In this document: positions 1 to 64,000 of the stretch, piece after piece | Layout of the letters: every line of letters begins with the position of its first letter | How positions within the stretch are numbered: the stretch's first letter is position 1 | NCBI GenBank assembly: GCA_003154195.1 | Contig: PMCS01000009.1 | Location: 19,014 to 83,013, forward strand | DNA: 64,000 bases | Source: Candidatus Omnitrophota bacterium | GTDB taxonomy: Bacteria; Omnitrophota; Gorgyraeia; Duberdicusellales; 4484-171 | Direction of reading: 5' to 3' | Position numbers and translations under genes: made by a program | The notes under the pieces: model-generated | Told to the model about the DNA's origin: nothing | Seen by the model: only the letters and a program-made list of their open reading frames with translations | Database searches by the model: none

Positions 1-3
1 GCG

Positions 4-606
4 ATGGCGTATGGAGTGCAGCCGGGTATTGAATATCAATTAACCGACAATATTTCTTTAAAAGGAACCTTTTCGTATTTTACCTGGCAGGCGGTAAAAG
101 GCCGGCTTCTTGACGGCAGCCAGGCAACTAACTCCCGGAATGGCCAGGGCCTCATGCGTGCGTTTAACACGATAAGCCCGGCGGGACAGGTAGCCTTTAA
201 GGATCCTTTCAAAAACATCGGCTTGAATCTTCCTGTTTTAGCGGATATTCCGGAATTCGCGGTTTTCGGCGAATACTATAAAAATACCAGCGCTTCCGCA
301 AAGAATACTGGTTTTGCTACGGGTTTCCAGCTTGGCCAGCCCAAAATCGAAAGTTGGGCGCAATGGCAATTTAAATATGTATATTCGATGTTGGAAAAGG
401 ACGCGGTATTGGATATTTTACCGGATTCTGACCGCTATAGCGGTAAAACCGGTATACGCGCCCACAAGGGTGAGTTATCGTTTGGGTTAAGTAAGAATAC
501 GTACCTGAAATTTGCCGGCTTCCGCGTGTGGAACATCAATCAAATTGGTACTAATCGCAAAGCGCCCACTACGGTTTTCCAGGCTGATTGGAACATGAAG
601 TTTTAA
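4..606 (+). CDS. Outer-membrane beta-barrel protein, C-terminal part (5' end lies outside the window); possibly a phosphate-selective OprO/OprP-like porin given the pst operon immediately downstream
   Basis: Alternating hydrophobic beta-strand pattern and a C-terminal Phe (…WNMKF), the outer-membrane insertion signature; sits directly upstream of pstS. Confidence 0.45.
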   Translation: MAYGVQPGIEYQLTDNISLKGTFSYFTWQAVKGRLLDGSQATNSRNGQGLMRAFNTISPAGQVAFKDPFKNIGLNLPVLADIPEFAVFGEYYKNTSASAKNTGFATGFQLGQPKIESWAQWQFKYVYSMLEKDAVLDILPDSDRYSGKTGIRAHKGELSFGLSKNTYLKFAGFRVWNINQIGTNRKAPTTVFQADWNMKF

Positions 607-650
607 TGAGGTTTAGCCGAACGCGTATGCATCCATACGCAGTGAGGCTG

Positions 651-707
651 TAACCGAATTACCCTGAGCGAGCCTGCGCGAAGCACGGCGAGTCGAAGGG
701 CAATGAG
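651..707 (-). repeat. Copy of a dispersed intergenic repeat family (core TGAGCGAGC/…CCTTCGACTCG), inverted orientation
   Basis: The reverse complement matches the 23305-23346 and 39565-39658 copies (…ttgcccttcgactcg…cgctcgctcagg.taattcg…). Confidence 0.4.
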
Positions 708-768
708 TTTGAGGCTTTACTGATGTAGGTATGAAGCAGCTATAAACAAAATCAAGGAGGATAAAAAG

Positions 769-1584
769 ATGAAAAGTTTAACAAAGATTTTAGTAATGGC
801 CTTGGTGATTGCCGCGGGCTTGGGTTTTCCATGCTTTGCGGAAAAAATTGTTGTCGAAGGCTCAACTACCGTTTTACCGATTGCTCAAAAAACTGCTGAA
901 GTATTTATGCAAAAAGACAGTAGCGCCGATATCTCGGTACGCGGCGGCGGTTCAGGCGTGGGCATAGCTTCTTTACTCGACGGTACCTGTGATATCGCCG
1001 ATTCTTCGCGGCCAATCAAGGATACCGAGCTCGATAAGGCAGTAACTAACGGCAAAGATATTAAGGCGCATGTTATCGCGATGGATGGGATTGCCGTTAT
1101 CGTTAACCCGGCAAATAAAGTGGGGGCTTTAACCAAGAAACAGGTAAGGGATATTTATACCGGTAAAATTTCCAACTGGTCGCAAGTTGGCGGTGATGAC
1201 CGTAAAATCGTAGTTATTTCGCGCGATACGTCGAGTGGAACATTCGAGGCATTTGGAGAACTGGCTTTAGACAAACAAAAAGTAAGGCCGGATGCTTTAA
1301 TGCAGGCATCGAATCAGGCGATCGCGTCTACCGTAGCGCGGACACCCGACGCTATCGGTTATGTAGGTTTAGGCTTTCTTAGTTCCAGTGTCAAAGCTTT
1401 AGAGCTAGATGGCGTCGTGCCTTCGAAGGAAACTGTACTCAATAACAAATATTCTATTGGCAGGCCGCTATTTATGTATACCAATGGTAAGCCTAAGGGT
1501 TTGGCAAAAGATTTTATTGATTTTATAAAGAGTCCGGAGGGGCAAACGCTTGTGGACGAAGAAGGCTTTGTAAGCCTACATTAA
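769..1584 (+). CDS. pstS: Phosphate ABC transporter substrate-binding protein PstS (operon 1)
   Basis: Signal peptide followed by a PBP fold with GSGVG, SRP and TNG motifs; strong RBS aaggagg; first gene of a pstSCAB-phoU cluster. Confidence 0.85.
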   Translation: MKSLTKILVMALVIAAGLGFPCFAEKIVVEGSTTVLPIAQKTAEVFMQKDSSADISVRGGGSGVGIASLLDGTCDIADSSRPIKDTELDKAVTNGKDIKAHVIAMDGIAVIVNPANKVGALTKKQVRDIYTGKISNWSQVGGDDRKIVVISRDTSSGTFEAFGELALDKQKVRPDALMQASNQAIASTVARTPDAIGYVGLGFLSSSVKALELDGVVPSKETVLNNKYSIGRPLFMYTNGKPKGLAKDFIDFIKSPEGQTLVDEEGFVSLH

Positions 1585-1620
1585 TAACGCCGGCGTAATT
1601 GCTGGTTTATTATATATAAC

Positions 1621-1663
1621 GAAGCGCGCGGTGGTTCCGCCCTTTCCTTCCGCCGCGCGCTTC
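1621..1663 (+). promoter_or_regulatory. Perfect 11-bp GC hairpin (gaagcgcgcgg…ccgcgcgcttc) in the pstS-pstC intergenic region; likely partial terminator or mRNA stabiliser
   Basis: Seen in the sequence; the position matches the known pstS/pstC intergenic attenuator arrangement. Confidence 0.4.
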
Positions 1664-1709
1664 TCTTATTGTAAAAATATATGTGATTGCTTGACGCAGG
1701 TAGAAACAG

Positions 1710-2594
1710 ATGACAAAAATAAAAGAACGAATAATAAAAGGGATTTTTACGATTTTGGCATTCGCTTCCCTCATATTTTTAGTAGGCATTATTATTGTTT
1801 TATTCAGAGAAGCGCTGCCGATTTTTAAAAAGATCAAGGTATTTGAATTCATCTTCGGTAAATTCTGGTATCCGACCTATGACCCGGCGGAATTTGGAAT
1901 CTTACCTTTAATTCTGGCTTCAATCTGGGTTTCAACTGGAGCAATGTTAATTTGTGTGCCGTTGGGCGTGGGCAGCGCATTGTATCTGAATGAACTTGCC
2001 AGTCCTGGACAAAAAGCAATACTTAAGCCGTTAGTCGAGATTCTGGCGAGTATCCCTTCGATTGTATACGGTTTTTTTGGGATGGCGATACTTGCGCCAT
2101 TTTTGCAGAATTTATTTCATTTATCGATAGGCTTGTGTGCATTTACCGCCGGGTTGACTTTAGGGATTATGGCGACACCGGTAGTCTGCAGCATTGCCGA
2201 GGATGCATTAAGCTATGTGCCGAGATCGTTTAGAGAAGCGTCTTTTGCCGTAGGCGCTAACCGGTGGCAAACGCTGATCAAAGTGGTTATACCGGCTGCC
2301 GGATCGGGGATTTCGACGGCGATAATTTTAGGGATGAGCCGGGCGATAGGTGAAACCATGACAGTTTTAATGGTGGCCGGCGGGGCCGCGGTTATCCCTA
2401 AGTCATTCTTTGATCCGGTCCGGCCGATGACGGCAGCGATTGCCGCGGAAATGGGCGAGGCTCCTATGGGCAGTGACCACTATCATGCTTTGTTCGCCAT
2501 TGCGCTGATATTATTTTTGGTTACTTTTATCTTTAACGTTATCGCGGAAGTTGTCAGCCGAAAATACAGGATTAAATTGGGTCTATCAGGATAA
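1710..2594 (+). CDS. pstC: Phosphate ABC transporter permease PstC (operon 1)
   Basis: Multi-TM permease with an EAA-like loop (…ALSYVPRSFREASFAVGANRWQT…); operon context. Confidence 0.85.
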   Translation: MTKIKERIIKGIFTILAFASLIFLVGIIIVLFREALPIFKKIKVFEFIFGKFWYPTYDPAEFGILPLILASIWVSTGAMLICVPLGVGSALYLNELASPGQKAILKPLVEILASIPSIVYGFFGMAILAPFLQNLFHLSIGLCAFTAGLTLGIMATPVVCSIAEDALSYVPRSFREASFAVGANRWQTLIKVVIPAAGSGISTAIILGMSRAIGETMTVLMVAGGAAVIPKSFFDPVRPMTAAIAAEMGEAPMGSDHYHALFAIALILFLVTFIFNVIAEVVSRKYRIKLGLSG

Positions 2595-2680
2595 CCGGAA
2601 AAATGAGAAAACTCATTTTTCCGGTTAGGTGCTGCCTGACGGCAGGGAAAAATATAGTTCAGCGTTTAAAAACTAAAATT

Positions 2681-3571
2681 ATGAAAAAAGAGGATAAAAG
2701 AACTATCTGCCGACAGGCAGACAGTTCCCGAATTAAACAAAAAATAGGCTTTGGCATCATATCCCTGTGTATGTTTACTACAGTCTTGTTTTTGTTCGCG
2801 ATAATTTGCTTTATCGGTGTAAAGGGGATAAGGGTTATTTCATGGGAATTTTTAACGCAGGCACCGCGTGATTCTATGACTGCCGGCGGTGTAGCTCCCG
2901 CTATCGTGGGAACAATTTGCCTTACGTTAGGCGCAGTATTATTTTCTTTTCCTTTAGGGGTAGCCTGCGCGATATATCTTTGTGAGTATACGCCAAAGAG
3001 CTACATCGTGAATATCATAAGAATCAGTATTAATAATCTTGCCGGCGTGCCTTCGGTGGTGTTTGGTCTTTTTGGATTAGCGGTTTTCGTCAAATATTTT
3101 GGTTTCGGGGTGTCGATACTCTCAGGAAGCCTTGCTTTGGGGATTGTGGTTTTACCGGTGATTATTTCCGCGGCCCAGGAGGCGCTTTTGGCCGTACCCC
3201 AATCATTAAGAGAAGCATCGTTGGCCGTGGGCGCAACAAAGTGGCAGACAATAAAAAAGTTAGTTCTACCGGCGGCAATGCCGGGTATCTTGACTGGGGT
3301 TATTTTAAGCATCGGAAGAGTAGCCGGTGAAACCGCTCCAATTTTATTTACCGCAGCCGCCTTTTATTTAAAAGGTTACCCCAAATCTATTTTTTCCGAA
3401 GTGATGGCTCTGCCATATCATATTTATGCGCTTATGACCGAAGGTTCCCATCCGGATCAACAAACTGCGATAGCTTATGGCTGTTGTTTGATCCTTTTAT
3501 GTTTAGTTTTGTTGGTGTCAGCAATAGCGATTTTTATCCGCCAGAAGCAGAGGAGCTATTATCATGGATAA
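2681..3571 (+). CDS. pstA: Phosphate ABC transporter permease PstA (operon 1); the ORF is open from 2603 but ATG 2681 is the likelier start
   Basis: PstA-like TM core with the …[24 protein letters not shown]… loop; overlaps the pstB start. Confidence 0.8.
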
Positions 3572-4331
3572 CCAAACGTCGGTAAAGATTAAGGCACAGG
3601 ACGTAAATTTTTTTTACGGGAAACACCAGGCATTGAAAAATATAAAACTGGATGTTTTAGCCAATCAGGTTACTGCGATTATCGGCCCTTCGGGCTGCGG
3701 AAAATCTACCTTTATCCGGCTGCTTAATCGTATGAACGAATTAGTCTCCAATACTGTTTTAACCGGAAGAATTTATCTGGATGGGCAGGATATATTCGCT
3801 TCTTGCGTTGATTCAGTCGAGATTAGGCGGCGTGTCGGGATGGTATTTCAAAAACCCAACCCCTTTCCCAAGAATATATTTGAAAACATAAGTTACGCTC
3901 TCGAGGTTAATGGCATTAAAAATAAACAATTTGTCGAAGAAAGGGTGATAGAATCTTTCAAGAAGGCGGCGTTATGGGATGAGGTGAAAGACCGGCTTCA
4001 TGACAGCGCGCTAAAATTATCCGGCGGACAACAGCAAAGGCTTTGCATTGCCCGTTGCCTGGCGATCAAGCCGGAGGTGATTTTGTTCGACGAACCCTGC
4101 GCCAGCCTCGACCCTATTTCGACGCGCAAGATCGAAGAGCTGATTCTGGAGTTGAAAAAAGATTATACTATTGCTATAGTTACGCACAATATGCAGCAGG
4201 CGGCAAGGGTATCTAACTATACTGGTTTTTTTCTTTTAGGCGAGTTGATCGAGTTTGATAAAACTGAAACGATATTCAAGTCTCCCAAAGATCAGCGGAC
4301 AGAAGATTATATTACAGGGAGGTTCGGATAA
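3564..4331 (+). CDS. pstB: Phosphate import ATP-binding protein PstB (canonical; operon 1)
   Basis: Walker [11 protein letters not shown]-loop VFQKPNPFP, signature LSGGQQQRL, Walker B ILFDEP, H-loop VTHNM. Confidence 0.9.
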
Positions 4332-4332
4332 T

Positions 4333-4731
4333 ATGAAAAGAATCTTATTTGTTTGTATAGAAAATTCCTGTCGTAGCCAGATTGCGGAAGGGTTTGCGAG
4401 GTTTTTCGGTAAAGATATTTTAGAAGCATACAGCGCGGGTTCGCGGCCTTCGGGAAAAATAAATCGTATGGCGATAGAAGTCATGCAGGAAATCGGTATT
4501 GATATCTCACGTCAGAAATCAAAAGGATTTCAGGAATTAGCGGTAAAGGGGTTTGATTATGTTGTTACGCTTGGTTGCAAAGACGTATGCCCTTTTATAC
4601 CGGCAACAGAACATATAGAATGGCAAATCAGCGACCCTGAGGATAAGCCAATAGAGTTCTTCCGAAAAGTCAGAGATGATATAAAAGTTAAAGTAGAAGA
4701 ACTTATACAAAATATTGAAGAAACAAAATAA
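4333..4731 (+). CDS. Arsenate reductase (thioredoxin-coupled ArsC) / low-molecular-weight protein-tyrosine phosphatase family protein embedded in pst operon 1
   Basis: N-terminal CX5R P-loop (VCIENSCRSQIAEG), about 130 aa, LMW-PTP/ArsC fold; ATG at 4333 immediately after the pstB stop. Confidence 0.65.
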   Translation: MKRILFVCIENSCRSQIAEGFARFFGKDILEAYSAGSRPSGKINRMAIEVMQEIGIDISRQKSKGFQELAVKGFDYVVTLGCKDVCPFIPATEHIEWQISDPEDKPIEFFRKVRDDIKVKVEELIQNIEETK

Positions 4732-4741
4732 GGGGGATACT

Positions 4742-5413
4742 ATGCAAAGGCATTTAGATGATGAATTAACCGGCTTAAAGACAGAGATACTCAGGATGGG
4801 GGTGATGGTGGAGGAGTCCATTTTTAAATCGGTTGAAGCCCTCAAGCAATTAAATGCCGATGACGCCCGGCAAGTGATTGTAGATGATAAGCTAATCGAT
4901 GAGCTGGAATTAAAAATCGAAGAGAAAAGTTTGAATCTTCTGGCTCTATACCAGCCGATGGCGGTTGATTTAAGATTTATCGTAATGGCGATGAAGATTA
5001 CTACCGATTTAGAACGGATGGCTGACTTGGCTGTTGATATCGCCCAACGCGTTCTGGAGATTGTTGATAAGCCGCCTTTAAAGCCGTTGATTGATATTCC
5101 TAAGCTTACAATTATCGCCCAGCAGATGACCAAAGACGCTATCAACGCGTTCGTAAACAAAGATTCCGATGCTGCCGCTAAAATGATTTTGATGGATTCG
5201 CAAGCGGATGATTTACGCAATGTTGTGCAACAAGAGCTAATCAATGATTATATGGCTAAAGATCCGACTACTGCTGACCGGGCTGTTCCACTTTTACTGA
5301 TCGCCAGGCATCTTGAACGAATATGCGACCATGCTACCAACATCGCAGAAGATGTAATTTATATGGTGAATGCCGCTGTTGTTAAACATCATCCCGAAAA
5401 AATTAAAGATTAG
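4742..5413 (+). CDS. phoU: Phosphate signalling complex protein PhoU (operon 1)
   Basis: Two PhoU repeats (…DLERMADLAVDIAQR… / …ARHLERICDHATNIAEDV…); RBS aagggggat before ATG 4742. Confidence 0.85.
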   Translation: MQRHLDDELTGLKTEILRMGVMVEESIFKSVEALKQLNADDARQVIVDDKLIDELELKIEEKSLNLLALYQPMAVDLRFIVMAMKITTDLERMADLAVDIAQRVLEIVDKPPLKPLIDIPKLTIIAQQMTKDAINAFVNKDSDAAAKMILMDSQADDLRNVVQQELINDYMAKDPTTADRAVPLLLIARHLERICDHATNIAEDVIYMVNAAVVKHHPEKIKD

Positions 5414-5478
5414 AAGCTATTTTTTAAAATGCTAAGGATTATGGTTTGACGGCATAAATCCCGGACGTTAAAAAAAGT

Positions 5479-5525
5479 AAAACCTTCGTTGGTTTGATTA
5501 TAACTGGCGAAGGTTTTTTGTTTTG
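5479..5525 (+). terminator. Candidate rho-independent terminator after phoU (operon 1)
   Basis: aaccttcg…cgaaggtt stem followed by ttttttgttttg. Confidence 0.4.
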
Positions 5526-5661
5526 ATTTATATAATTTCGAGGAAAAAAATTTTACATAGATTTAACATTGGTTTAATCGGAACATAATATAAGGGTAAT
5601 AGAATAACATTTAGATTAACTGGAATAATACAGGTATTGCGCTTCTAAAAAGGAGGTCTGA

Positions 5662-6513
5662 ATGTTAAAAAAATGGCTGTTCGTTCTAATTACGATTTCC
5701 TTCACAACTTCAGCTTTTGCGGCAAAAGATAAAAATTCGATACAGGTCAAAGGCTCGGATACCATGGTTAACCTGGGCCAGGCCTGGGCGGAGAAATACA
5801 TGGAGAAGAATCCTACTGATTTTGTGGCAGTTACCGGCGGCGGGTCAGGCACAGGATTATCAAGCCTCATAAGCGGCACTTGCGATATAGCTACGAGTTC
5901 CCGGAACATCAAAGAAAAAGAAATCTCTCTCGCTAAGCAGAAAGGCATAAACCCTAACGAAATCAAAGTTGCCTTAGACGGCCTTGCGGTGGTAGTTAAT
6001 CCGAATAATCCTGTTGGTAAACTTACCTTAGCCCAACTCGCGGATATTTTTACCGGAAGGGTCACTAATTGGAAGGAATTGGGAGGCAAAGGTGAGAAGA
6101 TCGTTGTGCTCTCGCGCGAAGTCAATTCCGGAACTCACGTTTATTTTAAGGAGCACGTATTAAGAAAAAATGATCCTAACAGCAAAGAAGAATTCGTTTC
6201 AAGCGCTTTAATGCTTTCGTCTTCCCAGGCGATTGCTGATGAAGTGGCGGGAAATTCCGCCGCCGTTGGGTATTACGGAATGGGCTACATATCGAAAAAG
6301 CAAAAACCCTTGAGCTTAGCCAAAGATGAAAAGTCGGAATATGAAATGCCGACGATAGAGAATGTCGTAAATGGGAAGTATCCTATTTCAAGGCCGTTAT
6401 TCCTTTACACCAATGGCGTACCGACAGGCCTGGTAAAGAAATTTGTAGATTTTACACTTTCCCAGGAAGGCCAGGATATTGTTTTGGCAACTGATTTTGT
6501 TCCGATTAAATAA
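5662..6513 (+). CDS. pstS: Phosphate ABC transporter substrate-binding protein PstS (operon 2)
   Basis: Signal peptide, PBP fold with GGGSGTG/SSR motifs; RBS aaaggagg. Confidence 0.85.
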   Translation: MLKKWLFVLITISFTTSAFAAKDKNSIQVKGSDTMVNLGQAWAEKYMEKNPTDFVAVTGGGSGTGLSSLISGTCDIATSSRNIKEKEISLAKQKGINPNEIKVALDGLAVVVNPNNPVGKLTLAQLADIFTGRVTNWKELGGKGEKIVVLSREVNSGTHVYFKEHVLRKNDPNSKEEFVSSALMLSSSQAIADEVAGNSAAVGYYGMGYISKKQKPLSLAKDEKSEYEMPTIENVVNGKYPISRPLFLYTNGVPTGLVKKFVDFTLSQEGQDIVLATDFVPIK

Positions 6514-6551
6514 AATTACCTACGGGTGATTTTATCCCGTTAGCGAGAATA

Positions 6552-6677
6552 CCCCCGCCGTTAGGCGGGGGATGACAACAGGATGGGACGTCGCCCCACC
6601 CCGTGGGGCTCCAGTTTAATCCCGACGAGTATGTGAAAATTATCGTAGAGAATTTTCACATATTTTACGAGTCGGGG
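6552..6677 (+). promoter_or_regulatory. Cluster of GC hairpins (cccccgcc-gtta-ggcggggg; ccccaccccgtgggg; tgtgaaaatt…aattttcaca nested in cccgac…gtcggg) between pstS2 and pstC2
   Basis: Seen in the sequence; same position as the operon-1 hairpin. Confidence 0.4.
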
Positions 6678-6691
6678 TAATCTTAATACTA

Positions 6692-7555
6692 ATGCGTAGA
6701 TTAAAAGAATTCATTATTGAAAAACTCATTCTAATCTGCGGGTTAGCTTCAATATTTTTTGTGGTGTTGATTTTCCTTTTCTTGCTCAAAGAAGGGCTTG
6801 CGGTATTTAAGACGGTAAGCCCTTTTAAGTTTCTCTTGGGCAAGAGCTGGTACCCCATTTCAGAACCGCCTCAGTTAGGAATTCTTCCGTTAATCCTTGG
6901 CTCTTTACTGGTTACTGCCGGCGCGGCGATCATTTCTATTCCCATAGGAGTGGGTTGCGCAATTTATATCGCCGAGATAGCGCCATTAAGAATCAAAGAG
7001 ACCCTTAAAGCAGGGATTGAATTATTGGCAGCCATTCCCAGCGTAGTTTTAGGATTTATCGGTATGATAACCCTCGTTCCATTAGTAAAGTCAATTTTTC
7101 ATTTACCAACCGGATTAACCGCTTTATCCGGTTCAATAATGCTGGCTTTTATGGCCATGCCGACAATAGTTTCAATTGCTGAAGATGCATTATATTCTGT
7201 ACCTAAAACGTATAAAGAAGGCGCTCTCGCGCTGGGAGCGACACACTGGCAGACAATATGGCGAGTAATGCTTCCGGCGGCATCAAGCGGCATCCTTGCG
7301 GCAGTTATGCTTGGGATTGGCAGGGTAATCGGTGAAACAATGGCCGTGATGATGATCACGGGTAACGCCGCAGTCATACCAAATAGCATTTTAGCGCCGG
7401 TTAGAACTTTGACTGCTACTATCGCCGCGGAAATGGGTGAAGCGGTAGTAGGCAGCGAACATTATTTTGCTTTATTTGCTATTGGCATAGTTCTGTTTGT
7501 TATTAGCTTTGCGATTAATGTAACCGCGGACTTATTCTTGCACAAGAGGCAGTAA
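6692..7555 (+). CDS. pstC: Phosphate ABC transporter permease PstC (operon 2)
   Basis: Homologous to operon-1 PstC (…EDALYSVPKTYKEGALALGATHWQT…). Confidence 0.85.
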   Translation: MRRLKEFIIEKLILICGLASIFFVVLIFLFLLKEGLAVFKTVSPFKFLLGKSWYPISEPPQLGILPLILGSLLVTAGAAIISIPIGVGCAIYIAEIAPLRIKETLKAGIELLAAIPSVVLGFIGMITLVPLVKSIFHLPTGLTALSGSIMLAFMAMPTIVSIAEDALYSVPKTYKEGALALGATHWQTIWRVMLPAASSGILAAVMLGIGRVIGETMAVMMITGNAAVIPNSILAPVRTLTATIAAEMGEAVVGSEHYFALFAIGIVLFVISFAINVTADLFLHKRQ

Positions 7556-8403
7556 TGAAAAATCCTTATCGAACACAAAAGATTGCATTTTTCTTTTTAT
7601 TCCTGGCGACACTTTTAATAGTGGTTCCGGTAGGCTTAATCGTTGTCGTTATTATTCAAAAAGGACTGCCGGCAATCAACTGGCAGTTCGTTTCGGATAT
7701 GCCAAGACAGGGGATGCGTGCCGGCGGCATATTCCCGGCGATCGTAGGAACGATATATTTAGTTACCGGCGCTATTATCTTTGCTCTGCCGATAGGGCTT
7801 CTCGCGGCCATATACTTAAGCGAATATTCAAAAGATAACTTACTTACCCGGCTTATAAAATTAGCCATCGTGAATCTGGCGGGTGTGCCTTCGGTAGTTT
7901 ATGGGCTTTTTGGCCTGGCCCTTTTTGTAGTATTTTTTAAATTCGGCGCATCAATTATTTCCGGCTCGCTTACCCTGGGGATCATGATTCTCCCCGTAAT
8001 TATTACTACTTCACGCGAAGCCTTGGAAAGTGTACCGTATTCTTTTCGTGAGGTAAGTTTATCTTTAGGCGCAAGCAAATGGCAAACCATACGCCACATT
8101 ATTCTTCCTAATGCCCTCCCGGGTATATTAACCGGAACCATTTTAGGTTTAGGAAGGGCAGCGGGAGAAACGGCACCGATTCTTTTTACGGTTGCTGCTT
8201 TTTATCTGCCACGATTACCCAATTCTATTTTTGATCAAGCAATGGCGCTGCCGTACCATCTTTATGTCATTTCAACACAAGTGCCTAATGTCGACGAGAA
8301 GATAAGGTATGGAACAGCGCTTGTTTTGCTGGCGTTAGTTCTCTTCATGAATTTAGTGGCAATAATTATTCGATATAAGTTCAGAAAGAAGAAAAAATGG
8401 TAA
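7555..8403 (+). CDS. pstA: Phosphate ABC transporter permease PstA (operon 2)
   Basis: Homologous to PstA1 (…REALESVPYSFREVSLSLGASKWQT…). Confidence 0.85.
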   Translation: MKNPYRTQKIAFFFLFLATLLIVVPVGLIVVVIIQKGLPAINWQFVSDMPRQGMRAGGIFPAIVGTIYLVTGAIIFALPIGLLAAIYLSEYSKDNLLTRLIKLAIVNLAGVPSVVYGLFGLALFVVFFKFGASIISGSLTLGIMILPVIITTSREALESVPYSFREVSLSLGASKWQTIRHIILPNALPGILTGTILGLGRAAGETAPILFTVAAFYLPRLPNSIFDQAMALPYHLYVISTQVPNVDEKIRYGTALVLLALVLFMNLVAIIIRYKFRKKKKW

Positions 8404-9143
8404 AAGTTGACATAAAAAATCTTAATATCTGGTTTGGTTCCGTGCATGCCCTGAAGCAGGTAAGCATGGTAATACAGGCTAACGAAATCTTAAGCGTAAT
8501 CGGTCCTTCCAACAGCGGTAAGACAACTTTTTTAAGAACGCTTAATCGTTTAAGTGATTTAAACCAGAATTTTAGAATGACCGGAACAATAAAGCTTGAA
8601 CAAGAAGATATCGGGAATATTGATACGGAATTATTGCGTAAAAAAGTAGGCATGGTATTTGCGCTGCCGCTCCCGCTTCCCCTGTCTATTTTTGATAATG
8701 TGGCTTACGGGGTAAGGATGCACGGCACGAAAAACAAGAAAATACTGAGAGAGATAGTGGAGGTATCGTTGAACGAAGCCTATCTCTGGGAAGAGGTAAA
8801 AGATAGGTTAAATGAATCAGCTTTTAAATTGTCCGGGGGCCAGCAACAGCGTTTGTGTATCGCTAGAACCCTTGCCGTTGAGCCGGAGGTAATTTTATTT
8901 GACGAGCCCTGTTCGGGGCTCGATCCTATATCCACCGCAAAAGTAGAAGATGCCCTGGTTAAGCTAAAACAAAAATACACGATAGTCCTGGTAACCAACA
9001 ATGTAAAGCAGGCAGCCAGGGTTGGTGATATGACCGCTTTCTTTTTAGGCGGCGAACTTATTGAACTGGATAAAACAGACAAGATTTTTACCGCGCCGCA
9101 AGACAAACGCACGGATGGTTATATCAGAGGAAAATTCGGATAA
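8397..9143 (+). CDS. pstB: PstB paralog with degenerate catalytic motifs (operon 2, first of two)
   Basis: Walker [10 protein letters not shown] (atypical), Q-loop Gln replaced (VFALPLPLP), H-loop His replaced (VTNNV), but canonical LSGGQQQRL signature and Walker B. Confidence 0.8.
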
Positions 9144-9184
9144 TCCCCTTCGGGGAGGAAGCGCGACAAAAGAAGGAGGCTCCA

Positions 9185-9940
9185 CTGGCCAAGATTATAA
9201 CTAAAAATTTAAACTTTTGGTACACAACATTCCAGGCCTTGAAAAATGTTGGCTCAAGCATAGAGGCAAACAGGATTACCGCTATAATCGGGCCTTCGGG
9301 ATGCGGTAAATCTACTTTGCTTAGGGTCTTCAACCGTATGAATGACTTGATTGAAGGCGCGCGTACGGAAGGAGAAGTTCTCATCGACGATACTGATATA
9401 CTGGATCCCCGCACAGATTTAGTAGTTTTACGTAAAAAAGTAGGGATGGTATTCCAGAGGCCTAATCCGTTTCCGCTATCAATATATGAAAATATTGTTT
9501 TTGGAGAAAAGATTCACGCGGATCGCTTAACAAGAGATAAATTAGATGAAATTGTTGAGAGAAGCCTGGGGGATGTTCTTTTGTGGGATGAATTAAAGGA
9601 TCAGCTTAATGAACCGGCCATGAGGTTATCATTAGAGCAGAAACAGAGACTTTGCATAGCCAGGCTTATTGCCGTTAAGCCCGACGTATTGTTAATGGAT
9701 GAGCCTTGTTCTACTTTAGATCCGCAGGCAACAGCAAGAGTCGAAGAATTAATGCGTGAACTAAAGAACAGATATACTATAATAATAGTTACTCATAATA
9801 TGCAGCAAGCAGCACGGGTTTCCGACGATACGGGTTTTATGCTTTTAGGCGAACTGATAGAGTTTGGTAAAACACATGAAATATTTACCGCGCCGCAAGA
9901 CAAACGCACGGAAGATTACATTACCGGAAGGTATGGATAA
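9185..9940 (+). CDS. pstB: PstB paralog with canonical Walker A/Q-loop/H-loop but degenerate signature motif (operon 2, second). Proposed CTG start at 9185; the first canonical-type start in frame is TTG 9239
   Basis: [23 protein letters not shown], signature LSLEQKQRL. The conserved N-terminal beta-strand [21 protein letters not shown] is encoded upstream of the TTG, with no ATG/GTG/TTG in frame after the 9071 stop; perfect SD aaggagg at 9172-9178. Confidence 0.7.
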
Positions 9941-10042
9941 AAATATCCCGCTTCGTGATCACGCCGAAATTCTCTACGATAGTTTCGGCGTACTCGCGGG
10001 ATTTCGCTAAACAAAAAATTTTTGTGCTCAAGGAGGTTAGAA

Positions 10043-10720
10043 ATGGAAAGACATGTCGACCAGGAACTAAAAGAACTGAATAAAGATATCTTAAAGATGG
10101 GCGCTTTAGCAGAGGAAGCCATCTACAAATCCATCGAAGCGTTGAAGAACAGGGACAGGGAAATGGCCGGGAGTGTCATAGAGAATGATTCCAATATTGA
10201 TAAATTGGAATTAGCCATAGATGAAAAGTGTATTGATTTGATAGCGCTCTACCAACCTATGGCCAAGGACCTCCGTTTTATTACAACCGGCATGAAAATA
10301 AATAGTGAATTGGAAAGGATAGCGGATATTGCAGTAGATATTGCGCAACGTACGCTTGAAATAGTAGACAAACCCCTTTTAAAGCCGCTGATTGATATAC
10401 CTAAGTTAACCGCTATTGCGCAAAACATGGTAAAGATGTCCATCGATGCGTTTGTCAAGGGCGATATTGCCTTAGCGAAAAAAGTTTTATTATCTGATTC
10501 CGAAGCTGATCAGCTTCGGAATGTTATACAAAAAGAGCTTATTGAAGATTATATGGTTAAAGACGCAGCTACTGCGCCAAGGGCTGTCCAGCTGTTGTTG
10601 ATCGCTCGTTTTTTAGAGCGCATATGCGATCATGCGACGAATATCGCAGAAGACGTGATTTACATGGTTCAGGCAGAAGTTGTGAGGCATCACCCCGAGA
10701 AATTAAAGAATGGAAAATAA
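10043..10720 (+). CDS. phoU: PhoU (operon 2)
   Basis: Two PhoU repeats; RBS aaggagg before ATG 10043. Confidence 0.85.
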   Translation: MERHVDQELKELNKDILKMGALAEEAIYKSIEALKNRDREMAGSVIENDSNIDKLELAIDEKCIDLIALYQPMAKDLRFITTGMKINSELERIADIAVDIAQRTLEIVDKPLLKPLIDIPKLTAIAQNMVKMSIDAFVKGDIALAKKVLLSDSEADQLRNVIQKELIEDYMVKDAATAPRAVQLLLIARFLERICDHATNIAEDVIYMVQAEVVRHHPEKLKNGK

Positions 10721-10805
10721 AAACTATTGATTTAGCTTATCATGTATCCAGATATATTTTTTGTACCGTGCGCTGTTTTGTCTAAACAAATGTTTTCTTT
10801 TTTCC

Positions 10806-10865
10806 CATCCGCGCAAGCGGATAGCGGATATTTATTTTTTACTGCGTAAAAAATAAATATTATAT
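10806..10865 (+). promoter_or_regulatory. Conserved bipartite element, copy 1: GC hairpin (catccgcgcaagcggat) plus AT-rich palindrome (atttattttttac-tgc-gtaaaaaataaat); terminator-like
   Basis: Near-identical copies at 16000-16048 and 47659-47717. Confidence 0.4.
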
Positions 10866-10953
10866 TAGTTGAAAGTTTTTTGGTTATAGGGTATCATATT
10901 ACCACTCATATTTAAAACTTTATAATATAGTATTCATACATCTTGGGGCAAAA

Positions 10954-11652
10954 ATGTTTATTCGTATACTGTCTTCATTATCATTCTGTATATTTTTTGC
11001 TTCCTGCGCCGCGACCCAAAACACGATACAAAATAACTCTGCCGTACGCGCCGGGGTGCCAAGCATTGAGCCTTATAATTCTGCCCTTTCTTCTTGCGAT
11101 CATCCTGCCTTAGAAAAAACTCAATATTACATCGTAAAGCCGGGCGATTCCTTGAGGCTGATCGCGGAAAAGTTTAATCTAAGCATAGAAAAAATAATCG
11201 AAAAAAATCATATCGCTAAACCCGGTAATTTACGCGCCGGCCAATTAGTGATTATCCCCGGCACTGAATATGAAAAAGTAAACGCAGATTTCTTTTGGCC
11301 GATAAACGGCAAAATCGTAAGTTTTTATGGTGAGAATACCGACAGCATAAAGAACAAAGGGCTGAAAATAAAAACAACTTCTCAGGCCAACGTAAAAGCG
11401 GCGCGGGATGGAGAAGTGATTTTTTCCAACTATCTCAAAGGGTGGGGAAAAACCATCATCCTGAAACATAACGGCAATTTTTACACGGTCTACGCGAATT
11501 TAATCGACACCGCGACAAAAGAAGGCTCAAGCGTAAAAAGAGGCGAAGTTGTGGGGAAATTAGCGCTGAATAAAAAAAATGGCGAAGATACCTTATATTT
11601 TGAAATAAGAAGGGGGTGCCTGCCGCAAGACCCCATGAAGTATCTCCGGTAA
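10954..11652 (+). CDS. LysM-domain / M23-family (NlpD/EnvC-like) peptidase-like lipoprotein
   Basis: Signal with Cys, LysM (YYIVKPGDSLRLIAEKFNLS…), C-terminal M23/LytM-type domain apparently lacking catalytic His motifs; sigma70-like promoter ttgaaa-17-tatcat upstream. Confidence 0.7.
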   Translation: MFIRILSSLSFCIFFASCAATQNTIQNNSAVRAGVPSIEPYNSALSSCDHPALEKTQYYIVKPGDSLRLIAEKFNLSIEKIIEKNHIAKPGNLRAGQLVIIPGTEYEKVNADFFWPINGKIVSFYGENTDSIKNKGLKIKTTSQANVKAARDGEVIFSNYLKGWGKTIILKHNGNFYTVYANLIDTATKEGSSVKRGEVVGKLALNKKNGEDTLYFEIRRGCLPQDPMKYLR

Positions 11653-11767
11653 AATGAAACAAGGGGATTAGGGCATCGGGGGATTAGGGCATCGGGGGAT
11701 TAGGATTTGGAGATTAGGATATCCCGCATCGGGTTTTTTCCTGATTCCCCAATTTCCCAATTCCCAA
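11653..11767 (+). repeat. Tandem G-rich 16-bp repeats (GGGGATTAGGGCATCG x2 plus degenerate copies) followed by cccaatt repeats
   Basis: Direct repetition visible in the sequence. Confidence 0.5.
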
Positions 11768-13414
11768 ATGCTGATACCCTGGTTTCCTGATATCCTAAAA
11801 AGAAATTACTATACTTTTAGACTCGGCAAGGTTGGTATAAATTTTATGGATGAAAAATTGTTGTGGGAAACCAAGTTTTCCACATTAGATAAAAGAATAA
11901 AGGATTTTAGCCTGGGGTATCGGCAGAATATCGCGATCTTGGGAAATGACCAGGAAGAAATATCCTACCTTCTGGAAAGCTACCTTGAACAAAACAAATC
12001 TGACGATACTGTTTATATCCATATACCGGCTTCCTATATAAATAAAAAAGAATTCTTTAAACGAGTGGCTTTAGATATATTAAGCAGCTACTCCCATAAC
12101 GAAGGAAACCTTGACAGCTTAATAAACTTAAACAATCCCTCCTTAACCGCTACGACAAATTTTATCCGTAATACCCTCAAAAAAAATACCTTAACGCTGC
12201 TGGATACGCTGGAAGTTATCAATAAATTTCTGAACGAAAGTAAACGTAAAAGTATTCTCATCGTAGAGGACTTTTTAAAAATGGCAGAACTGTTCGGCAA
12301 CTGCTTCAAAGATTTCTCCAAATTTATAATGCTGCAACGCAACTGCATGATCATTCTTGCCTCTTCCTGCACAAGAGAAACACAAAGAATATTTTCCGAT
12401 GATTTAAACTTATTATTCGGAAATTTCGAAAAAATACTTTTGGACGAAAATACTTTTTTTGATAACTATATGCATCTGAAGCGTAAACTCCAGCCGATAA
12501 ATCCCTCGCCGCTCTTTATTTCTTTTTTTGTGAATATTCTCGGCTCAAACGTCATCTATTACGATGTCATTGCCGAAAAGATAAAAGCCGGCTATACCGA
12601 TAACGCCGAGGAAAAAGTAATCGTGGAAACGTTGACCAATTCTCTTTACGCGAAAGAAACATATTTATTCCAAAAAATGCTTAAAAAAGTAGATTTGCTT
12701 AAAGAAAGATTTAAGGATTCCGACTTAACCATAAAAATACTTATTGCCCTGGGAGAAGGTTACCTGAGAAAAGATGAGCTGGTTTCGTTAAACCTTTGCG
12801 AGCGTAAGCTTCTGGTTTCCAAACTTAACAAATTATGCGATTGCAGTTACGTTGAAGCGTGCGGCAATATTTATAAAATACAGGACCCGCTGTTTGCTTT
12901 CTGGATTTCACGCGTTTTCAAAATACATTTTCTGTCTTACGCCGGCAACGCCAAAACCCGGGCGGCAGCATGGGAAAAAATGCTGCAACAGGATATTTGT
13001 TTATTTAAGGAAGACTTTTTTAAAGATAAAATTAAACGGATACTGGAATTACTCTCTTATTTTAAAGACGATACTTTAAAAGTAGGTAAAGACCGCTGCA
13101 AACTTCCCTGCGTAGAAAAAACAAAACTTTTGTCTTATTCGGATACGAACATCCACTTCTTGATCGGCGAAGGCCGGGAAATAATTTTTGCGGGGATCAA
13201 AGAAAAAAATATCACCGACAACGACGTGATCGAATTTATTGAAAAGAGTAACGGCATCAAAGGCAAAGGCGTAAAAAAAATACTGATGTCGTTGGAAAAA
13301 TTTACGCCGGAAGCTCAGCTTATCGCAAAGAATAACCGGTTGATCACCTGGGATATAAACGAAATAAACCATTTGATGAAACTGTACAATAAGCCGACAA
13401 TCCCCATCAATTGA
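11768..13414 (+). CDS. Large hypothetical protein (548 aa) with no recognisable catalytic motifs; true start may be ATG 11846
   Basis: Long ORF with typical codon use; no Walker or other motif recognised by eye. Confidence 0.5.
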   Translation: MLIPWFPDILKRNYYTFRLGKVGINFMDEKLLWETKFSTLDKRIKDFSLGYRQNIAILGNDQEEISYLLESYLEQNKSDDTVYIHIPASYINKKEFFKRVALDILSSYSHNEGNLDSLINLNNPSLTATTNFIRNTLKKNTLTLLDTLEVINKFLNESKRKSILIVEDFLKMAELFGNCFKDFSKFIMLQRNCMIILASSCTRETQRIFSDDLNLLFGNFEKILLDENTFFDNYMHLKRKLQPINPSPLFISFFVNILGSNVIYYDVIAEKIKAGYTDNAEEKVIVETLTNSLYAKETYLFQKMLKKVDLLKERFKDSDLTIKILIALGEGYLRKDELVSLNLCERKLLVSKLNKLCDCSYVEACGNIYKIQDPLFAFWISRVFKIHFLSYAGNAKTRAAAWEKMLQQDICLFKEDFFKDKIKRILELLSYFKDDTLKVGKDRCKLPCVEKTKLLSYSDTNIHFLIGEGREIIFAGIKEKNITDNDVIEFIEKSNGIKGKGVKKILMSLEKFTPEAQLIAKNNRLITWDINEINHLMKLYNKPTIPIN

Positions 13415-13500
13415 AATTTTCGCTGGAAAACCAGCAAAAATTTCAATTGCCCCCGTAAGCCAAAAAGTCGGGAGAGGATTGCGAATCTCTGAGGCCTTTA

Positions 13501-13998
13501 ATGAGAATTTTGGTAATTTCCGACACGCATATACCGGTTACGGAAAAAAAATTACCCCCTATAATCGAAGAAGAAGCAAAAAAAAGCAACTGCTGTCTTC
13601 ATGCCGGAGATATGATCGATTATGAAACATTTGAACAATTATCTAAACTGGTAAAAGTATACGCCGTATGCGGCAATATGGACCAGGACCAGGTAAGAAA
13701 AAAGTTACCCGCCAAAGAGATTGTGACCCTCGATGATATCACAATCGGCCTTATTCATGGCCAGGGCGCTCCCGCGACTATAATCGATTATATCAACAAG
13801 GAATTTGCCGCCGATCTTGAACGAATAGATATTATTGTCTACGGCCACACCCACTGTCCCTCCGATAAAGAGATAAACGACAAAATTTATTTTAACCCGG
13901 GATCGCCTACCGATCGAGTATTCGCTCCTTATTGTTCCTACGGCATTTTAGAAATAAATGGCCGCGATATTAAACGGAGGCTCGTTAAAATTGAATAA
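13501..13998 (+). CDS. Metallophosphoesterase (YfcE/MJ0936-type phosphodiesterase)
   Basis: ISDTH, GDM.D, GNMD and GHTH metal-binding motifs. Confidence 0.75.
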   Translation: MRILVISDTHIPVTEKKLPPIIEEEAKKSNCCLHAGDMIDYETFEQLSKLVKVYAVCGNMDQDQVRKKLPAKEIVTLDDITIGLIHGQGAPATIIDYINKEFAADLERIDIIVYGHTHCPSDKEINDKIYFNPGSPTDRVFAPYCSYGILEINGRDIKRRLVKIE

Positions 13999-14485
13999 AC
14001 TTTGGGCGCCGTGGCGGATAAAATATCTCACGCAAAATAAAATACGGGGATGTATCTTTTGCCGTGCCGGTAAAGCCGGCAAAAGTAAAAACGAACAAAA
14101 CTTCGTGGTCGAACGCTCACCTCATTCATTTATCATCCTGAACGCCTTCCCGTATAATAACGGCCACCTGATGGCCGTTCCGCGGCGTCACGTAGATGCC
14201 CTGGATAAATTAAACGATGGGGAAATTTTAGATTTAAATAAATCTACTCTTCGGGCGATACGGTTATTGCAAAAAACATTAAAACCCGACGGCTTTAATG
14301 TAGGCATGAACCTGGGCAAAATTGCCGGTGCGGGCATAGAAAAACATATCCACATACATATCGTCCCCCGCTGGCAGGGAGATACAAATTTTATGCCGGT
14401 GCTAGCCGACACGAAGATAATTTCGCAAAGCCTTCATGATTTATATAAACTGCTTACAAAAGCGAAAACATTGACGGTAGAATAA
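13991..14485 (+). CDS. HIT-family (histidine triad) protein; likely TTG start at 13991 overlapping the upstream stop (ORF is open from 13958)
   Basis: HIHIHIVPR histidine-triad motif, N-terminal CIFC zinc motif. Confidence 0.75.
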   Translation: MNKLWAPWRIKYLTQNKIRGCIFCRAGKAGKSKNEQNFVVERSPHSFIILNAFPYNNGHLMAVPRRHVDALDKLNDGEILDLNKSTLRAIRLLQKTLKPDGFNVGMNLGKIAGAGIEKHIHIHIVPRWQGDTNFMPVLADTKIISQSLHDLYKLLTKAKTLTVE

Positions 14486-14519
14486 AATCTGGTATGATAA
14501 ATTAGTTTGGTGATATTTT

Positions 14520-14727
14520 TTTTGCGAAACAAACCCCCTTCGGGGGTTCACCGCCTCCCTGAATAATATATCTAAGGAAGCGGGATCCCGCCGAGTGAAG
14601 CGCAGGCGGGAAATTCGACTATCCCCTTACGGGGATAATTCAACTAAGCCCGGAGTACCGGGCAAGTTTCATTACCGCCTCGCGCGGCGTTCCTTCGGAA
14701 CTTGCGCTCGGCGAAGTCTCATTAATT
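14520..14727 (+). promoter_or_regulatory. Highly structured GC-rich 5' leader of the HD-GYP gene with several UUCG-type tetraloop hairpins; candidate cis-regulatory RNA
   Basis: aaccccc-ttcg-ggggtt, atcccc-ttac-ggggat, cccgg-agta-ccggg, gttcc-ttcg-ggaac; shares the 15-mer aagcgggatcccgcc with 39681-39695. Confidence 0.3.
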
Positions 14728-15762
14728 ATGAAAAAATATAAACAGATATTTTCCACATTCCATACGGTATATCGCCTGATCACTGCTTCCAGCAACGTAT
14801 CGAATTTCTTAAGCGGCGCGTGCCGCCTTTACAAAAATTCTTTTAAACTGGACAGGGTCGTGATCATCTGTAAAAACGTAAATTACAGCCTCTATATAAA
14901 AATACGCATGGAAAATAATTGCCAATATGAAAAAAAGGGCGGCATCTCTATCCTGACCAAAAGAGAAAAAGAAATATTGAACCGGGAAAAAGAAATATCT
15001 TTCCCTAACCGGCTGTTTTACCCTCTTGTTTTTTCTGAAACGTTAGGCGTTATTTATATAAAACGCGGCCCCCCCAACGGCCCCTTCACGGAATTGGAAA
15101 AAAAATGGTTTTTCTCGCTTTCCGAAGAAATAAGCGTCGGCCTGAAGATTTTCAATTTATACCGTGAAGAAAAAAAGATGATCATCAGCTACGTTAAATC
15201 TCTTACGAAATTATTAGACCAGTATGTTCCCACGTCATACCTGCATACCAAAAATATATTCCGTTTCATAAGGATGCTGGGCAAGGCGATGAAACTTTCC
15301 GAAGCGGAAATAAAATCCCTGGAATACGCGTCGCTTTTGCATGACGCGGGTAAAATACAGCTTCCCTCGGCGATATTGAAAAAACAAAGGCCGCTTACCG
15401 ACGAAGAATTCAAAATAATCAGGAAACACCCCCGCGAAGGCGTTGAATTGATAAAAGATTTGGATATCCTTAAACCTGTTATCCCGATAATCCTGCACCA
15501 CCATGAACGATACGACGGCTCGGGTTATCCTTCACGTTTAAAAAAAGAACAGATACCGATCGGCTCAAGAATTCTTTCCATAATTGACGCGTTTGACGCA
15601 ATGTATTTCGGAAGGCCCTACCGAAAAAAAATACCGCTGCCGGAAATAGAGCAGGAAATCAAAAAGGAATCGGCGAAACAATTTGACCCCAAAATCGTCG
15701 ATATTTTTTTGAAAATATTGCGCCGGAAAGCAACGCCGAAAGAATTACGCTTTTCGAAATAA
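14728..15762 (+). CDS. HD-GYP domain protein (cyclic-di-GMP phosphodiesterase family) with an N-terminal sensor region
   Basis: HDAGK…HHERYDGSGYP motif block. Confidence 0.75.
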   Translation: MKKYKQIFSTFHTVYRLITASSNVSNFLSGACRLYKNSFKLDRVVIICKNVNYSLYIKIRMENNCQYEKKGGISILTKREKEILNREKEISFPNRLFYPLVFSETLGVIYIKRGPPNGPFTELEKKWFFSLSEEISVGLKIFNLYREEKKMIISYVKSLTKLLDQYVPTSYLHTKNIFRFIRMLGKAMKLSEAEIKSLEYASLLHDAGKIQLPSAILKKQRPLTDEEFKIIRKHPREGVELIKDLDILKPVIPIILHHHERYDGSGYPSRLKKEQIPIGSRILSIIDAFDAMYFGRPYRKKIPLPEIEQEIKKESAKQFDPKIVDIFLKILRRKATPKELRFSK

Positions 15763-15766
15763 AAAT

Positions 15767-15797
15767 GCCCTGAGATAAAACCGCAGGGCATTTTTAT
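15767..15797 (+). terminator. Rho-independent terminator after the HD-GYP gene
   Basis: gccctg…cagggc stem followed by atttttat. Confidence 0.5.
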
Positions 15798-15999
15798 CCA
15801 CCTCCGCTTCGCGGAGTAAAAAACATCCCTTTCGTCACACCCTCTCTCCATTGGAACAATTCAGCGAAAGGAAAAATATTTTATCCCGAAGGTTAAGGAT
15901 ATGTTGATTTTTCCCAAAAATATTTTATAATGCTATTTAAGGTAAGGGCGTATTCTTGCTATAATCGATACCGGCGATAAATTTAGTGTATGCTTTTAT

Positions 16000-16048
16000 G
16001 TTTTTCATCCGCGAAGCGGATGAAAGATATTTTTTGCGGAGCAAAAAA
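16000..16048 (+). promoter_or_regulatory. Conserved bipartite element, copy 2 (catccgcgaagcggatg + atattttttgcggagcaaaaaatat) ending at the ATG of the SPOR gene
   Basis: See 10806 and 47659; extended -10 tgctataat at 15957-15965 upstream. Confidence 0.4.
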
Positions 16049-16049
16049 T

Positions 16050-16667
16050 ATGAAAGGAAAACAATTATATTTTTTTGAGTCCGACGAAGAAAAAAATATG
16101 CAAAAACGCAATATAGTAAATTTACCCCTGGACACCCTGATCATGTTCTCAATCGTTATCGCGCTATTGTTTGCTCTGATGTTTTCGCTCGGCGTAGAAA
16201 AGGGAAGAAAAATAGCGTATGCCTTAACGGAAAAAAATGAAATAAAACATGAGGCCGCCGTTTTAGATACGCCGGCGCCTGTCGGCGCTTCAGCCCCTAA
16301 AAAAATAATTTCCTCGCCGGGTGAAATTTACCAGAACCTTAAAACGCAAATACCGAACGCCCCGCGGCTGCAAACGGCAAATCTTGCGCCGGCGCCGGTT
16401 GAGGCCATTGCTTACGATACAAATGAACAAACGGCCGAAGAAAATACAACCAATAAATACCTTATCCAAGTCGCAACTTTCATGAAAGAAAATGTCGCCA
16501 ATCAGGAAGCAAAAAGCTTAGAAAAAAACGGTTATCCTGTATTGGTAGCGAAAAAAGGGAAATTTATCGTAGTCTTTGTAGGAAACTTCAAGGGCACGCA
16601 AGAAGCGCAAAAAAATATGAAAGAGTTAAAAAAGAAATATAAAGATTGTTTCTTAAGGAGGCTATAA
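16050..16667 (+). CDS. SPOR-domain protein (septal peptidoglycan-binding), single N-terminal TM helix; ORF is open from 15990
   Basis: C-terminal SPOR-like block YLIQVATFMKENVANQEAKSLEKNGYPVLVAKKGKFIVVFVGNFKG. Confidence 0.65.
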   Translation: MKGKQLYFFESDEEKNMQKRNIVNLPLDTLIMFSIVIALLFALMFSLGVEKGRKIAYALTEKNEIKHEAAVLDTPAPVGASAPKKIISSPGEIYQNLKTQIPNAPRLQTANLAPAPVEAIAYDTNEQTAEENTTNKYLIQVATFMKENVANQEAKSLEKNGYPVLVAKKGKFIVVFVGNFKGTQEAQKNMKELKKKYKDCFLRRL

Positions 16668-16921
16668 TGAGTTTACATCCGTCTTTAAAGCGGGCAGAAA
16701 AAATGGCAGCCAGTCGTTCGGTCATGAAACGCAGCGAAAGAATCAAATGGCTGGTGGAAAAAGGCATATGGAAAGAAAAAGACCGCGTGGTCGGCCTCGC
16801 GAAAATCAAAGTAGTAAAAGTAAAAACAGCTAAGAAAGAAAAGAAAGAAGAGAAGCCGGCAGAAGGCGCCGCTGTTGCCGCGCCGGCTACGGCAACTACT
16901 GCCGCGCCCGGAAAGAAGTAA
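16667..16921 (+). CDS. Small basic hypothetical protein (84 aa) with an Ala/Lys-rich tail
   Basis: Perfect RBS taaggagg 5 nt before ATG 16667; overlaps the upstream stop as TAATG. Confidence 0.5.
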   Translation: MSLHPSLKRAEKMAASRSVMKRSERIKWLVEKGIWKEKDRVVGLAKIKVVKVKTAKKEKKEEKPAEGAAVAAPATATTAAPGKK

Positions 16922-16928
16922 ACGATTT

Positions 16929-17837
16929 ATGACAAAACGCCGACGAACGGTACTTTTCGGGTTAAGCCTGGCAATTCTGAGCACGGCGTCGGCCCAGGAC
17001 TACCGGGCCGTTAAAGATAAGGTCACCATCAGGGCGGACTCCACGGTTACTTCCGCCTCCCTCGGCTGCCTCAAAAAAGGCCACACCGTAAAAGTAATCG
17101 GTGAGAGGTACGACTGGTACAAAATTATTCTGCCTAAAGACTTCCTCTGCTATGCCGCGACGCAATTCTTAACCAAACAAAAACCAGACAACAACCGGCT
17201 TACCGTTTCCGCCAACCGGTTGAACTTACGCGATAAACCATCTCTGGATTCGGATATCATCGGCAGCGTAAAACAAGGCGACATGTTAACGGCCGCCGGC
17301 GAAAAAGACGGTTGGTTTAAAATAAAAGGCTATCCGCACGCGCATGGCTGGATTCATAAAAGTTTCTTGCAAAAAACCGAGCCCCCGCCGGAGGACTCTG
17401 CCTTGCTCGCGCAAAAACAAAACTTTACCACGCAGATGCGCGGATTAAGGGAGGCTGCCGGGGAAAAGAAAAAAGAGATTCGCGGCCGGTTAATCGAGAA
17501 GGGAGACGCGATTATCCCGCAGTTGGAATCTTATTTAGATGATGCCGCCGCGGCCAAAGACAGCATCGCCTATGATATAATTTATATCTTAGGCGAAATC
17601 GGAAAAAAGAACCTGAAGGCCGCAGACGATTTCTTAGACAAAACCGGCAACGGATCACCGTCGATATCCGCGGCGTATCTGGATATCGCCCAGGATATCC
17701 TTGAGCCGAGGCAAAACCGTAAACCTTACTTTTACCTCGCGCAAAACAATAAACTAACGATAAAGGATATCGAAATCGCTAAAAAAAATTTACAGAAATT
17801 ATACGGTCGGCGGTTTAACGCAAACATACCCAAATGA
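16929..17837 (+). CDS. Secreted protein with two bacterial SH3 (SH3b) domains and C-terminal HEAT/ARM-like repeats
   Basis: Signal peptide; two …VTIRA.S…G.L.KG..V.VIGE..DWYKI… SH3b-like segments. Confidence 0.6.
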   Translation: MTKRRRTVLFGLSLAILSTASAQDYRAVKDKVTIRADSTVTSASLGCLKKGHTVKVIGERYDWYKIILPKDFLCYAATQFLTKQKPDNNRLTVSANRLNLRDKPSLDSDIIGSVKQGDMLTAAGEKDGWFKIKGYPHAHGWIHKSFLQKTEPPPEDSALLAQKQNFTTQMRGLREAAGEKKKEIRGRLIEKGDAIIPQLESYLDDAAAAKDSIAYDIIYILGEIGKKNLKAADDFLDKTGNGSPSISAAYLDIAQDILEPRQNRKPYFYLAQNNKLTIKDIEIAKKNLQKLYGRRFNANIPK

Positions 17838-18424
17838 CCCTGATCCTGATAGTTTTAATAACGCTTTCCCTTGCCGCCGGAGAGTACGCCCGCGCCCGGA
17901 TTGCCGACAATTTAGGCGATTCAACCCCCTATGAAACAAATCGGTTAACCCCCAACCCTTTAAGGCACGTTGATATCTTCGGCTCAATTATTCTTCCCCT
18001 GATAATTCTGGCAATCACCGATGCGAGCATAGCGATAGGATACGCTAAACCTGTTGCCGTTAACCCCTATTACTTCAAAAATCCCAAAAAAGGCACAATG
18101 CTGGTGTCCCTGGCCAGGCCTTTGATCAATACCGCAACCGCGGTTATCTCGATTCTGCTCATGAAACTAACCGGAGGAACTTTTGCCGGTGATTTATTTT
18201 TTCGCTATGCCGTAATAAGTATCGGGTTGGCGATATTCAATCTTATGCCGATACCGGGTTTTGACGGTTTTAAAATCGTAACGGCCCTCTTGCCTTACGA
18301 AACAGCCCACCGCCATCTTAAAACGAGGATTATCGGAATTATCGTTATATTGGTAATAGTGCTGATGGGCCTGCCGGAAAGATTTTTTTCGTTCCTGACC
18401 GGCGCTTTAACCGGAAGAATATAA
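17834..18424 (+). CDS. Site-2-protease-family (YwhC-like M50) membrane protein homolog with degenerate zinc site
   Basis: GEYARARIADNLGD…RLTPNPLRHVD aligns with the family's HEFAHAWAA…GDPT…RLTLNPLAHID; both HExxH histidines are replaced. Confidence 0.6.
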   Translation: MTLILIVLITLSLAAGEYARARIADNLGDSTPYETNRLTPNPLRHVDIFGSIILPLIILAITDASIAIGYAKPVAVNPYYFKNPKKGTMLVSLARPLINTATAVISILLMKLTGGTFAGDLFFRYAVISIGLAIFNLMPIPGFDGFKIVTALLPYETAHRHLKTRIIGIIVILVIVLMGLPERFFSFLTGALTGRI

Positions 18425-19530
18425 TGAAAATAATAAAAATTAACCTGAAAAAAAATCCATATAATATCTATATCGGACACGGCATATTAAAAAATATCCC
18501 GTTTTATATCAAAAACTGGGATCTCGGCAACCTCGGCATAATCCTGACATCGCCGATAATTTATTCGCTCTACAAAAACAGTATCAAAAAAAATTTTCCT
18601 TCCGGCCGCTACAAAATCATCACGGTCGCCGACGGCGAAAAAGCCAAATCAAAAGAACAGTTGTTTTACGCGATAAATAAAATCCTTAAATTAGACGGGT
18701 GGGATAAAAGGCCTTTCATCTTATGTCTCGGGGGAGGAACAATCGGCGATTTAGGCGGGCTGGTTGCCGCTTTATACAAACGCGGCATACCCTACATACA
18801 AATACCTACTACCTTACTGGCTCAAATCGACGCGAGCATCGGCGGTAAAACCGCGATCGACTTAAAAGAAGCAAAAAATATCCTGGGCGCGTTTTATCAG
18901 CCGAAAGCTGTTTTTATTGACCCCCTGTTCTTAGACACCTTGACCTTAAAAGAATTGAAAGAGGGGATGGCGGAAGCGATAAAATACGCCATGATCGAAG
19001 GTAAAAACTTTTTTACCTTTCTGAAAAAAAACAGCCGCGGAATAATGGAGCTTAACCCGCCTTTGATTTTAAAACTCATCAATACCTGCTGCCGCATAAA
19101 AGCAAAAATAGTGGAGCGCGACGAAAGAGAGGAGAAGGGTTTACGCACCATCCTTAATCTCGGCCATACCCTCGCGCACGCGCTCGAAGCGTCGTCAAAA
19201 TACAAAAAAATATCGCACGGCCAGGCCGTATCAATAGGGCTGCTCTATGCCGCCGGATTATCGTTAGCTCTGGGAAAATGCGATAAGAAAAAAGTGGACG
19301 CCGTCAGGGAAATCATCGAAGCGTTCGGATTACCCGTCGATATTTCCTTTGATTATCCGAAACTATTACGCGCTTTCAAATATGATAAAAAATTTATCTC
19401 GGGAAAGGTACGGATGGTTCTCATAAAAGACATCGGGAATTTAGAAATAACCGACGGGATACCTTTAAAAAAAATAGAAGGATCGCTGAGGTTATTTAAC
19501 GGGAAAAAATGCCGTTCGCTTGCTCTTTAA
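18424..19530 (+). CDS. aroB: 3-dehydroquinate synthase (AroB) family
   Basis: GGGTIGDLGG…IQIPTTLLAQIDASIGGKTAIDL and LNLGHTLAHALE motifs. Confidence 0.7.
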   Translation: MKIIKINLKKNPYNIYIGHGILKNIPFYIKNWDLGNLGIILTSPIIYSLYKNSIKKNFPSGRYKIITVADGEKAKSKEQLFYAINKILKLDGWDKRPFILCLGGGTIGDLGGLVAALYKRGIPYIQIPTTLLAQIDASIGGKTAIDLKEAKNILGAFYQPKAVFIDPLFLDTLTLKELKEGMAEAIKYAMIEGKNFFTFLKKNSRGIMELNPPLILKLINTCCRIKAKIVERDEREEKGLRTILNLGHTLAHALEASSKYKKISHGQAVSIGLLYAAGLSLALGKCDKKKVDAVREIIEAFGLPVDISFDYPKLLRAFKYDKKFISGKVRMVLIKDIGNLEITDGIPLKKIEGSLRLFNGKKCRSLAL

Positions 19531-19637
19531 AAAGCTTCAAAAAGACCCCTATGCCCTAAGTTGGGGCGAAAGATTACGCGCAAAACGCTAATGAAAAGAG
19601 CGTTTTTCGGGTTAATCGGGTTTTTTATCCGGCGGCA

Positions 19638-19666
19638 TTGACAAAACGATAAAAATATGCTATACT
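19638..19666 (+). promoter_or_regulatory. Near-consensus sigma70 promoter (TTGACA-17 bp-TATACT) upstream of the PilZ gene cluster
   Basis: Hexamers and spacing read directly from the sequence. Confidence 0.45.
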
Positions 19667-19735
19667 ATCTTAGAAATTGGAAGCGTTTTCAGTATATAAT
19701 ATTAACGTACGATAGCTTTACAAAGAGGACGAAAA

Positions 19736-20068
19736 ATGGAAGAAAGAAGAAAAAACCAAAGAGTAGGAGTAGCCTTTCCTGTTGAGTGCGCCTTACCTGC
19801 CAAAAAAGATTACTTTTATACCGTAGCCAAAGATTTAAGCCACCACGGCGCGAAAATAATAATTAATGATTTTTTAGCCAAGGGCGATATTATAAAAGTA
19901 AATTTGAACATGATCGACAAAATGCTTTATTTAAGAGCGAAGGTAGCCTGGTGCAGCAAAGAAAGGACTTCCTGCGAAAGATATATCGCGGGACTGGAAT
20001 TCGTGGCGCCCAACAAGGAAAACGAAAAAGAACTCTCCTGCTTTTTAAATAAAATCTACAACTCTTAA
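19736..20068 (+). CDS. PilZ-domain protein (c-di-GMP receptor family)
   Basis: RRKNQR (RxxxR) and DLSHHGAKI (D/NxSxxG) motifs. Confidence 0.7.
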   Translation: MEERRKNQRVGVAFPVECALPAKKDYFYTVAKDLSHHGAKIIINDFLAKGDIIKVNLNMIDKMLYLRAKVAWCSKERTSCERYIAGLEFVAPNKENEKELSCFLNKIYNS

Positions 20069-20126
20069 TCCGGCCGAATTTCCCGAAAAAACAGAAATTT
20101 CACCGCAAGGTGGTTAAAAAAATAAT

Positions 20127-20285
20127 ATGGCAAAATCTGAAGAAAAACGTAAAAATTGCGCGCAATGCAACAAATCAATGAAAAGGGTAGATTGGTATTA
20201 CCGTAATGACGGCTATTTCTGCAATAAATCCTGCTTCAAAGAACACCTCAAAAAACAGGCGCAGGAACAACCGAAGCCCGCTTAA
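20127..20285 (+). CDS. Small (52 aa) zinc-ribbon-like protein between the two PilZ genes (not in the supplied ORF track)
   Basis: MAKSEEKRKNCAQCNKSM…GYFCNKSCFKEH: CxxC…CxxxC. Confidence 0.4.
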   Translation: MAKSEEKRKNCAQCNKSMKRVDWYYRNDGYFCNKSCFKEHLKKQAQEQPKPA

Positions 20286-20301
20286 AAAATCCTTGAATAT
20301 G

Positions 20302-20682
20302 ACTGAAAGAAGAAAGTATCCGCGAATAGCTAAATCCTTGCCCTTAAAGATTTCCGATGACGGCCAATTCGATATCGTCACGGAAACTAAGAATATCAGC
20401 GCCAACGGCGTATATTGCTGCGTAAGCAAACCAATTAAAAACTTGACCAAATTAAGCATAATATTACTTATACCCTTCCAGAAAAACAAAAAAGAAAGTA
20501 TTCGAAAAGTAAAATGCGAAGGCATCGTGGTGCGGGAAGACGAAGCGGAAAACATAAAGGACAACGGAAAACACCCTTATCGCATCGGCATATTCTTCAA
20601 TAATATAAAAGAACGCGATAAAAAAAGTCTTGCTACCTATATCGACTCGCATCTGACGGCCGGCAGCAATACCCCCATTTAA
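20302..20682 (+). CDS. PilZ-domain protein (second copy); ORF is open from 20206
   Basis: ERRKYPR and NISANGVY motifs. Confidence 0.65.
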   Translation, partial: TERRKYPRIAKSLPLKISDDGQFDIVTETKNISANGVYCCVSKPIKNLTKLSIILLIPFQKNKKESIRKVKCEGIVVREDEAENIKDNGKHPYRIGIFFNNIKERDKKSLATYIDSHLTAGSNTPI

Positions 20683-21233
20683 TGCTTTATAAGGCTTACC
20701 CCTTACCCGTAAAATTCGTCTGCGCTTTTATTTATTCCGACCCCGCCGTTTATCAGCAGACAAAATCGATCATGGAAAGGAAATTCGGCCGGGTAGACTT
20801 TGAAAGCCAAACCATCGATTTTAATTTTACCGACTATTACGAAAAGGAAATGGGTAAAAACCTGACAAGGCGGTTTATTGCTTTCACGAAATTAGCCCGG
20901 GCCGATAATTTTGTGAAAATAAAAGATTTTTGCCTGAAACTGGAAAAAAAATTCGCGCGGAATAACAAACGAATCATAAATATCGATCCCGGCTATCTGA
21001 CCGAAGCAAAACTGGTGCTGACCACGACCAAAGACTTCCACCACCGGATATATATCGGAAAGGGGATTTTTGCGGAGGTCACGCTCAGTTTTTGTAAAAA
21101 AGAGAACAACTTCCTGGATTTTCCCACTACTTTTCCCGACTACCGCACGCAAAGATATAAAGACATTCTTTTAGGCATCCGCTCGACCTATAAAGAACAG
21201 TTGAAACTTTTGCCTTCCCGTAAAATCAATTAG
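20682..21233 (+). CDS. Conserved hypothetical protein (DUF4416-like)
   Basis: LPVKFV…INIDPGYL…HRIYIGKGIFAEVTL pattern recalled for that family; no function inferable. Confidence 0.45.
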   Translation: MLYKAYPLPVKFVCAFIYSDPAVYQQTKSIMERKFGRVDFESQTIDFNFTDYYEKEMGKNLTRRFIAFTKLARADNFVKIKDFCLKLEKKFARNNKRIINIDPGYLTEAKLVLTTTKDFHHRIYIGKGIFAEVTLSFCKKENNFLDFPTTFPDYRTQRYKDILLGIRSTYKEQLKLLPSRKIN

Positions 21234-21274
21234 CCGAAAGGATACATAAAGAAATAATCTTGGGAAATTCGGGG

Positions 21275-21496
21275 AAATTCGGGGGACAGCTACCATAATT
21301 ATCCTTGACACCCTGTCTGCTTTTGCTACAAATTCGGGGGACAGCTACCATAATTATCCTTGACACCCTGTCTGCTTTTGCTAAACTTACCCCATGCCGA
21401 GAATGGCCAGAGCAAATTCGGGGGACAGCTACCATAATTATCCTTGACACCCTGTCTGCTTTTGCTAAACTTACCCCATGCCGAGAATGGCCAGAG
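21275..21496 (+). repeat. Tandem array U,(U+V),(U+V) immediately upstream of and overlapping the RAYT start; U carries the REP-like motif GGGGACAGCTACCATAATT; V duplicates the RAYT 5' end including ATGCCGAGAATGGCCAGAG
   Basis: Three near-identical direct copies at 21275, 21330 and 21415. Confidence 0.7.
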
Positions 21497-22143
21497 TAGT
21501 TATACCCGATATACCCCACCATATAATCCAAAGAGGTAATCGCCGTCAGCCGGTATTCTTTTCTGATGCCGATAAAAGAGCCTACCTGGATTATCTTCGT
21601 CTACATGCAAAGCCGGCCGGAATAAGCATCTGGGCATATTGCCTGATGGACAACCATGTACATTTAATCGCTGTGCCTAGGCATGAAGACAGTTTTGCCG
21701 ATGGCTTAAGCGAATCTCACAAACGTTATAGCCGTATGGTAAATTTCCGGGAAAACTGGCGCGGCCATCTCTGGGAGGGGAGATTCAAATCTTACCCATT
21801 GAATGAATTCCATCTATACGCGGCGATAAGATACGTTGAAAGAAATCCCGTACGCGCTAAAATAGTAAGACAAGCCTGGCAATACCCCTGGTCAAGCGCT
21901 CAATCTCATGTAAAGAAGGAAAAAGACAGTATTGTGGATAATTGTTTTATCTCTGATGAAATAAAAAACTGGGCAGAATATATCGCCCAAGAAGACAACG
22001 ACAACGATCTGGTACTATTCAGAAAACATTCCAACACAGGGAGGCCGCTGGGGGATAATAAATTCATCGATCTTCTTGAGGGGATAACCGGACGCATATT
22101 ACACAGGAAAAAACCCGGCCCAAAGATGGTCAAGGACAAATAA
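21478..22143 (+). CDS. IS200-like Y1 HUH transposase / REP-associated tyrosine transposase (RAYT), copy 1
   Basis: MPRMARVVIPDIPHHIIQRGNRRQ…, HUH motif DNHVHLIAVP, catalytic Tyr in AIRYVERNPV. Confidence 0.8.
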   Translation: MPRMARVVIPDIPHHIIQRGNRRQPVFFSDADKRAYLDYLRLHAKPAGISIWAYCLMDNHVHLIAVPRHEDSFADGLSESHKRYSRMVNFRENWRGHLWEGRFKSYPLNEFHLYAAIRYVERNPVRAKIVRQAWQYPWSSAQSHVKKEKDSIVDNCFISDEIKNWAEYIAQEDNDNDLVLFRKHSNTGRPLGDNKFIDLLEGITGRILHRKKPGPKMVKDK

Positions 22144-22160
22144 TTATGGTAGCTGTCCCC
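22142..22160 (+). repeat. Inverted copy (aattatggtagctgtcccc) of the 19-mer directly after the RAYT1 stop
   Basis: Exact reverse complement of ggggacagctaccataatt. Confidence 0.6.
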
Positions 22161-22200
22161 AGAATTACCAGAATTACAAAGACCTTATAACAGTCCCCAT

Positions 22201-23145
22201 ATGATAAATAGCCGAAAAATCAAAGCCTTAGAAAAAATAGCCAAACCCCTCAACGACCGCCTTAAGGAATGCGACCTTTGCCCCCGAAACTGCAAAATCG
22301 ACCGCTTTAAGCAAAAAGGGTTCTGCAGCGTAGGCAGCCAGATGATTATCTACACGGCTTTTTTACACACCGGCGAGGAACCGCCGTTAATAACCGGGAA
22401 GGGGAGCGGAACGATATTTTTTTCCGGCTGTAACCTGAAATGCTGCTACTGCCAGAATTATAAATTTTCCCACACCCCGGAAGGCCGGATAGTAAGCGAG
22501 GAGGAGTGCGGCCGGATCATGCTTAACCTGCAAAAAAAAGGCGCCGCCAATATCAACCTGGTAACGCCCACGCATTACCTTCCCTTGATACTCAATGCAC
22601 TGCGGATAGCGTTTAAGAACGGCCTGGATATACCCCTGGTTTATAACACCTCCGGGTATGAAAAAACGGAGATCATCCGCCGGCTCAAAGGTATCGTCGA
22701 CGTCTACCTTGCCGACGTAAAATACATCTCCGGCGAAACCGCGGGAAAATATTCCCGGGCGGAAAACTACCCGTTTTACAACCAGGAAAGCCTGCGGGAA
22801 ATGTACCGGCAAAAACCCGCAGTTTTAGACGCAGACACACTGAAGGAAGGGTTAATCGTACGCCACTTGGTTTTACCGGGCCACAGCGAAGAAACCCGGC
22901 AGATTCTTTGCTGGATTAAAAAAAATATGCCCGACGCGCTGGTCAGTATAATGTTCCAATACCAGCCGTATTTCGAAGCCGCAAAATATCCGGAAATAAA
23001 CCGGATAGTAAGTTTAGAAGAATTCACCCGGATAAAAGAACTGGTCGACGAACTTGGCCTTCCCGGATGGGTACAGGAATATACCCCTGAAGAAAAACTG
23101 GCCGGAGTCTATTTCGAACCCCTTTCCGAGGATTTGTTGGAGTAA
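22201..23145 (+). CDS. Radical SAM enzyme (AmmeMemoRadiSam-system / PFL-activase-like)
   Basis: CNLKCCYCQN CxxxCxxC cluster, upstream CDLCPRNC…FCSVG motif. Confidence 0.7.
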   Translation: MINSRKIKALEKIAKPLNDRLKECDLCPRNCKIDRFKQKGFCSVGSQMIIYTAFLHTGEEPPLITGKGSGTIFFSGCNLKCCYCQNYKFSHTPEGRIVSEEECGRIMLNLQKKGAANINLVTPTHYLPLILNALRIAFKNGLDIPLVYNTSGYEKTEIIRRLKGIVDVYLADVKYISGETAGKYSRAENYPFYNQESLREMYRQKPAVLDADTLKEGLIVRHLVLPGHSEETRQILCWIKKNMPDALVSIMFQYQPYFEAAKYPEINRIVSLEEFTRIKELVDELGLPGWVQEYTPEEKLAGVYFEPLSEDLLE

Positions 23146-23304
23146 GAAGGCTCCTGCCAAACCACCAAAAAACATACCTCAAAAACTCTCAGAAACCCCC
23201 TTTTAAGCTATAGAACCGACAAAAGCATATCAGGGGATACCTAAAAAATCACCTCCTTAAAAACGTTTTAAAACCGTAAAATCAGAAGAATTTACCCCAA
23301 TTAG

Positions 23305-23346
23305 TCCTTCGACTCGCTATCGCTCGCTCAGGATAATTCGACTACA
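23305..23346 (+). repeat. Copy of the CGCTCGCTCA/CCTTCGACTCG dispersed repeat family
   Basis: tccttcgactcgctatcgctcgctcaggataattcgactac. Confidence 0.4.
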
Positions 23347-23559
23347 TCCAGCTCTGATTTCAAATAAAACCAGAGCTGGGTAAGTCTCATTAAGAAACAA
23401 GCACATTTACCGCTATTTATAACATAATCATTCAAGATAAACAGATAACGCAGAATATACCTAAAACGGTAAAAGGTCCGGCGTCATTTCACAGGAAGTT
23501 ATCCCGAATGGAAAAAATCAATACTGTCTTGCCATTCCAGCGATTTCTGATATTTATAA

Positions 23560-23590
<31 letters not shown>

Positions 23591-23748
23591 GCTATATTCC
23601 CCTTGTTTTCATTGTTTAGTTGCTAATGGGGTTTTTAAACGGGATTTTATCTTCTTTTGAGGGTTATTCTTGCGGACAAAACGCACTCTCATCTACAGCA
23701 GTTTCCGGCGGGAAAATAGATTTTATTTTTGGTAAGTTTTAAGGTAGT

Positions 23749-24057
23749 CTATTTTCCCGGAGGGTTATCCGGGGAAGAATTTATCCGGATGATTTTTCCT
23801 TTCGCCAACCCTTCGGCAATCACGTGACGCGCTGCCTTAAGGATCCGGCCGAAGGTCTGCCGGGATATGCCCATATGCCCGGCTGCAGCCTCCTGTTCCA
23901 GGCCTTCGTAGTCGGCAAGCCGAATGGCTTCAAAATGGTCCAAACCGAGCTCGACTTCGTCGGGCCGGCCGGGCTTACCCCGGGGGCTGAATTGCCGGAT
24001 ATCCGGTTCCTTATCGATTACCCGTTGTTTCTTAGGACGTCCTTTTGGTTTCATCAT
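23749..24057 (-). CDS. DUF134/UPF0251-family small DNA-binding protein (sigma-70 region-4-like HTH)
   Basis: MMKPKGRPKK…VELGLDHFEAIRLADYEGLEQEAAAGHMGISRQTFGRILKAARHVIAEGLAKGKII pattern. Confidence 0.55.
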   Translation of the reverse strand: MMKPKGRPKKQRVIDKEPDIRQFSPRGKPGRPDEVELGLDHFEAIRLADYEGLEQEAAAGHMGISRQTFGRILKAARHVIAEGLAKGKIIRINSSPDNPPGK

Positions 24058-24438
24058 AAAAAATTACTCCGTAATTTTTTATCGGTCATGAAAACCTGCG
24101 GGTTTTCCGTCAAAAACGAGACTTTCCCTTTATTTTATTGTGAAATAAACCCCCCGGTTATTATGAGCGTATGCTCATAAATAATATACAAGATTTCCGG
24201 CGAAACTCAAGCGGTTTTTAGGTTAAGACGAGTATCTTTCGCAAGACAGATTTTTGAAGCTCCCCCGACGTGTTCCGGCGGAAAAATCTCTCCGAAGCCT
24301 CTTCACTGTAGGTGACGGGCGAAGGCGGATTAAAACATGGGGCAACAAAAAACGGCAGCAAAAAGCGGTATTGTAAAAATCTTCGGCGGAAGCGCCTTAA
24401 AATTTTCGGTGACTATCGGACAGACCTTAGGGCTGTCC

Positions 24439-27400
24439 CTACTTCCCCCACGCCTTCCCCGCCAATTCATCAATCGTCTCCTTCGCCGAGACATCCTTCA
24501 TAAACGTAATCACGAATTGCAGGCGGTCGAAATTGGGATTCAGGGGACTGCTGGTTATGGCTTTATCCAGGCCTTCACCTTTGGTTTCCAGGTTAAAGTT
24601 ATTAGCGGTGACGTCGATGCCGCCTAAAGGCGTTGAGCCGGTTGTGTCCGTTAGGTCTGTTGAGCCCGTTAAAGGAAGCGGCGAGGCGGCGGATTTTGTC
24701 TTAACCGTTGCTACCGGGGAATTTCCCCGGCCCATAAATTGACCATTGAAAGGGGTTACTTCTTCCTCGAGACTTCTATGCAATGCGGAATATTTCTCTG
24801 CCTGCTTTTTGTTCCCTACAAGCCGATAAAGATCGGCCATATTTTTATAGTATTCCAAAATAGATACGGCACGCGAGTAACCGATACCTTTTTTACCCCC
24901 TGTATAATGATAATCAGTGGGTACCAACTTCTCAAGTATAGCAAGAGCCTTGATGGCCGCGGAACGCTCCTGGTTCGGTTCACCGATTTCATGGTAAAGC
25001 TCTACCAGTTTTAGATAGTCAAAAACTAAACCTTTTTTTTCTTCATTAAAAGGAGTTGGCGAAATTTTTTCATCGGCGTTTCGATAAACCGCGGGAATCT
25101 CCCGTTCTATTATTTTGATTTTTCTGGCATATACCTCGGCCTCTTTCTCCGGCATATGAGTATCCCTATACAGTTCCCGAAAACCGTCAAGAACATCAAG
25201 GGAGTCCGGCGATAATTCCAAAGCCTTGCGCAACGCACCTAATGCCTTATTGAAATATGTCCCTTCTGTCAAAAACCGCTCGGCGCCATGGATAATCCCT
25301 ATACTGGTATAAGTTACGCTTATTCCCATATAAGCATGAATATTATTTGGGTCAGATTTCAGCGCTTTCCGGTAAAGTTCCAATTGTTCTGGATATGGGG
25401 TGATATAGGCGTCATCTCTGTGCGCTACGGCCAGATAAGAACGTATCATCCCATCGTTAACACCCAATCTTATCTGTTGGGGCAAATCCTGCCTTATCGC
25501 GTCGTTGGCTTTTAGATACACCCCGTAGGGATGGAATAAATCGTAGAGAATAAAAGGTTGGCTTATTCCTACTTCAGAATTAGCAAGATCGACAATAACA
25601 GAACGCCCGCCTGGCAATCTTACCAGGGAAGCAATATGCAGTGTCCAGCCTCGCCGGTTGTGCCGGACAACTTCCATCGGTATCGCATCGTACCTTAAAG
25701 CCCTCGCGAGAACTAAAAATAATTGGGTTCCGCCGATGCAATTAGCTTTTTTCACCTCTAAAACGACATTCAAATCAAAAGGATATACCCCGGATTCAAT
25801 ATTAAATTTACCCTTAATCGCGGCGTATAATTCCTTAAGCCTTCCTGCCTCGTCCCCACCCGGGCTAAAGCGATAAGTATTTAAATCGGGAAACAAATTA
25901 ACTAATTCATGAACGATAGCTTGCCGTGATTTTTTATCGTAACCGAAATCCTCAAGTTGCTTACGCATCTCAAACTGCTGCCGTACATTTTGCAAAGCCC
26001 CCTCATGTTCGGAATCGCCCGCGCGATTAGCCGCGGTAATGGGCTCAGATCGATAACTCCGCTGCGGCGGTTGAGACGAAAGTAACTCATGGCCGGCGTC
26101 GGTAAGGCCCAAAATCCGCAGCTTGTCTTTCACTACTTTTCCCGCTACTGCTGCCACTCCCGCCAACAAACCGAATAAAAAAAGACCCCTGCGGGACATA
26201 TCTACCGGCGAGGCAGCGGCTGGCGAAAGTTGGTCTCTCGGAAAAGTTATAATAACAGTCGTGCCTATTACATTTTCATTGCTGACATCCATAATTCTTT
26301 TTCCATTTTGATATTGCGTAAACTGATATCCTGTATCGTTTTCTCGTTCGGAAACAAAAGAAATTTCGAAATTCCCTTTAGCTGTGTCTAAAATAGAACG
26401 TGTCGCATATCCTCGCCCAAGTGGTTTTGAGGTTCTATATTCGCCATTAACCCAGCTCTGGAAAATATCTTTTCTTATCCCTGCTCCATTATCAGATAAG
26501 ATTACCCTTGTTCCACCAGTCTGAGAATCACGCTGTATAAAAAATGATATTGCAGCTTTTCCAGAAACCTGCCCACGAACACTATCATCAGTAATATTAT
26601 CAATTCTCTCATAGACAGCATCAACAGCATTATCCACAAGATGGCCAACAATACTGGCCACACGCCCCTTGTCAACCGATGAAAGCTGGCTGTCTCTTAA
26701 AATAGTCAGAATATCTGCGACGATTTTTTTATCACCTGCGTTTCCTAAATATATTTGGCGAGCATCTGTAGAAAGCGCGCCTGGCGGCATATATGGGAAC
26801 TTCTCAGTAAAAATAGGGAAATTAATCGAAGCAGCGCCGTTGGCCGCAATAGATCCCGCCGCCGTCGGCGAACCTAACGGCACGGCCCGTTCTGGCCGGA
26901 ACAGGGTTGGCGAGGCGGCAACTTTTTTTCCAAAAGGAATCGTCCAGGTTACAGTAGTACCGGCGGTAATGCGGTGTCCCACGCTAACCTCATTATGGGA
27001 ACGGTATCTTCTCATGACATGCGCGCCGTCTTGGTGATGATAGGTATCGAATTCGATTGTCCCGCCGTAGCGGTTGACCAGCGCATCACCGTAATAGTTA
27101 CGCACATCGGTACCTACTCTTCCCAATGTCTCATCTTCCCTGCGCTTTTTTGTGCTAACAGGTTCATCGCTGAAAAGACGGCCCAGGGTGTCGACGGTTA
27201 TCCCTATACCGTTATCGCTAACTTTTATCACCAGACGGTCGTGCTCCACGCTAAAGCTGACTTCTATCATCCCTTTATATTCAGTTTCTTGCCTGGTCGC
27301 TTCCTTCGCGATACCGTCAATCGCATTATCCAGGGCCCCGCTTAAAGAAATTTGGAATGTACCATACTCATCATCACCTATCCATAAAACGGGATAATCG

Positions 27401-28926
27401 AGAGCAAGACGCAACGGCGATATTCCATGCAGTTGACTTGCGATGTCGGGAAATATTCCTAATAATACTCCGGACAAATTATTCGCTATGCCAAGTAAGT
27501 CATGAGTTTTCGTATGGGGCTTGATGATAAAATCAAAGGGTGGTAATTTTTTTTGCCACGGGATGTTTACAGATTTGGCTTTGCCTGGCGTTTTTTGGCC
27601 TGCATCGGGCGAAGATACGCTTTTATCCTTGTCTACAGCTCCTAGCGCTCTGCCTACTTCTTTACCTGTTAACTCTTCCTGCGTCAAAAACGCAGACCCA
27701 ACAGCCTTTAGTCTCCCTAAGCACGAATTTGCTGCCGGGTTTACGCCGACCTGCAAATTTAATTCCACGCGCATTGTTTCTCTAAAAGCCTCCGCTCCAA
27801 ACACCATCCCTCCAGAAGTATACCTGCGCCTTACCGGGTTTTTCCCCAATCGTTCTTCTTTCTTTACGCAGTTATATACTCCTTTTTTATAGGCTTCTAC
27901 GTAGAGGTTAAAAATCTTATCTTTTACGTTTTTGTCCTTTAGGTCTATCCCGGATATCTTCCCCTTATCGATGTAGGATTTATAGAAGGAATCTTTGAAT
28001 TTCTTACGGAACCAGACGGCGAGGACGAGAGAGTTATAGATCTGGCGCAGCGTGGCAAAGTTCTTGCCGTGGTTGACTTCCTGGTTGACTTCAGGGAGGA
28101 TGACTTCTTTGAAAACCCTTGACGCAATTTCTTCAGTTTTTCCTTTTTCGTCCTTCGTCCTTCCTCCCTCGTCCTTCTTTGTTTTTTCATCCTTCATCCC
28201 TCGTCCTTCATCCTTCGGTAGATTACGCTGCTGCGCCACGTAATCCCTCTCATGCATGACTTTTAAGCTCGCCTCGAGGACAAACGCCGTGTCTCCTTTC
28301 TCATAGACGACGCTCTTCTGAGGCATGACCCAAACCTTGTTATAAGTATTAACATCCTTCATCCCTCGTCCTTCATCCTTCATTACTGCCGTTACGCTGT
28401 CCCAGTATCTCTTTCCCAGTTCTGTTCCGGGGTAGGTCAAAGAAGAAACGAGTTGCTTCAGGCAGTAATCCTGGCCTAACAGATCTTTGCCGAGATCGGT
28501 CAGGGCTAAATTGTCTGAAGCAACACGTTCTCCTTCAAACGGTGACAGGTTGACCCATAACTCTTCCTGGGGAAGAGTTAACCCTGCCAGAAAATACTTG
28601 ATCAGACGGTCGGCTTCTTCTTTAGATACGTCATCTTTATTGGCAGTATCGACGAGGAATTCGATATTGAGAGGGTTTTTAGGATTAAAACGTAAGCCCT
28701 TCAAGACCGGGTAAGAGAATTTTTCGGATACTGAAAGGAGTTTGGTGGGTAGAGGGAGATTATAGACACTAGACGCCGGTTGCGGCGCGGGCACGACTTC
28801 GGATAAAGCCAGTGGGCTGAGCGAAGAAAAAAATACCGCCAAGGCCAGAAATACGGCGATAGCTTTGAAACCCGAGGACGTACGGCAATACGCCCCTCCG
28901 TTTTTTCGGGGGATTATTTGGGTCAT
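24439..28926 (-). CDS. 1495-aa multidomain membrane protein: TM, KDEG-repeat low-complexity segment, two GHKL/HATPase_c-like domains, second TM, transglutaminase-like Cys-His-Asp protease-like domain, TPR repeats
   Basis: N-box/G1/G2-like blocks (LDNAIDGI…VSDNGIGI…RYGGTIEFDT; HLVDNAVDAV…LSDNGAGI…GRGYATRS); KANCIGGTQLFLVLARAL…WTLHIA…VIVDLAN; TPR-like LELYRKALKSDPNN…. Confidence 0.65.
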   Translation of the reverse strand: MTQIIPRKNGGAYCRTSSGFKAIAVFLALAVFFSSLSPLALSEVVPAPQPASSVYNLPLPTKLLSVSEKFSYPVLKGLRFNPKNPLNIEFLVDTANKDDVSKEEADRLIKYFLAGLTLPQEELWVNLSPFEGERVASDNLALTDLGKDLLGQDYCLKQLVSSLTYPGTELGKRYWDSVTAVMKDEGRGMKDVNTYNKVWVMPQKSVVYEKGDTAFVLEASLKVMHERDYVAQQRNLPKDEGRGMKDEKTKKDEGGRTKDEKGKTEEIASRVFKEVILPEVNQEVNHGKNFATLRQIYNSLVLAVWFRKKFKDSFYKSYIDKGKISGIDLKDKNVKDKIFNLYVEAYKKGVYNCVKKEERLGKNPVRRRYTSGGMVFGAEAFRETMRVELNLQVGVNPAANSCLGRLKAVGSAFLTQEELTGKEVGRALGAVDKDKSVSSPDAGQKTPGKAKSVNIPWQKKLPPFDFIIKPHTKTHDLLGIANNLSGVLLGIFPDIASQLHGISPLRLALDYPVLWIGDDEYGTFQISLSGALDNAIDGIAKEATRQETEYKGMIEVSFSVEHDRLVIKVSDNGIGITVDTLGRLFSDEPVSTKKRREDETLGRVGTDVRNYYGDALVNRYGGTIEFDTYHHQDGAHVMRRYRSHNEVSVGHRITAGTTVTWTIPFGKKVAASPTLFRPERAVPLGSPTAAGSIAANGAASINFPIFTEKFPYMPPGALSTDARQIYLGNAGDKKIVADILTILRDSQLSSVDKGRVASIVGHLVDNAVDAVYERIDNITDDSVRGQVSGKAAISFFIQRDSQTGGTRVILSDNGAGIRKDIFQSWVNGEYRTSKPLGRGYATRSILDTAKGNFEISFVSERENDTGYQFTQYQNGKRIMDVSNENVIGTTVIITFPRDQLSPAAASPVDMSRRGLFLFGLLAGVAAVAGKVVKDKLRILGLTDAGHELLSSQPPQRSYRSEPITAANRAGDSEHEGALQNVRQQFEMRKQLEDFGYDKKSRQAIVHELVNLFPDLNTYRFSPGGDEAGRLKELYAAIKGKFNIESGVYPFDLNVVLEVKKANCIGGTQLFLVLARALRYDAIPMEVVRHNRRGWTLHIASLVRLPGGRSVIVDLANSEVGISQPFILYDLFHPYGVYLKANDAIRQDLPQQIRLGVNDGMIRSYLAVAHRDDAYITPYPEQLELYRKALKSDPNNIHAYMGISVTYTSIGIIHGAERFLTEGTYFNKALGALRKALELSPDSLDVLDGFRELYRDTHMPEKEAEVYARKIKIIEREIPAVYRNADEKISPTPFNEEKKGLVFDYLKLVELYHEIGEPNQERSAAIKALAILEKLVPTDYHYTGGKKGIGYSRAVSILEYYKNMADLYRLVGNKKQAEKYSALHRSLEEEVTPFNGQFMGRGNSPVATVKTKSAASPLPLTGSTDLTDTTGSTPLGGIDVTANNFNLETKGEGLDKAITSSPLNPNFDRLQFVITFMKDVSAKETIDELAGKAWGK
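28150..28390 (-). repeat. In-gene tandem 7-mer repeats (tccttca/tccttcg on the + strand) encoding (M)KDEG(R)G repeats
   Basis: Seen in the sequence at 28150-28240 and 28355-28390. Confidence 0.5.
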
Positions 28927-29118
28927 GAATAATCACCTTACTATTATCCCAACTTTTGCGTTAGAGCATGGCAAAAAACGCTGACTGGTGATTATAATTT
29001 AACATATCTAATCGGGAAAAACCGGATAAAAGGCAGGTTTTTTGGGGGTTTTTGAAAACGTTTACCGAAGCGGCTTTTCTGATGTTTGTGTCCGAAAGTA
29101 CCTACGGAATAAGTTTTT

Positions 29119-30186
29119 TTATTTTGTTTTTGCTCTCACCGCCCATCTCAATATCGCGCTCTTCGAGCGCGGATTATCATACCGCTCCTGGGGTGTCGGC
29201 CGGATGGGTTCGCGGCAGATATCGGAATATGCCCCCGTCGCCAATCCTTCATCGAAAAACCGGGCAACGCGGTTATCCTCGCCCGAGTGAAACGTCAGGA
29301 TTGCCGCCCGGCCGCCGGGCTTAAGGCAAATCGGCAGGTTTCTCAAAAATTGCTCGAGAGCGGAAAACTCATCGTTGACCGCGATGCGCAATGCCTGAAA
29401 AGTTCTCCTGATCGAAGTCGTTATTTCCTCCCGGGGATTTTCAAAAGATACTCCGGCCAGCGCCTCCCGTATGGCATCAGCCAGCGCAGTAGTCGTAGCA
29501 ATCATATTTTTGTTTTTATGAATCGCCCGGGCGATCTCGCACGCGTAAGGTTCGTCGGAATTGGCAAAAAGTATCTTCTCCAGGGCTTTTTCCGATATCG
29601 ATTTGACCAAGGCCGACGCAGGCTGGCCCCTTTGGGAGTTAAACCTTAAGTCGAGCGGCCCTTCTCTTTTAAAAGTAAACCCTCGCGAAGGATTATCAAG
29701 CTGCATCGATGAAACGCCGAGGTCGGCAAGAATGAAATCAAAACCGCCGCCGGCAGAATCAAGCAGTTTGGGGATACCGGCGAAGTTTATACGCCGGGCG
29801 ACAAATTCATTTTCGTTAAAGCCGGCCTTCCTGAGACGGGCCTCCGTGCGCGCTAATTCTACAGGGTCAACGTCGATACCAAAGATACGCCCTCCCGGGC
29901 TGACACGCGCCAGCAATTCCTGCGCGTGCCCACCAAAACCCAGTGTCGCGTCCAATCCAACCTGGCCGGGCTCAGGCCTAAGCGCTTCGATGACTTCCTT
30001 AACGCAAATCGAACGGTGCATCCCCGCGGGTGTCTTGCCGCTTTTTATGATCTTTTTTACATCGTCGGCATATTTTTCGAAATTAAGCTCTTTATACTTT
30101 TCTTCAAACCGGCGGGGATGCGTGCCCTTATAGCGTACGCGCCGCTTTCTTTTAGGTTCCTCATTACTTATGGTAGTATTTTCCAT
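29119..30186 (-). CDS. rsmH: 16S rRNA (cytosine1402-N4)-methyltransferase RsmH (MraW) with an N-terminal basic extension of about 55-65 aa; ORF is open to 30219
   Basis: TLGFGGHA, DVDP, ADLGVSSMQLD, TFHSGED, RSKSAILRWAV motifs. Confidence 0.8.
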   Translation of the reverse strand: MENTTISNEEPKRKRRVRYKGTHPRRFEEKYKELNFEKYADDVKKIIKSGKTPAGMHRSICVKEVIEALRPEPGQVGLDATLGFGGHAQELLARVSPGGRIFGIDVDPVELARTEARLRKAGFNENEFVARRINFAGIPKLLDSAGGGFDFILADLGVSSMQLDNPSRGFTFKREGPLDLRFNSQRGQPASALVKSISEKALEKILFANSDEPYACEIARAIHKNKNMIATTTALADAIREALAGVSFENPREEITTSIRRTFQALRIAVNDEFSALEQFLRNLPICLKPGGRAAILTFHSGEDNRVARFFDEGLATGAYSDICREPIRPTPQERYDNPRSKSAILRWAVRAKTK

Positions 30187-30190
30187 CGCC

Positions 30191-30892
30191 CTATCCGATA
30201 TTTTCTTCCAGCTCCCCAATGGATTCGCTGACTCGATGAAGCAAGGCGATGAGGCCGGCGCAGGATTTGTTTAAATCCGGACAAGCCTGGCGCAGGCCCC
30301 TTAACGCCTCAAGCGAACCGGTGACGGCCTTGGCGCAGACATCAAGCTGGGCGACACCGTCATGCAAGCCAAACTCATCTTTATCGTCCGCCGCCAGGAT
30401 ACCGGTTAAAGCGCGTTTCATTTTTACCGCCAACAACATGTGGTAGCGGGCGATAGTTTCAGTTTCTTTTTTTGCCGCGGGGTATTCCCGATAGGCGTAT
30501 TGGATAAACTTATGGGCGAAGCCCATATACTTATCGCATAACCCTGTTACCGGATGTTTATCGACGCGGCGCCCTGTCTCCCCTTCTTCCTCCACACTTT
30601 CCTGAGCGTCAAAAGCATCAGTATCGGTATCATGCTCTACCGCGAAATCCTCTAACCCCTGGAGCGCGTTACCAAAATGGGCTTCAAATATCTCCGGGAT
30701 GATTTCATGGTCATCGGGGTCGCGGCCAAGTGAAATATTGGTGACCTTTTGCTCAAATTCTACCTGGTAGACCCGGCATTTATTCTGGATAGAATCGGGG
30801 CATTGCTCGCACCACCGGTCGCAGAAATTATAGGGCGACTTCTTTTTAAGCCGTTCGTTTTCCTTGCGTATCCGCTCAATTCGTTTTGGCAT
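30191..30892 (-). CDS. Hypothetical protein with an N-terminal Cys cluster (CDRWCEQC…C) and an acidic middle region
   Basis: ORF only; no family recognised. Confidence 0.45.
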   Translation of the reverse strand: MPKRIERIRKENERLKKKSPYNFCDRWCEQCPDSIQNKCRVYQVEFEQKVTNISLGRDPDDHEIIPEIFEAHFGNALQGLEDFAVEHDTDTDAFDAQESVEEEGETGRRVDKHPVTGLCDKYMGFAHKFIQYAYREYPAAKKETETIARYHMLLAVKMKRALTGILAADDKDEFGLHDGVAQLDVCAKAVTGSLEALRGLRQACPDLNKSCAGLIALLHRVSESIGELEENIG

Positions 30893-31007
30893 CTTTTTAA
30901 CCCAAAAAGTATATCATGCGCCGCCTAAAATCAAACTCGGCACCTTCTATTAACCTTGAATTTTAAATGGCGGGAAAAAATATCGCACCAATTATAAATT
31001 GGCAGGG

Positions 31008-31355
31008 TTATAAATCTTTTTCGTCCACGTGGAATTTGTGGAGCATTCGATGCGCGACCGGCGATAAAACGATTCCCATCACGGCGATAAACACGAGCCC
31101 GCTGAAAAGAGCATAAAACGAAGCGAAAATTTTCGCGGCGTTGTTAACTAGCGAGTTTACCGGGCCCATGCCGCCTAAAATCATCGACGCGTTTAACAAC
31201 GCGTCGACCCACCCAAGGCCGGCAATCCAATGATATCCGGCAACCCCGATAAGCAAGGCGGCTAAAATCAATAAAACGGCGGCGGCCAGGCACCGCCCCA
31301 ATCTTTTTATGAAAACCAGAACCGAAGCTACTTTTTGGTGTTTGCGTTCGAACAT
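31008..31355 (-). CDS. Small membrane protein (2-3 TM), hypothetical
   Basis: Hydrophobic segments; no motif. Confidence 0.45.
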   Translation of the reverse strand: MFERKHQKVASVLVFIKRLGRCLAAAVLLILAALLIGVAGYHWIAGLGWVDALLNASMILGGMGPVNSLVNNAAKIFASFYALFSGLVFIAVMGIVLSPVAHRMLHKFHVDEKDL

Positions 31356-31494
31356 ATCTAAGAAAAAAGCCGCCCGCTTATGCCCAGGAAAACCTTTTAT
31401 TCTCCTTCGCCAAATCTTGCCACAGGATGGCTACGGAGATATGAAGCTAGATATCCCACGCCCTGCCTGCCGCGGGGAATACATTTGTGCTTCA

Positions 31495-32853
31495 TTACCT
31501 GACTTCTTCATAAAGTAAATATTCCGCGTCAATCAATCCCTGGCGATAAGCATTCTCTAATGAGTCCTTGAATGTTTGCATACCTTCGTTTTTACCGGTT
31601 TGGATAATCGACCGGATCTGCGCCCAATCGCCGTTTCTGATTATGCTTTTAACCGCGTCGGTAGAAGTCACGACTTCCGAAATAAGAGTAAACCCGCTCT
31701 TATCCATTCGCGGCAGTAACAGCTGGGTCGTCACGCCTCTTAGAACCAGCGCCAACCGGGAAAGCATATGGCGCTGCACCTCGGGAGGGAAAAAAGATAT
31801 TACCCGATCCAGGGCTTGAGTGGAATTAGCCGCGTGTAAGGTAGTAAATACTAAAATGCCGCTTTCGGCCGCGGTAATCGCTACTTCCATGGTTGCCTGG
31901 TCTAAAATTTCTCCGATAACCAATACGGTCGGGTCCTGGCGAAGGGCATTTCTCGCCGCGTTGGCAAAAGAAAGAGTGTCTACCCCTATCTCTCTTTGTT
32001 TTATAATACACTTTCGATCGGTATGCAAATACTCGATTGGGTCTTCCAGGGAGACGATTACCCCCTTTTTTTCTTGATTATATAGCTCCACTAAAGAAGC
32101 GATGGTCGTACTTTTACCGGAACCGGTCCTTCCCGCGATGATAATCAATCCGCTGTTATTATTCAACCATTTCTCGACCACGGGAGGAACTCCGATCTCC
32201 GAAGGTAAAGACACCCGATAGGGTAAAAGCCGGAATACCGCTTCGACTTTACGCCGCTGCATATGCATATTTACGCGGAACCGGATCTCTTTGCTGTAAG
32301 TATAAACAAAATTCAGTTCTTTTTCCGCCAAAAACTTCTTATGCCGATCCCTATCCAGCATCCCAAACAATAAACACTGCAGGCTATGCGAGTCAAAAAC
32401 TTCGCCTCCGGCGGTAACCCACTCTCCGATCTTCTTCATCACCGGAGGATAGCCTACGGTAAAATATATATCGATGACATTCTTTAAATTAACCCCCTGC
32501 AAAACCTTTTTTATATTAGCCCGGCGCAGGAAATCGTCTAGCTTGCCTTTATCCTCATCGTTGATTTTATCAATCTGGACGCCGACGATATATTCCTTAT
32601 CATCACTAACCTCGATTCGTGCCACGCGCCCTTCGAAAGAAATTTTATCCGCATCCGAAACAAGCATAGTAATTTTGAGCAGACTGCTCAACTCCATTAG
32701 TTCCTTACAAACAAAACCTACCCCCAGCAGCCCCATGTCTTGTCCGTAGACCTTAACCGCGATACCCAATTTACCGCTATCGAGAATTTTTTCATATTGC
32801 ATGGGAAAACGTATCAGCGTTCTTTCTTCCCGGCGATTATTTTTTCCTTTCAT
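31495..32853 (-). CDS. PilT/PilU-family type IV pilus retraction ATPase with an N-terminal PilZ-like domain (PilZ-PilT fusion); ORF is open to TTG 32895
   Basis: Walker A GRTGSGKST, PilT core (…LVIGEILD…TLHAANS…); N-terminal RREERT (RxxxR) plus D.S..G-like region; SD gggagg before ATG. Confidence 0.75.
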   Translation of the reverse strand: MKGKNNRREERTLIRFPMQYEKILDSGKLGIAVKVYGQDMGLLGVGFVCKELMELSSLLKITMLVSDADKISFEGRVARIEVSDDKEYIVGVQIDKINDEDKGKLDDFLRRANIKKVLQGVNLKNVIDIYFTVGYPPVMKKIGEWVTAGGEVFDSHSLQCLLFGMLDRDRHKKFLAEKELNFVYTYSKEIRFRVNMHMQRRKVEAVFRLLPYRVSLPSEIGVPPVVEKWLNNNSGLIIIAGRTGSGKSTTIASLVELYNQEKKGVIVSLEDPIEYLHTDRKCIIKQREIGVDTLSFANAARNALRQDPTVLVIGEILDQATMEVAITAAESGILVFTTLHAANSTQALDRVISFFPPEVQRHMLSRLALVLRGVTTQLLLPRMDKSGFTLISEVVTSTDAVKSIIRNGDWAQIRSIIQTGKNEGMQTFKDSLENAYRQGLIDAEYLLYEEVR

Positions 32854-32900
32854 TCCCCCTCCCATTATTGGCAGCGGCCTGTCAAAAACAAACAAATTTC

Positions 32901-33010
32901 AACCACATGATTGCACAGATTTCACTGAAAAATATAAATTCCGATAATGTAAAAAACTGAAAATCTTAAAAATCTGTGAAATCTTGTGAAATCAGTGGTT
33001 GCAGTTTTTA
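32901..33010 (+). repeat. MITE-like ~110-bp element with terminal inverted repeats aaccacatgatt.cacagatttcac; copy 1
   Basis: Matches 49398-49509. Confidence 0.5.
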
Positions 33011-33165
33011 TATCGCTTATAGTCTATCAGCTTAAAGACAAACAGCAAACAAGATACAGCACTCTTTAATTATAACAAAACGGGCAGGTTTTGGTAGAGT
33101 TTTAGCTTTTTATTTGAACTGCGGAAAACCGCCAATTTATTCGGCGGATGCCCGCCTTGCCCGCG

Positions 33166-33247
33166 GCTTCGCCGTGAGGCGAGCCGAGCAAGGCGAAGCA
33201 GGAATGCGGGGCAAATAATTCCTGCCTCGCTCGCCTCACGGCGAAGC
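33166..33247 (+). repeat. Long imperfect inverted repeat (gcttcgccgtgaggcgagc…/…gctcgcctcacggcgaagc) forming a ~30-bp-stem hairpin; contains a CTCGCTCGC core
   Basis: Seen in the sequence; GC-rich within AT-rich DNA. Confidence 0.5.
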
Positions 33248-33352
33248 CGTGGGCCTTATAGCTCATCAAGGCGGGCCGCCGCAGTCTGGCGGGATCATTT
33301 AGGTGAAGCCGGCGACGAAGTCGGCGGTAATTCACTTATATTTTAGCAGAAC

Positions 33353-33913
33353 TCAAAACGATGCCCTGAAAACATAGCTTATGGAGTTTTTTTTGAACTG
33401 GGGGCGGCCTTTGATATGAAAAACTTTCACGCTGAGCCTATCCTTTACCCATTCCTCTACATCTTTGGCTTTAAAGTACAGGTAAAATATATCCACTCCC
33501 AGAAGATCCCGCCACTTTTCCCTCAACACTTCTTTACCATCGCTATTTGTATTACTATTATCGGTAATTTGTGTTTTGAAATTAAAGTTATACCGGGTAT
33601 AAGCAAGTTTCTCCTGGGTGTCGCGGTAAGACACGTAAACTCTTTCGCCGGCATAACCTTTTTCCCGAATAAGCATCATCCAGCTATAATAGGTTAGATA
33701 ATCCGGGCGCAAGCGTACGGCCTTATCCGGTTTAGGGTTGAAATCGGATAAGTAAAGCGCTGGGGAATGGAAAAAATTTATCTGGCTGATTGAGCTAAAA
33801 GGTAGGATTTCTATAGCGCGGCCGTCGTCCTGCGCGCAAGCACTGGACGCGAAAGAAAAAATAACAATCCCGCCGATGATGGCCGCTATTTTCAGATGTT
33901 TCACATAGAACAC
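33353..33913 (-). CDS. Hypothetical secreted protein (signal peptide, AxA cleavage)
   Basis: ORF plus signal peptide only. Confidence 0.45.
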   Translation of the reverse strand: MFYVKHLKIAAIIGGIVIFSFASSACAQDDGRAIEILPFSSISQINFFHSPALYLSDFNPKPDKAVRLRPDYLTYYSWMMLIREKGYAGERVYVSYRDTQEKLAYTRYNFNFKTQITDNSNTNSDGKEVLREKWRDLLGVDIFYLYFKAKDVEEWVKDRLSVKVFHIKGRPQFKKNSISYVFRASF

Positions 33914-34351
33914 GCTCCTTCATCGCTAATTCGCCAAAACCATAACTGCTGAGGAATAAAACTCAGCCCATGCTTTGGCGAGTTAGATGTTTGAAAACCT
34001 TATGGTTTTTCCGCCAATGGCGGACTCACCTAAATATTTATTAATTGTGGCAAGCAAACTTTCCTTCAATTTGAATATAACACGATATCCTCTATAAACC
34101 CAATTTTTAGCAAGTAAATATTCTTTATATCTCCTTGATTACCAGGATGTTGCATCGCGATAAAAATAGTTATTGGAAGATTGGGTTAAAAATGCGGTTA
34201 ATTGGAAATGCGATTCAGATATTTTTCTGGAAAGGGAAAGCTTGCTCGCCAAAAGTTGGAAACTTTTGGCGAAGTCTCGCCTTGGCGGAAAAACCGTAAG
34301 TTTCCATATACCTAATCTGAACGAGCTTTTTTAGTTTTACTTCCGGCTCGT

Positions 34352-34639
34352 TCAGATTAGAAATAGTTCCTGGAGAAATTCGCTTACCGGGTGGGTGTCT
34401 TTTTGTTCAGCTTTCCTGATCAGTTCGATAAGTTTGCCCTTAGCAGAAACAGCTTCGCGGATTTTTTCGAGATTAAAATCGATCTCGCCGTCAAAATAGG
34501 CGCATAAATCATCCATAAATTTTTCGACGGTATAGCCGGTAAAGTAATCGTGCAATTTTTTTCGGCGCTCGCGCGCCCGGCGCCGCTCTTCTTTAATATC
34601 GAAATCCGGCTTTTCTTCGCGGGAATCTTCCTGTTTCAT
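34352..34639 (-). CDS. Small hypothetical protein (95 aa)
   Basis: ORF only. Confidence 0.35.
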   Translation of the reverse strand: MKQEDSREEKPDFDIKEERRRARERRKKLHDYFTGYTVEKFMDDLCAYFDGEIDFNLEKIREAVSAKGKLIELIRKAEQKDTHPVSEFLQELFLI

Positions 34640-34650
34640 TTTTTGTTTTT

Positions 34651-35886
34651 CTATACACGGTTCGGCAGCGGTTTAAAAACATAACCAAAACTCTGCGGTA
34701 CGAAGTTTTCATTGAACTGGTTGTTGAAAAAATCGTCGGTCATGCCGGCGATAAAATCAACTACCGCGCGCTTGACCGGGGTTTCCCTGCGATAACGCCT
34801 GCTCATGCGCTGCCAGTAGTGGTAGGCGAAAGAATTATTATCACGGCCTTTTATATTATCGTAATATTTATCGAACAACCGCGCAAACATATCGGCGATC
34901 TTATCGCTTTGGGTCTTGATCTGCGGATTAAAATAAATATTTTCGTGGTTGAATATCCGCAGTTCGCATAAAGCGTCAAAAATATCATTACTGAATTCTA
35001 AAAACGGCTTATTGTAGCTGTTGGCGATTAAATCCATCACCAGGGTATTGATAATCTCATTATTGGAACTACCCAAGACTTTTCTTATTTTTGAAGGAAT
35101 GTCCGGGCGTTTTATCAACCGGACGGTTATCGCGTCTTCGATATCCCTGCCGATATAGGCAACAACATCGCAAATCCTTACCACGCAGCCCTCAAGCGTC
35201 ATCGGCCTGATTTTTTTACCGAAACTGCGGTCAAGGAAACACTTTCGATATTGCTCCCGGAAAACTGCCCAATCCTTAAGTTTATCCGGCTCGTATCTCG
35301 GGCTAAGCATCTCCCCGTTATGCGCCAGAATCCCATCCAGCACTTGCAGGGTAAGATTCAAGCCCTGGCCGTTTTTTTCAATATCTTTTAAGAAGCGTGC
35401 GCTTTGAACATTGTGGCTGAATGAACCTATCTTGTGAACATGGCATATTTTATCGAGAACCTTTTCGCCATCGTGGCCGTAAGGGACATGCCCGATATCA
35501 TGGCCCAGAGCAATCGCCTCAACCAAATCTTCGTTTAACCGCAGGGCCCGGCCGACCACCCTTCCGATCTTCGCGACGAACTGAACATGGAGAACACGAT
35601 GAGTGATGTGGTCGTTCTCAAAAAGATAAAATACCTGGGTTTTATCGATGTACCGTGCGTAGGACTGAGAATGGATAATCCGGTCGGTATCATGGAAAAA
35701 AGCCGGGCGGATATTGCGCGCGTCAGGCACTTTTTCGCCCTGCGAAGAAAAACGCACGGCGCAGCTGCTGGGGCAGGCGTATTGGGAAAGAATATTTTTT
35801 TCCCGGACAAGATTAACTTCGATTATTTTTTTAAAGATATCGGTTTTACGCAACATAATATATCCTGGGCATAAGACCTTATCCAA
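34651..35886 (-). CDS. dgt: dGTP triphosphohydrolase-like HD-domain protein
   Basis: …HITHRVLHVQFVAKIGR…ALGHDIGHVPYGHDGE… HD motifs, N-terminal …GR…E…R.F..D.DRI…. Confidence 0.75.
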   Translation of the reverse strand: MDKVLCPGYIMLRKTDIFKKIIEVNLVREKNILSQYACPSSCAVRFSSQGEKVPDARNIRPAFFHDTDRIIHSQSYARYIDKTQVFYLFENDHITHRVLHVQFVAKIGRVVGRALRLNEDLVEAIALGHDIGHVPYGHDGEKVLDKICHVHKIGSFSHNVQSARFLKDIEKNGQGLNLTLQVLDGILAHNGEMLSPRYEPDKLKDWAVFREQYRKCFLDRSFGKKIRPMTLEGCVVRICDVVAYIGRDIEDAITVRLIKRPDIPSKIRKVLGSSNNEIINTLVMDLIANSYNKPFLEFSNDIFDALCELRIFNHENIYFNPQIKTQSDKIADMFARLFDKYYDNIKGRDNNSFAYHYWQRMSRRYRRETPVKRAVVDFIAGMTDDFFNNQFNENFVPQSFGYVFKPLPNRV

Positions 35887-35916
35887 ATTTCATTTTAAAT
35901 TACCCTTTGGACGTTG

Positions 35917-35977
35917 GCCATTTTAAATTTTTAAAAAATGAAAAATGTGAAATGACAAATGATAATTTTAAAATGAA
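35917..35977 (+). repeat. Conserved ~60-bp AT-rich intergenic element (gccattttaaatttttaaaaa.tga.aaatg…tgataattttaaaatgaat), copy 1
   Basis: Near-identical to 46297-46357. Confidence 0.4.
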
Positions 35978-35980
35978 TCT

Positions 35981-38900
35981 TTATTTGCCCTTTTCTTCCT
36001 CCGCTTTCCTTTTCCTTTCTTCGATTACCCTCTGGGTAACTTCATAAGGCACTTCCGTATACTTGGCAAATTCCATGGAACAGCTGGCGCGGCCGCTGGA
36101 AAGTGAACGCAATGCCGTGGTGTAACCGAATAATTCCGAAAGGGGCGCCTCCGCGGAAATCACCTTCTGGTTATTCCGTGAATCCATGCTTAAAACTTTA
36201 CCCCGATGCGAGCAGACATTGCCGACAACAGCTCCGGCGTAATCTTCCGGCGTGGTTATCTCTAGTTTCATCTGCGGCTCAAGCAATACCGGCGCGCACT
36301 TGGTAAACGCCTGGCGGAAACAGCCGATGGCCGCCATCTTAAACGCTAATTCCGAAGAATCGACCTCATGGAACGAACCGTCCACAAGATTAGCCTCAAT
36401 ATCCGCTACCGGATACCCGGCGAGGCCGCCCCTCCGCATCGCTTCGACTAACCCTTTTTCCACAGCGGGGATAAAGTTCCGGGGGATCGCCCCGCCGACA
36501 ATACTGTTTTTGAATTTAAACCCCTCGCCGCGGGCGGCGGGTGAGAATTCGATAACCACATGGCCGTACTGGCCGCGGCCGCCGGATTGTTTAACGTGTT
36601 TGTATTCTTCGGAAGCCCCCTTACCGATCGATTCCCGGTAAGCCACCTTAGGCTTTCCCACTACCGCTTCGACGCCGAATTCATGCTTCAGCCGGTCCAC
36701 GATGATTTCCAAGTGGAGCTCGCCCATACCGGTCAAAATCGTTTCCTTGGTTTCTTCATCGGATTGAACCATAAACGTAGGGTCTTCTTCCGCCAGCTTC
36801 GCCAGTCCTTTAGCCAGTTTATCCTGGTCGGCGCGGGTCGCCGCGGCAATGCTGAGCGATACCACCGGCGTGGGAAATTTTATCGACTCAAGCAACACCG
36901 GATACTCGACATCACAAAGCGTATCGCCGGTAATCGTACTGCTCAGGCCGACTGCGGCGGCGATTTCTCCGGCAAAAACGCTGTCCCGGGATTCGCGCTG
37001 GTTGGCGTGCATCTGGAAAATCCGGCCAATCCGCTCTTTCTTATCTTTGGTCGCGTTCAAGACATAGGATCCGGCTTCCATTGTCCCGGAATAAACCCGG
37101 AAATAGACCAGCTTACCCATATGCGGATCGGTTTGGATCTTAAATGCCAGGGCGGTAAAGGGCTCATCATCCTTAGCGTAGCGAATGATTTCTTTTTCCG
37201 GATCGTTGACGTCATGCCCCTTGATCGGAGGCAGATCCAGGGGCGAAGGGAGATAATCGATAACCGCGTCCAAAAGTTTTTGCACGCCTTTATTTTTAAA
37301 TGACGCTCCGCAGAGAACCGGCACTGCCTTGCCGGCTATCGTCCCCTTGCGAATCGCGGCTTTTATTTCTTCGTTAGTTATCGTCGACTCCGCTTCGAGA
37401 TATTTTCTGGCTAAATCGTCGTCGAGGGAAGCCGCTTTCTCAATCATTTTGTGGCGGTATTCGACCGCCTTATCTTTAAGCTCCGCCGGAATTTCTTCAA
37501 TATTGTAGTCCTTGCCCAGAGAAGTATCTTCATAAATATAGGCTTTCATCTCCAGAAGGTCGATAATGCCTTTAAAATTATCTTCGGCGCCGACCGGGAT
37601 AACCAGCGGTATGGCGTCGGCGCCTAATTTATCCTCGATTTCTTCGAGGACCTTAAAGAAATCGGCGCCCAGACGATCCATTTTATTCACAAATGCCACT
37701 TTCGGAACATGATACTTTTCCGACTGGCGCCAGACCGTTTCCGACTGCGGCTCGACGCCGCCTACAGCGCAGTAAAGCGCCACCGCGCCGTCAAGGACAC
37801 GTAAACTGCGCTCCACTTCCACGGTAAAATCCACATGCCCCGGCGTATCGATAATATTGATACGGTAGTTGTTCCAAAAACAAGTCGTGGCGGCACTGGT
37901 GATGGTAATCCCCCTTTCCTGCTCCTGCTTCATCCAATCCATCGTCGCCTTGCCGTCATGGACCTCGCCGATCTTATGGGAACGGCCGGTATAATAAAGA
38001 ATACGCTCGGTAGTCGTGGTTTTCCCGGCGTCGATGTGCGCCATAATCCCGATATTGCGCAATTTAGAAAGATCGATATGCGCTTTAGCCTCTTTGGCGT
38101 CTTTCGCGGTTTTATCTTTCGGCGCTTTTTCTTCGGGAGAAGCCGTTTCTTGCGGTTTTTGCTCCGGCGCGGCGGCTTCCGGACTGGTTTTGTCTTCCTG
38201 AACCGGCGGCAGCTCTTCCGGTTCTGCCGCTTCCGGCGCGGCAGTCGCTGCCGAGACCGCCGGAACTTCGGCTTCGGCCGCAGGAGCGGCCGGAACATTT
38301 ATCTTTTCCGGCGCGGTCGAAATCGGCGCCGGTTCTTGTTTATTTTCTTCCCGGGGTTCAACCGAAGTTTCCCCGCCGGCCGTCTCACCCGTTTCCGCCT
38401 TTGGTCGAGGTTCGGCCGGCACGGCTTCCTTTTTTTCCTCTTCGGGCGCGTTTTCCGCGGCCGGAGCCGCGGCCGGAACCGCCGGCGGAACCACCGACGA
38501 TACGGACTCAACCTTAGCTCCGCCGTTTACCCCTTCCGGCTCCGGGCCGGCGACAATCGTTTCTGCCTCAACTTTTTCTTCTTTTCCCTGAGGCTTCGCT
38601 TCTTTCAATTCCGGCTCGACTTCCGTTTTAACCGCGGCCGGCAAAACCGCCGCCTTTTCTTCTTTTCGGCCGAAAACTTCTTTAGCGATCTTATCTAATT
38701 CGCTGGGCGGCTCGGCGTTTATGGTTTCGGCTTCCGGCTCTTTTTTCCTTGCTCCCGGTTCCGGCCGTAACTGCTTAAGTGTTTCCTCTTTTTCTTTTAA
38801 GCGAGTTAACAGGAAATCGTACTCTTCTTTGGAAACCCAGCTGCTGGCGGTACTCTTCTTTTTAAAGTCGCCGACGATCGTGCTGAGTTCTTTCACCTTG

Positions 38901-39451
38901 ATGCCGGCGTCTTCAACTTCTTTCAGGTGTTTTTTTATCTGGGCTTTGAGAAGGTTACTCTCCTCGGCCAATTCTTTATTTTTTGCTTCCAGCGGCGCCA
39001 CTCGTTCCTGCGTTTCGCGTATTGTTTTAGACAACTTGACATTTTGAGAAAATTGCTCGTCTCGCTCTTTCTCTTTACCAAGCACCCTCTCCTGCAATTG
39101 AGCGTTTTCTTTTTTAAGCTGCGCCTGGCGTTCCTCGAATTCCTCTTTTTTTACTGTCCCCTCTTTCAATGCCGCTTCCCTTCCCAGGGCCGCGGCCAGC
39201 TCAACTTTAACCTTAGCGGCTTCGAGCCGGGAAGAATCCAATTCCGATTGTATCGCGGCGATTTGTTCTTCCGGCTTTATTTTGGGACGGGCTTCTTTTT
39301 TAAATAACGTTAGTTTGGCTTTCGTTTCGGCAGGCTTAGGCGCCTTTTTCTTTTCCCGGCTACCCATCCCTCGGGAAGGTATAAAAAAAACGGCAAGCAA
39401 AGCTCCCACACATAGAATAACAAATAAACCTATCAAAAACATCCCATCCAT
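35981..39451 (-). CDS. fusA: Elongation factor G homolog with a ~460-aa N-terminal extension (TM helix, coiled coil, Pro/Ala/Glu-rich linker)
   Basis: Complete EF-G (G1 AHIDAGKTT…DTPGHVDF…NKMD, domains II-V). No canonical start codon at the expected EF-G N-terminus; the same frame is open 1.4 kb further upstream. Confidence 0.7.
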
Positions 39452-39564
39452 ATCGCCTCAAACCTCTTCGCTTCAGAGCAATGGAGCTAAGCATCACCAT
39501 GTAGCATCGGGACAAGTTTTATTGCCCGGCGTTAATTTTACTATGTCAAAATTAGTACTAAACT

Positions 39565-39658
39565 CATTGCCCTTCGACTCGTAGTTCGACTTTGTTCACT
39601 ATCCCTCGAACATCCCGAGCGAAGTCGAGGGACTGTCGCTCGCTCATGGTTTCACCGC
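39565..39658 (+). repeat. Copy of the CCTTCGACTCG…CGCTCGCTCA dispersed repeat family
   Basis: cattgcccttcgactcg…gtcgctcgctcatgg. Confidence 0.4.
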
Positions 39659-39735
39659 CCCCATAGATACCTATATAAAGAAGCGGGATCCCGCCAAGGG
39701 CGGGAAATTTTTCCGGCTGTATCCAGCCGGAAAAA

Positions 39736-40653
39736 TTAAATATATTCCACCATCCGCTCCAACGCGGTTTTTGCCTGCTTGATGATTTGCTCATCAAGCT
39801 CAATTTCATAGATCTCATGGCTTAAAGCCCGATGCAATTCGTTCAAGGTTGTCTTTTTCATATTTATACAGGTACGCGCGGTTCCCAGAGAATAGAATTC
39901 TTTTTGGGGATTTTCTTTTTGCAGCCGATAGACAAGCGCCTCTTCGGTTCCAATGATAAACACTTTAGCGCCCGATTCTTTGGCACGCTTTAACATCCCC
40001 GCCGTAGAAACAACATAGTCGGCCTTTTCCAATATTTCACTGCGGCATTCGGGATGCGCGAGGACTTCCGCCTCGGGAAAATTTTTCTTCGCTTCTTCTA
40101 AGTCTTTTAAGGTAAATTGTTCGTGCACATAACAAAAACCCTGCCAGACAATAATTTCTTTTTCCGGAACATTTTTCTTAACCCACCAGCCTAAATTCTT
40201 ATCCGGCACAAAAATAACTTTTTTTGCCGGGATGCCCCGGACGACCTGTATAGCGTTGCTGGAAGTACAACATACATCGCTCAGCGCTTTTACGCTTGCC
40301 GCAGTATTGACATAGCTGACCACCCAGGCGCCGGGATGTTTCTTTTTTAATTCCTCGACTTCTTCCGGTTCAATCGTATCCGCCAGGGGGCATCCGGCCT
40401 CTAAAACCGGTAAAATAATTCTTTTTTGCGGCGAGAGTATCTTGGCGGTCTCCGCCATGAATTTAACCCCGCAAAAAATAATTAGCTTCTCGACGAGCTT
40501 GGCGGAAATCCGGGAAAGCTCCAGTGAATCCCCCAGGTAATCGGCGACATTCTGGATATCGGGAATCTGGTAATTATGCGCCAGGATTACCGCGCCTTTT
40601 TCTTTCTTCAGCCTCTGGATTTCGGCGTTTAACACTTCCCGATTAATGCTCAT
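39736..40653 (-). CDS. nadA: Quinolinate synthase NadA
   Basis: Full-length NadA-like (…ILAHNYQ…FCGVKFMAETAKIL…). Confidence 0.85.
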   Translation of the reverse strand: MSINREVLNAEIQRLKKEKGAVILAHNYQIPDIQNVADYLGDSLELSRISAKLVEKLIIFCGVKFMAETAKILSPQKRIILPVLEAGCPLADTIEPEEVEELKKKHPGAWVVSYVNTAASVKALSDVCCTSSNAIQVVRGIPAKKVIFVPDKNLGWWVKKNVPEKEIIVWQGFCYVHEQFTLKDLEEAKKNFPEAEVLAHPECRSEILEKADYVVSTAGMLKRAKESGAKVFIIGTEEALVYRLQKENPQKEFYSLGTARTCINMKKTTLNELHRALSHEIYEIELDEQIIKQAKTALERMVEYI

Positions 40654-40740
40654 TGCTTATCTCATTAGAATAATGATGACCGCCGATGAGAAGATGCAGA
40701 TGACCACAGATAAAATAATCAAATTCCCAACAGCTATCTG

Positions 40741-40775
40741 CGATCATCTGTTTCTTTTAATCCGCGATCATCTGC
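40741..40775 (+). promoter_or_regulatory. Direct repeats gcgatcatctg (x2, 24 bp apart) plus an agatgcagatg upstream copy between nadA and glnA; ATCTG-motif family
   Basis: Seen in the sequence. Confidence 0.3.
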
Positions 40776-40778
40776 GTA

Positions 40779-42866
40779 TCACAGGACTAAAAGCAAATCC
40801 TGGTATTTCGCCAGCGGCCAGAACTCCCACGCCACCACAGTCTCGGCGTAATCTACGGCCGCCCGTAATCCGCCTAACGCTTGGCTTCCTTTTTCGGCGT
40901 AGAGATGCGCTTTTTTAAATAAATCGTTTTCTTTTTCGCAAACCGCCAGCGCTTTTTCCAAACCGGCGATGCCGTCTTTAATCTCGTTGTATACTTTTTC
41001 AAGATTCTTAATGTCGGCGGCAATCGCTTTATTTTTTGCGCTGAACCGGGCCGCCTTACCGGCCAGGTTTATCTGTTGCAAAACGGCCGGTAAAATATAA
41101 GTTTCGGCGATTTCGCGCGCCGTTTTGAACTCGACATCTTTAAGCTTGATGTACATATCAAGTTTTATTTCCACCTTGGAATGCAATTCCCGCTCCGAAA
41201 GAATCTTGTATTTCGTAAATAGTTCGACCGCGGGTTTTTCGATTAACATCTCCAGGGCCGCCGGAGTGGTCTTCTTATTGGGTAGGCCTCTTTTTTCCGC
41301 TTCCTCGTGCCACTGGGCCGAATAGTTATTTCCCTCAAACCGCACCCGCTTGGTTTCCTTGATAATATCTTTCATCACCAGAAAAGCGTTGGTTTTGGCA
41401 TCGCCTTTCTTAGCCGATATCCTCCGGTTGATTTCATCGTAACCGTACGCTACCAGGAGATTCAACAGCGTAGCCGCTTCGGAACAATTTTGCGACGAGC
41501 CTACGGCCCGGAATTCAAATTTGTTGCCGGTAAAGGCGATCGGCGATGTGCGGTTACGGTCGGAGGTATCCTTGGCAACCCGGGGAAGATTTTGCACGCC
41601 GATATTGATATGTGATATTTTCTGCTCGGTTACCTTGCCGATCCCCTCGATTACATCGAGAATCGCATCAAGGTATTCCCCCAGATAAACCGACATAATC
41701 GCCGGCGGCGCTTCGTTGGCGCCGAGCCGATGGTCATTGCCGGCATCGGCGACTGCGGCGCGCAGCAAGCCGCCGTATTTATTGACGCCCAGTAAAATCG
41801 CGCCCAGCGTCATCAGAAAGCTCATATTTTGCCTGGGCGAAGATGAAGGCTCAAGATAGTTAACACCGGTGTCATCACCCAGCGACCAGTTAAAATGCTT
41901 GCCGGAACCGTTTACGCCGGCTAACGGCTTCTCGTGCAATACTGCTACCATATCATGCTTGTCGGCAACCTTGGTGATAATATCCATCAACTGCAGATTA
42001 TGGTCAACCGCCAGATTAAGCTCTTCGTAAAGCGGCGCTATCTCAAATTGGTTGGGCGATACTTCATTATGCCGCGTCTTAGACGGTATCCCGCGGCGGT
42101 ATAACTGGATATCGAATTCTTCCATAAACATGATTACTTTGTCTTTGATTGCCGCGAAATAATGGTCTTCCATCTGCTGGCCTTTTGCCGGCGGCGCGCC
42201 AAAAAGCGTCCGGTTGCAAACCTTTAAATCAGGGCGCCTGGCGCAAAGCTTTTTAGAAAAAAGAAAATATTCCTGTTCCGGCCCGGCGAAAACCTTGATT
42301 CTTTTCGCGGCGGTATTGCCTAATAATTTCTGCAGCTTCAAAGCGGAATCGTTCAATGCCTTCATCGAACGAAGCATTGGCGTTTTTAAATCAAGCACGT
42401 CGCCGGTCCACGATAAAAATACGGAAGGGATAACCAGGGTTTTTGTGTCGCCCGCTTCCAATAAAAACGCCGGGCTGGTAGGGTCCCAGGCGGTATAGCC
42501 TCTGGCCTCAAACGTGGAACGGATTCCTCCCGAAGGAAAGGAAGAGGCGTCCGGCTCCGACTGGATGAGCTGCTTGGCCGAAAAACGTTCGATGATTTCA
42601 CCGTCTTCGCCGTAAGTGATAAAGGCGTCGTGTTTCTCGGCGGTGCCGCCGCGCTGCGGCTGGAACCAATGGGTAAAATGCGTCGCCCCGTTTTCCAACG
42701 CCCATTCCTTCATCGCGTGAGCAACATCCGGCGCGATTGCTTCATCCAAGGGCTGGCCGTACTGTATCGTATCGATAAGCTTGGAATAAATGGTTTTACT
42801 CAGCTTAGACTTCATCACTTCCTTATTAAAGGTAAGCTCTCCGAATATCTTAGTTATGTCAGGCAT
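40779..42866 (-). CDS. glnA: Glutamine synthetase type III (GSIII)
   Basis: ~695 aa with the GSIII-type N-terminus (MPDITKIFGELTFN…) and a GS catalytic region. Confidence 0.8.
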   Translation of the reverse strand: MPDITKIFGELTFNKEVMKSKLSKTIYSKLIDTIQYGQPLDEAIAPDVAHAMKEWALENGATHFTHWFQPQRGGTAEKHDAFITYGEDGEIIERFSAKQLIQSEPDASSFPSGGIRSTFEARGYTAWDPTSPAFLLEAGDTKTLVIPSVFLSWTGDVLDLKTPMLRSMKALNDSALKLQKLLGNTAAKRIKVFAGPEQEYFLFSKKLCARRPDLKVCNRTLFGAPPAKGQQMEDHYFAAIKDKVIMFMEEFDIQLYRRGIPSKTRHNEVSPNQFEIAPLYEELNLAVDHNLQLMDIITKVADKHDMVAVLHEKPLAGVNGSGKHFNWSLGDDTGVNYLEPSSSPRQNMSFLMTLGAILLGVNKYGGLLRAAVADAGNDHRLGANEAPPAIMSVYLGEYLDAILDVIEGIGKVTEQKISHINIGVQNLPRVAKDTSDRNRTSPIAFTGNKFEFRAVGSSQNCSEAATLLNLLVAYGYDEINRRISAKKGDAKTNAFLVMKDIIKETKRVRFEGNNYSAQWHEEAEKRGLPNKKTTPAALEMLIEKPAVELFTKYKILSERELHSKVEIKLDMYIKLKDVEFKTAREIAETYILPAVLQQINLAGKAARFSAKNKAIAADIKNLEKVYNEIKDGIAGLEKALAVCEKENDLFKKAHLYAEKGSQALGGLRAAVDYAETVVAWEFWPLAKYQDLLLVL

Positions 42867-43017
42867 ACAATCTCCTTCGCTAAAAGTTATAGTTACGATA
42901 CCTATTGAGCCATGCTTATGGCCAATAAAGCTACCGATATATTTCAGGAAAGTCTTATTTTAGCAGGGTTTTAAAGCAAATCAATCATTTTGCGTATCTT
43001 GGGGAATTATATTAATT

Positions 43018-43689
43018 TTACTGCGGCCGGTCGTTCAACAAAAGCAAGGTGAAACCTCCGTCGGCCCGTTGCCGTAAATAAGTTATTTGGGCATTTTCGA
43101 GATAAACACTAAGGCTATGGCCTAAAATTTTTTCAATCAGTTTCTTGCCGCATGTGCCATGCCCGACCAGAAGGATAGTTTTGTCTTTATACCAAAAACT
43201 TTTAACCAGATTCCGGTACAAATCCTCCACCTGCCGCGTCCCCTGCTCATAATAGTCGGACAAGTAATAACAGCGCTTACCTTCGACAAGGGAAAAGTAT
43301 TGGCGTTCGCCCGGCACCACATTCACCAACCGGCCGCTCAAGGCGCCCTTTGTCGGCGTAAAACCATGCTTACCGCTGGAACAACACTCGGCCAGTTCCG
43401 GCCAGATATAAGCGATAGCGCCGTGTTTTTTAAGATAAGGCAGGATGGTCAACCGGGCGCGGGTCAGCGGGCTTGCTAAAATAATGTCAAACTTAAACTT
43501 TTCCAGTTTGACGACGACATTCTGGGTCTGGCGGCGGCCGATGGCAGTCAGGGTATCGCCGTTATTCCCCGAATAATCGCCGCCGGCGTTGCCGATAGTT
43601 TCAGCGTGGCGAAGGAAAATAATATCAAGCGGAAAAACTTCTATCGACAGGCATAAAAACAGCAAAAAAAGGGATAATATTTTTTTCAT
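43018..43689 (-). CDS. Histidine phosphatase superfamily (phosphoglycerate-mutase-like) protein with signal peptide
   Basis: IIFLRHAET.GN…LTAIGRRQ… RHG-type motif; C-terminal LVGHG. Confidence 0.65.
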   Translation of the reverse strand: MKKILSLFLLFLCLSIEVFPLDIIFLRHAETIGNAGGDYSGNNGDTLTAIGRRQTQNVVVKLEKFKFDIILASPLTRARLTILPYLKKHGAIAYIWPELAECCSSGKHGFTPTKGALSGRLVNVVPGERQYFSLVEGKRCYYLSDYYEQGTRQVEDLYRNLVKSFWYKDKTILLVGHGTCGKKLIEKILGHSLSVYLENAQITYLRQRADGGFTLLLLNDRPQ

Positions 43690-43724
43690 TGAGAGATTAT
43701 AAATAAAAACGTTTAATTTGAAAA

Positions 43725-44240
43725 TTACTTTTTTGCCGTCACCGTGATTTTGTCACCGGTGATCTTAGCATTGGGAATAATAATTTTTTTGTTATTGTCG
43801 CCGGCGATAATAGTGCTGAATATTTGTATTTCCTTTACCTCTCCGCTTGCTCCGTCCGCTTCAATAAAATCTCCTACCTCGAACGGATGGAGTATCACAA
43901 TCATCACCCCCGCGGCAAAATTAGCCAGCGAACCCTGAAAAGCCAAGCCGATCGCCAGGCCGGCGGCACCGACCAAGGCGACAAAAGAAGTCGTCTCTAC
44001 CCCCAGCTTATTAAGGACGGCGATAAATACAAAAATCAGCAGAGTAAAATATGTAATGTTTTTTAAAAAGCTTACGAGCGTTCTGTTTAGTTTGGTTTTG
44101 CGCAACGATTTCTCTACCAGATTAGCAACAATAAGGGCTAACCACCGTCCGAAAACAAAGATGACTATTGCAAAAATAATCTTCATGCCGTAGTCAACGA
44201 CTAACAAGCGCGCTTTGTCAACCAAAGCTATATTGTCCAT
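43725..44240 (-). CDS. MscS-like mechanosensitive channel family protein (short form, 171 aa; C-terminal domain absent)
   Basis: GAAGLAIGLAFQGSLANFAAGVMIVILHPFEVGDFIE TM3/beta-domain signature. Confidence 0.6.
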   Translation of the reverse strand: MDNIALVDKARLLVVDYGMKIIFAIVIFVFGRWLALIVANLVEKSLRKTKLNRTLVSFLKNITYFTLLIFVFIAVLNKLGVETTSFVALVGAAGLAIGLAFQGSLANFAAGVMIVILHPFEVGDFIEADGASGEVKEIQIFSTIIAGDNNKKIIIPNAKITGDKITVTAKK

Positions 44241-44302
44241 ACTCCCTCCTCCCTAAATCAGGGGTTCTGTCAAAATCTTACCTTAAAAAAATCGTAATAT
44301 CG

Positions 44303-45490
44303 CTATCGCGTCAATCCCGCCACAAATCCCGACGCCCAGGCCCAGGCCAGATTATAACCGCCACGCGGGGCTTTGATATCGATAATCTCGCCACAGAAAT
44401 AAAGATTTTTGACGATGGCCGATTCCAGGGTGCCGATTTTAATCTGCGACACTTCGACTCCTCCGTCGGTAAATTCCGCCTCGTTCCAGCCCCGGGTGCC
44501 GGAAACTTTAAACCGCCGGTCTTTCAGGACGGCGGCAATCGTATCCGCGTCGCCACCCCCGGCTAACTCCTTGGAAACTATCCGGAACTTATTGGGCAAG
44601 ATGCCGGTAAATAAATCTTCCCGTGAAAAGCCTTTGCTTAACCGCCGCTTAAATTCTGCGGCTAACGCGTCTTTATCCATAAACGGCGCCATATCCACCG
44701 ATATTTCTATATCACGGCCATAGCCGCGGTGGATCGCGCAGGATACCGGCCGGCTCATATCGATAATTGCCGTTCCCGATAAACCGTATTTAGTAAAAAT
44801 CAACTCGCCGTCGGCGATAGAAACTACTTTACCGTCGACGATGCCCTTAACCCCGGCGAATATTTTCTGGCCCTGCAAGAGATGACAAAAAGGATCTTTT
44901 GCCGTTAACGCGACGGAAACCGGCATCGGCGTAATAATCTTATGGCCGAGGCCAGCCGCCAGGTCATAGCAGCTTCCGTCCGAACCTAATGCCGGATAAG
45001 TCCTGCCGCCGCCGGCAATAAGCAGTTTTCCACAAAAAACCTTTTTGCCGTTTTTCGCCAGGACGGCATAACCGCCGTCTACTTTGGATATTTCACTTAC
45101 TTCAAAGTTTAACTCGACTGGCACCGCCAGATTTTTTATTTCGATTTCCAGAACGCTTAAAACCGAAGATGCCTGGTTGGTAACGGGAAAAATACGGCCG
45201 TCCTGCGAATAGACGGTTAACCCCAAATCTTTAAAAAATTCGATTATTTTTTCTTTTCCGAATTGGTAAAAAATCGATTCGACCAGCCCTTGCGCCTGCG
45301 GATTATAAAAAGACGGTCCGATGTTGTCGTTGGCAAGGTTACACCTTCCGCCGCCTGAAGCTAATATCTTCTTACCGGCAACCGGCATCCGTTCGCAGAT
45401 TAAAACCGTTTTATTTTTCCTTGCGGCGCTTATCGCGGCCACCAAGCCGCTCGCCCCCGCGCCGATAATCACGATGTCGTATTTTTTCAT
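44303..45490 (-). CDS. HI0933/BaiN-like NAD(P)/FAD-dependent flavoprotein; ORF is open to GTG 45514
   Basis: YDIVIIGAGASGLVAA dinucleotide-binding motif; …GGGRCNLAN…. Confidence 0.75.
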   Translation of the reverse strand: MKKYDIVIIGAGASGLVAAISAARKNKTVLICERMPVAGKKILASGGGRCNLANDNIGPSFYNPQAQGLVESIFYQFGKEKIIEFFKDLGLTVYSQDGRIFPVTNQASSVLSVLEIEIKNLAVPVELNFEVSEISKVDGGYAVLAKNGKKVFCGKLLIAGGGRTYPALGSDGSCYDLAAGLGHKIITPMPVSVALTAKDPFCHLLQGQKIFAGVKGIVDGKVVSIADGELIFTKYGLSGTAIIDMSRPVSCAIHRGYGRDIEISVDMAPFMDKDALAAEFKRRLSKGFSREDLFTGILPNKFRIVSKELAGGGDADTIAAVLKDRRFKVSGTRGWNEAEFTDGGVEVSQIKIGTLESAIVKNLYFCGEIIDIKAPRGGYNLAWAWASGFVAGLTR

Positions 45491-45664
45491 ATCGTTTGGA
45501 GAAAAATAAACCACGAAATACTTTTATCCTCAGATTATAGCGATTATCAGATTACAAACAAAAACAAGACCAAAAAATATCTAGTCCACAGATTACTCGA
45601 ATTGTCACAGACAAACACGAAATACACGAAAAAAATAATATTGCTTATGCCTATCGGTGATAAA

Positions 45665-45730
45665 AACTTAATTTCTTAATCCGTGAAAATCTGCGTAATC
45701 TGTGGATGAAAATATTTTTAGTTTTTAATT
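45665..45730 (+). repeat. Partial copy of the ~90-bp ATCTG-triple-repeat element (…aatccgtgaaaatctgcgtaatctgtggatg…)
   Basis: Matches the cores at 54254, 55111 and 58351. Confidence 0.4.
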
Positions 45731-45747
45731 CTATCCGGGTCTATCAT

Positions 45748-46212
45748 TTACCTGTCTTTCTTTTCATTATCCTCGATTTTTTCCACATCGATAACATTAT
45801 CGTATTCGTTTCTCTCCGGCCCGGGCGAAGCGGAATATGTTGTTTTATGAAAACAAAAAGTTTTTCCGGCCTTCGGCCTGGTAAAAGCATCCGCGACAGA
45901 GCTGATAACGCTGAACCACAACGCGCCCCAGAATGCCGCCCAAAAGTCAACGACATTAAACCCTTTCACCAGCTTCGCGGCCAGGTAAAACATAAAACCG
46001 TTGATGAAAAAAGTAAAAATTCCCAGTGAAAATATATTCAGCGGTAGTGTCAACGCCAATATCAACGGCCGCAAAAACGCGTTAACCAGGCCCAGGGTCA
46101 AAGCCGCCACCGCCAGCGTGTCCCAGTGGTCAACGGTTATTCCGGGTGAGATTTTTATCACCAAGAACAAAACCAGGATATTAAGAAACCATTTTATAAT
46201 AAATTTGTCCAT
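45748..46212 (-). CDS. Phage-holin-family-4-like / small 4-TM membrane protein
   Basis: …LILALTLPLNIFSLGIFTFFINGFMFYLAAKLVKGFNVVDFWAAFWGAL… pattern. Confidence 0.5.
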   Translation of the reverse strand: MDKFIIKWFLNILVLFLVIKISPGITVDHWDTLAVAALTLGLVNAFLRPLILALTLPLNIFSLGIFTFFINGFMFYLAAKLVKGFNVVDFWAAFWGALWFSVISSVADAFTRPKAGKTFCFHKTTYSASPGPERNEYDNVIDVEKIEDNEKKDR

Positions 46213-46296
46213 AGACTAAACTCTCTTAGCCGCAAAGACACCAAGGCACTAAGATTATAAATGCGTTATTTAATTTTAAATTGTTAATTGGTCATT

Positions 46297-46357
46297 TGCC
46301 ATTTTAAATTTTTAAAAATGATAAATGCTCAATGCCTGATGATAATTTTAAAATGAA
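46297..46357 (+). repeat. Conserved AT-rich intergenic element, copy 2
   Basis: See 35917-35977. Confidence 0.4.
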
Positions 46358-46401
46358 TTAATTATTGGTTTTGGTGTCTTTGTGCATTGGTGGCTGATTC
46401 T

Positions 46402-47403
46402 TTATTGTTCCACGTTTATTTCCCTTAAATACTTCGCGTTTTTTTCGGGAAGGCTGGTATTAATATACATCCCCGAACCGAATTCAAAACCCAGAGAGGA
46501 GTTGACTCGTGGGATCAGGCTGATATACCAGTGAAAATAAGCGGTATTTTTTTCTTTGGTAGGGATGGAACGTACCGTATAATTATAATCCGGGTTATTT
46601 AAACCACGGTAGACCTTCATCAGGGTAACCTTTAAGACCTTCGCCAGGTCTCTTATTTCTTCTTCGTCAATCTCGGAAAACGACGCCATGTGCCGTTTGG
46701 GAAAAATCCAGAGATGAAACGGCGAAAACGCGGCATAGGGCACGAAGGAAACAAATTTAGCGCTCTCCAGCACTATCCTCTCCTTAGCCCTCAACTCATC
46801 GGCTAAGCAATTACAGAATACGCATCGGCCGGTATCGTCAAAATAACCGGTTGCGTGCTCCAACCTTGTCCTTACCTGTGGCGGCACGATGGGCGTGGCG
46901 ATAATCTGGGAGTAAGCGTGCTCGATCGATGAGCCGGAAATCAAACCGTGGTTTTTAAAAATGGTAACCGCTTCGATATTTTTATCGCGGCCTAAAACTT
47001 CATACCGGTTTTTATAAGCGCGCAAAATATTAGAAACATCTTCTTCGGAAGCAAAGGCGATAAGAAAATTGTGCTTAGGGTGCTCAATAACGATCTCATG
47101 CGCCCCATAACCGGCCATAGAGTGGAACGTCCCGTTAACCACTCTCTCCCCTTTCCCCGCGGCTGAAAGGACGCCGAATTTATTTGGCACCACCTTTACC
47201 CGCCAACCCTTGCCTGAACCGAGGCAAAAAAGTTCCTGCTCAACCCGGCTTTCATTTCCCGGGCAAAACAAGCAATCGCTCTTATGCTCCGTGATCTGGC
47301 GGTCGGCTTTACGATTATCGACATAATCCCGGGGAGTTAACCCCTTATCGGATGCGATGATAACCCATTCCCGCGATATTAAATTCTGCCGTATTTCGGA
47401 CAT
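46402..47403 (-). CDS. Galactose-1-phosphate uridylyltransferase-like (GalT/HIT-superfamily nucleotidyltransferase)
   Basis: CLFCPGNE zinc motif in the N-terminal half, duplicated HIT-like halves, …HLWIFPKRH…. Confidence 0.6.
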   Translation of the reverse strand: MSEIRQNLISREWVIIASDKGLTPRDYVDNRKADRQITEHKSDCLFCPGNESRVEQELFCLGSGKGWRVKVVPNKFGVLSAAGKGERVVNGTFHSMAGYGAHEIVIEHPKHNFLIAFASEEDVSNILRAYKNRYEVLGRDKNIEAVTIFKNHGLISGSSIEHAYSQIIATPIVPPQVRTRLEHATGYFDDTGRCVFCNCLADELRAKERIVLESAKFVSFVPYAAFSPFHLWIFPKRHMASFSEIDEEEIRDLAKVLKVTLMKVYRGLNNPDYNYTVRSIPTKEKNTAYFHWYISLIPRVNSSLGFEFGSGMYINTSLPEKNAKYLREINVEQ

Positions 47404-47589
47404 AGGTATCTCCTACCAATCGATTATTTTATAGTTTTATTTCTCTTCCACCGGCCGGGATTATTCGAATATTATCTTTTCCGTATAACGATAATTATAC
47501 CTTCATCCCTGTTTTCGGCAAAGGAATATTTATCAAAAAACATTACGACAATATAAGCGAAATAACGGCAAGTAGAAGTCATTTACCTC

Positions 47590-47618
47590 TTGACACATTA
47601 TTATTTTTAGAATACTAT
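47590..47618 (+). promoter_or_regulatory. Sigma70-like promoter TTGACA-17 bp-TACTAT upstream of the XRE-cupin regulator
   Basis: Read directly from the sequence. Confidence 0.45.
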
Positions 47619-47658
47619 TAAAATAACTTTTTTCGGATCAATTTACGAACAAAAGCTT

Positions 47659-47717
47659 TACACATTTTCATCCGCGAAGCGGATGATATTTATTTTTTTA
47701 CGAAGTAAAAAAATAAT
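47659..47717 (+). promoter_or_regulatory. Conserved bipartite element, copy 3 (catccgcgaagcggatg + ttatttttttacgaagtaaaaaaataa) ending at the ATG
   Basis: See 10806 and 16000. Confidence 0.4.
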
Positions 47718-48290
47718 ATGGAAATACACGAAAAAATAAAACTCATCCGCCGGCAAAAAAAACTAAAGCTCGCCGATGTCCATCGTACGATTAAAAAGAT
47801 ATTCCGGGATAACGCCGTGACCTACCGCACGCTCCAGCGAATCGAAGCGGGCGAACCGGGCGGCAAAGAAACTTCTCTCTACCAGGTCTGCGTCGGGCTG
47901 GATATCACCTCCCGGGAATTAAAAGAAAGTACCGAAGAAAAATCATCTCTCGCCGAACATACTAAAAGGTATAACCGTTATGGCCGCCATTACTTTGACA
48001 AAAATACTTACGCCGAGATTCTCACCGGCCGGCACGAACCCTTCACCGCTCTATTTTATTCGGTAAAAAAGGGGCAAAAAACTAAAACCGAGGTAAGTTC
48101 CGGCGATATAAAAGAAAAATGCCGCGAATGGCTTTTTGTACTCAAGGGAGGGATAATCGCCGTAGTCGGCGAAAAAAAATGGCGACTGGCAAAAGGCGAC
48201 TGCCTCTCTTTTGAGGGTCATGCCCCGCACTACTTCGAAAACCGGTCCGGCAAAGACGCTTCGTTTATCCTCGTCCGCTGCCCTAAATAA
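47718..48290 (+). CDS. XRE-family HTH plus C-terminal cupin-domain transcriptional regulator
   Basis: N-terminal HTH_3-like region (IKLIRRQKKLKLADV…), C-terminal cupin (…GDCLSFEGHAPHYFEN…). Confidence 0.7.
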   Translation: MEIHEKIKLIRRQKKLKLADVHRTIKKIFRDNAVTYRTLQRIEAGEPGGKETSLYQVCVGLDITSRELKESTEEKSSLAEHTKRYNRYGRHYFDKNTYAEILTGRHEPFTALFYSVKKGQKTKTEVSSGDIKEKCREWLFVLKGGIIAVVGEKKWRLAKGDCLSFEGHAPHYFENRSGKDASFILVRCPK

Positions 48291-48383
48291 CAAAACCCCT
48301 TGACAATGCAAAATTAGGAAGTATAGTATCATTTCGTCAATATTATAGCGGACAAAAGCATCTATCAAGCCAAGGAGATTGCA

Positions 48384-48626
48384 ATGAGCAGGCGCTGCGT
48401 TATCTGTCATAAAAAAACGTTATACGGCAATTCCATTACCCGGCGCGGTATGGCCAAAGCAAAAGGCGGCGTGGGTAAAAAGATTACCGGTACCACCAAA
48501 AGAAAATTCTTCCCCAATCTGCAAAAACGCAGAATAATTATCGAGGGTAAGCTTACCCGCGCCTTCGTCTGCGTAAAATGCATCAAGGGCGGCAAAGCAA
48601 TATTCCCCACCAAAAAAACAGTGTAA
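48384..48626 (+). CDS. rpmB: 50S ribosomal protein L28
   Basis: MSRRCVICHKK…FFPNLQKRR…FVCVKCIK: L28 pattern with a C4 zinc ribbon. Confidence 0.7.
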   Translation: MSRRCVICHKKTLYGNSITRRGMAKAKGGVGKKITGTTKRKFFPNLQKRRIIIEGKLTRAFVCVKCIKGGKAIFPTKKTV

Positions 48627-48803
48627 CCTACAAATAGTACGTCAACCGCAATCCTGCTGGAGTTCGATCTGGCGGGATTTTTTGTTTCTAACCCTTCAAA
48701 AACAAAAATTTTCACCACAAAACACACAGTCTGCTTGCGGGCTTTGCGCCTTTGCGGGAAAATGCTTCTGGAAATAAAACGAGGTTTGCTTTATAATACA
48801 TCC

Positions 48804-49379
48804 ATGCGGATAAAAATAGCCGTCGCATTATCTTTCCTCATTCTTTTCTGCGGATGCGCTTACCTGAGCTACGTCAAAGACCCCTTCGCCGGCATCCCCG
48901 CCTTCGCCAGAGTAAACGATAATCTCTACCGCGGCGGATACCCAAAAGCCAGGGGATACGCGGAACTTAAAAAAATCGGCGTTAAGACAATCGTAAACTT
49001 AAGCGGTAAGAATAAATATTCGCAGTCTGAGCAAAAGGCTTGCGTGGAATACGGCTTTAATTTTGTCCATATCCCCTTAAGCGTCTACACCTGGCCGGAA
49101 GACGAAAAAGTGCTGAAATTTTTAGAAACAATCCTCAATCCCGCTAACCAGCCGGTATTCGTCCACTGCGGCAATGGGCGGGATTGCACCGGCGCGATGA
49201 TTTCCGTTTATCGGGTAATTCTGGAGCACAAAGGCCCCAAGGAAGCCTATAGAGAAGCTCTAAGCTACGGCTTCTGGCCCTATCGCGGGGAAGTAGTGTT
49301 GAAAAGGTATATTCACCAGTTGAAAGACCGGAAGGTTTTTTACGATTTCGTGGAAAAATATAAACCGCAGAATCAATAA
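48804..49379 (+). CDS. Dual-specificity / tyrosine protein phosphatase family protein with signal peptide; ORF is open from 48735
   Basis: CX5R P-loop HCGNGRDCTG. Confidence 0.65.
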   Translation: MRIKIAVALSFLILFCGCAYLSYVKDPFAGIPAFARVNDNLYRGGYPKARGYAELKKIGVKTIVNLSGKNKYSQSEQKACVEYGFNFVHIPLSVYTWPEDEKVLKFLETILNPANQPVFVHCGNGRDCTGAMISVYRVILEHKGPKEAYREALSYGFWPYRGEVVLKRYIHQLKDRKVFYDFVEKYKPQNQ

Positions 49380-49397
49380 AAAATTAGTTAAAAAACC

Positions 49398-49509
49398 AAA
49401 AACTGCAACCACATGATTACACAGATTTCACTGATTTCAGATTGATTTTGTATTTTTTTACATTATCGGAATTTGTATTTTTCAGTGTAATCGGTGGAAT
49501 CTTGTGGTT
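49398..49509 (+). repeat. MITE-like element, copy 2 (inverted relative to copy 1)
   Basis: Shares aaaaactgcaacca…ttttttacattatcggaattt.tatttttcagtg…tgtggtt with the reverse complement of 32901-33010. Confidence 0.5.
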
Positions 49510-49529
49510 AAAATTCATGGGGACATGCA

Positions 49530-49895
49530 ATGACTTTATTTCGTAAAAATTTTTTAGTTCTCTTCATGGTTACATTATTCTTTTCCGTTCCCAACGCCTA
49601 TGCCCTGTCCACCCCGCATCACCTTTACGTTATTTCCCGTAAATTGGTAGAAACCGTCGGCGGGACGTTTTACGGCATCTTTGTCCAGGGGCCGAAAAAC
49701 GTTAAAACCGCCTACCACGCCGAAGTGTGGGAACAGGAAAAACCGGAAAAACGGGGAAAATTAAAGTATAAAACGGTTGGGGTATTGCGCGCGCCGGGAG
49801 AAGAAGCCAAAGGCATCATCGACGGCATCACCGACAGCGTGAAATCCCTGGGCAGTGCCGGCAAAGAATTCATCTCGATCTTCTTCGGGGATTAA
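49530..49895 (+). CDS. Hypothetical secreted protein (121 aa)
   Basis: Signal peptide; ORF only. Confidence 0.45.
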   Translation: MTLFRKNFLVLFMVTLFFSVPNAYALSTPHHLYVISRKLVETVGGTFYGIFVQGPKNVKTAYHAEVWEQEKPEKRGKLKYKTVGVLRAPGEEAKGIIDGITDSVKSLGSAGKEFISIFFGD

Positions 49896-49945
49896 TCCCA
49901 AATAATGAGTTTTTCAAACCCATTATTTGGGATTAGTATTTTTTA
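49894..49945 (+). terminator. Rho-independent terminator (14-bp perfect stem aatcccaaataatg/cattatttgggatt plus T-run)
   Basis: Seen in the sequence directly after the stop codon. Confidence 0.6.
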
Positions 49946-50017
49946 ATATTTTTGTATTATTATAATTTGACAAAATATGATTTTTATGGTATATTTTAGT
50001 TGAAGGAGTTAATACTT

Positions 50018-50287
50018 ATGCTAAGAAAGCTCGGTCAAAACTATCAAATTGCTTTACCGCGTTCTTTTGTCGCCGCGCTGCACCTGCGTGCCAACGACTA
50101 TCTGGATATCGAAATAAAAGATAATAAGATAATTATCGAACCGCAGGTGATGATACCTAAGGCCCAGGCCTACTTCTACACCCCCGAATGGCAAAAGGAA
50201 GAAGCTTGCGCTGACGCCGACATAAAGAGCGGAAAAACCACCAAAACCAAAAATATAAAAGAGTTGTTTGATGAACTGGATAAATAA
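50018..50287 (+). CDS. AbrB/MazE/SpoVT-type antitoxin
   Basis: LRKLGQNYQIALPRSFVAAL…IEIKDNKIIIEP swapped-hairpin domain; RBS aaggag; ATGA overlap with the toxin gene. Confidence 0.65.
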   Translation: MLRKLGQNYQIALPRSFVAALHLRANDYLDIEIKDNKIIIEPQVMIPKAQAYFYTPEWQKEEACADADIKSGKTTKTKNIKELFDELDK

Positions 50288-50544
50288 TGCATATCGAAGC
50301 AACCCCTACTTTTATCCGGCTCTATAAAAAACTGCCGCCGGAAATCAAAGAACGCGCTAAAAAAATCCTGGAACTTCTGGAAACTAACCCTTCCTACCCC
50401 TCATTAGGCCATAAAAAAATGGCAGGGCAAACCGATATTTACGAAATCCGCGTATCCGACAACTACCGCATAACCTATCAAAGAATCGGCTCAACCGCGT
50501 ACTTGCGCAAAATCGGCACGCATAATCTTCTACAAAACCCCTGA
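50287..50544 (+). CDS. RelE/ParE-family toxin
   Basis: …YEIRVSDNYRITYQRIGSTAYLRKIGTH… RelE-like C-terminus. Confidence 0.7.
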   Translation: MHIEATPTFIRLYKKLPPEIKERAKKILELLETNPSYPSLGHKKMAGQTDIYEIRVSDNYRITYQRIGSTAYLRKIGTHNLLQNP

Positions 50545-50563
50545 GAAATAAGTATTTTTCTGG

Positions 50564-53410
50564 TTAAATACCGCAGGCGCTTTTAAAGGAGCAGTAGGAA
50601 CAGCGTTGTTCATCAGGAACAGCCACAAAATCCACTTCCGGATTGATAATCTCCTCGAAAATAAAATCCAGCGCCCGCAGGCACACCGTCATCACTTCTT
50701 CCCGCTGTTTCGCTTCCGCGGGACGGATAAAAGGAAGCAGGTCCAGGGTGCGGATATTGTAAAGCTGAGCGTTGACCTGTTTTCCGGGAAATTGGCGGGA
50801 AATAAAATAGTAATAAATCGGCAGTTGGAACGACTTCATACTCTCGCTGATATTTTGCCGGGTCAGCTCCATTTTGGAAAGCCCGGAAAGGCTCTTGGGT
50901 TGGACGTCGCTGGAACCGGTCTTATAATCGATGATAACAATCGAATCGTCGCGCAATTCATCGACCCGGTCGGCGGTATAGCCGAAAGTAACCTCGTGTT
51001 TGCTCAGTTTCATCACCCCTTCGATTCGCTCTTCCAGGGCAAGGATCTTCTTAACATCGCGCCGCTTCTCTTCTTCCAGGAATTTGCGCATCCGGTCCTG
51101 CAAGATCCCCCACAACAAAAACGAATCGGATTTCATCCTCCGCTTGATCGTCTCGTTAAAGCGCTTTTCCATCACGTTAAAAAAATAGCGGGAGAATTCT
51201 TCATCGATTATCGGTTGAACTCCTTTGAACTTACCGAGGGTTTCTTCCAGCAATTCGTGAATAAAAGTGCCGATACTATCAGCCCGCGGGTCATCAAGCA
51301 GCCCCCGCTTTTCTTTCAGCCCCAGGCAATAAGTATAATAAAATTTCAACGGGCAGGATAAATAAACATTCAGGCGGCTGGCGGAATAACGGTCGGCCAA
51401 TAACCGCGCAACCATCTCCGGGGTTTTCTTCGCGGTATTTTGCGGCAAACTCGGCGCCAGGTTAAACGCCGCGCGCTGCGGCTCCAGCACATCGAGCCGT
51501 CCCGTTTCCTTCTGTCTCTGCCAGATCAACTCTTCGACAAAACGGCTCTTTTCTTTCTCTTTGGTCTCCTCATAAATCAAATGGACGCGTTTAGCGCCGT
51601 TGATCAGGCGCATAAACTGGTAGCGCTGGATTTCCTCTTCTTTTTCCAGGCGGTTTATCCCCAACTGCAGCATCACTTCCCGCGGGATCAGCGGCTCGTA
51701 AATCTTAAGCCGGGGCATTACCGATTCATTTAAATCCAAAGCAATCACATTATCGAAATTAAGCGAACGGGTCTCAAACAACCCTAAAATCTGCAGCCCT
51801 TTAAGCGGTGAACCGGAAAACGATAAGAGTTCGCTCTTTATCTTCTGCAAAAAAATCAGCCACAGTTCTTCGGGATTAAACTTTTCATGCTTAAAACTTA
51901 ATTCCGCCAGCTCGTCCTTAACGTTAAAGAGTTTTTCCAACGCCTTAATATTAAACGGGTAATTGCCGATATAACTTTTCCGGCTCAGCGTGTCTAAAAG
52001 CGCTTCCAGCACTCGGCTAAATCCGGCAAAATCATTTGTCGCTTCCCAGCCGCGCAACACCGTATCGTGGACATATTTTAAAATCGCCCGGCAATCATCA
52101 AGGCTGACCTTGATCTCGCCGGCCTTTAAAATCTCCAGGGCCCCGCGGTAGATCACCGTTTCCTTCTCAATTGCTTCTAAATCAATGAATAAAGTTCCGC
52201 CGATATCCGATTCGATTTCACCGTCCAACGCCTCTTCCAATTTGTGGACGAGCACCCGCGTCGCCTCATGGCCAAACCCGGCGTCGATATTTTTGATCAA
52301 GGGATGGCGCATCACCTGCAGATAATCCCGCGCGTAGTATTTATCCCCCTTCTTACTCTCCACCGCCCGCACCAGATATTCGAACAAACTGCACACCACA
52401 CTGCGCTTTAACGGATAGCCCATCGATACATTAAACTCATCGACATTGGAAGAAATCTCCGACAACAACGGCACTACTGCTTCCGGTTGGGGCAGTAAGA
52501 TAAGGGTCTTCTCTTTATCGCTGATGGTGTTTATGATATCGCGGCAGATGCAGACCTGGGAGTGAAGGTCAAAGCCTTCATGCAAAGAAAGATTAACTTT
52601 GACGCTTTGACGCTTTGACGCGCTTAATGCGCCGGGAACAATTGAGGAGCCGAATAACTTGGCATTGTGGGCTAAAACTGGCCATTCGGCTTCGTCGCCC
52701 TGGAAAATACAGCTCCCCTTTCTCGAATCGAGCACGGCTTTAATAATCGCGCCCTCGGTGGCGTGGAGATAAAAAAAGTTACAGAACAATACCGCGTCGA
52801 AGTCATCTAAATTATTCCCGGCGGCCAGAGCGCCGGCCGCTGAATAACGCTTGCCGCGCGCCATCACGCCCTGCTTAGCCAATTCCTCATGATAAAGCTT
52901 GCGCAACACTCCCATCGACTCAAGAAGCTTATTAATACTCTCCGGAACATCAAACCCGATTTGCGCGCTGGCCTTGATCGAAAGTAACTTCTCATCGGGA
53001 ATTCCTTCCAAATCAAGCTGTTCGATGAACGAAACCACTTCCCGCGCCCAGGGCAAGAATTCATTAAAGCTTTTCTTCTCCTTTAACACCCCGGATGCGT
53101 TCTTCTTCGCCAATTTATACAAAATATAACCGGCATCTAAATCGGATATCCCGGCCAGCGGTTTCCCCTGCCCGACCAACCAATCGACAAAATCATCCAT
53201 GGAAAAAACCTTAGGCGGGACGAAACTGGTGCCGATTCGATTAGCGAGTGCTTTGCGCAAAAACAAGCCGGGACGTTTGCCGCCAAAGACACAGGCGACG
53301 CGGGAATAGTCGGTGGTCTTGCCGAAGCGGTCGAGAATGATATCCGCCAACCGCTCAATAAAATTCTCGCCGAAAGATAGGGTTATCGATTTAATATTAT
53401 TTGCGCCCAT
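50564..53410 (-). CDS. AddB-like PD-(D/E)xK nuclease-family protein with C-terminal Fe-S cysteine cluster; ORF is open to 53446
   Basis: C-terminal …IIDYKTG… nuclease motif and CSYCSFKSACG cysteines; 950-aa size typical of AddB/RexB-type subunits. Confidence 0.65.
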   Translation of the reverse strand: MGANNIKSITLSFGENFIERLADIILDRFGKTTDYSRVACVFGGKRPGLFLRKALANRIGTSFVPPKVFSMDDFVDWLVGQGKPLAGISDLDAGYILYKLAKKNASGVLKEKKSFNEFLPWAREVVSFIEQLDLEGIPDEKLLSIKASAQIGFDVPESINKLLESMGVLRKLYHEELAKQGVMARGKRYSAAGALAAGNNLDDFDAVLFCNFFYLHATEGAIIKAVLDSRKGSCIFQGDEAEWPVLAHNAKLFGSSIVPGALSASKRQSVKVNLSLHEGFDLHSQVCICRDIINTISDKEKTLILLPQPEAVVPLLSEISSNVDEFNVSMGYPLKRSVVCSLFEYLVRAVESKKGDKYYARDYLQVMRHPLIKNIDAGFGHEATRVLVHKLEEALDGEIESDIGGTLFIDLEAIEKETVIYRGALEILKAGEIKVSLDDCRAILKYVHDTVLRGWEATNDFAGFSRVLEALLDTLSRKSYIGNYPFNIKALEKLFNVKDELAELSFKHEKFNPEELWLIFLQKIKSELLSFSGSPLKGLQILGLFETRSLNFDNVIALDLNESVMPRLKIYEPLIPREVMLQLGINRLEKEEEIQRYQFMRLINGAKRVHLIYEETKEKEKSRFVEELIWQRQKETGRLDVLEPQRAAFNLAPSLPQNTAKKTPEMVARLLADRYSASRLNVYLSCPLKFYYTYCLGLKEKRGLLDDPRADSIGTFIHELLEETLGKFKGVQPIIDEEFSRYFFNVMEKRFNETIKRRMKSDSFLLWGILQDRMRKFLEEEKRRDVKKILALEERIEGVMKLSKHEVTFGYTADRVDELRDDSIVIIDYKTGSSDVQPKSLSGLSKMELTRQNISESMKSFQLPIYYYFISRQFPGKQVNAQLYNIRTLDLLPFIRPAEAKQREEVMTVCLRALDFIFEEIINPEVDFVAVPDEQRCSYCSFKSACGI

Positions 53411-53415
53411 ATAAT

Positions 53416-54000
53416 TCAATAAAATTGTCCTGTAGGGGCCGGGCATGCCCGGCCCGTTAATATCATGTCTGGTTCGCGATTCGGTGATTTAAGATTTATT
53501 ATGTTTTCATTATCATCAGCCCATTTTGCAGGGTTATTAATTATGTATTCACGTATATTTTTTAATGATTCTTCCGTACGTATATGATGGTCATAGAAAA
53601 AACGCTGCCATTTAAATGAATTATTATTCAATTTATTAATTTGCCGCGAAACGGCTGACTTGAACGACCCGATTATAACCGATAAATTGTTATTTTTTTT
53701 ATTTTGATTAACGGGACGGGCATGCCCGTCCCCTACAGGACTATTGATTATTATTATCCCATGTATATGGTTCGGCATAACGATATATTCATCTAACTCA
53801 ACGTTGGGACAATGGCACGCAATCTCTTGCCAGGCTTTCCTGACGATTACTCCATATTCGTTTAAAACCATGCAATCACCTTTAATCTGGCCGAATAATT
53901 CTTTGTGATTATACGTACAAATCGTCACATAATAATACCCTGCCTTGGAATAATCATATCCTTTTAATCTGATTGCTTTTCGTTTCGGAAATTCTTGCAT
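53416..54000 (-). CDS. REP-associated tyrosine transposase (RAYT), copy 2
   Basis: KRKAIRLKGYDYSKAGYYYVTICT…, HUH MPNHIHGII, catalytic Tyr IREYIINNPAKW. Confidence 0.8.
   Translation of the reverse strand: MQEFPKRKAIRLKGYDYSKAGYYYVTICTYNHKELFGQIKGDCMVLNEYGVIVRKAWQEIACHCPNVELDEYIVMPNHIHGIIIINSPVGDGHARPVNQNKKNNNLSVIIGSFKSAVSRQINKLNNNSFKWQRFFYDHHIRTEESLKNIREYIINNPAKWADDNENIINLKSPNREPDMILTGRACPAPTGQFY
53429..53460 (+). repeat. Perfect 20-bp GC palindrome GGGCCGGGCATGCCCGGCCC (with cctgtag… flank) inside the RAYT2 3' coding region
   Basis: Seen in the sequence; self-complementary. Confidence 0.65.
53708..53739 (+). repeat. Second perfect 20-bp GC palindrome GGGACGGGCATGCCCGTCCC (inverted partner of 53429-53460) inside the RAYT2 coding region
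   Basis: Seen in the sequence; encodes an SPVGDGHARPVNQ insertion between the HUH and Tyr motifs. Confidence 0.65.
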
Positions 54001-54151
54001 TTTATTGCGTAAATTTTAGCCACGAATCACGGTGCGAAGCGAAGCGTAGCCTCCCCTTAGAGACGAATTACGCAAATGGGATATTTTTCCCGCAAAGGCG
54101 CCCGCCTAGCCAAGCAAGGCAAGGCTGGCAAAGAACGCAAAGAAAAAAATC

Positions 54152-54166
54152 ATGGTAGCTGTCCCC
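54152..54166 (+). repeat. REP-like motif atggtagctgtcccc (= GGGGACAGCTACCAT on the RAYT2 coding strand) 150 bp upstream of RAYT2
   Basis: Same 15-mer as the RAYT1-associated repeats. Confidence 0.55.
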
Positions 54167-54210
54167 GAAATTTCCTCTGTGGTAAATATTTTTATCTTAT
54201 TCGCGAGATT

Positions 54211-54300
54211 TGTGTTATTCGTTGTTAAAATCTTTCCCCGCTTTTTCTTTCTTAATCTGTGAAAATCTGCGTAATCTGTGGACAAAATTTTTTGTTTTCT
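54211..54300 (+). repeat. ~90-bp conserved intergenic element with triple ATCTG core (aatctgtgaaaatctgcgtaatctgtggac) followed by an A/T tract; copy A
   Basis: Copies at 55081-55160, 58307-58394, partial at 45665-45730. Confidence 0.5.
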
Positions 54301-54387
54301 CCCGTATTTTATCTTTTCAATTATGCGCGGATAGAATTAATACAAGCCCAGAGATAAGACAAACGAACACTTACGGCAACGGTGGGG

Positions 54388-54804
54388 TTATTTTAACTTT
54401 TTATTTTTTGTTTCTAAAGAAAAAACGAGTTTGGGATAATCGATAGTAAGGATGAAGCTGCTCAAAAAGCTTTTTACGCCAAGCAGCGGCACATGAAGGT
54501 TGGGCATGAAATCTATCAAAATATTATTAATTTCGAAATCATCAATCTTGACACAAACCGTATGGGAATAGGCAAGAGTTTTGCCGTTACCGGTATTAAT
54601 TTCTTTAGCAAAACCGGACTGTAAATCATGCCCTAAAATCGGAGCATACAAAGCCGGTAAGGCGCACTCATCGGCTCCGGTATCGATCAGGCCGTAAGCT
54701 TTAACGCTTTTGCCGGTATGAGGATTTTTAATAATTATCGCCAGCCATGGACGCGGGGTATCTTGAGGAGAGAATTTGGAGAAAGGTAAATTTCTTAAAT
54801 TCAT
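54388..54804 (-). CDS. Retropepsin-like (clan AA) aspartic protease
   Basis: LIDTGADECALP active-site motif. Confidence 0.7.
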   Translation of the reverse strand: MNLRNLPFSKFSPQDTPRPWLAIIIKNPHTGKSVKAYGLIDTGADECALPALYAPILGHDLQSGFAKEINTGNGKTLAYSHTVCVKIDDFEINNILIDFMPNLHVPLLGVKSFLSSFILTIDYPKLVFSLETKNKKLK

Positions 54805-54992
54805 TAGTAAATTTGAACCACATCATTTAAAGGGACAAAAATCACAACCGGTTCTTTACAGCCTTTATGCAAAGCTTTTTCGTAAGCTTCCTGGGGCGTA
54901 TCGCCGTCGCCGACAACGGTATTTTTCCCAAAATCTTTTATCGCGACATACCTGCCCCTGTATTTTTTATCTTTTATCAATACCTGCGTCAT
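54804..54992 (-). CDS. Small DUF5678-like protein (62 aa); start/stop-overlapping partner of the aspartic protease gene
   Basis: …YRGRYVAIKDFGKNTVVGDGDTPQEAYEKALHKGCKEPVVIFVP… pattern. Confidence 0.45.
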   Translation of the reverse strand: MTQVLIKDKKYRGRYVAIKDFGKNTVVGDGDTPQEAYEKALHKGCKEPVVIFVPLNDVVQIY

Positions 54993-55080
54993 ATATTTTC
55001 TTCTTTTTTTAAGATGGTAATTATACCGTGATGCTAAAATTCTAAAGGCTATGGCATTTTTGTCAATGAATATTTACCCC

Positions 55081-55160
55081 ATAATTCTCCTTCATCCTTC
55101 TTGCTTTACTCTGTGAAAATCTGTGTAATCTGTGGACAAATTTTTTTCGTTTTATCTATC
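55081..55160 (+). repeat. ~90-bp ATCTG element, copy B (ctctgtgaaaatctgtgtaatctgtggac)
   Basis: See 54211. Confidence 0.5.
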
Positions 55161-55161
55161 T

Positions 55162-55968
55162 TTACAAATCAGCCCTGTACTTCGCAATCAACGACGGAAC
55201 GACCGTATCGGCGTTAGCAATCAAATCGGCCTGGGCGTCTTCGAATAAAAACGGACGCAATTCTTCCGCCTGCTTTTTTAATTCCGCCGGCGAAAAGCTC
55301 TTAACTCTTTTAGCAATAACCTCCAGCGGGTTTTCCTTGATCCCCAACGAAGCCAGGACTTTCCGGTTAATCGGATAATTTTGGGAAAGCATAAAAATTA
55401 TATCGTACAGGTGCCGCGCCCGCGTTTTTTTAACCAGGGCGTCGATTTTATCGGCAAACAGCGCGCTCTTGTCGGTGCAGCCGCAGGTAAAAATCTCCCC
55501 AAAGCCGTTGATTACTTCGCTTTCCCTGACGATTTTCCATTTGGGCGTATTCGTCTCAATTTTAATGACAATCCCGGCTTTCTTCGAATACGCCGATTTA
55601 ACATTATACGCTTTTTCGATTTCCGGAAAGATTAAATTCCCCGCGAAAATATTACGCCAATGCTTAAAATTAACATCGGCAATAATGTTAGAACGGGCCA
55701 GCTCGGTTTTTACCTTATCCAGCAAGGTTTCAAACTGCCCCCCGGAAAGCTCATCGCAGTTAAAATCAAGGTCTTCAGAAAACCGTTTTAGATTATGCAC
55801 CAGCCGCAGGTATGTCCCGCCGGTAAAATACAGATGCTTACCGGTATCGGCCTTATAAATCTCTTTTAAAATCAATACCTGCAAATATTCGCGCAATACC
55901 CCGCGCATCTTATTACCCGGCATGCCCCGCAGTTTTGCCTGTTCGGTTAAACTCTCATAGGTCAGCAT
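55162..55968 (-). CDS. AbiEii/AbiGii-family nucleotidyltransferase toxin
   Basis: …REYLQVLILKEI…LYFTGGTYLRLVHNLKRFSEDLDF… family signature. Confidence 0.75.
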   Translation of the reverse strand: MLTYESLTEQAKLRGMPGNKMRGVLREYLQVLILKEIYKADTGKHLYFTGGTYLRLVHNLKRFSEDLDFNCDELSGGQFETLLDKVKTELARSNIIADVNFKHWRNIFAGNLIFPEIEKAYNVKSAYSKKAGIVIKIETNTPKWKIVRESEVINGFGEIFTCGCTDKSALFADKIDALVKKTRARHLYDIIFMLSQNYPINRKVLASLGIKENPLEVIAKRVKSFSPAELKKQAEELRPFLFEDAQADLIANADTVVPSLIAKYRADL

Positions 55969-56569
55969 AAATCACCTCTTCTACGTCGATATTATACTGC
56001 TTAGCGTATTTTTCCAGTTTCTTCTTATTCATCCCCGCGATAATGTTTTTATCCATCCGCTCTTCGCCTAAGATTGCCCGCTTCTTCCCGCGAAAGGTTT
56101 TAAAATGGACAAAATCGATTAAAGCCTTTTCCGGTTCGGCAATCAGGACATCGAAATCTCCCTGCCGTTCCACATAATAACCGCCAAACGCCTCTTTTTT
56201 TATCGTCCGGTAAATAAATAACCCGTGCAGGTTCCTGAATTTACGGGTAGGCTTGGTAGTAATCGAAGTCACCGCCATCGATACTTCCGGAATAACGCTG
56301 TAATGGGATAAAGCCGTCTCCAGGGAAACATACGACGGCGCGTATAAGCGGTTGGCAATATGCATATCGGAAATAGCATATTCCTCAGGATAAATCAATT
56401 CATAAAAATCTCGCTTCAATGCCCGGATAAACCCCTTTCCTTTCCAGCGATAAAGCAGTTTTTTAAGGCTCTCTTTTTTCTCCCGCGGGTAAAAAGAAAG
56501 CACATCCTCGCTGGTGAAAAGATAGTATTTTTTTCCCGATAATGTTTTATAAAATTCTTCGAATTTCAT
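55955..56569 (-). CDS. AbiEi-family antitoxin / transcriptional regulator
   Basis: Sits directly upstream of and overlaps AbiEii; AbiEi-like sequence. Confidence 0.65.
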   Translation of the reverse strand: MKFEEFYKTLSGKKYYLFTSEDVLSFYPREKKESLKKLLYRWKGKGFIRALKRDFYELIYPEEYAISDMHIANRLYAPSYVSLETALSHYSVIPEVSMAVTSITTKPTRKFRNLHGLFIYRTIKKEAFGGYYVERQGDFDVLIAEPEKALIDFVHFKTFRGKKRAILGEERMDKNIIAGMNKKKLEKYAKQYNIDVEEVIYADL

Positions 56570-56623
56570 AGTATTTCACATAAAGAATATATATGTCCTT
56601 TACCTGAAATAAGTATACAATAT

Positions 56624-58252
56624 TTAATGTGGGTTGTCAAGGGCGTACAACGCTTCCCGCGAAAGCTTAAGGGCTTCGTCAGCCAGGTATTCATCGAGCA
56701 GCATTTGCCGGTTGATAAAGCCGTCAGGCGTGATTTCGATGATGCGATTAGCCAGGGTCTGGATAAACTGGTGGTCCTGCGAAGAAAAAAGCAATGTTCC
56801 GGTAAAATTCTCCAGGCCTTTGTTGAGAGACGTGATCGATTCCATATCCAGGTGGTTGGTGGGTTCATCCATCACCAATACATTCGCGCCGGTGAGCATC
56901 ATCCGCGCGAACATGCAGCGGACCTTTTCGCCGCCGGAAAGCACGCTCACGCTCTTAAGCGTCTCGTCCCCGGAAAATAACATCTTCCCCAGGAAACTGC
57001 GGATAAAATCCTCCTCCTTATTGCCGGAATACTGCCTCAACCAATCAATAAGGTTCAAGCCGGACTCAAAATATTTTTTATTATCTTTGGGGTAGTAGGC
57101 GACCAACGCTGACGCGCCCCACTTATACGTACCACTGCCGGGGGTTAATTGGCCCATGATCGTCTCAAACAACGCCGTCTTGACCAGGTCATTGCGGCCT
57201 AAAAACGCGATGCGCTCTCCTTTTTGCACGCTCAAGGTAAAGTCATTAAGCATCGTCCGGCCATCGGCCGCGATACTCATGTGTTCGATATCCAGAATAT
57301 CATTACCCGCTTCTTTCTCGCTTTTAAAATAAATATGCGGGTAGCGGCGCGACGAGGGCTTAATATCATCCAGGGTCAGTTTCTCCAGAAGTTTTTTACG
57401 GCTGGTGGCCTGCCGCGATTTTGAAGCATTAGCGCTGAAGCGCGCGATAAATTCCTGCAATTCCTTGCGCTTTTCCTCGATCTTTTTGTTCGAATCGGAA
57501 CGCTGGCGCAAAACTAATTGGCTCGATTCATACCAGAAAGAGTAATTACCCGCATACAGCTGTATCTTGCCAAAATCAAGATCGGCGATATGAGTGCACA
57601 CCTTGTCGATAAAATGGCGGTCATGGGAAATAACGATAACGGTATTCTTAAACTCATATAAAAACTCCTCAAGCCATAAGTTAGTTTCGACATCTAAATG
57701 GTTAGTCGGCTCATCCAGAAGTAATATATCCGGGTTCCCGAACAGCGCCTGCGCTAAAAGCACGCGCACTTTCTGGCTCGATTCAAGCTGTTTCATCTTT
57801 AAACCATGCAGCTTTTCCTTAACGCCCATCCCGCTCAACAGCTTTGCCGCCTCACCTTCGGCATCCCAGCCATTGAGTTCGCCGAATTCATGCTCCAGCT
57901 CAGCGGCAAGCATGCCGTCAGCGTCGCTGAAATCAGGCTTGGCATATAAGGCGTCCTTTTCAGTCATGATCTCATAGAGCCGTTTATGGCCCATGACAAC
58001 GGTAGCCAGCGCGGTATATTCATCATAGGCGTACTGGTCCTGCTTGAGCATCGATAAACGTTTACGCGGCTCAACACTCACTTCTCCGGCGCTGGGCTCG
58101 ACTTCTCCGGCCAAAATCTTCAGAAATGTAGTTTTGCCGGAACCATTGGCGCCGATAAGGCCATAGCAATTACCCGCCGAAAACGTAGCATTCACATTTT
58201 CGAACAAAGGTTCTTTGCCAAATCGTAAGGTAACATTAATCGCGGATATCAT
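56624..58252 (-). CDS. ABC-F family ATPase (two tandem ABC domains, no TMD)
   Basis: Two Walker A sites (GANGSGKTT, G.NG.GKT), two LSGGE/LSGGEK signatures, inter-domain linker. Confidence 0.85.
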   Translation of the reverse strand: MISAINVTLRFGKEPLFENVNATFSAGNCYGLIGANGSGKTTFLKILAGEVEPSAGEVSVEPRKRLSMLKQDQYAYDEYTALATVVMGHKRLYEIMTEKDALYAKPDFSDADGMLAAELEHEFGELNGWDAEGEAAKLLSGMGVKEKLHGLKMKQLESSQKVRVLLAQALFGNPDILLLDEPTNHLDVETNLWLEEFLYEFKNTVIVISHDRHFIDKVCTHIADLDFGKIQLYAGNYSFWYESSQLVLRQRSDSNKKIEEKRKELQEFIARFSANASKSRQATSRKKLLEKLTLDDIKPSSRRYPHIYFKSEKEAGNDILDIEHMSIAADGRTMLNDFTLSVQKGERIAFLGRNDLVKTALFETIMGQLTPGSGTYKWGASALVAYYPKDNKKYFESGLNLIDWLRQYSGNKEEDFIRSFLGKMLFSGDETLKSVSVLSGGEKVRCMFARMMLTGANVLVMDEPTNHLDMESITSLNKGLENFTGTLLFSSQDHQFIQTLANRIIEITPDGFINRQMLLDEYLADEALKLSREALYALDNPH

Positions 58253-58306
58253 AAGAAATTAAGATTGGAAATCCCGGGGAAACCGGATTCCTCCATTTGT
58301 ATGGTT

Positions 58307-58394
58307 CGTGTAATTCGTTGTTAAATTTTTCTTTGCCCCCTTCTTTTTCTCAATCTGTAAAATCTGCGTAATCTGTGGTTAAAAATTATTGTTT
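58307..58394 (+). repeat. ~90-bp ATCTG element, copy C (caatctgtaaaatctgcgtaatctgtggtt)
   Basis: See 54211. Confidence 0.5.
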
Positions 58395-61300
58395 TTATTT
58401 TATCTCCTCCACTTCCCCACTATCAAAATAAACCAGATACCCCTTTATCTTCTTACCCGGATATATCTCCCCCACAATTTCTTTATATTCTTTTACCTGC
58501 TCGACATGCGCCGCGAAATTATCCTTCGAACTCTTAAAATCGATCAGCACCGCATCCTCCGCCACAATCAACCGGTCAATGCGTTTTAAATTGCCCCGTT
58601 TGTCGGCTACTTCGTATTCGCAAAAGACCAGCGCTTTATCCGTATAGAAAAATGGTTTTAAATCCGGCTGTTTCAATAAAGTGAGCGCCTTCTTCTCGTA
58701 AACGCTAAAATCATCAATTTGCGGAAATAATATTTTGGCATCGTTGATTGCCCGCGCCACCGCTTCTTTTTCTTTTCCCTTCGCCGGCGCCGTAATCCGG
58801 GAAAAAATCGCGTGCAAGACCGTTCCTTCTAAAATCACCTGCCGGCGGCACAGGCTTCCCTCGTCGCCGAATTCTTCGCGCAATAGTTTAATCCAGTTGC
58901 CATAACAGGAAGGCTTGATATACTCCGCCATATCGCTTTTAGCCTCTGACTTTAATCCCGCGACGGGCTTACCCAGCTCGACGTTAGCGCCAGGAAAAAA
59001 TAACCGGGCAAGGTTAGCGGCGTTAGCGCTCTTTTTCGGCAGAAAAGCATAAATCTCATCTTTGGCGCGGGTTAACGCGACATAGATATTATTTAATTCA
59101 TCGACGCAAGCCCGGGCGTAAGCGGCCTCATATTTTGCCGCCAGGGTTTCGCTGAAAAGACAATGGGCCTGGGTGATACGCAATAACCCTAAATCCGGGG
59201 CGTGAGCCTGGTCCACATAAGCCGACTTCATCTTACCGTCGGCAGGGTTGATGTCCATACGTAAAAACGGGATGACCACCACATTATATTCCAGGCCCTT
59301 AGCCTTATGGACGGTCAGCACTTTAACTGCCTCACTAAGCCTGGCGTTAACAAAAAAATCTTCTTCGGGGAAATCGCTCTCGAAAAACTTTAAGAAATCG
59401 CCGAGCCCCGGATAATCATTTTCCTGTTTTTTTATCACCTCTAAAAGCTTCATAAAAAATCCCTGGCTTTGGGGAAAAAGCCGGCCCAGTTCGAATTTCG
59501 CGTAAATATCCACCGTCAGTTCGTAGTTAGAAATAAATCCGACGCTGCGGAAAAATTCATCGAAAAACTTACCCCAGAGCGCGGGGTATTTTTTCCGGAA
59601 TAACCGGTATAGCCGCGCCTCCGGCAATTCCTTAGCCTTACGGGAATTAGTGCCGAATAAAAATCCGGCGGCTTCCTCGCGCGGCAAGCCGGCAGCGTTC
59701 GTAAAAATATCGCTTAAAATAAACAGAGCGAAACTGTTATCGTCGATCGGCGAATGCAGGAATTTGAGCAGATTCACCAGGGCGGCGACATGGGGATTGC
59801 GCCGGACATCAAGCGTCTTCTCCGACTCCACGGGAATACCCGCTTCAATCAACCAGGAACTGACCGCCTCGACGTCGTTATTATCGCGGCAGAGGAACGC
59901 GATGTCTCCCAGGGAAAAACGCTTCCGAGCGGAGGCGACGATCTCTAAAATCTTAGGCCGGATAAAATCATTACGCGCCTGGTTGCTGTCGGCATCGACG
60001 CGCTCGACGCGCACATACCCGCCGTTTTTACCGAAAGATACTTTTTGATGGGCATTACCGAAGGTATCGAGAATCTCCCGGCGCGCCTGGGCGCTAAGGC
60101 CAAAATCGTCGCCCGCCAGCGTTGCGGCTAAATTATCCCGCGAAAAGATGTGGTTGTTAAATTCAACGATTTCCTGCCGGCTGCGCCAATTGGTATCCAG
60201 TATCGAAGTTTGCGCGCCGAAACGGCCATAGCCACGCCGGACCTCGTCGAACAGCCGGGCCTCACCGCCGCGGAAGCGGTAAATCGCCTGCTTCCGGTCG
60301 CCGACGTAGAAAAACGTCCCGCCCGCGGAAAGAGCGTCTTCGACCATCAACTCTAAATTACGCCACTGTAACGAGCTCGTATCCTGGAACTCATCGATCA
60401 AATAATGCCGGTAACGCGCGGAAAGACGGTAATAAATCTCCGCCACGCTCAACCCCTCTTCGCCAAAAAGCGAACGCGCGAAGCGGTTAAGCTGCTCTAA
60501 AAACAGGACATCGTCCTTGCGGGAAAAATCTTCGAAGTAACGCTGGGCCTGCGCGAACAGCCGGACATAAGGGTTATACGCCACGGTCGCGTCAAGTTCA
60601 GCGAGGCCGGTGATTTTACGCCGTAGCGCCTGCCACTTTTTCACGAAACCGGCGGGCGCGATTTTCTTCTTATTCATCGGCGGTTCGTCCTGGGCTAAAA
60701 GCTTCGATAAATTGGCGATATCGAAAAAATCGTCGTGTTTTTCCAGGAACCGGCCGAGCCACCCGCCAAACGGGCCGTTGATACCCTCGGGAAGATGATT
60801 CTGCAGATCCTGAAGCTGGGCGAATATTTCTTTTTTCGCGGCAAGCACGTCTTTAGAGCCGCCTTTATAAGGGGCGAATTCGCCGCCGTAACAATTAGTC
60901 AGCGCGAACAATCCGCGCAGCATCTCTAAAATATTTTCTTTGGGGAACCAGCCGGTCCGCGCCTCGACAAAGAGATAATGGCGCAGAAACTCGGTAAAAA
61001 TTCCCAGAAGTTCTTTGTCCGAAACCGTCTCATCGACCGCTTTATCGAAAGCGTATTCGATATAATCGGCATAGCCGCGCCGAATGCCGAAACTGGCGGA
61101 ACGGCCGATATTTAAAGCGCAGCCCAAAAGCAAAGCGTTGATAAACGAATCGATTGTCTGGACACTGAAAAAATTATAATGGCGGATGAGTTCGTCTAAA
61201 ATCGCGCGGGCGCGCTCCGGCGATTCTTTTTCGGATAGGTTTAAAGCATTTAGGATATCCTGTTTTTCCTGGGGGCTGGTAAACTTATCCAGAGCGATTT

Positions 61301-61511
61301 TCTTCAAAAACTCTAAAATCCTTTCTTTCATCTCCACCATCGCTTTATTGGTGAAGGTTATCGCGAGAATATTGCGTAAAGGGCTGCCGCCCGGCGGAAG
61401 GCCGCGGTCAAAGATAAGCTCCAGGTATCGCTTAGCCAGGCAGTAAGTCTTACCTGAACCGGCGGAAGCTTCTACGATAAAAACATGGGCCTTTTCGGAT
61501 ACTTTCTCCAT
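58395..61511 (-). CDS. AddA-like UvrD/Rep-family helicase with C-terminal PD-(D/E)xK nuclease domain
   Basis: N-terminal FIVEASAGSGKT Walker A, UvrD helicase motifs, C-terminal …RIDRLIV…VLIDFKSS nuclease motif. Confidence 0.8.
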   Translation of the reverse strand: MEKVSEKAHVFIVEASAGSGKTYCLAKRYLELIFDRGLPPGGSPLRNILAITFTNKAMVEMKERILEFLKKIALDKFTSPQEKQDILNALNLSEKESPERARAILDELIRHYNFFSVQTIDSFINALLLGCALNIGRSASFGIRRGYADYIEYAFDKAVDETVSDKELLGIFTEFLRHYLFVEARTGWFPKENILEMLRGLFALTNCYGGEFAPYKGGSKDVLAAKKEIFAQLQDLQNHLPEGINGPFGGWLGRFLEKHDDFFDIANLSKLLAQDEPPMNKKKIAPAGFVKKWQALRRKITGLAELDATVAYNPYVRLFAQAQRYFEDFSRKDDVLFLEQLNRFARSLFGEEGLSVAEIYYRLSARYRHYLIDEFQDTSSLQWRNLELMVEDALSAGGTFFYVGDRKQAIYRFRGGEARLFDEVRRGYGRFGAQTSILDTNWRSRQEIVEFNNHIFSRDNLAATLAGDDFGLSAQARREILDTFGNAHQKVSFGKNGGYVRVERVDADSNQARNDFIRPKILEIVASARKRFSLGDIAFLCRDNNDVEAVSSWLIEAGIPVESEKTLDVRRNPHVAALVNLLKFLHSPIDDNSFALFILSDIFTNAAGLPREEAAGFLFGTNSRKAKELPEARLYRLFRKKYPALWGKFFDEFFRSVGFISNYELTVDIYAKFELGRLFPQSQGFFMKLLEVIKKQENDYPGLGDFLKFFESDFPEEDFFVNARLSEAVKVLTVHKAKGLEYNVVVIPFLRMDINPADGKMKSAYVDQAHAPDLGLLRITQAHCLFSETLAAKYEAAYARACVDELNNIYVALTRAKDEIYAFLPKKSANAANLARLFFPGANVELGKPVAGLKSEAKSDMAEYIKPSCYGNWIKLLREEFGDEGSLCRRQVILEGTVLHAIFSRITAPAKGKEKEAVARAINDAKILFPQIDDFSVYEKKALTLLKQPDLKPFFYTDKALVFCEYEVADKRGNLKRIDRLIVAEDAVLIDFKSSKDNFAAHVEQVKEYKEIVGEIYPGKKIKGYLVYFDSGEVEEIK

Positions 61512-61597
61512 AGCGGGTATTATATAGCGTTAAAAAAAATTAAAAACTAAAAAATTTATTGTTGACGCGAAACATTTTATAAAGTATATTAATATCG

Positions 61598-61885
61598 ATG
61601 GAAAAATCTACCGTATTGGAAAGTATTATTAACGAAGTCATGTGCGGTTACTTCCGGGAAGAAAACGATACCTGCAAATGCCCGGCCTGCAAGGAATATA
61701 TCGTCGCCACGCTGATGAAGCGTTTATCCCCCCAATTTGCCGAGATGCTGAAAGATAAAAAGGCGATTCGGGTGCAAGTCGTAGACAATCAAATCAAAGC
61801 CGATGTGATGCGAGAATTCATGTCGGTAATCAGCTCCCTCAAAAACAACCCCCAAGCCAGCATCGGCTGCGTTAACAATAAGTAA
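61598..61885 (+). CDS. ComFB-family protein (cyclic-dinucleotide-binding small protein family)
   Basis: …CKCPACKEYIVATLMKRLSPQF… matches the C.C..C…A.ALN.LPP.Y ComFB pattern. Confidence 0.5.
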   Translation: MEKSTVLESIINEVMCGYFREENDTCKCPACKEYIVATLMKRLSPQFAEMLKDKKAIRVQVVDNQIKADVMREFMSVISSLKNNPQASIGCVNNK

Positions 61886-61951
61886 ACCCCGTTAGAGAAC
61901 TTCGTTCTCTAACGGGGTAAAGGTAAATTACCAACCCGTTCCTGCAAATAT

Positions 61952-62476
61952 CTAATTTTCTTTATTCACCCTCACAACATTCGGCGAGATTACCAGGCCA
62001 TAAACCAGCAAAAACAAAGAATAAAACAATAGTACCAATCCAAAAATAGTGACGGCCGTCCATAATCCTTTATATTTTATCATCCCTAAATTTATTGCAA
62101 ATTCCTTGGGCAAAATAAGAATGATTATTGATAAGGGGAGGGAAAGAATCAACCGGGGAACCTGGCTATATCCCTGGATATTCATAATCTTCTTAAAAGT
62201 CAAATCTTTCCCAAACATCCTCACGATCATTTTCAGGCAAAAAGCCGTCAAAAGAAAACTCAGAACACCGTAAGCTAAAAAGATCACATATGACAAAAAT
62301 TTTGAATTAAACTTTTCCGCGACTATTCCGAAAAAACCTTTTTGGGCCGCCCGCGCGTAACCAAAATATAATGATATCAAAAAACTAACCCAATAAAACT
62401 TGACGTAAGGAAGATCCAAGAGTGTTTGCTTCGGCTTTACGAACATCCCGATAAGAGCCCTGAGCTGTTCTTTCAT
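61952..62476 (-). CDS. Polytopic membrane protein (Yip1-like), hypothetical
   Basis: 4-5 TM segments; weak family resemblance only. Confidence 0.4.
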   Translation of the reverse strand: MKEQLRALIGMFVKPKQTLLDLPYVKFYWVSFLISLYFGYARAAQKGFFGIVAEKFNSKFLSYVIFLAYGVLSFLLTAFCLKMIVRMFGKDLTFKKIMNIQGYSQVPRLILSLPLSIIILILPKEFAINLGMIKYKGLWTAVTIFGLVLLFYSLFLLVYGLVISPNVVRVNKEN

Positions 62477-62558
62477 CGTTTTACCTCCTTAATTTGTTTG
62501 CATACTGCGAAACGCACCATGCTGGAATTATAGCATAGATTCGAAAGCCTGTCCCTAC

Positions 62559-63617
62559 CTATATCTCCACCAATTCATAATCCATCGCTCCCAGGCCGAT
62601 GCTCTGGCCGTATTCAAGCTGGCGCAGGTAATTTATCTGGGGGTGGGCTTTTTTCAATGGGTCCTCCTGGTTTTGCGCCAAAATTAAATCAACGCCGGCT
62701 TTATCGATTGCCACCGGGTCGTCGCTGAACAACACGCCGATATCCGGGATAAAACCTTCATCTTCTTTGTTCATGCAATCACACTCAGTAGTAACATAAA
62801 GTAAAAAATTGGCGTAAACGCAGTTCTTCACCGATTTAGCCGCGGCATAGGCGTATTCAGCGACTTTTTCCGAGATAAAATCAGAATCGTTGGCCCAGGA
62901 AATATCTACCGCGCCATAACGGCACACGCTCAGGCATTGGGCGCAGCCGATACACCGTTCTCCGACAATCGCGTATTTGTCACCCTGTTTATCAATTGCT
63001 GCCACGGAACAATTAGCAAAACAGGCGCCGCAGGCGACGCATCGATCTTTATGGATAAAAGGGCTGACCGTGCAATGCTGGGCAAGTTTTCCCCGGCGCG
63101 CCGCGCAGCCCATGCCTAAATTTTTCACCGCGCAGCCAAAACCGGTCAGCATATGGCCGGTCATATGCGATAAAACAATCAGGGAATCGATATCTTTCAG
63201 GATAGCGGCCAGGTAACATTTCTCAAAATGTTTCTTGTAGATTTCCTTTTCGATAAAGTCCGCGCCCTTCATGCCGTCACCGATCATAATCGGCAGGTTA
63301 AGTTTGCCGAAGCCGTGGCCGGCCGCGATACTAAGATGGTCCACGCTGTTGCCGCGCCGGCCGTGATAAAGGGTATTGGTGTCGAATAAAAACGCTTTGG
63401 CGCCCGATTCTTTCAGGAAATGCGCCAGCTTAAACAGGTAATTGGGGTTGATGAAAGATTTATTGCCCCGTTCGCCGAAATGGATTTTCAGGCCTAAAAA
63501 ATCGTTTTTCTTGATCGCAGCGCTAAGGCCGAGGCGTTCAAACCCGTCGAGAACGAGCTGGGGGTTCTTGAAGAAATCTTCGTGGGTCCCTTTTTTGAAA
63601 AATACTTTTGGCTTCAC
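62559..63617 (-). CDS. DUF362-domain protein with 2x[4Fe-4S] ferredoxin insert
   Basis: DUF362-like N-terminus and C-terminus; CVACGACFANC and CIGCAQCLSVC clusters. Confidence 0.7.
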   Translation of the reverse strand: MKPKVFFKKGTHEDFFKNPQLVLDGFERLGLSAAIKKNDFLGLKIHFGERGNKSFINPNYLFKLAHFLKESGAKAFLFDTNTLYHGRRGNSVDHLSIAAGHGFGKLNLPIMIGDGMKGADFIEKEIYKKHFEKCYLAAILKDIDSLIVLSHMTGHMLTGFGCAVKNLGMGCAARRGKLAQHCTVSPFIHKDRCVACGACFANCSVAAIDKQGDKYAIVGERCIGCAQCLSVCRYGAVDISWANDSDFISEKVAEYAYAAAKSVKNCVYANFLLYVTTECDCMNKEDEGFIPDIGVLFSDDPVAIDKAGVDLILAQNQEDPLKKAHPQINYLRQLEYGQSIGLGAMDYELVEI

Positions 63618-63619
63618 GC

Positions 63620-64000
63620 AAATATTATAAGGGAAATAAGCTAATTAGCCATTATTTTTTGTTAATCACCTGCATGCGAACGGACGCTCGTGCCAGTCCC
63701 GCCATAGGCGGGGAATGAATTGTTTCCCGCTTCGCCTTCGGCTTCGCGGGACTCGCTATATGTTTGTATAAAGATGAATCGCGCGCGCAAAGGGCGGTCA
63801 ACGGCCATTCGCCTGTGAGACTTACCCCTTAAGAAGAGTTGAGGGAACAATCCGTTCGCGAGAGCGGAAGCCCAACTTCGCGTTCGCGCCGATGTCTCAT
63901 CGGCGCGAACACCTGAACCAGCCGCCCCGCCCCGGTCGGCTTAAGCGACGCGGCAAATTATTCTATAGCCTCCCGAACGGCAGGATCGTAAACCTTCAAG
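63620..64000 (+). other. GC-rich (~58%) structured non-coding region at the window edge; candidate ncRNA or regulatory RNA (truncated by the window end)
   Basis: Perfect hairpins cccgcc-atag-gcggg and gttcgcgccgatg-tctc-atcggcgcgaac; no long ORF. Confidence 0.3.

Follow-up and report, generated by a model that had tools for sequence, protein, structure and literature searches.

The Omnitrophota gene RAYT2, which lies in the 64-kb stretch of DNA analysed here (the window), contains two perfect 20-bp palindromes that are translated in frame, one in the interior of the transposase-like protein and one at its C terminus. The locus raises the question of whether REP hairpins inside the gene of their presumed enzyme are recent arrivals, inert passengers or sites on which the enzyme acts. 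The original prediction was that REP-type hairpins had inserted into RAYT2 itself without disturbing its reading frame or, alternatively, that the gene is an inactivated pseudo-RAYT.

Two opposed REP hairpins in the RAYT2 gene

The palindromes, GGGCCGGGCATGCCCGGCCC at 53436-53455 and GGGACGGGCATGCCCGTCCC at 53713-53732, were located exactly as predicted, and their start-to-start spacing of 277 nt agrees with the estimate of about 275 bp. Their GC contents are 90% and 80%, higher than the 75% originally given; the AT-rich background that had been ascribed to the genome is found in the RAYT gene and its surroundings (30-40% GC) and not in the window (45%). The palindromes form the cores of an inverted repeat whose 39-nt arms, the MID and TAIL units of Table 1, are 92% complementary and enclose 245 nt. 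The two copies are mutually inverted, as had been noted, and this inversion is defined by the flanks of the palindromes. The cores differ by C/A and G/T exchanges that are compensatory, each copy still being a perfect palindrome.

Table 1. Positions of RAYT2, its motifs, its REP units and the adjacent gene in the window
Feature	Position	Strand	Details
RAYT2, HUH/Y1 transposase ORF	53416..54000	-	194 aa; REP-associated-tyrosine-transposase-like, subclass 2.4-like; stop TGA 53416-53418
HUH motif codons H78-I79-H80	53761..53769	-	H78 and H80 near-invariant in alignment A1; match HmH of E. coli TnpA_REP
Internal REP unit (MID)	53707..53745	-	top strand = gene sense: AATAGTCCT-GTAG-GGGACGGGCATGCCCGTCCC-GTTAAT; encodes residues 86-98
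W131-Q132 codons (WQR motif)	53605..53610	-	invariant in A1; equivalent to W94-Q95 of 4ER8
Catalytic Tyr codon Y152, motif YIINNP	53545..53547	-	Y152 and N156 invariant in A1; equivalent to Y115 and N119 of 4ER8
3' REP unit (TAIL)	53423..53461	+	antisense to gene: AATTGTCCT-GTAG-GGGCCGGGCATGCCCGGCCC-GTTAAT; gene strand encodes residues 180-194
AddB-like PD-(D/E)XK nuclease gene	50564..53446	-	downstream neighbour, not part of the element; Pfam PDDEXK_1 E 2e-28

Both units consist of a CT dinucleotide, a GTAG head, a GGG...CCC stem with three G-C pairs at its foot, and a GTTAAT 3' tail, and their calculated DNA hairpin energies are -9.6 kcal/mol (MID) and -10.9 kcal/mol (TAIL). MID and TAIL are GTAG-headed REP hairpins on opposite strands, one of them internal rather than upstream; RAYT2 has no upstream REP, which is present in 44% of its homologs. 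In frame, MID encodes NSPVGDGHARPVN and the gene strand of TAIL encodes ILTGRACPAPTGQFY, the C terminus of the protein, in agreement with the earlier reading. The presence of REP-type hairpins in frame within a RAYT gene is upheld by this anatomy, by the RAYT-like Y1 enzyme that the gene encodes and by the publication of the same arrangement for the subfamily. The ATG of the longest AddB-like ORF (53444-53446) falls in the centre of the 3' palindrome, and the next ATG (53408-53410) lies 5 nt past the RAYT stop; the proposed overlap of the palindrome with the start of this gene exists if the first ATG is used and disappears if the second is. Gene callers differ on the length of the AddB-like protein across other assemblies (960 or 948 aa).

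The RAYT2 ORF runs without interruption and scores 24.2 bits against Pfam Y1_Tnp (PF01797; cut-off 23). Its sole NCBIfam match is REP_Tyr_transpos (NF047646; E 2e-17), for which its 63.4 bits fall short of the equivalog cut-off of 80 bits; by this profile score, RAYT2 is related to the proteobacterial-type RAYTs on which the model is based but is not an equivalog. The only PDB sequence match is 4ER8, E. coli TnpA_REP, with the HUH, WQ, Y and N positions aligned. In a Foldseek comparison of the predicted RAYT2 structure, 4ER8 is again the best match and the top 30 matches are all Y1 transposases. As judged from the alignment and the model together, RAYT2 is closer to TnpA_REP than to the IS200 transposases. 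In E. coli TnpA_REP, it is the WQR region that makes contact with the GTAG head (PMC6006769).

The core of the model is confident (pLDDT mostly >85) and places H78-I-H80 on a strand (residues 78-85) and Y152 in a helix (residues 143-154). Confidence falls below a pLDDT of 50 in residues 89-103, a disordered segment between strand 78-85 and helix 105-125, and in residues 174-194. The MID peptide forms a disordered loop that connects the HUH strand to the helix following it, and the TAIL peptide is the disordered C-terminal tail. The placement of the insert between the HUH motif and the catalytic tyrosine was correct, although the tyrosine concerned is Y152 and not the one beside the WQR motif. 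The label RAYT2 implies a RAYT1, yet a family profile HMM built from alignment A1 and run against six-frame ORFs of at least 50 aa retrieved only 53419-54015 and no second family member from the window; weak tblastn matches at 6.7 kb, 25.9 kb and 62.8 kb fall within unrelated ORFs.

Distribution, pairing and copy number of the hairpins

Searches with RAYT2 found 3640 homologs. We surveyed 159 homologous loci from many phyla, counting a hairpin as strong at a score of at least 14, and found a GC-rich hairpin in the HUH-to-WQ interval of 130 of them (82%). In the control interval, the N-terminal coding region, hairpins were present at 4/159 loci; the upstream region has one at 69/156 loci (44%) and the downstream region at 54/151 (36%). 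Of the flanking copies, 34 of the 58 upstream and 17 of the 47 downstream are at least 90% identical to the internal one, compared with 1% of random pairs, and 42 homologous loci carry the internal REP without any flanking copy. The internal REP is double-foot in 58 cases and single-foot in 69 (33 sense-only, 36 antisense-only); such inconsistent orientation across the family speaks against one fixed strand-specific role in cis. The GTAG is read in frame 0 at 73 loci and in frame 1 at 18, and at none in the frame that yields a TAG stop.

The length and sequence of the insert vary in A1. Close Omnitrophota homologs keep the insert peptide and the palindrome position, and Omnitrophota homologs likewise keep the C-terminal peptide G[QK]AC[LP][AV]PTG and its palindrome; a metagenome scan for relatives gave at most 49% identity among the matches listed. 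The 13-residue insert that had been considered potentially unique to RAYT2 is, then, shared with its close homologs. With the position kept in those homologs and a hairpin in this interval at 82% of the loci surveyed, insertion into RAYT2 itself is not upheld: the internal palindrome is, on comparative sequence evidence, an inherited feature of the family and not a recent insertion at RAYT2.

Pairing is retained as the stem changes. In a set of 61 distinct internal palindromes (A3), 98.2% of cells are paired, a percentage that arises partly by construction because A3 was chosen by hairpin score, and two-sided changes are seen at 9/9 pairs. The 19 Omnitrophota MID/TAIL units, which were taken at homologous positions, are 98.8% paired, with two-sided changes at 5/9 pairs, compared with 31-56% in slid controls. 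Stem sequence thus varies among loci with pairing retained through changes on both sides. The other parts of the unit vary in concert within a locus: L165 and L082 each have GCAG in place of GTAG as the head of both their copies, and the 3' tail differs among loci and matches within a locus. Among the rare non-Watson-Crick cells of A3, G-U accounts for 2/12, no more than chance. The chance frequency of G-U pairs, together with palindromes that are perfect on both strands, points to a constraint on the internal hairpin that would act on DNA rather than RNA.

Further copies were sought with the degenerate 20-mer CCTGTAGGGGNCNGGCATGCCNGNCCCGTTAA, allowing up to 3 mismatches, which occurs at two sites only in the 64 kb (0.01 expected from 100 shuffles, none of which gave two or more sites). 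The two REP palindromes are also the sole GC-rich perfect palindromes of at least 16 bp in the window. No dispersed REP copy was found in the 64 kb beyond the two of RAYT2; absence of the palindromes elsewhere, which the original prediction had named as evidence against itself, is thus observed within these 64 kb. Close relatives have only gene-linked REP copies in 10-20 kb of flanking sequence, with no dispersed family, and more distant homologs have REP arrays, for example L013 with 29 copies. The exact RAYT2 protein occurs on 14 contigs, with the same gene context in all six places shown, and the RAYT2 locus is 100% identical in six other assemblies. Given the lack of other copies in 64 kb and the identical locus in independent assemblies, the system looks static in its genome, with no current mobility indicated; that RAYT2 mobilises such REPs in its own genome might be supposed by homology. 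REP-bounded transposition was considered for the two copies in L001, which share 419 bp at 96% identity, and was rejected: the shared stretch begins within the gene and extends 59 nt beyond the 3' REP, its ends not coinciding with REPs.

Relation to known REP systems

The RAYT2 locus is very probably a minimal REPtron of the RAYT/TnpA_REP subfamily, belonging to TnpA_Y1 subclass 2.4 of Quentin, Siguier, Chandler & Fichant (2018, BMC Genomics 19:475). In that subclass, tnpAREP harbours REP insertions that keep the frame and lie between HuH and Y (PMC6006769), and RAYT2 shares with it the HUH/Y1 core, an in-frame REP between these motifs (53707-53745, between H80 and Y152), a variable insertion between β3 and αC, the lack of a conserved C-terminal extension domain, and long GTAG-headed REPs with three G-C pairs at the foot of the stem, as well as a scattered occurrence over phyla. 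RAYT2 departs from the published description in its host, Omnitrophota, where the description names Cyanobacteria and Bacteroidetes as abundant hosts, in lacking an upstream REP and any dispersed copy in 64 kb, and in translating its 3' REP. Subclass 2.4 has both long canonical and double-foot REPs; in a further difference, those of RAYT2 are single-foot and strictly inverted rather than double-foot. Table S1 of the 2018 study lists REP GTAGGGGCACGGCATGCCGTGCCC(C) for a subclass 2.4 REPtron, entry ACF44614.1 (PMC6006769); L016, L021, L031, L041, L085 and L100 carry exactly this sequence as their internal REP. Among the matches listed, homologs with a tblastn E of at most 1e-41 carry the same REP as ACF44614.1, which links that entry to RAYT2 indirectly. 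In-frame REPs inside subclass 2.4 tnpAREP were already reported in 2018, and RAYT2 is a new Omnitrophota example; what is added here are numbers across 159 loci and the question of the role of the embedded REP.

RAYT Group 4 of Bertels, Gallie & Rainey (2017, GBE 9:2110) is probably the same family as subclass 2.4, an equivalence drawn from taxonomy and shared members. Group 4 is described as occurring in many classes, frequently in Cyanobacteria, Chlorobia and Caldilineae and rarely in Proteobacteria, a taxonomy that fits our homolog set, and its flanking 16-mers number only about 14 per replicon (GBE 9:2110). We found no mention of intragenic REPs in the passages of that paper that we read.

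The E. coli TnpA_REP/RayT (YafM) REPtron (4ER8) resembles the RAYT2 locus in the fold and the aligned HUH, WQ, Y and N motifs of its enzyme, in REPs that have a 5' GTAG and an adjacent CT, and in the opposite orientation of REPs at the gene; in the systems studied, cleavage occurs at CT and GTAG acts as a guide (PMC8266576). The E. coli protein, however, is only ~19% identical to RAYT2, has a C-terminal domain and lacks a REP-encoded loop, and E. coli carries hundreds of dispersed REPs, which lie outside genes and are imperfect and bulged. IS200/IS605 elements share the enzyme fold, and their transposase recognises subterminal hairpins in DNA, with a guide tetranucleotide on the 5' side, but these elements are multicopy and end in two imperfect hairpins that differ from each other and lie on one strand outside tnpA. 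The hairpins of RAYT2 are near-identical and inverted, with one of them intragenic, at a single static locus, and the assignment to IS200/IS605 was rejected. So was that to a REPIN (Bertels & Rainey 2011), in which two closely spaced inverted REPs fold into one long hairpin and replicate as a dispersed population, the spacer here being 245 nt of coding sequence and the window holding no other copies. REPs that are GTAG-tagged and lie in frame in unrelated genes have been described by Di Nocera, De Gregorio & Rocco (2013, BMC Genomics 14:522; PMC3733652), who also report REPtrons in species without a REP family. Those insertions are sporadic and occur at varying sites in replication and repair genes, whereas the site in RAYT2 is fixed and the host gene is that of the presumed enzyme of the REP.

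Possible roles of the embedded hairpin

As a minimal REPtron, RAYT2 would comprise an HUH/Y1 single-strand DNA endonuclease and strand transferase together with two presumed cognate REPs in opposite orientation. The internal REP is accommodated in the loop between the HUH strand (β3) and the next helix (αC) and the second at the extreme 3' end of the gene, where the Omnitrophota clade reads through the REP before the stop codon. The frame survives in that the palindrome encodes a Gly/Ala/Pro/Arg-rich peptide, that the REP-encoded peptides fall in segments predicted to be disordered, and that only one of the three frames of GTAGGGG has a stop (TAG), a frame that none of the loci uses. [quoted passage not shown] By analogy with the biochemistry of TnpA_REP from E. 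coli, Stenotrophomonas and Marinomonas, RAYT2 would bind each hairpin as single-stranded DNA, on the strand with the 5' GTAG, and may be guided by GTAG and cut at the neighbouring CT; in the literature on subclass 2.4, we found no enzyme with biochemical characterisation. If RAYT2 does bind and cleave in this way, the internal copy would be a cis site for the enzyme and not meaningless cargo.

We put forward, as a tentative reading that is possible rather than probable, that selection maintains the intragenic REP as the core cis-site of subclass 2.4 RAYTs, so that it is no passenger, and that the enzyme has a self-directed role where dispersed REPs seem absent. Within the REPtron, no other REP is as well conserved as the internal copy, which 82% of loci keep, compared with 36-44% for flanking copies.

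A passive origin is also conceivable, if doubtful: a REP that inserted once in a tolerant loop of an ancestral RAYT could be functionless and survive there for no other reason than that an imprecise loss would destroy the ORF, with the 3' copy no more than a flanking REP into which the ORF extends. The peptides that the hairpins encode are disordered and peripheral, stop avoidance alone accounts for the frame rule, and in-frame REPs occur in unrelated genes too (PMC3733652). The 2018 authors held this view, describing the insert as peripheral and of little impact on activity (PMC6006769). Since the peptide of the loop is unconstrained, however, a neutral trapped palindrome should decay, and pairing stays at ~98% despite the turnover of the stem. 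The internal copy is retained more often than either flanking copy (82% compared with 44% and 36%), and in Omnitrophota MID and TAIL have diverged from each other with each remaining a near-perfect palindrome, with no dispersed donors nearby for conversion.

Regulation at the level of RNA appears unlikely. Hairpins in the mRNA, or a long-range duplex of ~37 bp around the 3' half of the ORF, could keep the nuclease low by limiting translation or by marking the transcript for RNase III-type cleavage, and the 3' hairpin might stabilise the end of the transcript in the manner of classical REPs. The minimum free energy fold of a 371-nt segment of the transcript does pair both arms (-105 kcal/mol, compared with -76 +/- 5 for shuffles; z -5.6), and down-regulation of RAYTs by REP hairpins was proposed by Di Nocera et al. 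(PMC3733652). The perfect two-strand palindromes and the chance level of G-U (2/12 in A3) point instead to DNA, and the 42 homologous loci with an internal copy only have no partner for a long-range duplex. Neither hairpin matches the pattern of an intrinsic terminator, for which regional sites are at or below shuffle expectation, and Rfam gave no match at the gathering score in the whole window and none at E <=1 in 53300-54500.

It is most improbable that the 39-nt repeats serve as an intragenic inverton, flipping the 245-bp segment between a full-length RAYT and a form of ~140 aa that lacks the catalytic tyrosine. The 92% complementary inverted repeat around 245 bp would suit such a device, and the frame after inversion would be open for 42 codons, as read from the + strand ORF 53465-53587; the repeat, however, is fully explained by two opposed REPs in the standard REPtron layout, and a single orientation is found in the six other assemblies, 100% identical. 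Short homologs (P0117, P0069, P0074, P0055, P0065, P0059 and P0064), considered as inverted forms, proved to be fragments at contig ends.

There is very little likelihood that RAYT2 is an inactivated pseudo-RAYT, as the original prediction allowed, for although its Pfam score is barely above the gathering cut-off, a low value that reflects the insert and the distance from IS200, and one related contig (L081) has a mutated HUH motif, the catalytic and GTAG-contact residues (H78/H80, W131-Q132, Y152 and N156) are intact and invariant or nearly so, the ORF is uninterrupted, the model core is confident and the identical sequence was recovered in six assemblies. DGR-like mutagenesis was considered for the substitution cluster of L081 (53730-53779) and rejected, the changes hitting all four bases.

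Should the intragenic REP be a maintained cis-site, then in genomes seemingly without dispersed REPs, such as that of this Omnitrophota bacterium, the enzyme would have no substrates other than the hairpin pair of its own gene. The enzyme would have no genome-wide role in REP maintenance, and might instead regulate itself by binding or nicking its own gene in single-stranded form, or the embedded hairpin might be a protected "master copy" that seeds REPs. In the Omnitrophota clade, the gene and its two hairpins appear to be the whole system, which makes it a compact and tractable experimental case.

Two REP-like palindromes within RAYT2

The coding sequence of RAYT2, a 194-residue HUH/Y1 REP-associated tyrosine transposase-like protein, reads across two perfect 20-bp palindromes, which the window sequence confirms at the predicted positions. 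Their GC content had been put at about 75% in an AT-rich genome; the computed values are 90% and 80%, and GC content across the whole window is 45%, with only the RAYT gene region being AT-rich. Only these two sites in the 64 kb match the degenerate 20-mer pattern with three mismatches allowed (shuffle expectation 0.01), and the window holds no other GC-rich perfect palindrome of at least 16 bp. The cores lie within a 39-nt inverted repeat, the arms of which are 92% complementary and separated by 245 nt. The cores differ at two positions (C..G vs A..T) that pair with each other, so both copies stay perfect palindromes.

On the head-bearing strand, both units follow the layout AAT(A/T)GTCCT-GTAG-GGG(A/C)CGGGCATGCCCG(T/G)CCC-GTTAAT, which comprises a CT dinucleotide, a GTAG tetranucleotide, a stem opening with three G-C pairs, a short CATG centre and a common 3' tail; the predicted DNA hairpin energy is about -10 kcal/mol for each. 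The internal unit carries its head on the RAYT2 sense strand, the 3' unit on the antisense strand. REPs are characteristically marked by GTAG at their 5' foot (PMC3733652; PMC6006769), and both palindromes can be assigned as REPs from their sequence. In studied TnpA_REP systems, the single-stranded hairpin is bound with GTAG as the guide and cleaved at an adjoining CT or CA (PMC8266576); by analogy, RAYT2 would bind and cleave its REPs.

Features of the RAYT2 locus and of homologous loci (window positions unless a homolog locus, L, is named)
Feature	Position	Description
RAYT2	53416-54000 (-)	194-aa ORF
Internal palindrome	53713-53732	20-bp core
Internal REP unit	53707-53745	residues 86-98 = NSPVGDGHARPVN
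3' palindrome	53436-53455	20-bp core
3' REP unit	53423-53461	residues 180-194 = ILTGRACPAPTGQFY, then stop
AddB-like nuclease gene	50564-53446 (-)	downstream of RAYT2
AddB-like candidate starts	53408-53446	two ATGs; the first 12 codons from start 1 are REP sequence
RAYT2 upstream interval	54001-54390	about 390 nt
First part of upstream interval	54001-54280	280 nt
Toxin-antitoxin/defence-like islet	54388-56569	includes DUF5678 and retropepsin-like protein
AbiEii	55162-55968	adjoining 204-aa partner ORF
L081 substitution cluster	53730-53779	18 substitutions within 50 nt
Unrelated palindrome	10497-10522	26 bp, perfect, ATTCCGAAGCTGATCAGCTTCGGAAT; unrelated to REP
Unrelated hairpin	63882-63910	13-bp stem, GTTCGCGCCGATGTCTCATCGGCGCGAAC; unrelated to REP
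L081 homolog	L081:2066-2746	encodes protein P0001
L163 homolog	L163:8121-8702	61% identical, both hairpins
L001 full copy	L001:1748-2166	419-bp shared stretch
L001 second copy	L001:9154-9572	5'-truncated
L002 partial duplicate	L002:1020-1075	after internal REP
ParE-like gene	L169:6457-6585	past AddB-like gene in identical contigs

The RAYT2 protein

The Pfam Y1_Tnp match of RAYT2 barely exceeds the gathering score, and its sole NCBIfam match, 'REP-associated tyrosine transposase', scores under the equivalog cut-off. Among solved structures, the family profile matches only E. coli TnpA_REP (4ER8); in the profile alignment, H78/H80 fall on the HUH motif, W131-Q132 correspond to W94-Q95, Y152 to the catalytic Y115 and N156 to N119. 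The alternative that RAYT2 is an inactivated pseudogene is unsupported, since these motifs are all intact, align to 4ER8 and vary hardly or not at all across homologs. In the AlphaFold model, for which 41 homologs were supplied, the core is of high confidence; Foldseek ranks 4ER8 as the best hit to the model, followed by the IS608, ISDra2 and IS200 transposases. The palindrome-encoded peptides fall in two low-confidence stretches of the model: residues 89-103, a loop joining the HUH strand (78-85) to the next helix (105-125), and residues 174-194, a tail beyond the last helix. The name RAYT2 implies a 'RAYT1'; the family profile finds no second member among window six-frame ORFs of at least 50 aa.

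Hairpin conservation in close relatives and the wider family

RAYT2 has 3640 database relatives, the nearest named ones being from Omnitrophota MAGs. In an alignment of 41 relatives, two peptides recur, NNPVG[TDA]GHA[LR].. in the middle and G[QK]AC[LP][AV]PTG at the C terminus; their amino-acid changes look odd as protein changes and sensible as palindrome changes. In the DNA of all ten close relatives compared, GC-rich palindromes occupy both positions, the internal one with a sense-strand head and the 3' one with an antisense-strand head. The insert is thus not unique to RAYT2 but is found in all ten and in the wider family. With 19 units from close relatives aligned by their top strand, pairing holds for 98.8% of stem cells, compared with 31-56% when the partner is slid by 1-3 columns, and five of the nine stem pairs have changed on both sides. 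In L165 and in L082, the head is GCAG instead of GTAG at both copies, and the 3' tail varies among loci (GTTAA, TCTAA, GCTA) but is the same in both copies of one locus. Inner stems have diverged between the two window copies (GGGACGGGC vs GGGCCGGGC) and between those of L163 (AGGCAGGGC vs GGGCCAGGC), each still palindromic. The flanks of the close relatives show gene-linked REP copies only; this divergence within the RAYT2 clade, together with the lack of donor copies in the examined flanks, argues against upkeep by gene conversion.

The survey was widened with 160 further loci taken from matches listed in GTDB genomes and JGI metagenomes, with hosts in Chloroflexota, Cyanobacteria, Nitrosomonas, Patescibacteria, Planctomycetota, Bacteroidota and others. 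The full set, close relatives and window included, comprised 169 sequences, 159 of them with HUH, WQ and YxxNP motifs. Counting hairpins that score at least 14 in the scan, one is present between HUH and WQ in 130 of 159 loci (82%), upstream of the gene in 69 of 156 and downstream in 54 of 151; the controls give 4 of 159 for N-terminal coding sequence and 0 of 159 for the interval after WQ. The typical internal unit is GTAGGGGC-N..N-GCCCCTAC, and all nine stem positions have changed on both sides among 61 distinct internal examples; because hairpin score was the selection criterion for this set, part of its 98% pairing is built in, and the control intervals carry the argument. Flanking copies, where present, mostly resemble the internal one: 34/58 upstream and 17/47 downstream are at least 90% identical to it (random pairings, 1%). 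Some loci have big arrays, such as the 29 copies around L013. The GTAG head lies in codon phase 0 (GTA = Val, 'VGA..') at 73 loci and in phase 1 ('RG..') at 18, and among surveyed loci never in the TAG-stop phase, which offers a simple explanation of why insertions are always in frame. Nineteen of the 54 downstream hairpins begin ahead of the stop codon (12 within the last 40 nt, 7 further upstream); likewise, the 3' REP of RAYT2 is translated as part of the ORF. At L002, a partial tandem duplicate of the 3' arm (..CCTGCCTGTTCCGCTAATATACCTGCCTGTTCTGTTAAT) yields a repeated peptide, PACSANIPACSVN, which fits the 'short repeats' invoked by Quentin et al. for insert length variation in subclass 2.4.

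In classifying the TnpA_Y1 family, Quentin, Siguier, Chandler and Fichant (2018; PMC6006769) regarded the insert as a peripheral loop of small effect on activity and gave it no function. That the internal REP is a pure passenger is less likely than their paper implies, as the palindrome is kept while its sequence turns over, and is kept more often than flanking REPs. A role of the hairpins in RNA is possible: the minimum-free-energy transcript fold pairs both arms (z -5.6). Against this, G-U pairs show no enrichment (2 of 12 non-Watson-Crick cells in the 61-example set, as chance gives), neither hairpin matches a terminator pattern and there is no Rfam match. An intragenic inverton is unsupported.

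Locus, mobility and family assignment

RAYT2 has no upstream REP, and the 64-kb window has no further REP copies. The upstream interval contains no long ORF, Rfam match or REP copy, and across six independent assemblies its first 280 nt vary by one base at most; beyond it, RAYT2 adjoins a small toxin-antitoxin/defence-like islet. On the other side, the AddB-like gene may start at an ATG at the centre of the 3' palindrome (start 1, 960 aa) or at one 5 nt past the RAYT2 stop (948 aa), and gene callers choose differently on identical DNA of other assemblies.

The exact RAYT2 protein is encoded on 14 contigs, which come from different samples. The six listed share the gene context (AbiEii, DUF5678, aspartic-protease-like, RAYT2, AddB-like) and are 100% identical to the window across 1065 nt; there is no sign of present-day mobility. 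Clade members at a greater distance lie in unrelated housekeeping contexts, indicating that the gene has moved on a longer time scale. The L163 homolog, located between xseA and xseB (genes for the large and small subunits of exonuclease VII), starts 6 nt past one and ends 21 nt ahead of the other, with no upstream REP, a spacing so tight that the inserted unit was hardly more than the gene and its 3' REP. At L001, the full copy is followed 7 kb downstream by the truncated one; the two are 96% identical and include both hairpins. Their common stretch has an intragenic start and extends 59 nt beyond the 3' REP, so this duplication was not REP-bounded.

The JGI contig L081, encoding a protein 94% identical to RAYT2, is identical to the window along 1065 nt apart from one substitution cluster without frameshift, which is absent from six other assemblies. 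It replaces the HUH motif (MPNHIHG to WRLQLDK) and destroys the GTAG head and foot of the internal 5' arm (CCTGTAGGGGAC to CCTTTAAGGAAC). The cluster reflects either misassembly at the hairpin or a genuine local event that inactivated enzyme and site jointly.

The best-supported reading of the RAYT2 locus is a subclass 2.4 REPtron, that is, a RAYT gene with associated REP hairpins. Quentin et al. describe for this subclass a 'predominance' of in-frame REP insertions within tnpAREP, a variable insertion between beta3 and alphaC, no conserved C-terminal extension, and GTAG-headed REPs of canonical long or 'double foot' type (PMC6006769). The REP that their Table S1 gives for the subclass 2.4 protein ACF44614.1, GTAGGGGCACGGCATGCCGTGCCC(C), is the internal REP of six surveyed loci (L016, L021, L031, L041, L085, L100). 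Judging from its host range, which matches the RAYT2 homolog set, Group 4 of Bertels et al. 2017 is probably the same family. REPtrons also occur in species without a REP family, according to Di Nocera et al. (PMC3733652).

The original prediction of REP-type hairpins in a transposase gene was therefore essentially right, except that they do not mark a local insertion event; the feature is inherited and family-wide. An in-frame REP inside a RAYT gene was already described in 2018, and the window contributes an Omnitrophota example. In such a REPtron, the cognate single-strand DNA hairpins of the RAYT2 enzyme would sit on its own gene; their presence in frame may be tolerated since the segments they encode are disordered and the frame with the stop is avoided.

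Follow-up and report, generated by a model that had tools for sequence, protein, structure and literature searches.

ATCTG repeat elements of an Omnitrophota contig belong to a cross-phylum palindromic family whose full-length relatives enclose a GxxExxY nuclease gene

The ATCTG repeat elements scattered between genes of the window, that is, the whole 64,000-nucleotide stretch of Candidatus Omnitrophota DNA analysed here, belong to a palindromic repeat family that crosses phyla and has a defined boundary. Full-length relatives in other genomes enclose a nuclease gene, an arrangement that points to a mobile cassette. The sole gene family repeatedly found between the arms is GxxExxY (TIGR04256; Pfam PDDEXK_3, PF13366), a PD-(D/E)XK nuclease of about 130 amino acids. 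The window elements are probably gene-less or decayed derivatives of this cassette family, with arms of phased units that would be bound by the nuclease, in a relationship resembling that of REPs to RAYTs. A wider proposal is held more tentatively, with the balance somewhat against it: GxxExxY proteins may be site-specific nucleases of an unrecognised class of mobile cassette, whose ends are phased arrays of 8-nt repeats and whose gene-less derivatives are dispersed in REP-like fashion over more than a dozen phyla.

The triple ATCTG core of the window, AATCTGTGAAAATCTGCGTAATCTGTGGA, lies at 54254-54282, with near-copies at 45678-45706 (one mismatch) and 55108-55136 (two mismatches); these three matches at up to three mismatches compare with none in 100 shuffles. 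The core coordinates of the preliminary description of this DNA are thereby borne out, except that a copy placed at 55111-55137, itself real, lies at 55108-55136. A fourth copy, at 58349-58395, has a first unit that is one base short. Across the window there are 18 occurrences of the unit AATCTGYG, where 3.6 would be expected and shuffles reach at most 8. An arm profile built from other genomes and then run on the window finds strong arms at 45677-45715, 54254-54290, 55108-55144, and 58358-58387 (E 3e-11 to 1e-8). The four strong copies are on the plus strand between minus-strand genes, 15-105 nt past the stop codon of the upstream gene. The account of a dispersed intergenic family with three direct repeats about one helical turn apart is sound. 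Its further statement that all copies share one orientation is right for the four strong copies but not overall: reverse-strand arms lie at 45566-45611, 49397-49438, and 32891-32931, each of them one half of a palindrome that a plus-strand arm completes. The weaker arms and the plus-strand arms follow one order, a left arm (reverse complement) and then a right arm. In total, the window holds three hairpin-forming gene-less palindromes and three solitary arms, two of which have a decayed tandem arm alongside. The features are as follows.

54252-54300, plus strand: the flagged copy (54211-54300), a solitary right arm of three ATCTG units (54254-54282) with A/T tract; E=3e-11, folding z=-0.58; between the minus-strand gene 54388-54804 (stop 105 nt away) and the RAYT gene (start at 54000, 252 nt away).
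54212-54232, plus strand: decayed tandem second arm GTGTTATTCGTTGTTAAAATC, homologous to 58308-58326; self-arm local alignment marginal, p=0.048.
55106-55152, plus strand: solitary right arm with A/T tract; E=3.8e-11, no fold (z=+1.06); the AbiEii gene (55162-55968, minus strand) stops 25 nt before it.
55066-55039, minus strand: promoter-like TTGACA-16-TAGAAT, beyond the 55106-55152 arm in gene sense.
58308-58395, plus strand: decayed arm 58308-58326, then a tandem intact solitary right arm 58349-58380 with A/T tract; E=1.2e-8, z=+1.5; arm end 15 nt past the stop of a UvrD/AddA-like gene (58395-61511, minus strand).
45566-45725: full palindrome of left arm 45574-45611 (reverse complement), 68-nt loop, and right arm 45677-45715; 46-nt arms, 72% complementary; E=2.6e-11 and 0.04; hairpin z=-3.43.
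45527-45560, plus strand: extra left-type units CTCAGATTA, TAGCGATTA, and TCAGATTAC, read from the sequence just beyond the 45566-45725 palindrome.
32891-33009: divergent full palindrome with arms AACCACATGATTGCACAGATTTCACTGA and mirror image; weak profile arms on both strands; hairpin z=-4.26.
49397-49519: divergent full palindrome, an inverted copy of the 32891-33009 element (69 nt, 87% complementary); E=0.003; hairpin z=-3.64.
40688-40776: degenerate variant with CAGATGA/TCATCTG units, left-type at 40692-40716 and right-type at 40741-40776; one two-mismatch match.

The palindromes at 45566-45725, 32891-33009, and 49397-49519 form long hairpins (z -3.4 to -4.3), and the solitary arms (the flagged copy, 55106, and 58349) show no secondary structure (z -0.6 to +1.5). 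An A/T tract follows TGTGG on the 3' side in every window copy, as first described, and it is also a feature of the family elsewhere, where the consensus reads A-T-A-A-A and then becomes T-rich. The conserved upstream segment reported as 'tgt.attcgttgttaaa' is convincing in two copies only and is not general, being a decayed tandem second arm. Its alignment to the arm is clear for the copy at 58351 (score 15, where shuffles reach 12 at most), marginal for that at 54254, and absent for that at 55108. At 40688-40776 and 45527-45560 there are genuine ATCTG-rich relatives, in divergent form. The flagged 90-bp copy itself is a decayed arm and probably inert. The source organism is uncultured, and gene strings identical to those of the window are present in several metagenome assemblies.

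In a one-genome-per-species collection scanned with the 20-mer AAAATCTGYGTAATCTGTGG, at least 120 genome contigs contain it, and about 15 phyla are represented among the matches listed; simple arithmetic puts the chance expectation at about two. The hosts among these matches are Acidobacteriota, Bacteroidota, Chloroflexota, Verrucomicrobiota, Planctomycetota, Spirochaetota, several classes of Proteobacteria, Cyanobacteria, WOR-3, Hydrogenedentes, Sumerlaeota, Desantisbacteria, Nitrospinota, and one ANME-1 bin. Carriage by phages is rare, with three viral contigs and one phage record. Confinement to this genomic island had been named as the outcome that would count against a dispersed functional element, and the spread over some 15 phyla among the matches listed is the opposite of that.

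The 20-mer is normally the right arm of a palindrome, which reads NN-CCACAGATT-A-CRCAGATT-TT-CRCAGATT up to the loop and continues beyond it as the mirror image. The general form of the arm is CCACAGATT-N-CRCAGATT-NN-CRCAGATT, with conserved units and with spacer bases that are often unlike in the left and right arms. Each arm carries two or three 8-nt CRCAGATT units that are 9-10 bp apart, so all units lie on one face of the helix. Loops of complete members range from 5 to about 120 nt. Among the arms in the matches listed, reverse-complement units occur within 160 nt upstream of 74 of the 121 and downstream of 6, and adjacent arm pairs at these loci are arranged (-,+) in 37 cases versus (+,-) in 1. 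The boundary of the palindrome is sharp, exactly 2 nt outside CCACAG. These two outermost positions vary by lineage (AT, AA, TG, GT, and others) yet remain complementary, with Watson-Crick pairs in 35 of 40 and 33 of 40 cases against 17 and 18 expected, and pairing at the third position beyond CCACAG is at chance level. Direct repeats of 3-8 nt, which would mark a target-site duplication, are not in excess at any of the offsets 0-4; the sole flank excess is AT at offset 0, a self-complementary dinucleotide.

Among the matches listed, 84 of the 96 sites with gene context are intergenic, and these 84 lie between tandem (56), convergent (20), and divergent (8) genes, the last class being under-represented. 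Arms are found in either orientation relative to adjoining genes, and the arrangement seen in the window, a solitary arm with its outer end toward the stop of the upstream gene, is a minority elsewhere (7/37). Within one genome, loop and flanks may be alike from copy to copy (L029 with L125, L051 with L095); across genomes, the arms alone are shared. Other genomes hold about 0.02 extra elements per kb. No neighbouring gene family other than PDDEXK_3 is shared between the loci of the matches listed. No clean pair of filled and empty sites turned up for gene-less copies; in the one pair compared (L072 and L078), the spacer had been replaced, with no precise insertion to be seen. In the 811 kb around arms, no long autonomous element with a classical transposase lies between distant arms. 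Rfam yields no match in the window at gathering score, none at an E-value threshold either, and just microRNA-precursor noise, far under threshold, for the full hairpins of eight loci; the plasmid-database annotation of hairpins is likewise empty. Literature searches by strings of 13-18 nt return nothing or unrelated primers, and keyword searches return nothing on the element. Neither the repeats nor their link to GxxExxY is described in Rfam or in the literature searched, which covers a minority of subscription-journal papers, and a prior description is possible.

The link to GxxExxY rests on loci reached by several routes. In the 120 loci among the matches listed, arm pairs enclose a frameshifted PDDEXK_3 gene in one case (L023) and an ORF6N gene in another (L104). 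A profile search of the collected loci adds two more PDDEXK_3 genes, from Planctomycetota (L094) and Bacteroidota (L071), both of which carry the NCBIfam name GxxExxY (TIGR04256). Their layout is left arm, ribosome-binding site, gene, and a right arm that overlaps the stop codon or closely follows it. PDDEXK_3 is also the only recurring family among the small ORFs that adjoin arms (n=54). When further loci are picked by protein similarity and not by motif (L211-L219, L228-L230, and L232), CRCAGATT arms bracket the GxxExxY gene in all of them.

One set of orthologs is from Pyrinomonadaceae, where the gene order is PolyA_pol, GxxExxY, and acyl-CoA dehydrogenase, with a second genomic context represented by L228. 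The left arm encodes the end of PolyA_pol, final codons and stop alike (...SADYAD*), the right arm gives GxxExxY its stop codon and a C-terminal ...KSV or ...KSA tail, and the next gene starts 4-30 nt beyond the right arm. This slot can be tested with loci fetched through the acyl-CoA dehydrogenase alone. One such locus (L232) has both GxxExxY and arms. Another (L231) has a DUF433/DUF5615 pair in the slot, with no GxxExxY, no arms within its 5.6 kb, and a PolyA_pol that lacks the arm-encoded tail. Two loci with other upstream neighbours (L235 and L236) have neither GxxExxY nor arms beside the dehydrogenase, and the same is true of L233, in which the end of a separate GxxExxY gene and its right arm appear at the edge of the locus. 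Because L232 has both and the slots of L231, L235, L236, and L233 have neither, arms and gene are present or absent together at this conserved slot. In the gene orders compared, arm, gene, and arm act as a single insertion unit wedged between housekeeping genes. No GxxExxY gene is found in the 64-kb window by profile search of its six-frame translation, and the window copies are gene-less. GxxExxY could also be cargo of the arms, as one arm pair holds ORF6N instead (L104).

The association extends beyond the CRCAGATT type of arm. A tblastn search of a plasmid collection gives eight GxxExxY genes in a sample unbiased as to motif, and four of the eight are flanked by inverted arrays of analogous build with lineage-specific units. 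Three others lack inverted arrays, two having direct repeats and one none. The eight genes are surrounded as follows.

Bacteroides finegoldii: inverted array of CACAGAGG, three times; 30 nt, 90% complementary.
Bernardetia: inverted array of CACAGAGA; 28 nt, 86% complementary.
Sphingomonas: inverted array of CGCGAAGG; 25 nt, 92% complementary.
Treponema: inverted array of CACGGATTCG; 16 nt, 88% complementary.
Gemmatirosa: gene-less hairpin with three CGCGGAT units directly 3' of the gene.
Fusobacteria isolate ZRK30: direct repeats.
Prevotella nigrescens: direct repeats.
Persicobacter: no flanking repeat.

Proteins with CACAGATT-type arms cluster together across phyla, with 60% identity between Acidobacteriota and Planctomycetota, and GxxExxY proteins of the GAGG/GAGA type form a separate cluster at 55% identity. 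In these sequence comparisons, repeat type and GxxExxY clade are seen to vary together. An independent check that uses proteins only is provided by the C-terminal peptides KSAKSAD, SVKSV, and ICVICEICG, which are translations of ATCTGYG repeats; such arm-encoded peptides are present in at least 20 of the best 150 diverse cluster representatives. The family itself is very large, with 16,342 representatives at E<=1e-3 (clusters at 50% identity). The G-x-x-E-x-x-Y and D...E-x-K motifs are invariant, and the D...ExK catalytic motif is intact. A search by sequence finds no relative in the PDB, and the AlphaFold model (pLDDT 47.5) is too poor for use. The term 'GxxExxY' is scarce in the literature searched, with three papers using it. 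The single survey that includes PDDEXK_3 records its function as unknown and speaks of 'multiple transfers' between divisions (PMC3424549).

A mechanism that would unite these observations begins with the phased units, which are putative binding sites of a sequence-specific protein, most probably GxxExxY. In full-length members, the 'loop' is a small gene, usually GxxExxY itself. The protein may cut at or near the sharp outer boundary, whereupon the element would be moved or copied, and in this way the GxxExxY nuclease would mobilise the family. Short gene-less palindromes would be non-autonomous, relying in trans on protein from full-length members at other places in the genome, much as RAYT serves REPs and a parent IS serves its MITEs. 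What is left as a solitary arm would be a dead remnant, no longer able to move. Pairing of the arms in the transcript, followed by processing, may occur as well, and possible side effects on the host include a stem in DNA or mRNA, the supply of stop codons, and the occasional juxtaposition of a promoter.

If this mechanism is true, it would provide the first testable function for the very large orphan family TIGR04256/PF13366. It would also describe a second, independent 'REPtron' of nuclease and repeat, built on the PD-(D/E)XK fold rather than HUH, and account for spurious small ORFs (...KSAKSAD..., ...ICVICG...) in the genomes of Bacteroidota, Acidobacteriota, Chloroflexota, and PVC bacteria. 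In annotation of the window, the ATCTG blocks would be entered as repeat elements and not as regulatory sites of the flanking genes.

Several other explanations bear on the same sequences. RNase III excises intervening sequences of 23S rRNA, and by analogy arms paired within a polycistronic transcript might make a long duplex open to cleavage by RNase III, which would excise or insulate the cassette. Gene-less copies would then be inter-cistronic processing or stability hairpins, and such a role could hold alongside one at the DNA level. The placement of cassettes within tightly packed strings of co-oriented genes, with spacers of only 4-30 nt, suits this explanation, as do arms that are complementary even at variable positions and full palindromes that fold strongly. 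Folding is, however, equal on both strands (33 versus 35, with no strand bias), so no transcribed strand is marked, and spacer mismatches amid conserved units are more in keeping with recognition by a protein than with plain pairing. Three copies, the flagged one among them, are solitary arms and unable to pair, and no Rfam family corresponds to the stems. RNA-level stems are an unlikely explanation. Intrinsic, possibly bidirectional, transcription terminators that share sequence by chance are a very improbable source of the family. At least one gene 3' end faces 76 of the 84 intergenic sites among the matches listed, and A-runs and T-runs flank some of the elements, chiefly in Pyrinomonadaceae, both in favour of terminators; but T-runs of at least 4 follow 33 of 121 arms and A-runs 32 of 121 (among the matches listed), the flagged copy has no stem, a terminator scan finds none at the arms, 20-mer identity across phyla is unexpected for terminators, and the arms enclose genes. 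The preliminary description had offered three candidate functions, of which a recombination site comes nearest, in view of palindromic arms that enclose a nuclease gene; operator and promoter/UP element lack support as a general function. Three phased repeats could form an operator, such as that of an OmpR/PhoB-type response regulator, or a promoter/UP element of the downstream minus-strand gene, the ABC-F gene (56624-58252) and the DUF5678 gene (54804-54992) being the ones concerned, and the three direct repeats at 9-10-bp spacing are of the right kind. TTGACA-16-TAGAAT lies 42 nt downstream of the copy at 55108 in gene sense, TTAACA is equivalently placed in two others, and many solitary arms elsewhere end 10-35 nt before a start codon. 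Against this, inverted pairs lie beside unrelated housekeeping genes in about 15 phyla, with no common neighbour family, and the arms are rare between divergent genes (8/84), both among the matches listed. The orientation to genes is mixed elsewhere and includes the opposite of that in the window, a regional promoter scan does not rise above shuffles (11 versus 9.2), and arms overlap coding ends and provide stop codons. The A/T tract is on the far side of the repeats and does not adjoin a -35. A regulatory origin of the family is improbable, and local promoter co-option is possible at the copy at 55108 because of its good TTGACA-16-TAGAAT match.

Two further proteins might be thought to claim the repeats. 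The gene at 53416-54000, whose start is 252 nt downstream of the flagged copy, encodes a RAYT of 194 amino acids with NHIH, WQ, and YIxNNP motifs, of subclass 2.4 in the published classification (PMC6006769), and its nearest homologues are labelled Candidatus Omnitrophota. Such a RAYT might move the elements as REPs or REPINs, since they are palindromic, extragenic, and present in many copies, and a published REP of Ignavibacterium album (subclass 2.7 RAYT) has the stem CACAGATT (supplement of PMC6006769). The window RAYT nevertheless has its own canonical GTAG-tagged REPs, GTAGGGGNCGGGCATGCCCGNCCC, one within the gene and one at its 3' end, which is the hallmark of subclass 2.4 (PMC6006769). 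Across 80 homologous RAYT loci (392 kb), there is one stray ATCTG arm and the units are at chance frequency, and neither tblastn nor HMM search finds a Y1 transposase in the 811 kb around 120 arms among the matches listed. The arms also lack a GT[AG]G or CGTC foot and end outward in NN-CCACAG, with NN variable. On this evidence the link to RAYT is rejected and the reading is largely refuted; little credence is left for it. Least credible of all is titration of DnaA by the elements as clusters of its boxes (TTATNCACA), a reading in which a universal protein would explain conservation across phyla. The units do read TGTG-N-A-W-W-W, and the outer unit with its flank has the consensus TGTGGATAA, but of the 121 arms among the matches listed, just 9 have a perfect box after TGTGG, as many as the product of single-position frequencies predicts. 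The best-conserved bases, AATC before each TGTG, are outside the DnaA box, and the CACAGAGG or CGCGAAGG units of sister families are not DnaA boxes.

The reading as gene-less or decayed derivatives of the GxxExxY cassette is best placed beside the systems that it resembles. A REPtron consists of REP/REPIN elements and a RAYT gene (Nunvar 2010; Bertels & Rainey 2011; Quentin 2018, PMC6006769). Like it, the ATCTG family has short extragenic palindromes in many copies, singlets together with inverted doublets, a small nuclease-type gene flanked by its own repeats, covariation of repeat and protein clade, and no target-site duplication. Unlike it, the protein is the PD-(D/E)XK GxxExxY and not an HUH/Y1 transposase, the arm is an array of two or three direct 8-nt units and not a GTAG-tagged imperfect hairpin, and one unit is kept in about 15 phyla among the matches listed, whereas REPs are lineage-specific. 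The TIRtron, in which a TIRYT gene (subclass 2.1 Y1 transposase) is flanked by GGGGWSAS inverted repeats (Di Nocera 2013, PMC3733652), is similar in having a small nuclease-type gene between inverted repeats that also disperse as solo copies. It differs in its protein family and in its repeat (AATTCGGGGGACAGCTACC). A true TIRtron is present in the window at 21273-22169, with no ATCTG arms; its TIRYT has its own GGGGACAG inverted repeats, no TIRYT lies near the arms, and a link to TIRYT is rejected.

MITEs (Correia/CREE, ERIC, and Nezha) with their parent IS share with the ATCTG family terminal inverted repeats, a non-coding core of 60-160 nt, and dispersed intergenic copies. Terminal inverted repeats of this type are found in the three window palindromes, and the flagged copy has one arm only. 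As with MITEs, longer relatives with the same ends carry a gene (GxxExxY or ORF6N), and copies in one genome share loop and flanks. In contrast to MITEs, the ATCTG elements lack a target-site duplication whatever the offset, enclose a gene that is not among the known transposases, have loops that vary freely between genomes, and end in phased direct repeats. The intervening sequences of 23S rRNA offer a looser likeness: a small selfish ORF bounded by stem-forming inverted repeats, at a site tolerant of insertion. Those sequences sit inside rRNA helices and usually encode four-helix-bundle proteins, whereas the ATCTG family involves no rRNA. Taken across these comparisons, the system appears to act like a REPtron or a MITE with its parent, yet falls outside the definition of both, because it has no GTAG foot, Y1 transposase, target-site duplication, or known transposase. 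Arms of the kind proposed for the GxxExxY cassette, inverted, with at least two CRCAGAT-type units each, spaced 9-10 bp apart, and a sharp outer boundary, are found in the window at 45566-45725, 32891-33009, and 49397-49519.

The inverted CRCAGATT-unit arrays that form the arms of the palindromic family are able to carry cargo other than GxxExxY, the small PD-(D/E)XK nuclease gene, since in a Verrucomicrobiota genome (L104 5283-5993) a single arm pair surrounds an opposite-strand gene with an ORF6N domain (PF10543), with no GxxExxY inside. In Pyrinomonadaceae, the slot between PolyA_pol and acyl-CoA dehydrogenase is occupied either by a GxxExxY cassette (L232 1702-2190) or by a DUF433/DUF5615 pair (L231 1568-2189), and the latter locus also has a DUF4160/DUF2442 pair after the dehydrogenase. 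Small selfish gene pairs seem to have a hot spot here.

The window contains several other repeats and mobile or defence-type genes, which are listed below.

Repeats and modules of the window
16002-16061 and 47665-47724: 60-nt repeat, two copies, 77% identity
21273-22169: TIRtron, a Y1 transposase gene with flanking inverted repeats
21478-22143, + strand: TIRYT (subclass 2.1 Y1 transposase) gene, 221 aa
33159-33254: inverted repeat GCCCGCGGCTTCGCCGTGAGGCGAGC, G+C-rich, with 26-nt arms of 96% complementarity separated by 44 nt
35889-35978 and 46266-46361: two A/T-rich overlapping palindromes
50000-50544, 54388-54992 and 55162-56569: small defence/addiction-type modules
53416-54000, minus strand: RAYT (REP-associated tyrosine transposase) gene, subclass 2.4

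The G+C-rich inverted repeat adjoins the divergent two-arm ATCTG palindrome at 32891-33009, and may be a member of another repeat family. The two A/T-rich palindromes, each following closely on the stop codon of a gene on the minus strand, have in common a 57-nt direct repeat of 82% identity (TTTAAATTTTTAAAAAATGA...GATAATTTTAAAATGAAT). Both copies of the 60-nt repeat consist of two small hairpins, CATCCGCGAAGCGGATG followed by TTTTTTGCGGAGCAAAAAA, with an ATG at the end; the repeat may serve two downstream + strand genes as a common terminator or leader module. A pyrimidine-rich 36-nt repeat (CATCCTTCATCCCTCGTCCTTC...) occurs four times inside 250 nt (28128-28381).

Cumulative GC skew rises until ~11 kb and then declines steadily to the window end; the turn, at about 11000-12000, falls where genes on the + strand give way to genes on the minus strand. 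The interval from the AddA-like to the AddB-like gene is packed with the small defence/addiction-type modules, which comprise MazE/ParE-like genes, DUF5678 with a retropepsin-like aspartyl protease, and AbiEi/AbiEii. Metagenome contigs L001-L004 differ from one another in the lengths of their AbiEii and RAYT genes and are identical otherwise.

The TIRYT gene is flanked on both sides by the inverted repeat AATTCGGGGGACAGCTACCATAATTAT, which agrees with the published GGGGWSAS motif. Upstream, the repeat is present three times through an 84-nt tandem duplication that takes in the gene's first codons as well as a TTGACA...TAAACT promoter-like site. A solo repeat of this type (54148-54179) is separated by just 75 nt from the ATCTG element flagged in the note. 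The RAYT gene carries its own GTAG-tagged REP GTAGGGGNCGGGCATGCCCGNCCC in two inverted copies (53423-53461 and 53707-53745): one lies within the gene, and the other sits at its 3′ end, where it runs into the beginning of the AddB-like gene. This arrangement matches the ‘REP inserted in tnpA’ feature on record for subclass 2.4 RAYTs (PMC6006769).

What the first reader, a model, noticed from the sequence alone, without database searches (positions are those of the whole stretch)
54388..54992. Two-gene module: small DUF5678-like protein translationally coupled to a retropepsin-like aspartic protease
The genes overlap (stop/start at 54804) and sit in a defence/mobile island between AbiE and a RAYT. 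Bacterial clan-AA proteases with a tiny co-transcribed partner are poorly characterised. The arrangement resembles a toxin-antitoxin or protease-inhibitor pair and is a candidate novel defence or addiction module.
Basis: inference. Interest (0 to 1): 0.5.

Follow-up and report, generated by a model that had tools for sequence, protein, structure and literature searches.

The report
DUF5678–retropepsin protease toxin-antitoxin-like module
A tiny protein of unknown function and a retrovirus-type aspartic protease form a strictly conserved, horizontally mobile two-gene cassette that behaves in genomes like a toxin–antitoxin pair, which would make it the first such pair with an aspartic-protease toxin, but no experiment has tested this.

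Summary
On the minus strand, a 62-aa DUF5678 gene (54804..54992) and a 138-aa retropepsin-like protease gene (54388..54804) share one base (TAATG). They lie between an AbiEi/AbiEii pair and a RAYT-like gene.

- **Pairing:** it is conserved. All 79 assessable protease loci from many phyla have DUF5678 directly upstream, mostly with a -1 or -11 nt overlap. In the reverse test, 71 of 79 DUF5678 loci have the protease downstream.
- **Mobility:** no third gene is conserved and the neighbours are heterogeneous, often toxin-antitoxin (TA) pairs. The module's GC is 39-40% against 49-50% in the flanking genes.
- **Co-evolution:** the two proteins co-evolve (Mantel r 0.78).
- **Decay:** it is one-sided. 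About 18 of 66 loci with an intact DUF5678 have a broken or missing protease. Only 1 of 78 intact proteases has a damaged DUF5678.
- **Protease:** the model has a retropepsin fold with invariant DTGA, flap and LLG motifs.
- **DUF5678:** it has no known fold. Its conserved C-terminal tail is modelled with low confidence.

Best reading (confidence about 0.5): a type II-like TA or addiction module, with the protease as toxin and DUF5678 as protein antidote. A dedicated defence role is not supported. I found no literature on the pair. Toxicity, complex formation and targets are untested.

The parts
54804..54992 (-). DUF5678 gene (62 aa), the proposed antidote/antitoxin. Modelled core: strands at residues 15-18, 26-30 and 49-52, helix at 33-42.
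54807..54836 (-). Conserved C-terminal tail of DUF5678 (residues 53-62, VPLNDVVQIY). Proposed, by inference only, to be the protease-binding segment.
   Evidence: P54, I61 and Y62 are invariant and K56 and V59 nearly so. The tail has the lowest model confidence, about 50-75. In most family representatives the domain ends at the protein's C-terminus.
54388..54804 (-). Retropepsin-like (clan AA) aspartic protease gene, 138 aa, soluble. The proposed toxin.
   Evidence: ORF. PF13975 at 28.8 bits. AF2 pLDDT 89.8. Foldseek best hits are Rickettsia APRc 5c9f/5c9d (E 4e-7, TM up to 0.75), then retroviral proteases. Hydropathy stays below the usual transmembrane threshold of about 1.6: maximum 19-residue Kyte-Doolittle mean is 1.57.
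54673..54684 (-). Catalytic motif D41-T42-G43-A44 (GAT ACC GGA GCC).
   Evidence: Read from the sequence. G43 and A44 are invariant and D41 and T42 nearly invariant in A1. DTGADEC is conserved at 90% or more in 74 loci.
54583..54594 (-). Presumed flap tip T71-G72-N73-G74, between strands 65-70 and 75-87.
   Evidence: Invariant in A1.
54478..54486 (-). L107-L108-G109, the hydrophobic-hydrophobic-Gly motif of clan AA (ILG in HIV protease).
   Evidence: L107 and G109 are invariant and L108 nearly so. The DTG/ILG template is named in PMC2642776.
54802..54806 (-). TAATG stop/start overlap (translational coupling).
   Evidence: Sequence. In 77 homologous loci the gap is -1 nt in 39, -11 in 14 and 0 to 3 in 16.
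55039..55066 (-). Promoter-like site TTGACA-16 nt-TAGAAT (11/12 matches), ending 47 nt upstream of the DUF5678 ATG.
   Evidence: Consensus scan. The number of sites in the region is not above the shuffled expectation, so this is only a candidate.
55106..55152 (.). Upstream copy of a 47-nt dispersed direct repeat that brackets the module.
   Evidence: It is 89% identical to the copy at 54252-54298.
54252..54298 (.). Downstream copy of the same repeat, 102 nt after the protease stop. A third copy lies at 45681-45710.
   Evidence: No stable hairpin. No Rfam match.

Best explanation
The two genes form an autonomous, horizontally transferred, type II-like toxin-antitoxin (addiction) cassette.

**Shown**
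- The pair is a bicistronic unit with conserved translational coupling. A candidate own promoter lies upstream in this window.
- The downstream product has a retropepsin fold with all catalytic and structural motifs conserved.
- The upstream 62-aa DUF5678 protein co-evolves with it.

**Inferred**
- The protease acts as a homodimer in the cytoplasm and is harmful when free, cleaving one or more host proteins.
- DUF5678 is made first and in coupled amounts. It binds the protease directly and keeps it inactive.
- Binding most plausibly goes through the conserved C-terminal tail (...VP.K..V[Q/H]IY-COOH), which is flexible in isolation. The tail would either occupy the substrate cleft as a product-like ligand or block the terminal beta-sheet needed for dimerisation.
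- Loss or degradation of DUF5678 would release the protease. That would penalise loss of the cassette (addiction), or possibly respond to stress or infection.
For: 1. **Strict co-occurrence and order.**
   - All 79 assessable protease loci have DUF5678 immediately upstream on the same strand (79/80; the one exception is cut by a contig end). The loci come from Omnitrophota, Planctomycetota, Elusimicrobiota, Nitrospirota, Desulfobacterota, Margulisbacteria, Spirochaetota and others.
   - The reverse test gives 71/79.
   - A distant DUF5678 (P0383) pairs with a correspondingly diverged protease.
   - Both IMG/VR loci are also paired.
2. **Conserved coupling.** The gap is -1 or -11 nt, or at most 3 nt, in 69 of 77 loci.
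3. **No conserved third gene.** The 131 nearest neighbours hit 170 different Pfam families, ranging from housekeeping genes to HepT, HicA and integrases. Several loci sit inside TA clusters with MNT-HEPN, VapBC, RelE, DUF433/PIN-like or UPF0175-DUF3368 pairs.
4. **Signs of horizontal transfer.** Identity is 55-73% across phyla. Module GC is 39-40% against 49-50% for the flanking ABC-F and AddA/AddB-like genes.
5. **Co-evolution with a faster upstream partner.** Mantel r is 0.78 (0 of 2000 permutations reach it). Mean identity is 48% for DUF5678 and 60% for the protease.
6. **One-sided decay.**
   - Among loci with an intact DUF5678, 18 of 66 have a missing, truncated, frameshifted or D-to-Y protease.
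   - Among loci with an intact protease, 1 of 78 has a frameshifted DUF5678. Fisher p = 2e-6.
   - Validated TA systems decay toxin-first: 185 toxin-only against 8 antitoxin-only cases in PMC13617665.
7. **The protease looks catalytically competent**.
8. **No DUF5678-protease fusions** appear among the 150 best representatives listed, out of 742 clusters.
Against: - No experiment and no complex model exists.
- No aspartic protease is a known TA toxin (own knowledge). The Makarova 2009 survey lists none, so there is no precedent for the toxic activity or its target.
- The two anchored samples come from different collections, and the protease-anchored one keeps the best-scoring matches. The asymmetry is therefore partly exposed to ascertainment.
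- Most genomes in the top 80 appear to carry one copy rather than many.
- The MI covariation test did not single out the tail or any protease surface.
- The family is absent from PLSDB plasmids, where addiction modules are usually common. This may only reflect that the host phyla are uncultured.
Confidence: 0.5

Rival explanations
1. A non-toxic protease with an obligate partner. DUF5678 would be its dedicated substrate or precursor, a trans-acting pro-segment or chaperone, or a substrate adaptor. Two analogies from my own knowledge: the spoIIGA-sigE operon, where an aspartic protease is encoded next to its substrate, and Ddi1, where a small N-terminal domain accompanies the retropepsin domain. 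The cassette would then perform a small regulatory proteolysis task.
For: - Strict pairing, coupling and co-evolution are equally expected for an enzyme and its partner.
- DUF5678 lacks any antitoxin-type DNA-binding fold.
- The conserved free C-terminus could be a recognition or processing element.
Against: - A housekeeping function does not predict random, TA-rich and housekeeping-interrupting contexts, atypical GC or patchy cross-phylum spread at high identity.
- If DUF5678 only served the protease, it should decay along with it. Instead an intact DUF5678 outlives the protease in about 27% of anchored loci, and the reverse almost never happens.
- The whole DUF5678 sequence is conserved and folded, unlike a leader/core precursor.
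Confidence: 0.2
2. A dedicated anti-phage abortive-infection system. DUF5678 would hold the protease inactive until a phage cue displaces or destroys it. The protease would then cleave essential host or phage proteins.
For: - In this window the module lies next to AbiEi/AbiEii.
- A few other loci have AbiEii, SoFic, PDC-S01/02 or type III methyltransferase neighbours.
- Two (pro)phage contigs carry the module, one beside an integrase.
- Many TA modules turn out to be defence systems (PMC10440598 and PMC10865869 abstracts).
Against: - Neither protein matches a PADLOC model.
- No more than about ten of the 131 immediate neighbours match defence models, and most neighbours are housekeeping or TA genes.
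- There are no matches in INPHARED phages, and only 2 among 2.9 million IMG/VR contigs.
Confidence: 0.15
3. Reversed roles: DUF5678 is the toxin and the protease is an antitoxin that degrades it.
For: Toxin-first gene order exists in some TA families such as HigBA, HicAB and MqsRA (own knowledge). A protease could in principle remove a toxic peptide.
Against: Intact DUF5678 genes persist without any functional protease in about 18 loci, including a second orphan copy in L167. That would be lethal if DUF5678 were the toxin.
Confidence: 0.03

Closest known systems
Type II toxin-antitoxin systems (e.g. VapBC, RelBE, HicAB; general architecture)
   Same: - A small upstream gene with stop/start overlap onto a larger downstream gene.
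- An autonomous cassette in variable, often TA-rich contexts, with horizontal spread.
- A faster-evolving upstream partner with a flexible conserved C-terminal segment.
- Downstream-gene-first (toxin-first) erosion.
   Different: - The putative toxin is a clan AA aspartic protease, not a nuclease, kinase or transferase.
- The putative antitoxin has no RHH, AbrB, HTH or Phd fold.
- Toxicity and neutralisation have not been demonstrated.
APRc (RC1339) of Rickettsia conorii and other prokaryotic single-domain retropepsin-like proteases (COG3577/COG5550; TIGR02281, TIGR03698)
   Same: Best structural match (5c9f/5c9d, E 4e-7, TM up to 0.75, 27-29% identity). The DTG, flap and hydrophobic-hydrophobic-Gly signature is shared.
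   Different: - Scores are far below the TIGR02281 and TIGR03698 cutoffs: 27 against 58 and 22.5 against 57.
- Hydropathy stays below the usual transmembrane threshold, whereas APRc and TIGR02281 proteins are membrane-anchored (own knowledge).
- This family has a conserved 35-residue N-terminal extension (PF...RPWLP) and an obligate small partner gene.
Retroviral proteases (HIV-1, EIAV, HTLV-1 PR)
   Same: Same fold and catalytic motif. An upstream ORF overlaps the protease ORF in the -1 frame, superficially like gag-pro.
   Different: - No slippery heptamer is present.
- The gap varies from -49 to +97 nt among homologues, so the arrangement is termination-reinitiation coupling, not frameshift fusion.
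- There is no retroelement context.
Ddi1 / SASPase (eukaryotic retropepsin-like proteases with accessory domains)
   Same: A retropepsin domain works together with a small accessory module.
   Different: - The accessory is a separate polypeptide.
COG2856/ImmA-type Zn-protease modules associated with TA systems
   Same: A protease encoded in a small mobile stress/TA-type module (PMC2701414).
   Different: - It is a metalloprotease that pairs with Xre HTH proteins.
- It is thought to cleave a repressor or antitoxin rather than to act as the toxin.
- It is unrelated in fold.

Membership tests
Clan AA retropepsin-like aspartic protease | Catalytic Asp-Thr/Ser-Gly-Ala motif | tested here: met
   D41-T42-G43-A44 at 54673-54684. 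G43 and A44 are invariant and D41 and T42 nearly invariant among homologues.
Clan AA retropepsin-like aspartic protease | Retropepsin half-barrel fold with a flap hairpin and a hydrophobic-hydrophobic-Gly motif | tested here: met
   AF2 pLDDT 89.8. Foldseek probability 1.0 to APRc and to HIV, EIAV and HTLV proteases. TGNG tip between strands 65-70 and 75-87. L107-L108-G109 conserved.
Clan AA retropepsin-like aspartic protease | Homodimerisation and proteolytic activity | not testable with these tools
   Needs biochemistry or multimer modelling.
Pfam PF13975 gag-asp_proteas / PF13650 Asp_protease_2 | Score at or above the gathering threshold | tested here: met
   PF13975 scores 28.8 against 28.2, which is borderline. 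PF13650 scores 21.4 against 24.3, below threshold. Most homologues carry precomputed hits to both families.
NCBIfam TIGR02281 (clan_AA_DTGA) / TIGR03698 (clan_AA_DTGF) | Score at or above the curated cutoff | tested here: not met
   27.0 against 57.95 and 22.5 against 57.35. The protein is related to these subfamilies but is not a member of either.
Pfam PF18929 DUF5678 | Score at or above the gathering threshold | tested here: met
   40.1 bits against 23.2, covering residues 9-54.
Type II toxin-antitoxin system | Bicistronic operon of two small genes with tight coupling | tested here: met
   1-nt overlap here. The gap is -1, -11 or 0 to 3 nt in 69 of 77 homologous loci.
Type II toxin-antitoxin system | Autonomous mobile unit: variable neighbourhood, patchy phyletic spread, frequent location in TA islets | tested here: met
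Type II toxin-antitoxin system | Toxin-first decay, with orphan antitoxins tolerated and orphan toxins not | tested here: met
   18/66 against 1/78, Fisher p = 2e-6. The benchmark is PMC13617665. Caveat: the two samples come from different collections.
Type II toxin-antitoxin system | The toxin inhibits growth and the antitoxin neutralises it through a protein-protein complex | not testable with these tools
   No multimer prediction was available. MI covariation was inconclusive.
Type II toxin-antitoxin system | Antitoxin with a DNA-binding domain that autoregulates the operon | tested here: not met
Known anti-phage defence systems (PADLOC-DB v2) | Match to a defence-system protein model, or consistent defence-island context | tested here: not met
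   No PADLOC hit for either protein. Only a handful of the 131 neighbours hit defence models.

The most novel reading that the evidence does not exclude
This is the founding example of a widespread, previously undescribed toxin-antitoxin (possibly abortive-infection) family.

- The toxin would be a cytoplasmic retropepsin-type aspartic protease, a toxin chemistry not known in prokaryotic TA systems.
- The antitoxin would be a new 60-residue fold that inhibits the protease in trans through its free C-terminal tail, either as a cleft plug or as a dimerisation blocker.
- Such selfish, mobile retropepsin cassettes in bacteria and DPANN archaea would also be a plausible reservoir from which retroelement and Ddi1-type proteases were recruited.
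Probability: 0.4. Interest if true: 0.7.

Novelty: new variant of a known kind. Interest (0 to 1): 0.55.

Why it matters
- **A new toxin class.** If the protease is a toxin, the known repertoire of TA and abortive-infection effectors gains a mechanistic class, aspartic proteolysis. DUF5678 would also get its first function.
- **A natural inhibitor.** DUF5678 would be a genetically encoded protein inhibitor of a retropepsin. That is of interest for understanding, and perhaps engineering, inhibition of this fold by cleft binding or by blocking dimerisation.
- **Why it was overlooked.** The family is confined to uncultured lineages such as Omnitrophota, Planctomycetota, Nitrospirota, Elusimicrobiota and DPANN archaea. 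This likely explains its absence from the TA and defence resources I checked.
- **Easy to test.** The prediction can be checked with two small genes in a standard kill/rescue assay.

Tried and rejected
- **Chance ORF or untranslated small ORF:** rejected. The ORF matches Pfam, aligns with invariant positions across 54 sequences, and has dN/dS of about 0.3.
- **Programmed -1 frameshift fusion (gag-pro style):** rejected. There is no slippery site, and the spacing varies from -49 to +97 nt.
- **A conserved third component:** none found by all-against-all clustering of 407 neighbour ORFs.
- **Known defence system:** no PADLOC or PHROG match.
- **Rosetta-stone fusions:** none in the best 150 listed of 742 DUF5678 clusters. 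The one long hit, P0262, is a spurious repeat protein.
- **Structure with locus-derived sequences:** A complex could not be modelled.
- **Inter-protein MI/APC covariation (107 pairs, Neff 62):** top pairs were scattered, with no enrichment for the tail or for any protease region. Inconclusive.
- **The flanking 47-nt repeat as a terminator, REP hairpin or known RNA:** no stable or conserved fold and no Rfam hit.
- **Literature:**
  - Searches for DUF5678, COG5550, retropepsin with toxin-antitoxin, and the Pfam names found nothing on this pair.
  - The first word-index search with the 62-aa protein found only 2 hits and had to be repeated with a profile.

Full report
**1. Observation**

The window carries two ORFs on the minus strand: 54804..54992 (62 aa) and 54388..54804 (138 aa). 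The junction reads TAC TAATG AAT, so stop and start share the base at 54804.

The 62-aa product is a clear DUF5678 member (PF18929, 40.1 bits against a cutoff of 23.2). The 138-aa product just passes PF13975 gag-asp_proteas (28.8 against 28.2). It scores below cutoff for Asp_protease_2, RVP, TIGR02281 and TIGR03698.

AbiEii (55162..55968) and an AbiEi-like gene (55955..56569) lie upstream, and a RAYT/IS200-like gene (53416..54000) lies downstream. This islet of about 3.2 kb sits between an ABC-F ATPase plus an AddA-like helicase on one side and an AddB-like PD-(D/E)XK nuclease on the other. Its GC is lower: 37-46%, with the module at 39-40%, against 49-50% in those housekeeping genes.

A near-consensus promoter-like site (TTGACA-16 nt-TAGAAT) ends 47 nt before the DUF5678 ATG. 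The site count in the region is not above the shuffled expectation, so it is only a candidate.

**2. Is the pairing real?**

The protease belongs to a large family: 780 hits, with the listed ones 64-74% identical and named mostly from Omnitrophota, but also Poribacteria and Aenigmatarchaeota.

- **Protease-anchored test.** A scan of one genome per species returned 80 loci from many phyla. In 79 of them tblastn finds a DUF5678 homologue immediately upstream on the same strand. The one exception starts at a contig end.
- **Spacing.** The gap between the two genes is -1 nt in 39 loci, -11 nt in 14 and 0 to 3 nt in 16. Translational coupling is therefore itself conserved.
- **DUF5678-anchored test.** Among metagenome loci, 71 of 79 with enough downstream sequence carry the protease.
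- **Distant members.** A distant DUF5678 (P0383) is followed by a correspondingly diverged 133-aa DTGAS protease. The only two IMG/VR contigs with the protease also have the overlapping DUF5678 gene.
- **Co-evolution.** Pairwise identities of the two proteins are correlated (Mantel r 0.78, 0 of 2000 permutations reach it). DUF5678 evolves faster, with mean identity 48% against 60%.
- **Selection.** Both genes are under purifying selection, with dN/dS of about 0.30 and 0.17 at near-saturated dS.

**3. The parts**

*Protease.* The AF2 model is confident (pLDDT 89.8). Its best matches are the Rickettsia retropepsin APRc and then the retroviral proteases. The catalytic DTGA, the TGNG presumed flap tip and the LLG motif are invariant or nearly so. 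The maximum 19-residue hydropathy mean is 1.57, below the usual transmembrane threshold. The enzyme is therefore probably cytoplasmic, unlike membrane-anchored APRc and TIGR02281 proteins (own knowledge). A conserved N-terminal extension (PF...RPWLP) distinguishes the family.

**4. Context across genomes**

Clustering 407 neighbour ORFs found no recurrent third gene. The 131 nearest neighbours hit 170 different Pfam families. These range from homoserine dehydrogenase, GAPDH and glycosyltransferases to HepT, HicA and integrases.

Many loci are TA islets:

- MNT-HEPN, VapBC, RelE-like and DUF433/PIN-like pairs occur next to the module.
- In L167, UPF0175-DUF3368 and DUF4258/MqsA-like pairs sit beside two DUF5678 copies.

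Defence association is weak. Neither protein has a PADLOC hit, and only a handful of neighbours match defence models. The family is absent from PLSDB plasmids and INPHARED phages.

**5. Decay pattern**

In the DUF5678-anchored sample, 66 loci can be assessed.

| Protease state (DUF5678 intact) | Loci |
|---|---|
| Intact | 48 |
| Truncated, frameshifted or with catalytic Asp changed to Tyr | about 10 |
| Absent | 8 |

Two of the eight 'absent' loci keep an N-terminal protease remnant. L167 shows a truncated protease behind an intact DUF5678, plus a second orphan DUF5678.

In the protease-anchored sample, only one of 78 intact proteases has a frameshifted DUF5678 (L066). The contrast gives Fisher p = 2e-6.

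Experimentally validated TA systems decay the same way. In Photorhabdus, 185 copies had only the toxin pseudogenised and 8 had only the antitoxin defective (PMC13617665). One caveat applies: my two samples come from different collections, and the protease-anchored set keeps only the best-scoring matches.

**6. Interpretation**

The best-supported reading is a type II-like TA or addiction cassette. The retropepsin-like protease would be the toxin and DUF5678 the protein antidote.

The following are shown:

- gene order and coupling;
- autonomy of the cassette and signs of horizontal transfer;
- co-evolution of the two proteins;
- an intact catalytic apparatus;
- the asymmetry of decay.

The following are inferred:

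- the free protease is harmful;
- DUF5678 binds it;
- the conserved flexible C-terminal tail is the neutralising element, acting as a cleft plug or a dimerisation blocker.

I put this at about 0.5. The rivals are:

- **A non-toxic protease with an obligate substrate, pro-segment or adaptor (0.2).** It explains the pairing but not the mobile, TA-like distribution or the survival of DUF5678 without the protease.
- **A dedicated abortive-infection system (0.15).** It is compatible with the TA reading but not supported by the context statistics.
- **Reversed roles (0.03).** This is contradicted by the orphan DUF5678 genes.

**7. Comparison with known systems and novelty**

The protease is a clan AA retropepsin-like enzyme by motif and fold, but it is not a member of the curated TIGR02281 or TIGR03698 subfamilies. 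The module works like a type II TA system in every feature I could test, except for a DNA-binding antitoxin domain.

Neither the 2009 comprehensive TA survey nor any paper retrievable here links retropepsin-like proteases or DUF5678 to TA systems. A 2009 review states that little is known about prokaryotic single-domain clan AA peptidases. The library lacks most subscription journals, so prior description cannot be fully excluded.

I rate it a new variant of a known kind, with interest of about 0.55.

**8. Dead ends**

- Covariation between the two proteins was inconclusive.
- The 47-nt repeat that brackets the module has no fold and no Rfam match.
- afdb50 was unavailable.
- Complex prediction was not possible with the tools and caps available.

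Noticed in passing
window 54252-54298, 55106-55152 and 45681-45710: A dispersed direct repeat of about 47-60 nt. Read on the minus strand it is AAAAC.AAAAAA.TTTGTCCACAGATTACRCAGATTTTCACAGAKTAAG, with three CAGATT units about 10 nt apart. Each copy lies in intergenic DNA 22-102 nt after the stop of a minus-strand gene (AbiEii, the protease, and a holin-family gene). Two copies bracket the DUF5678-protease module, 854 nt apart. It has no stable hairpin and no Rfam hit, and it was found only in same-species contigs L081-L086. It could be a protein-binding iteron or a cassette boundary; its function is unexplained.
   Followed up: partly
window 53423-53461 and 53707-53745: A 39-nt inverted repeat (92% complementary) with a GC-rich palindromic core (GGGCCGGGCATGCCCGGCCC / GGGACGGGCATGCCCGTCCC), which looks like REP hairpins. 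Both arms lie inside the RAYT-like ORF 53416..54000(-). One encodes a ...VGDGHARPV... insert after the HxH motif and the other encodes the C-terminus. The length of this ORF varies between strains: 194, 180 and 170 aa in L081, L083 and L084.
   Followed up: no
window 50564-53446, 56624-58252 and 58395-61511: The AbiE / DUF5678-protease / RAYT islet (GC 37-46%) sits between an AddB-like PD-(D/E)XK nuclease on one side and an ABC-F ATPase plus an AddA/UvrD-like helicase on the other (GC 49-50%). The putative AddA- and AddB-like genes are thus separated by about 5 kb of mobile and ABC-F genes.
   Followed up: no
L167 (GCA_001830985.1, Thermodesulfovibrio MAG) 836-4015: A 4.6-kb TA islet. It holds DUF5678 with a truncated 96-aa protease remnant, a DUF433 gene, a UPF0175-DUF3368 pair, a second orphan DUF5678, and a DUF4258/MqsA-like pair. 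The eroded first module recurs in other samples: 11 contigs carry this DUF5678, and all four inspected keep the 96-aa remnant.
   Followed up: partly
L094 and L150 (metagenome loci): Full-length protease homologues with active-site substitutions: LIYTGADE (catalytic Asp to Tyr) in L094 and DTGVDE in L150. In both, the upstream DUF5678 is intact. They may be inactivated toxins kept as full-length ORFs.
   Followed up: no
L176 4810-5423 and L177 4747-5426 (IMG/VR contigs): These are the only two viral-collection contigs with the module. In L177 it lies directly upstream of a tyrosine integrase gene, at a prophage edge. In L176 it follows a large 869-aa gene. Both keep the 1-nt overlap.
   Followed up: partly
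one search hit list (P0181, P0233): Some DUF5678 proteins are named 'succinyl-CoA synthetase subunit alpha' or 'transketolase C-terminal domain' in their source databases. For proteins of 62-65 aa these are probably mis-annotations carried over from weak similarity to beta-alpha-beta fragments.
   Followed up: no
window 45748-46212 (-): This 154-aa ORF matches Phage_holin_4_2 (PF04020, E 1e-29). It lies just upstream of the third copy of the dispersed repeat.
   Followed up: no
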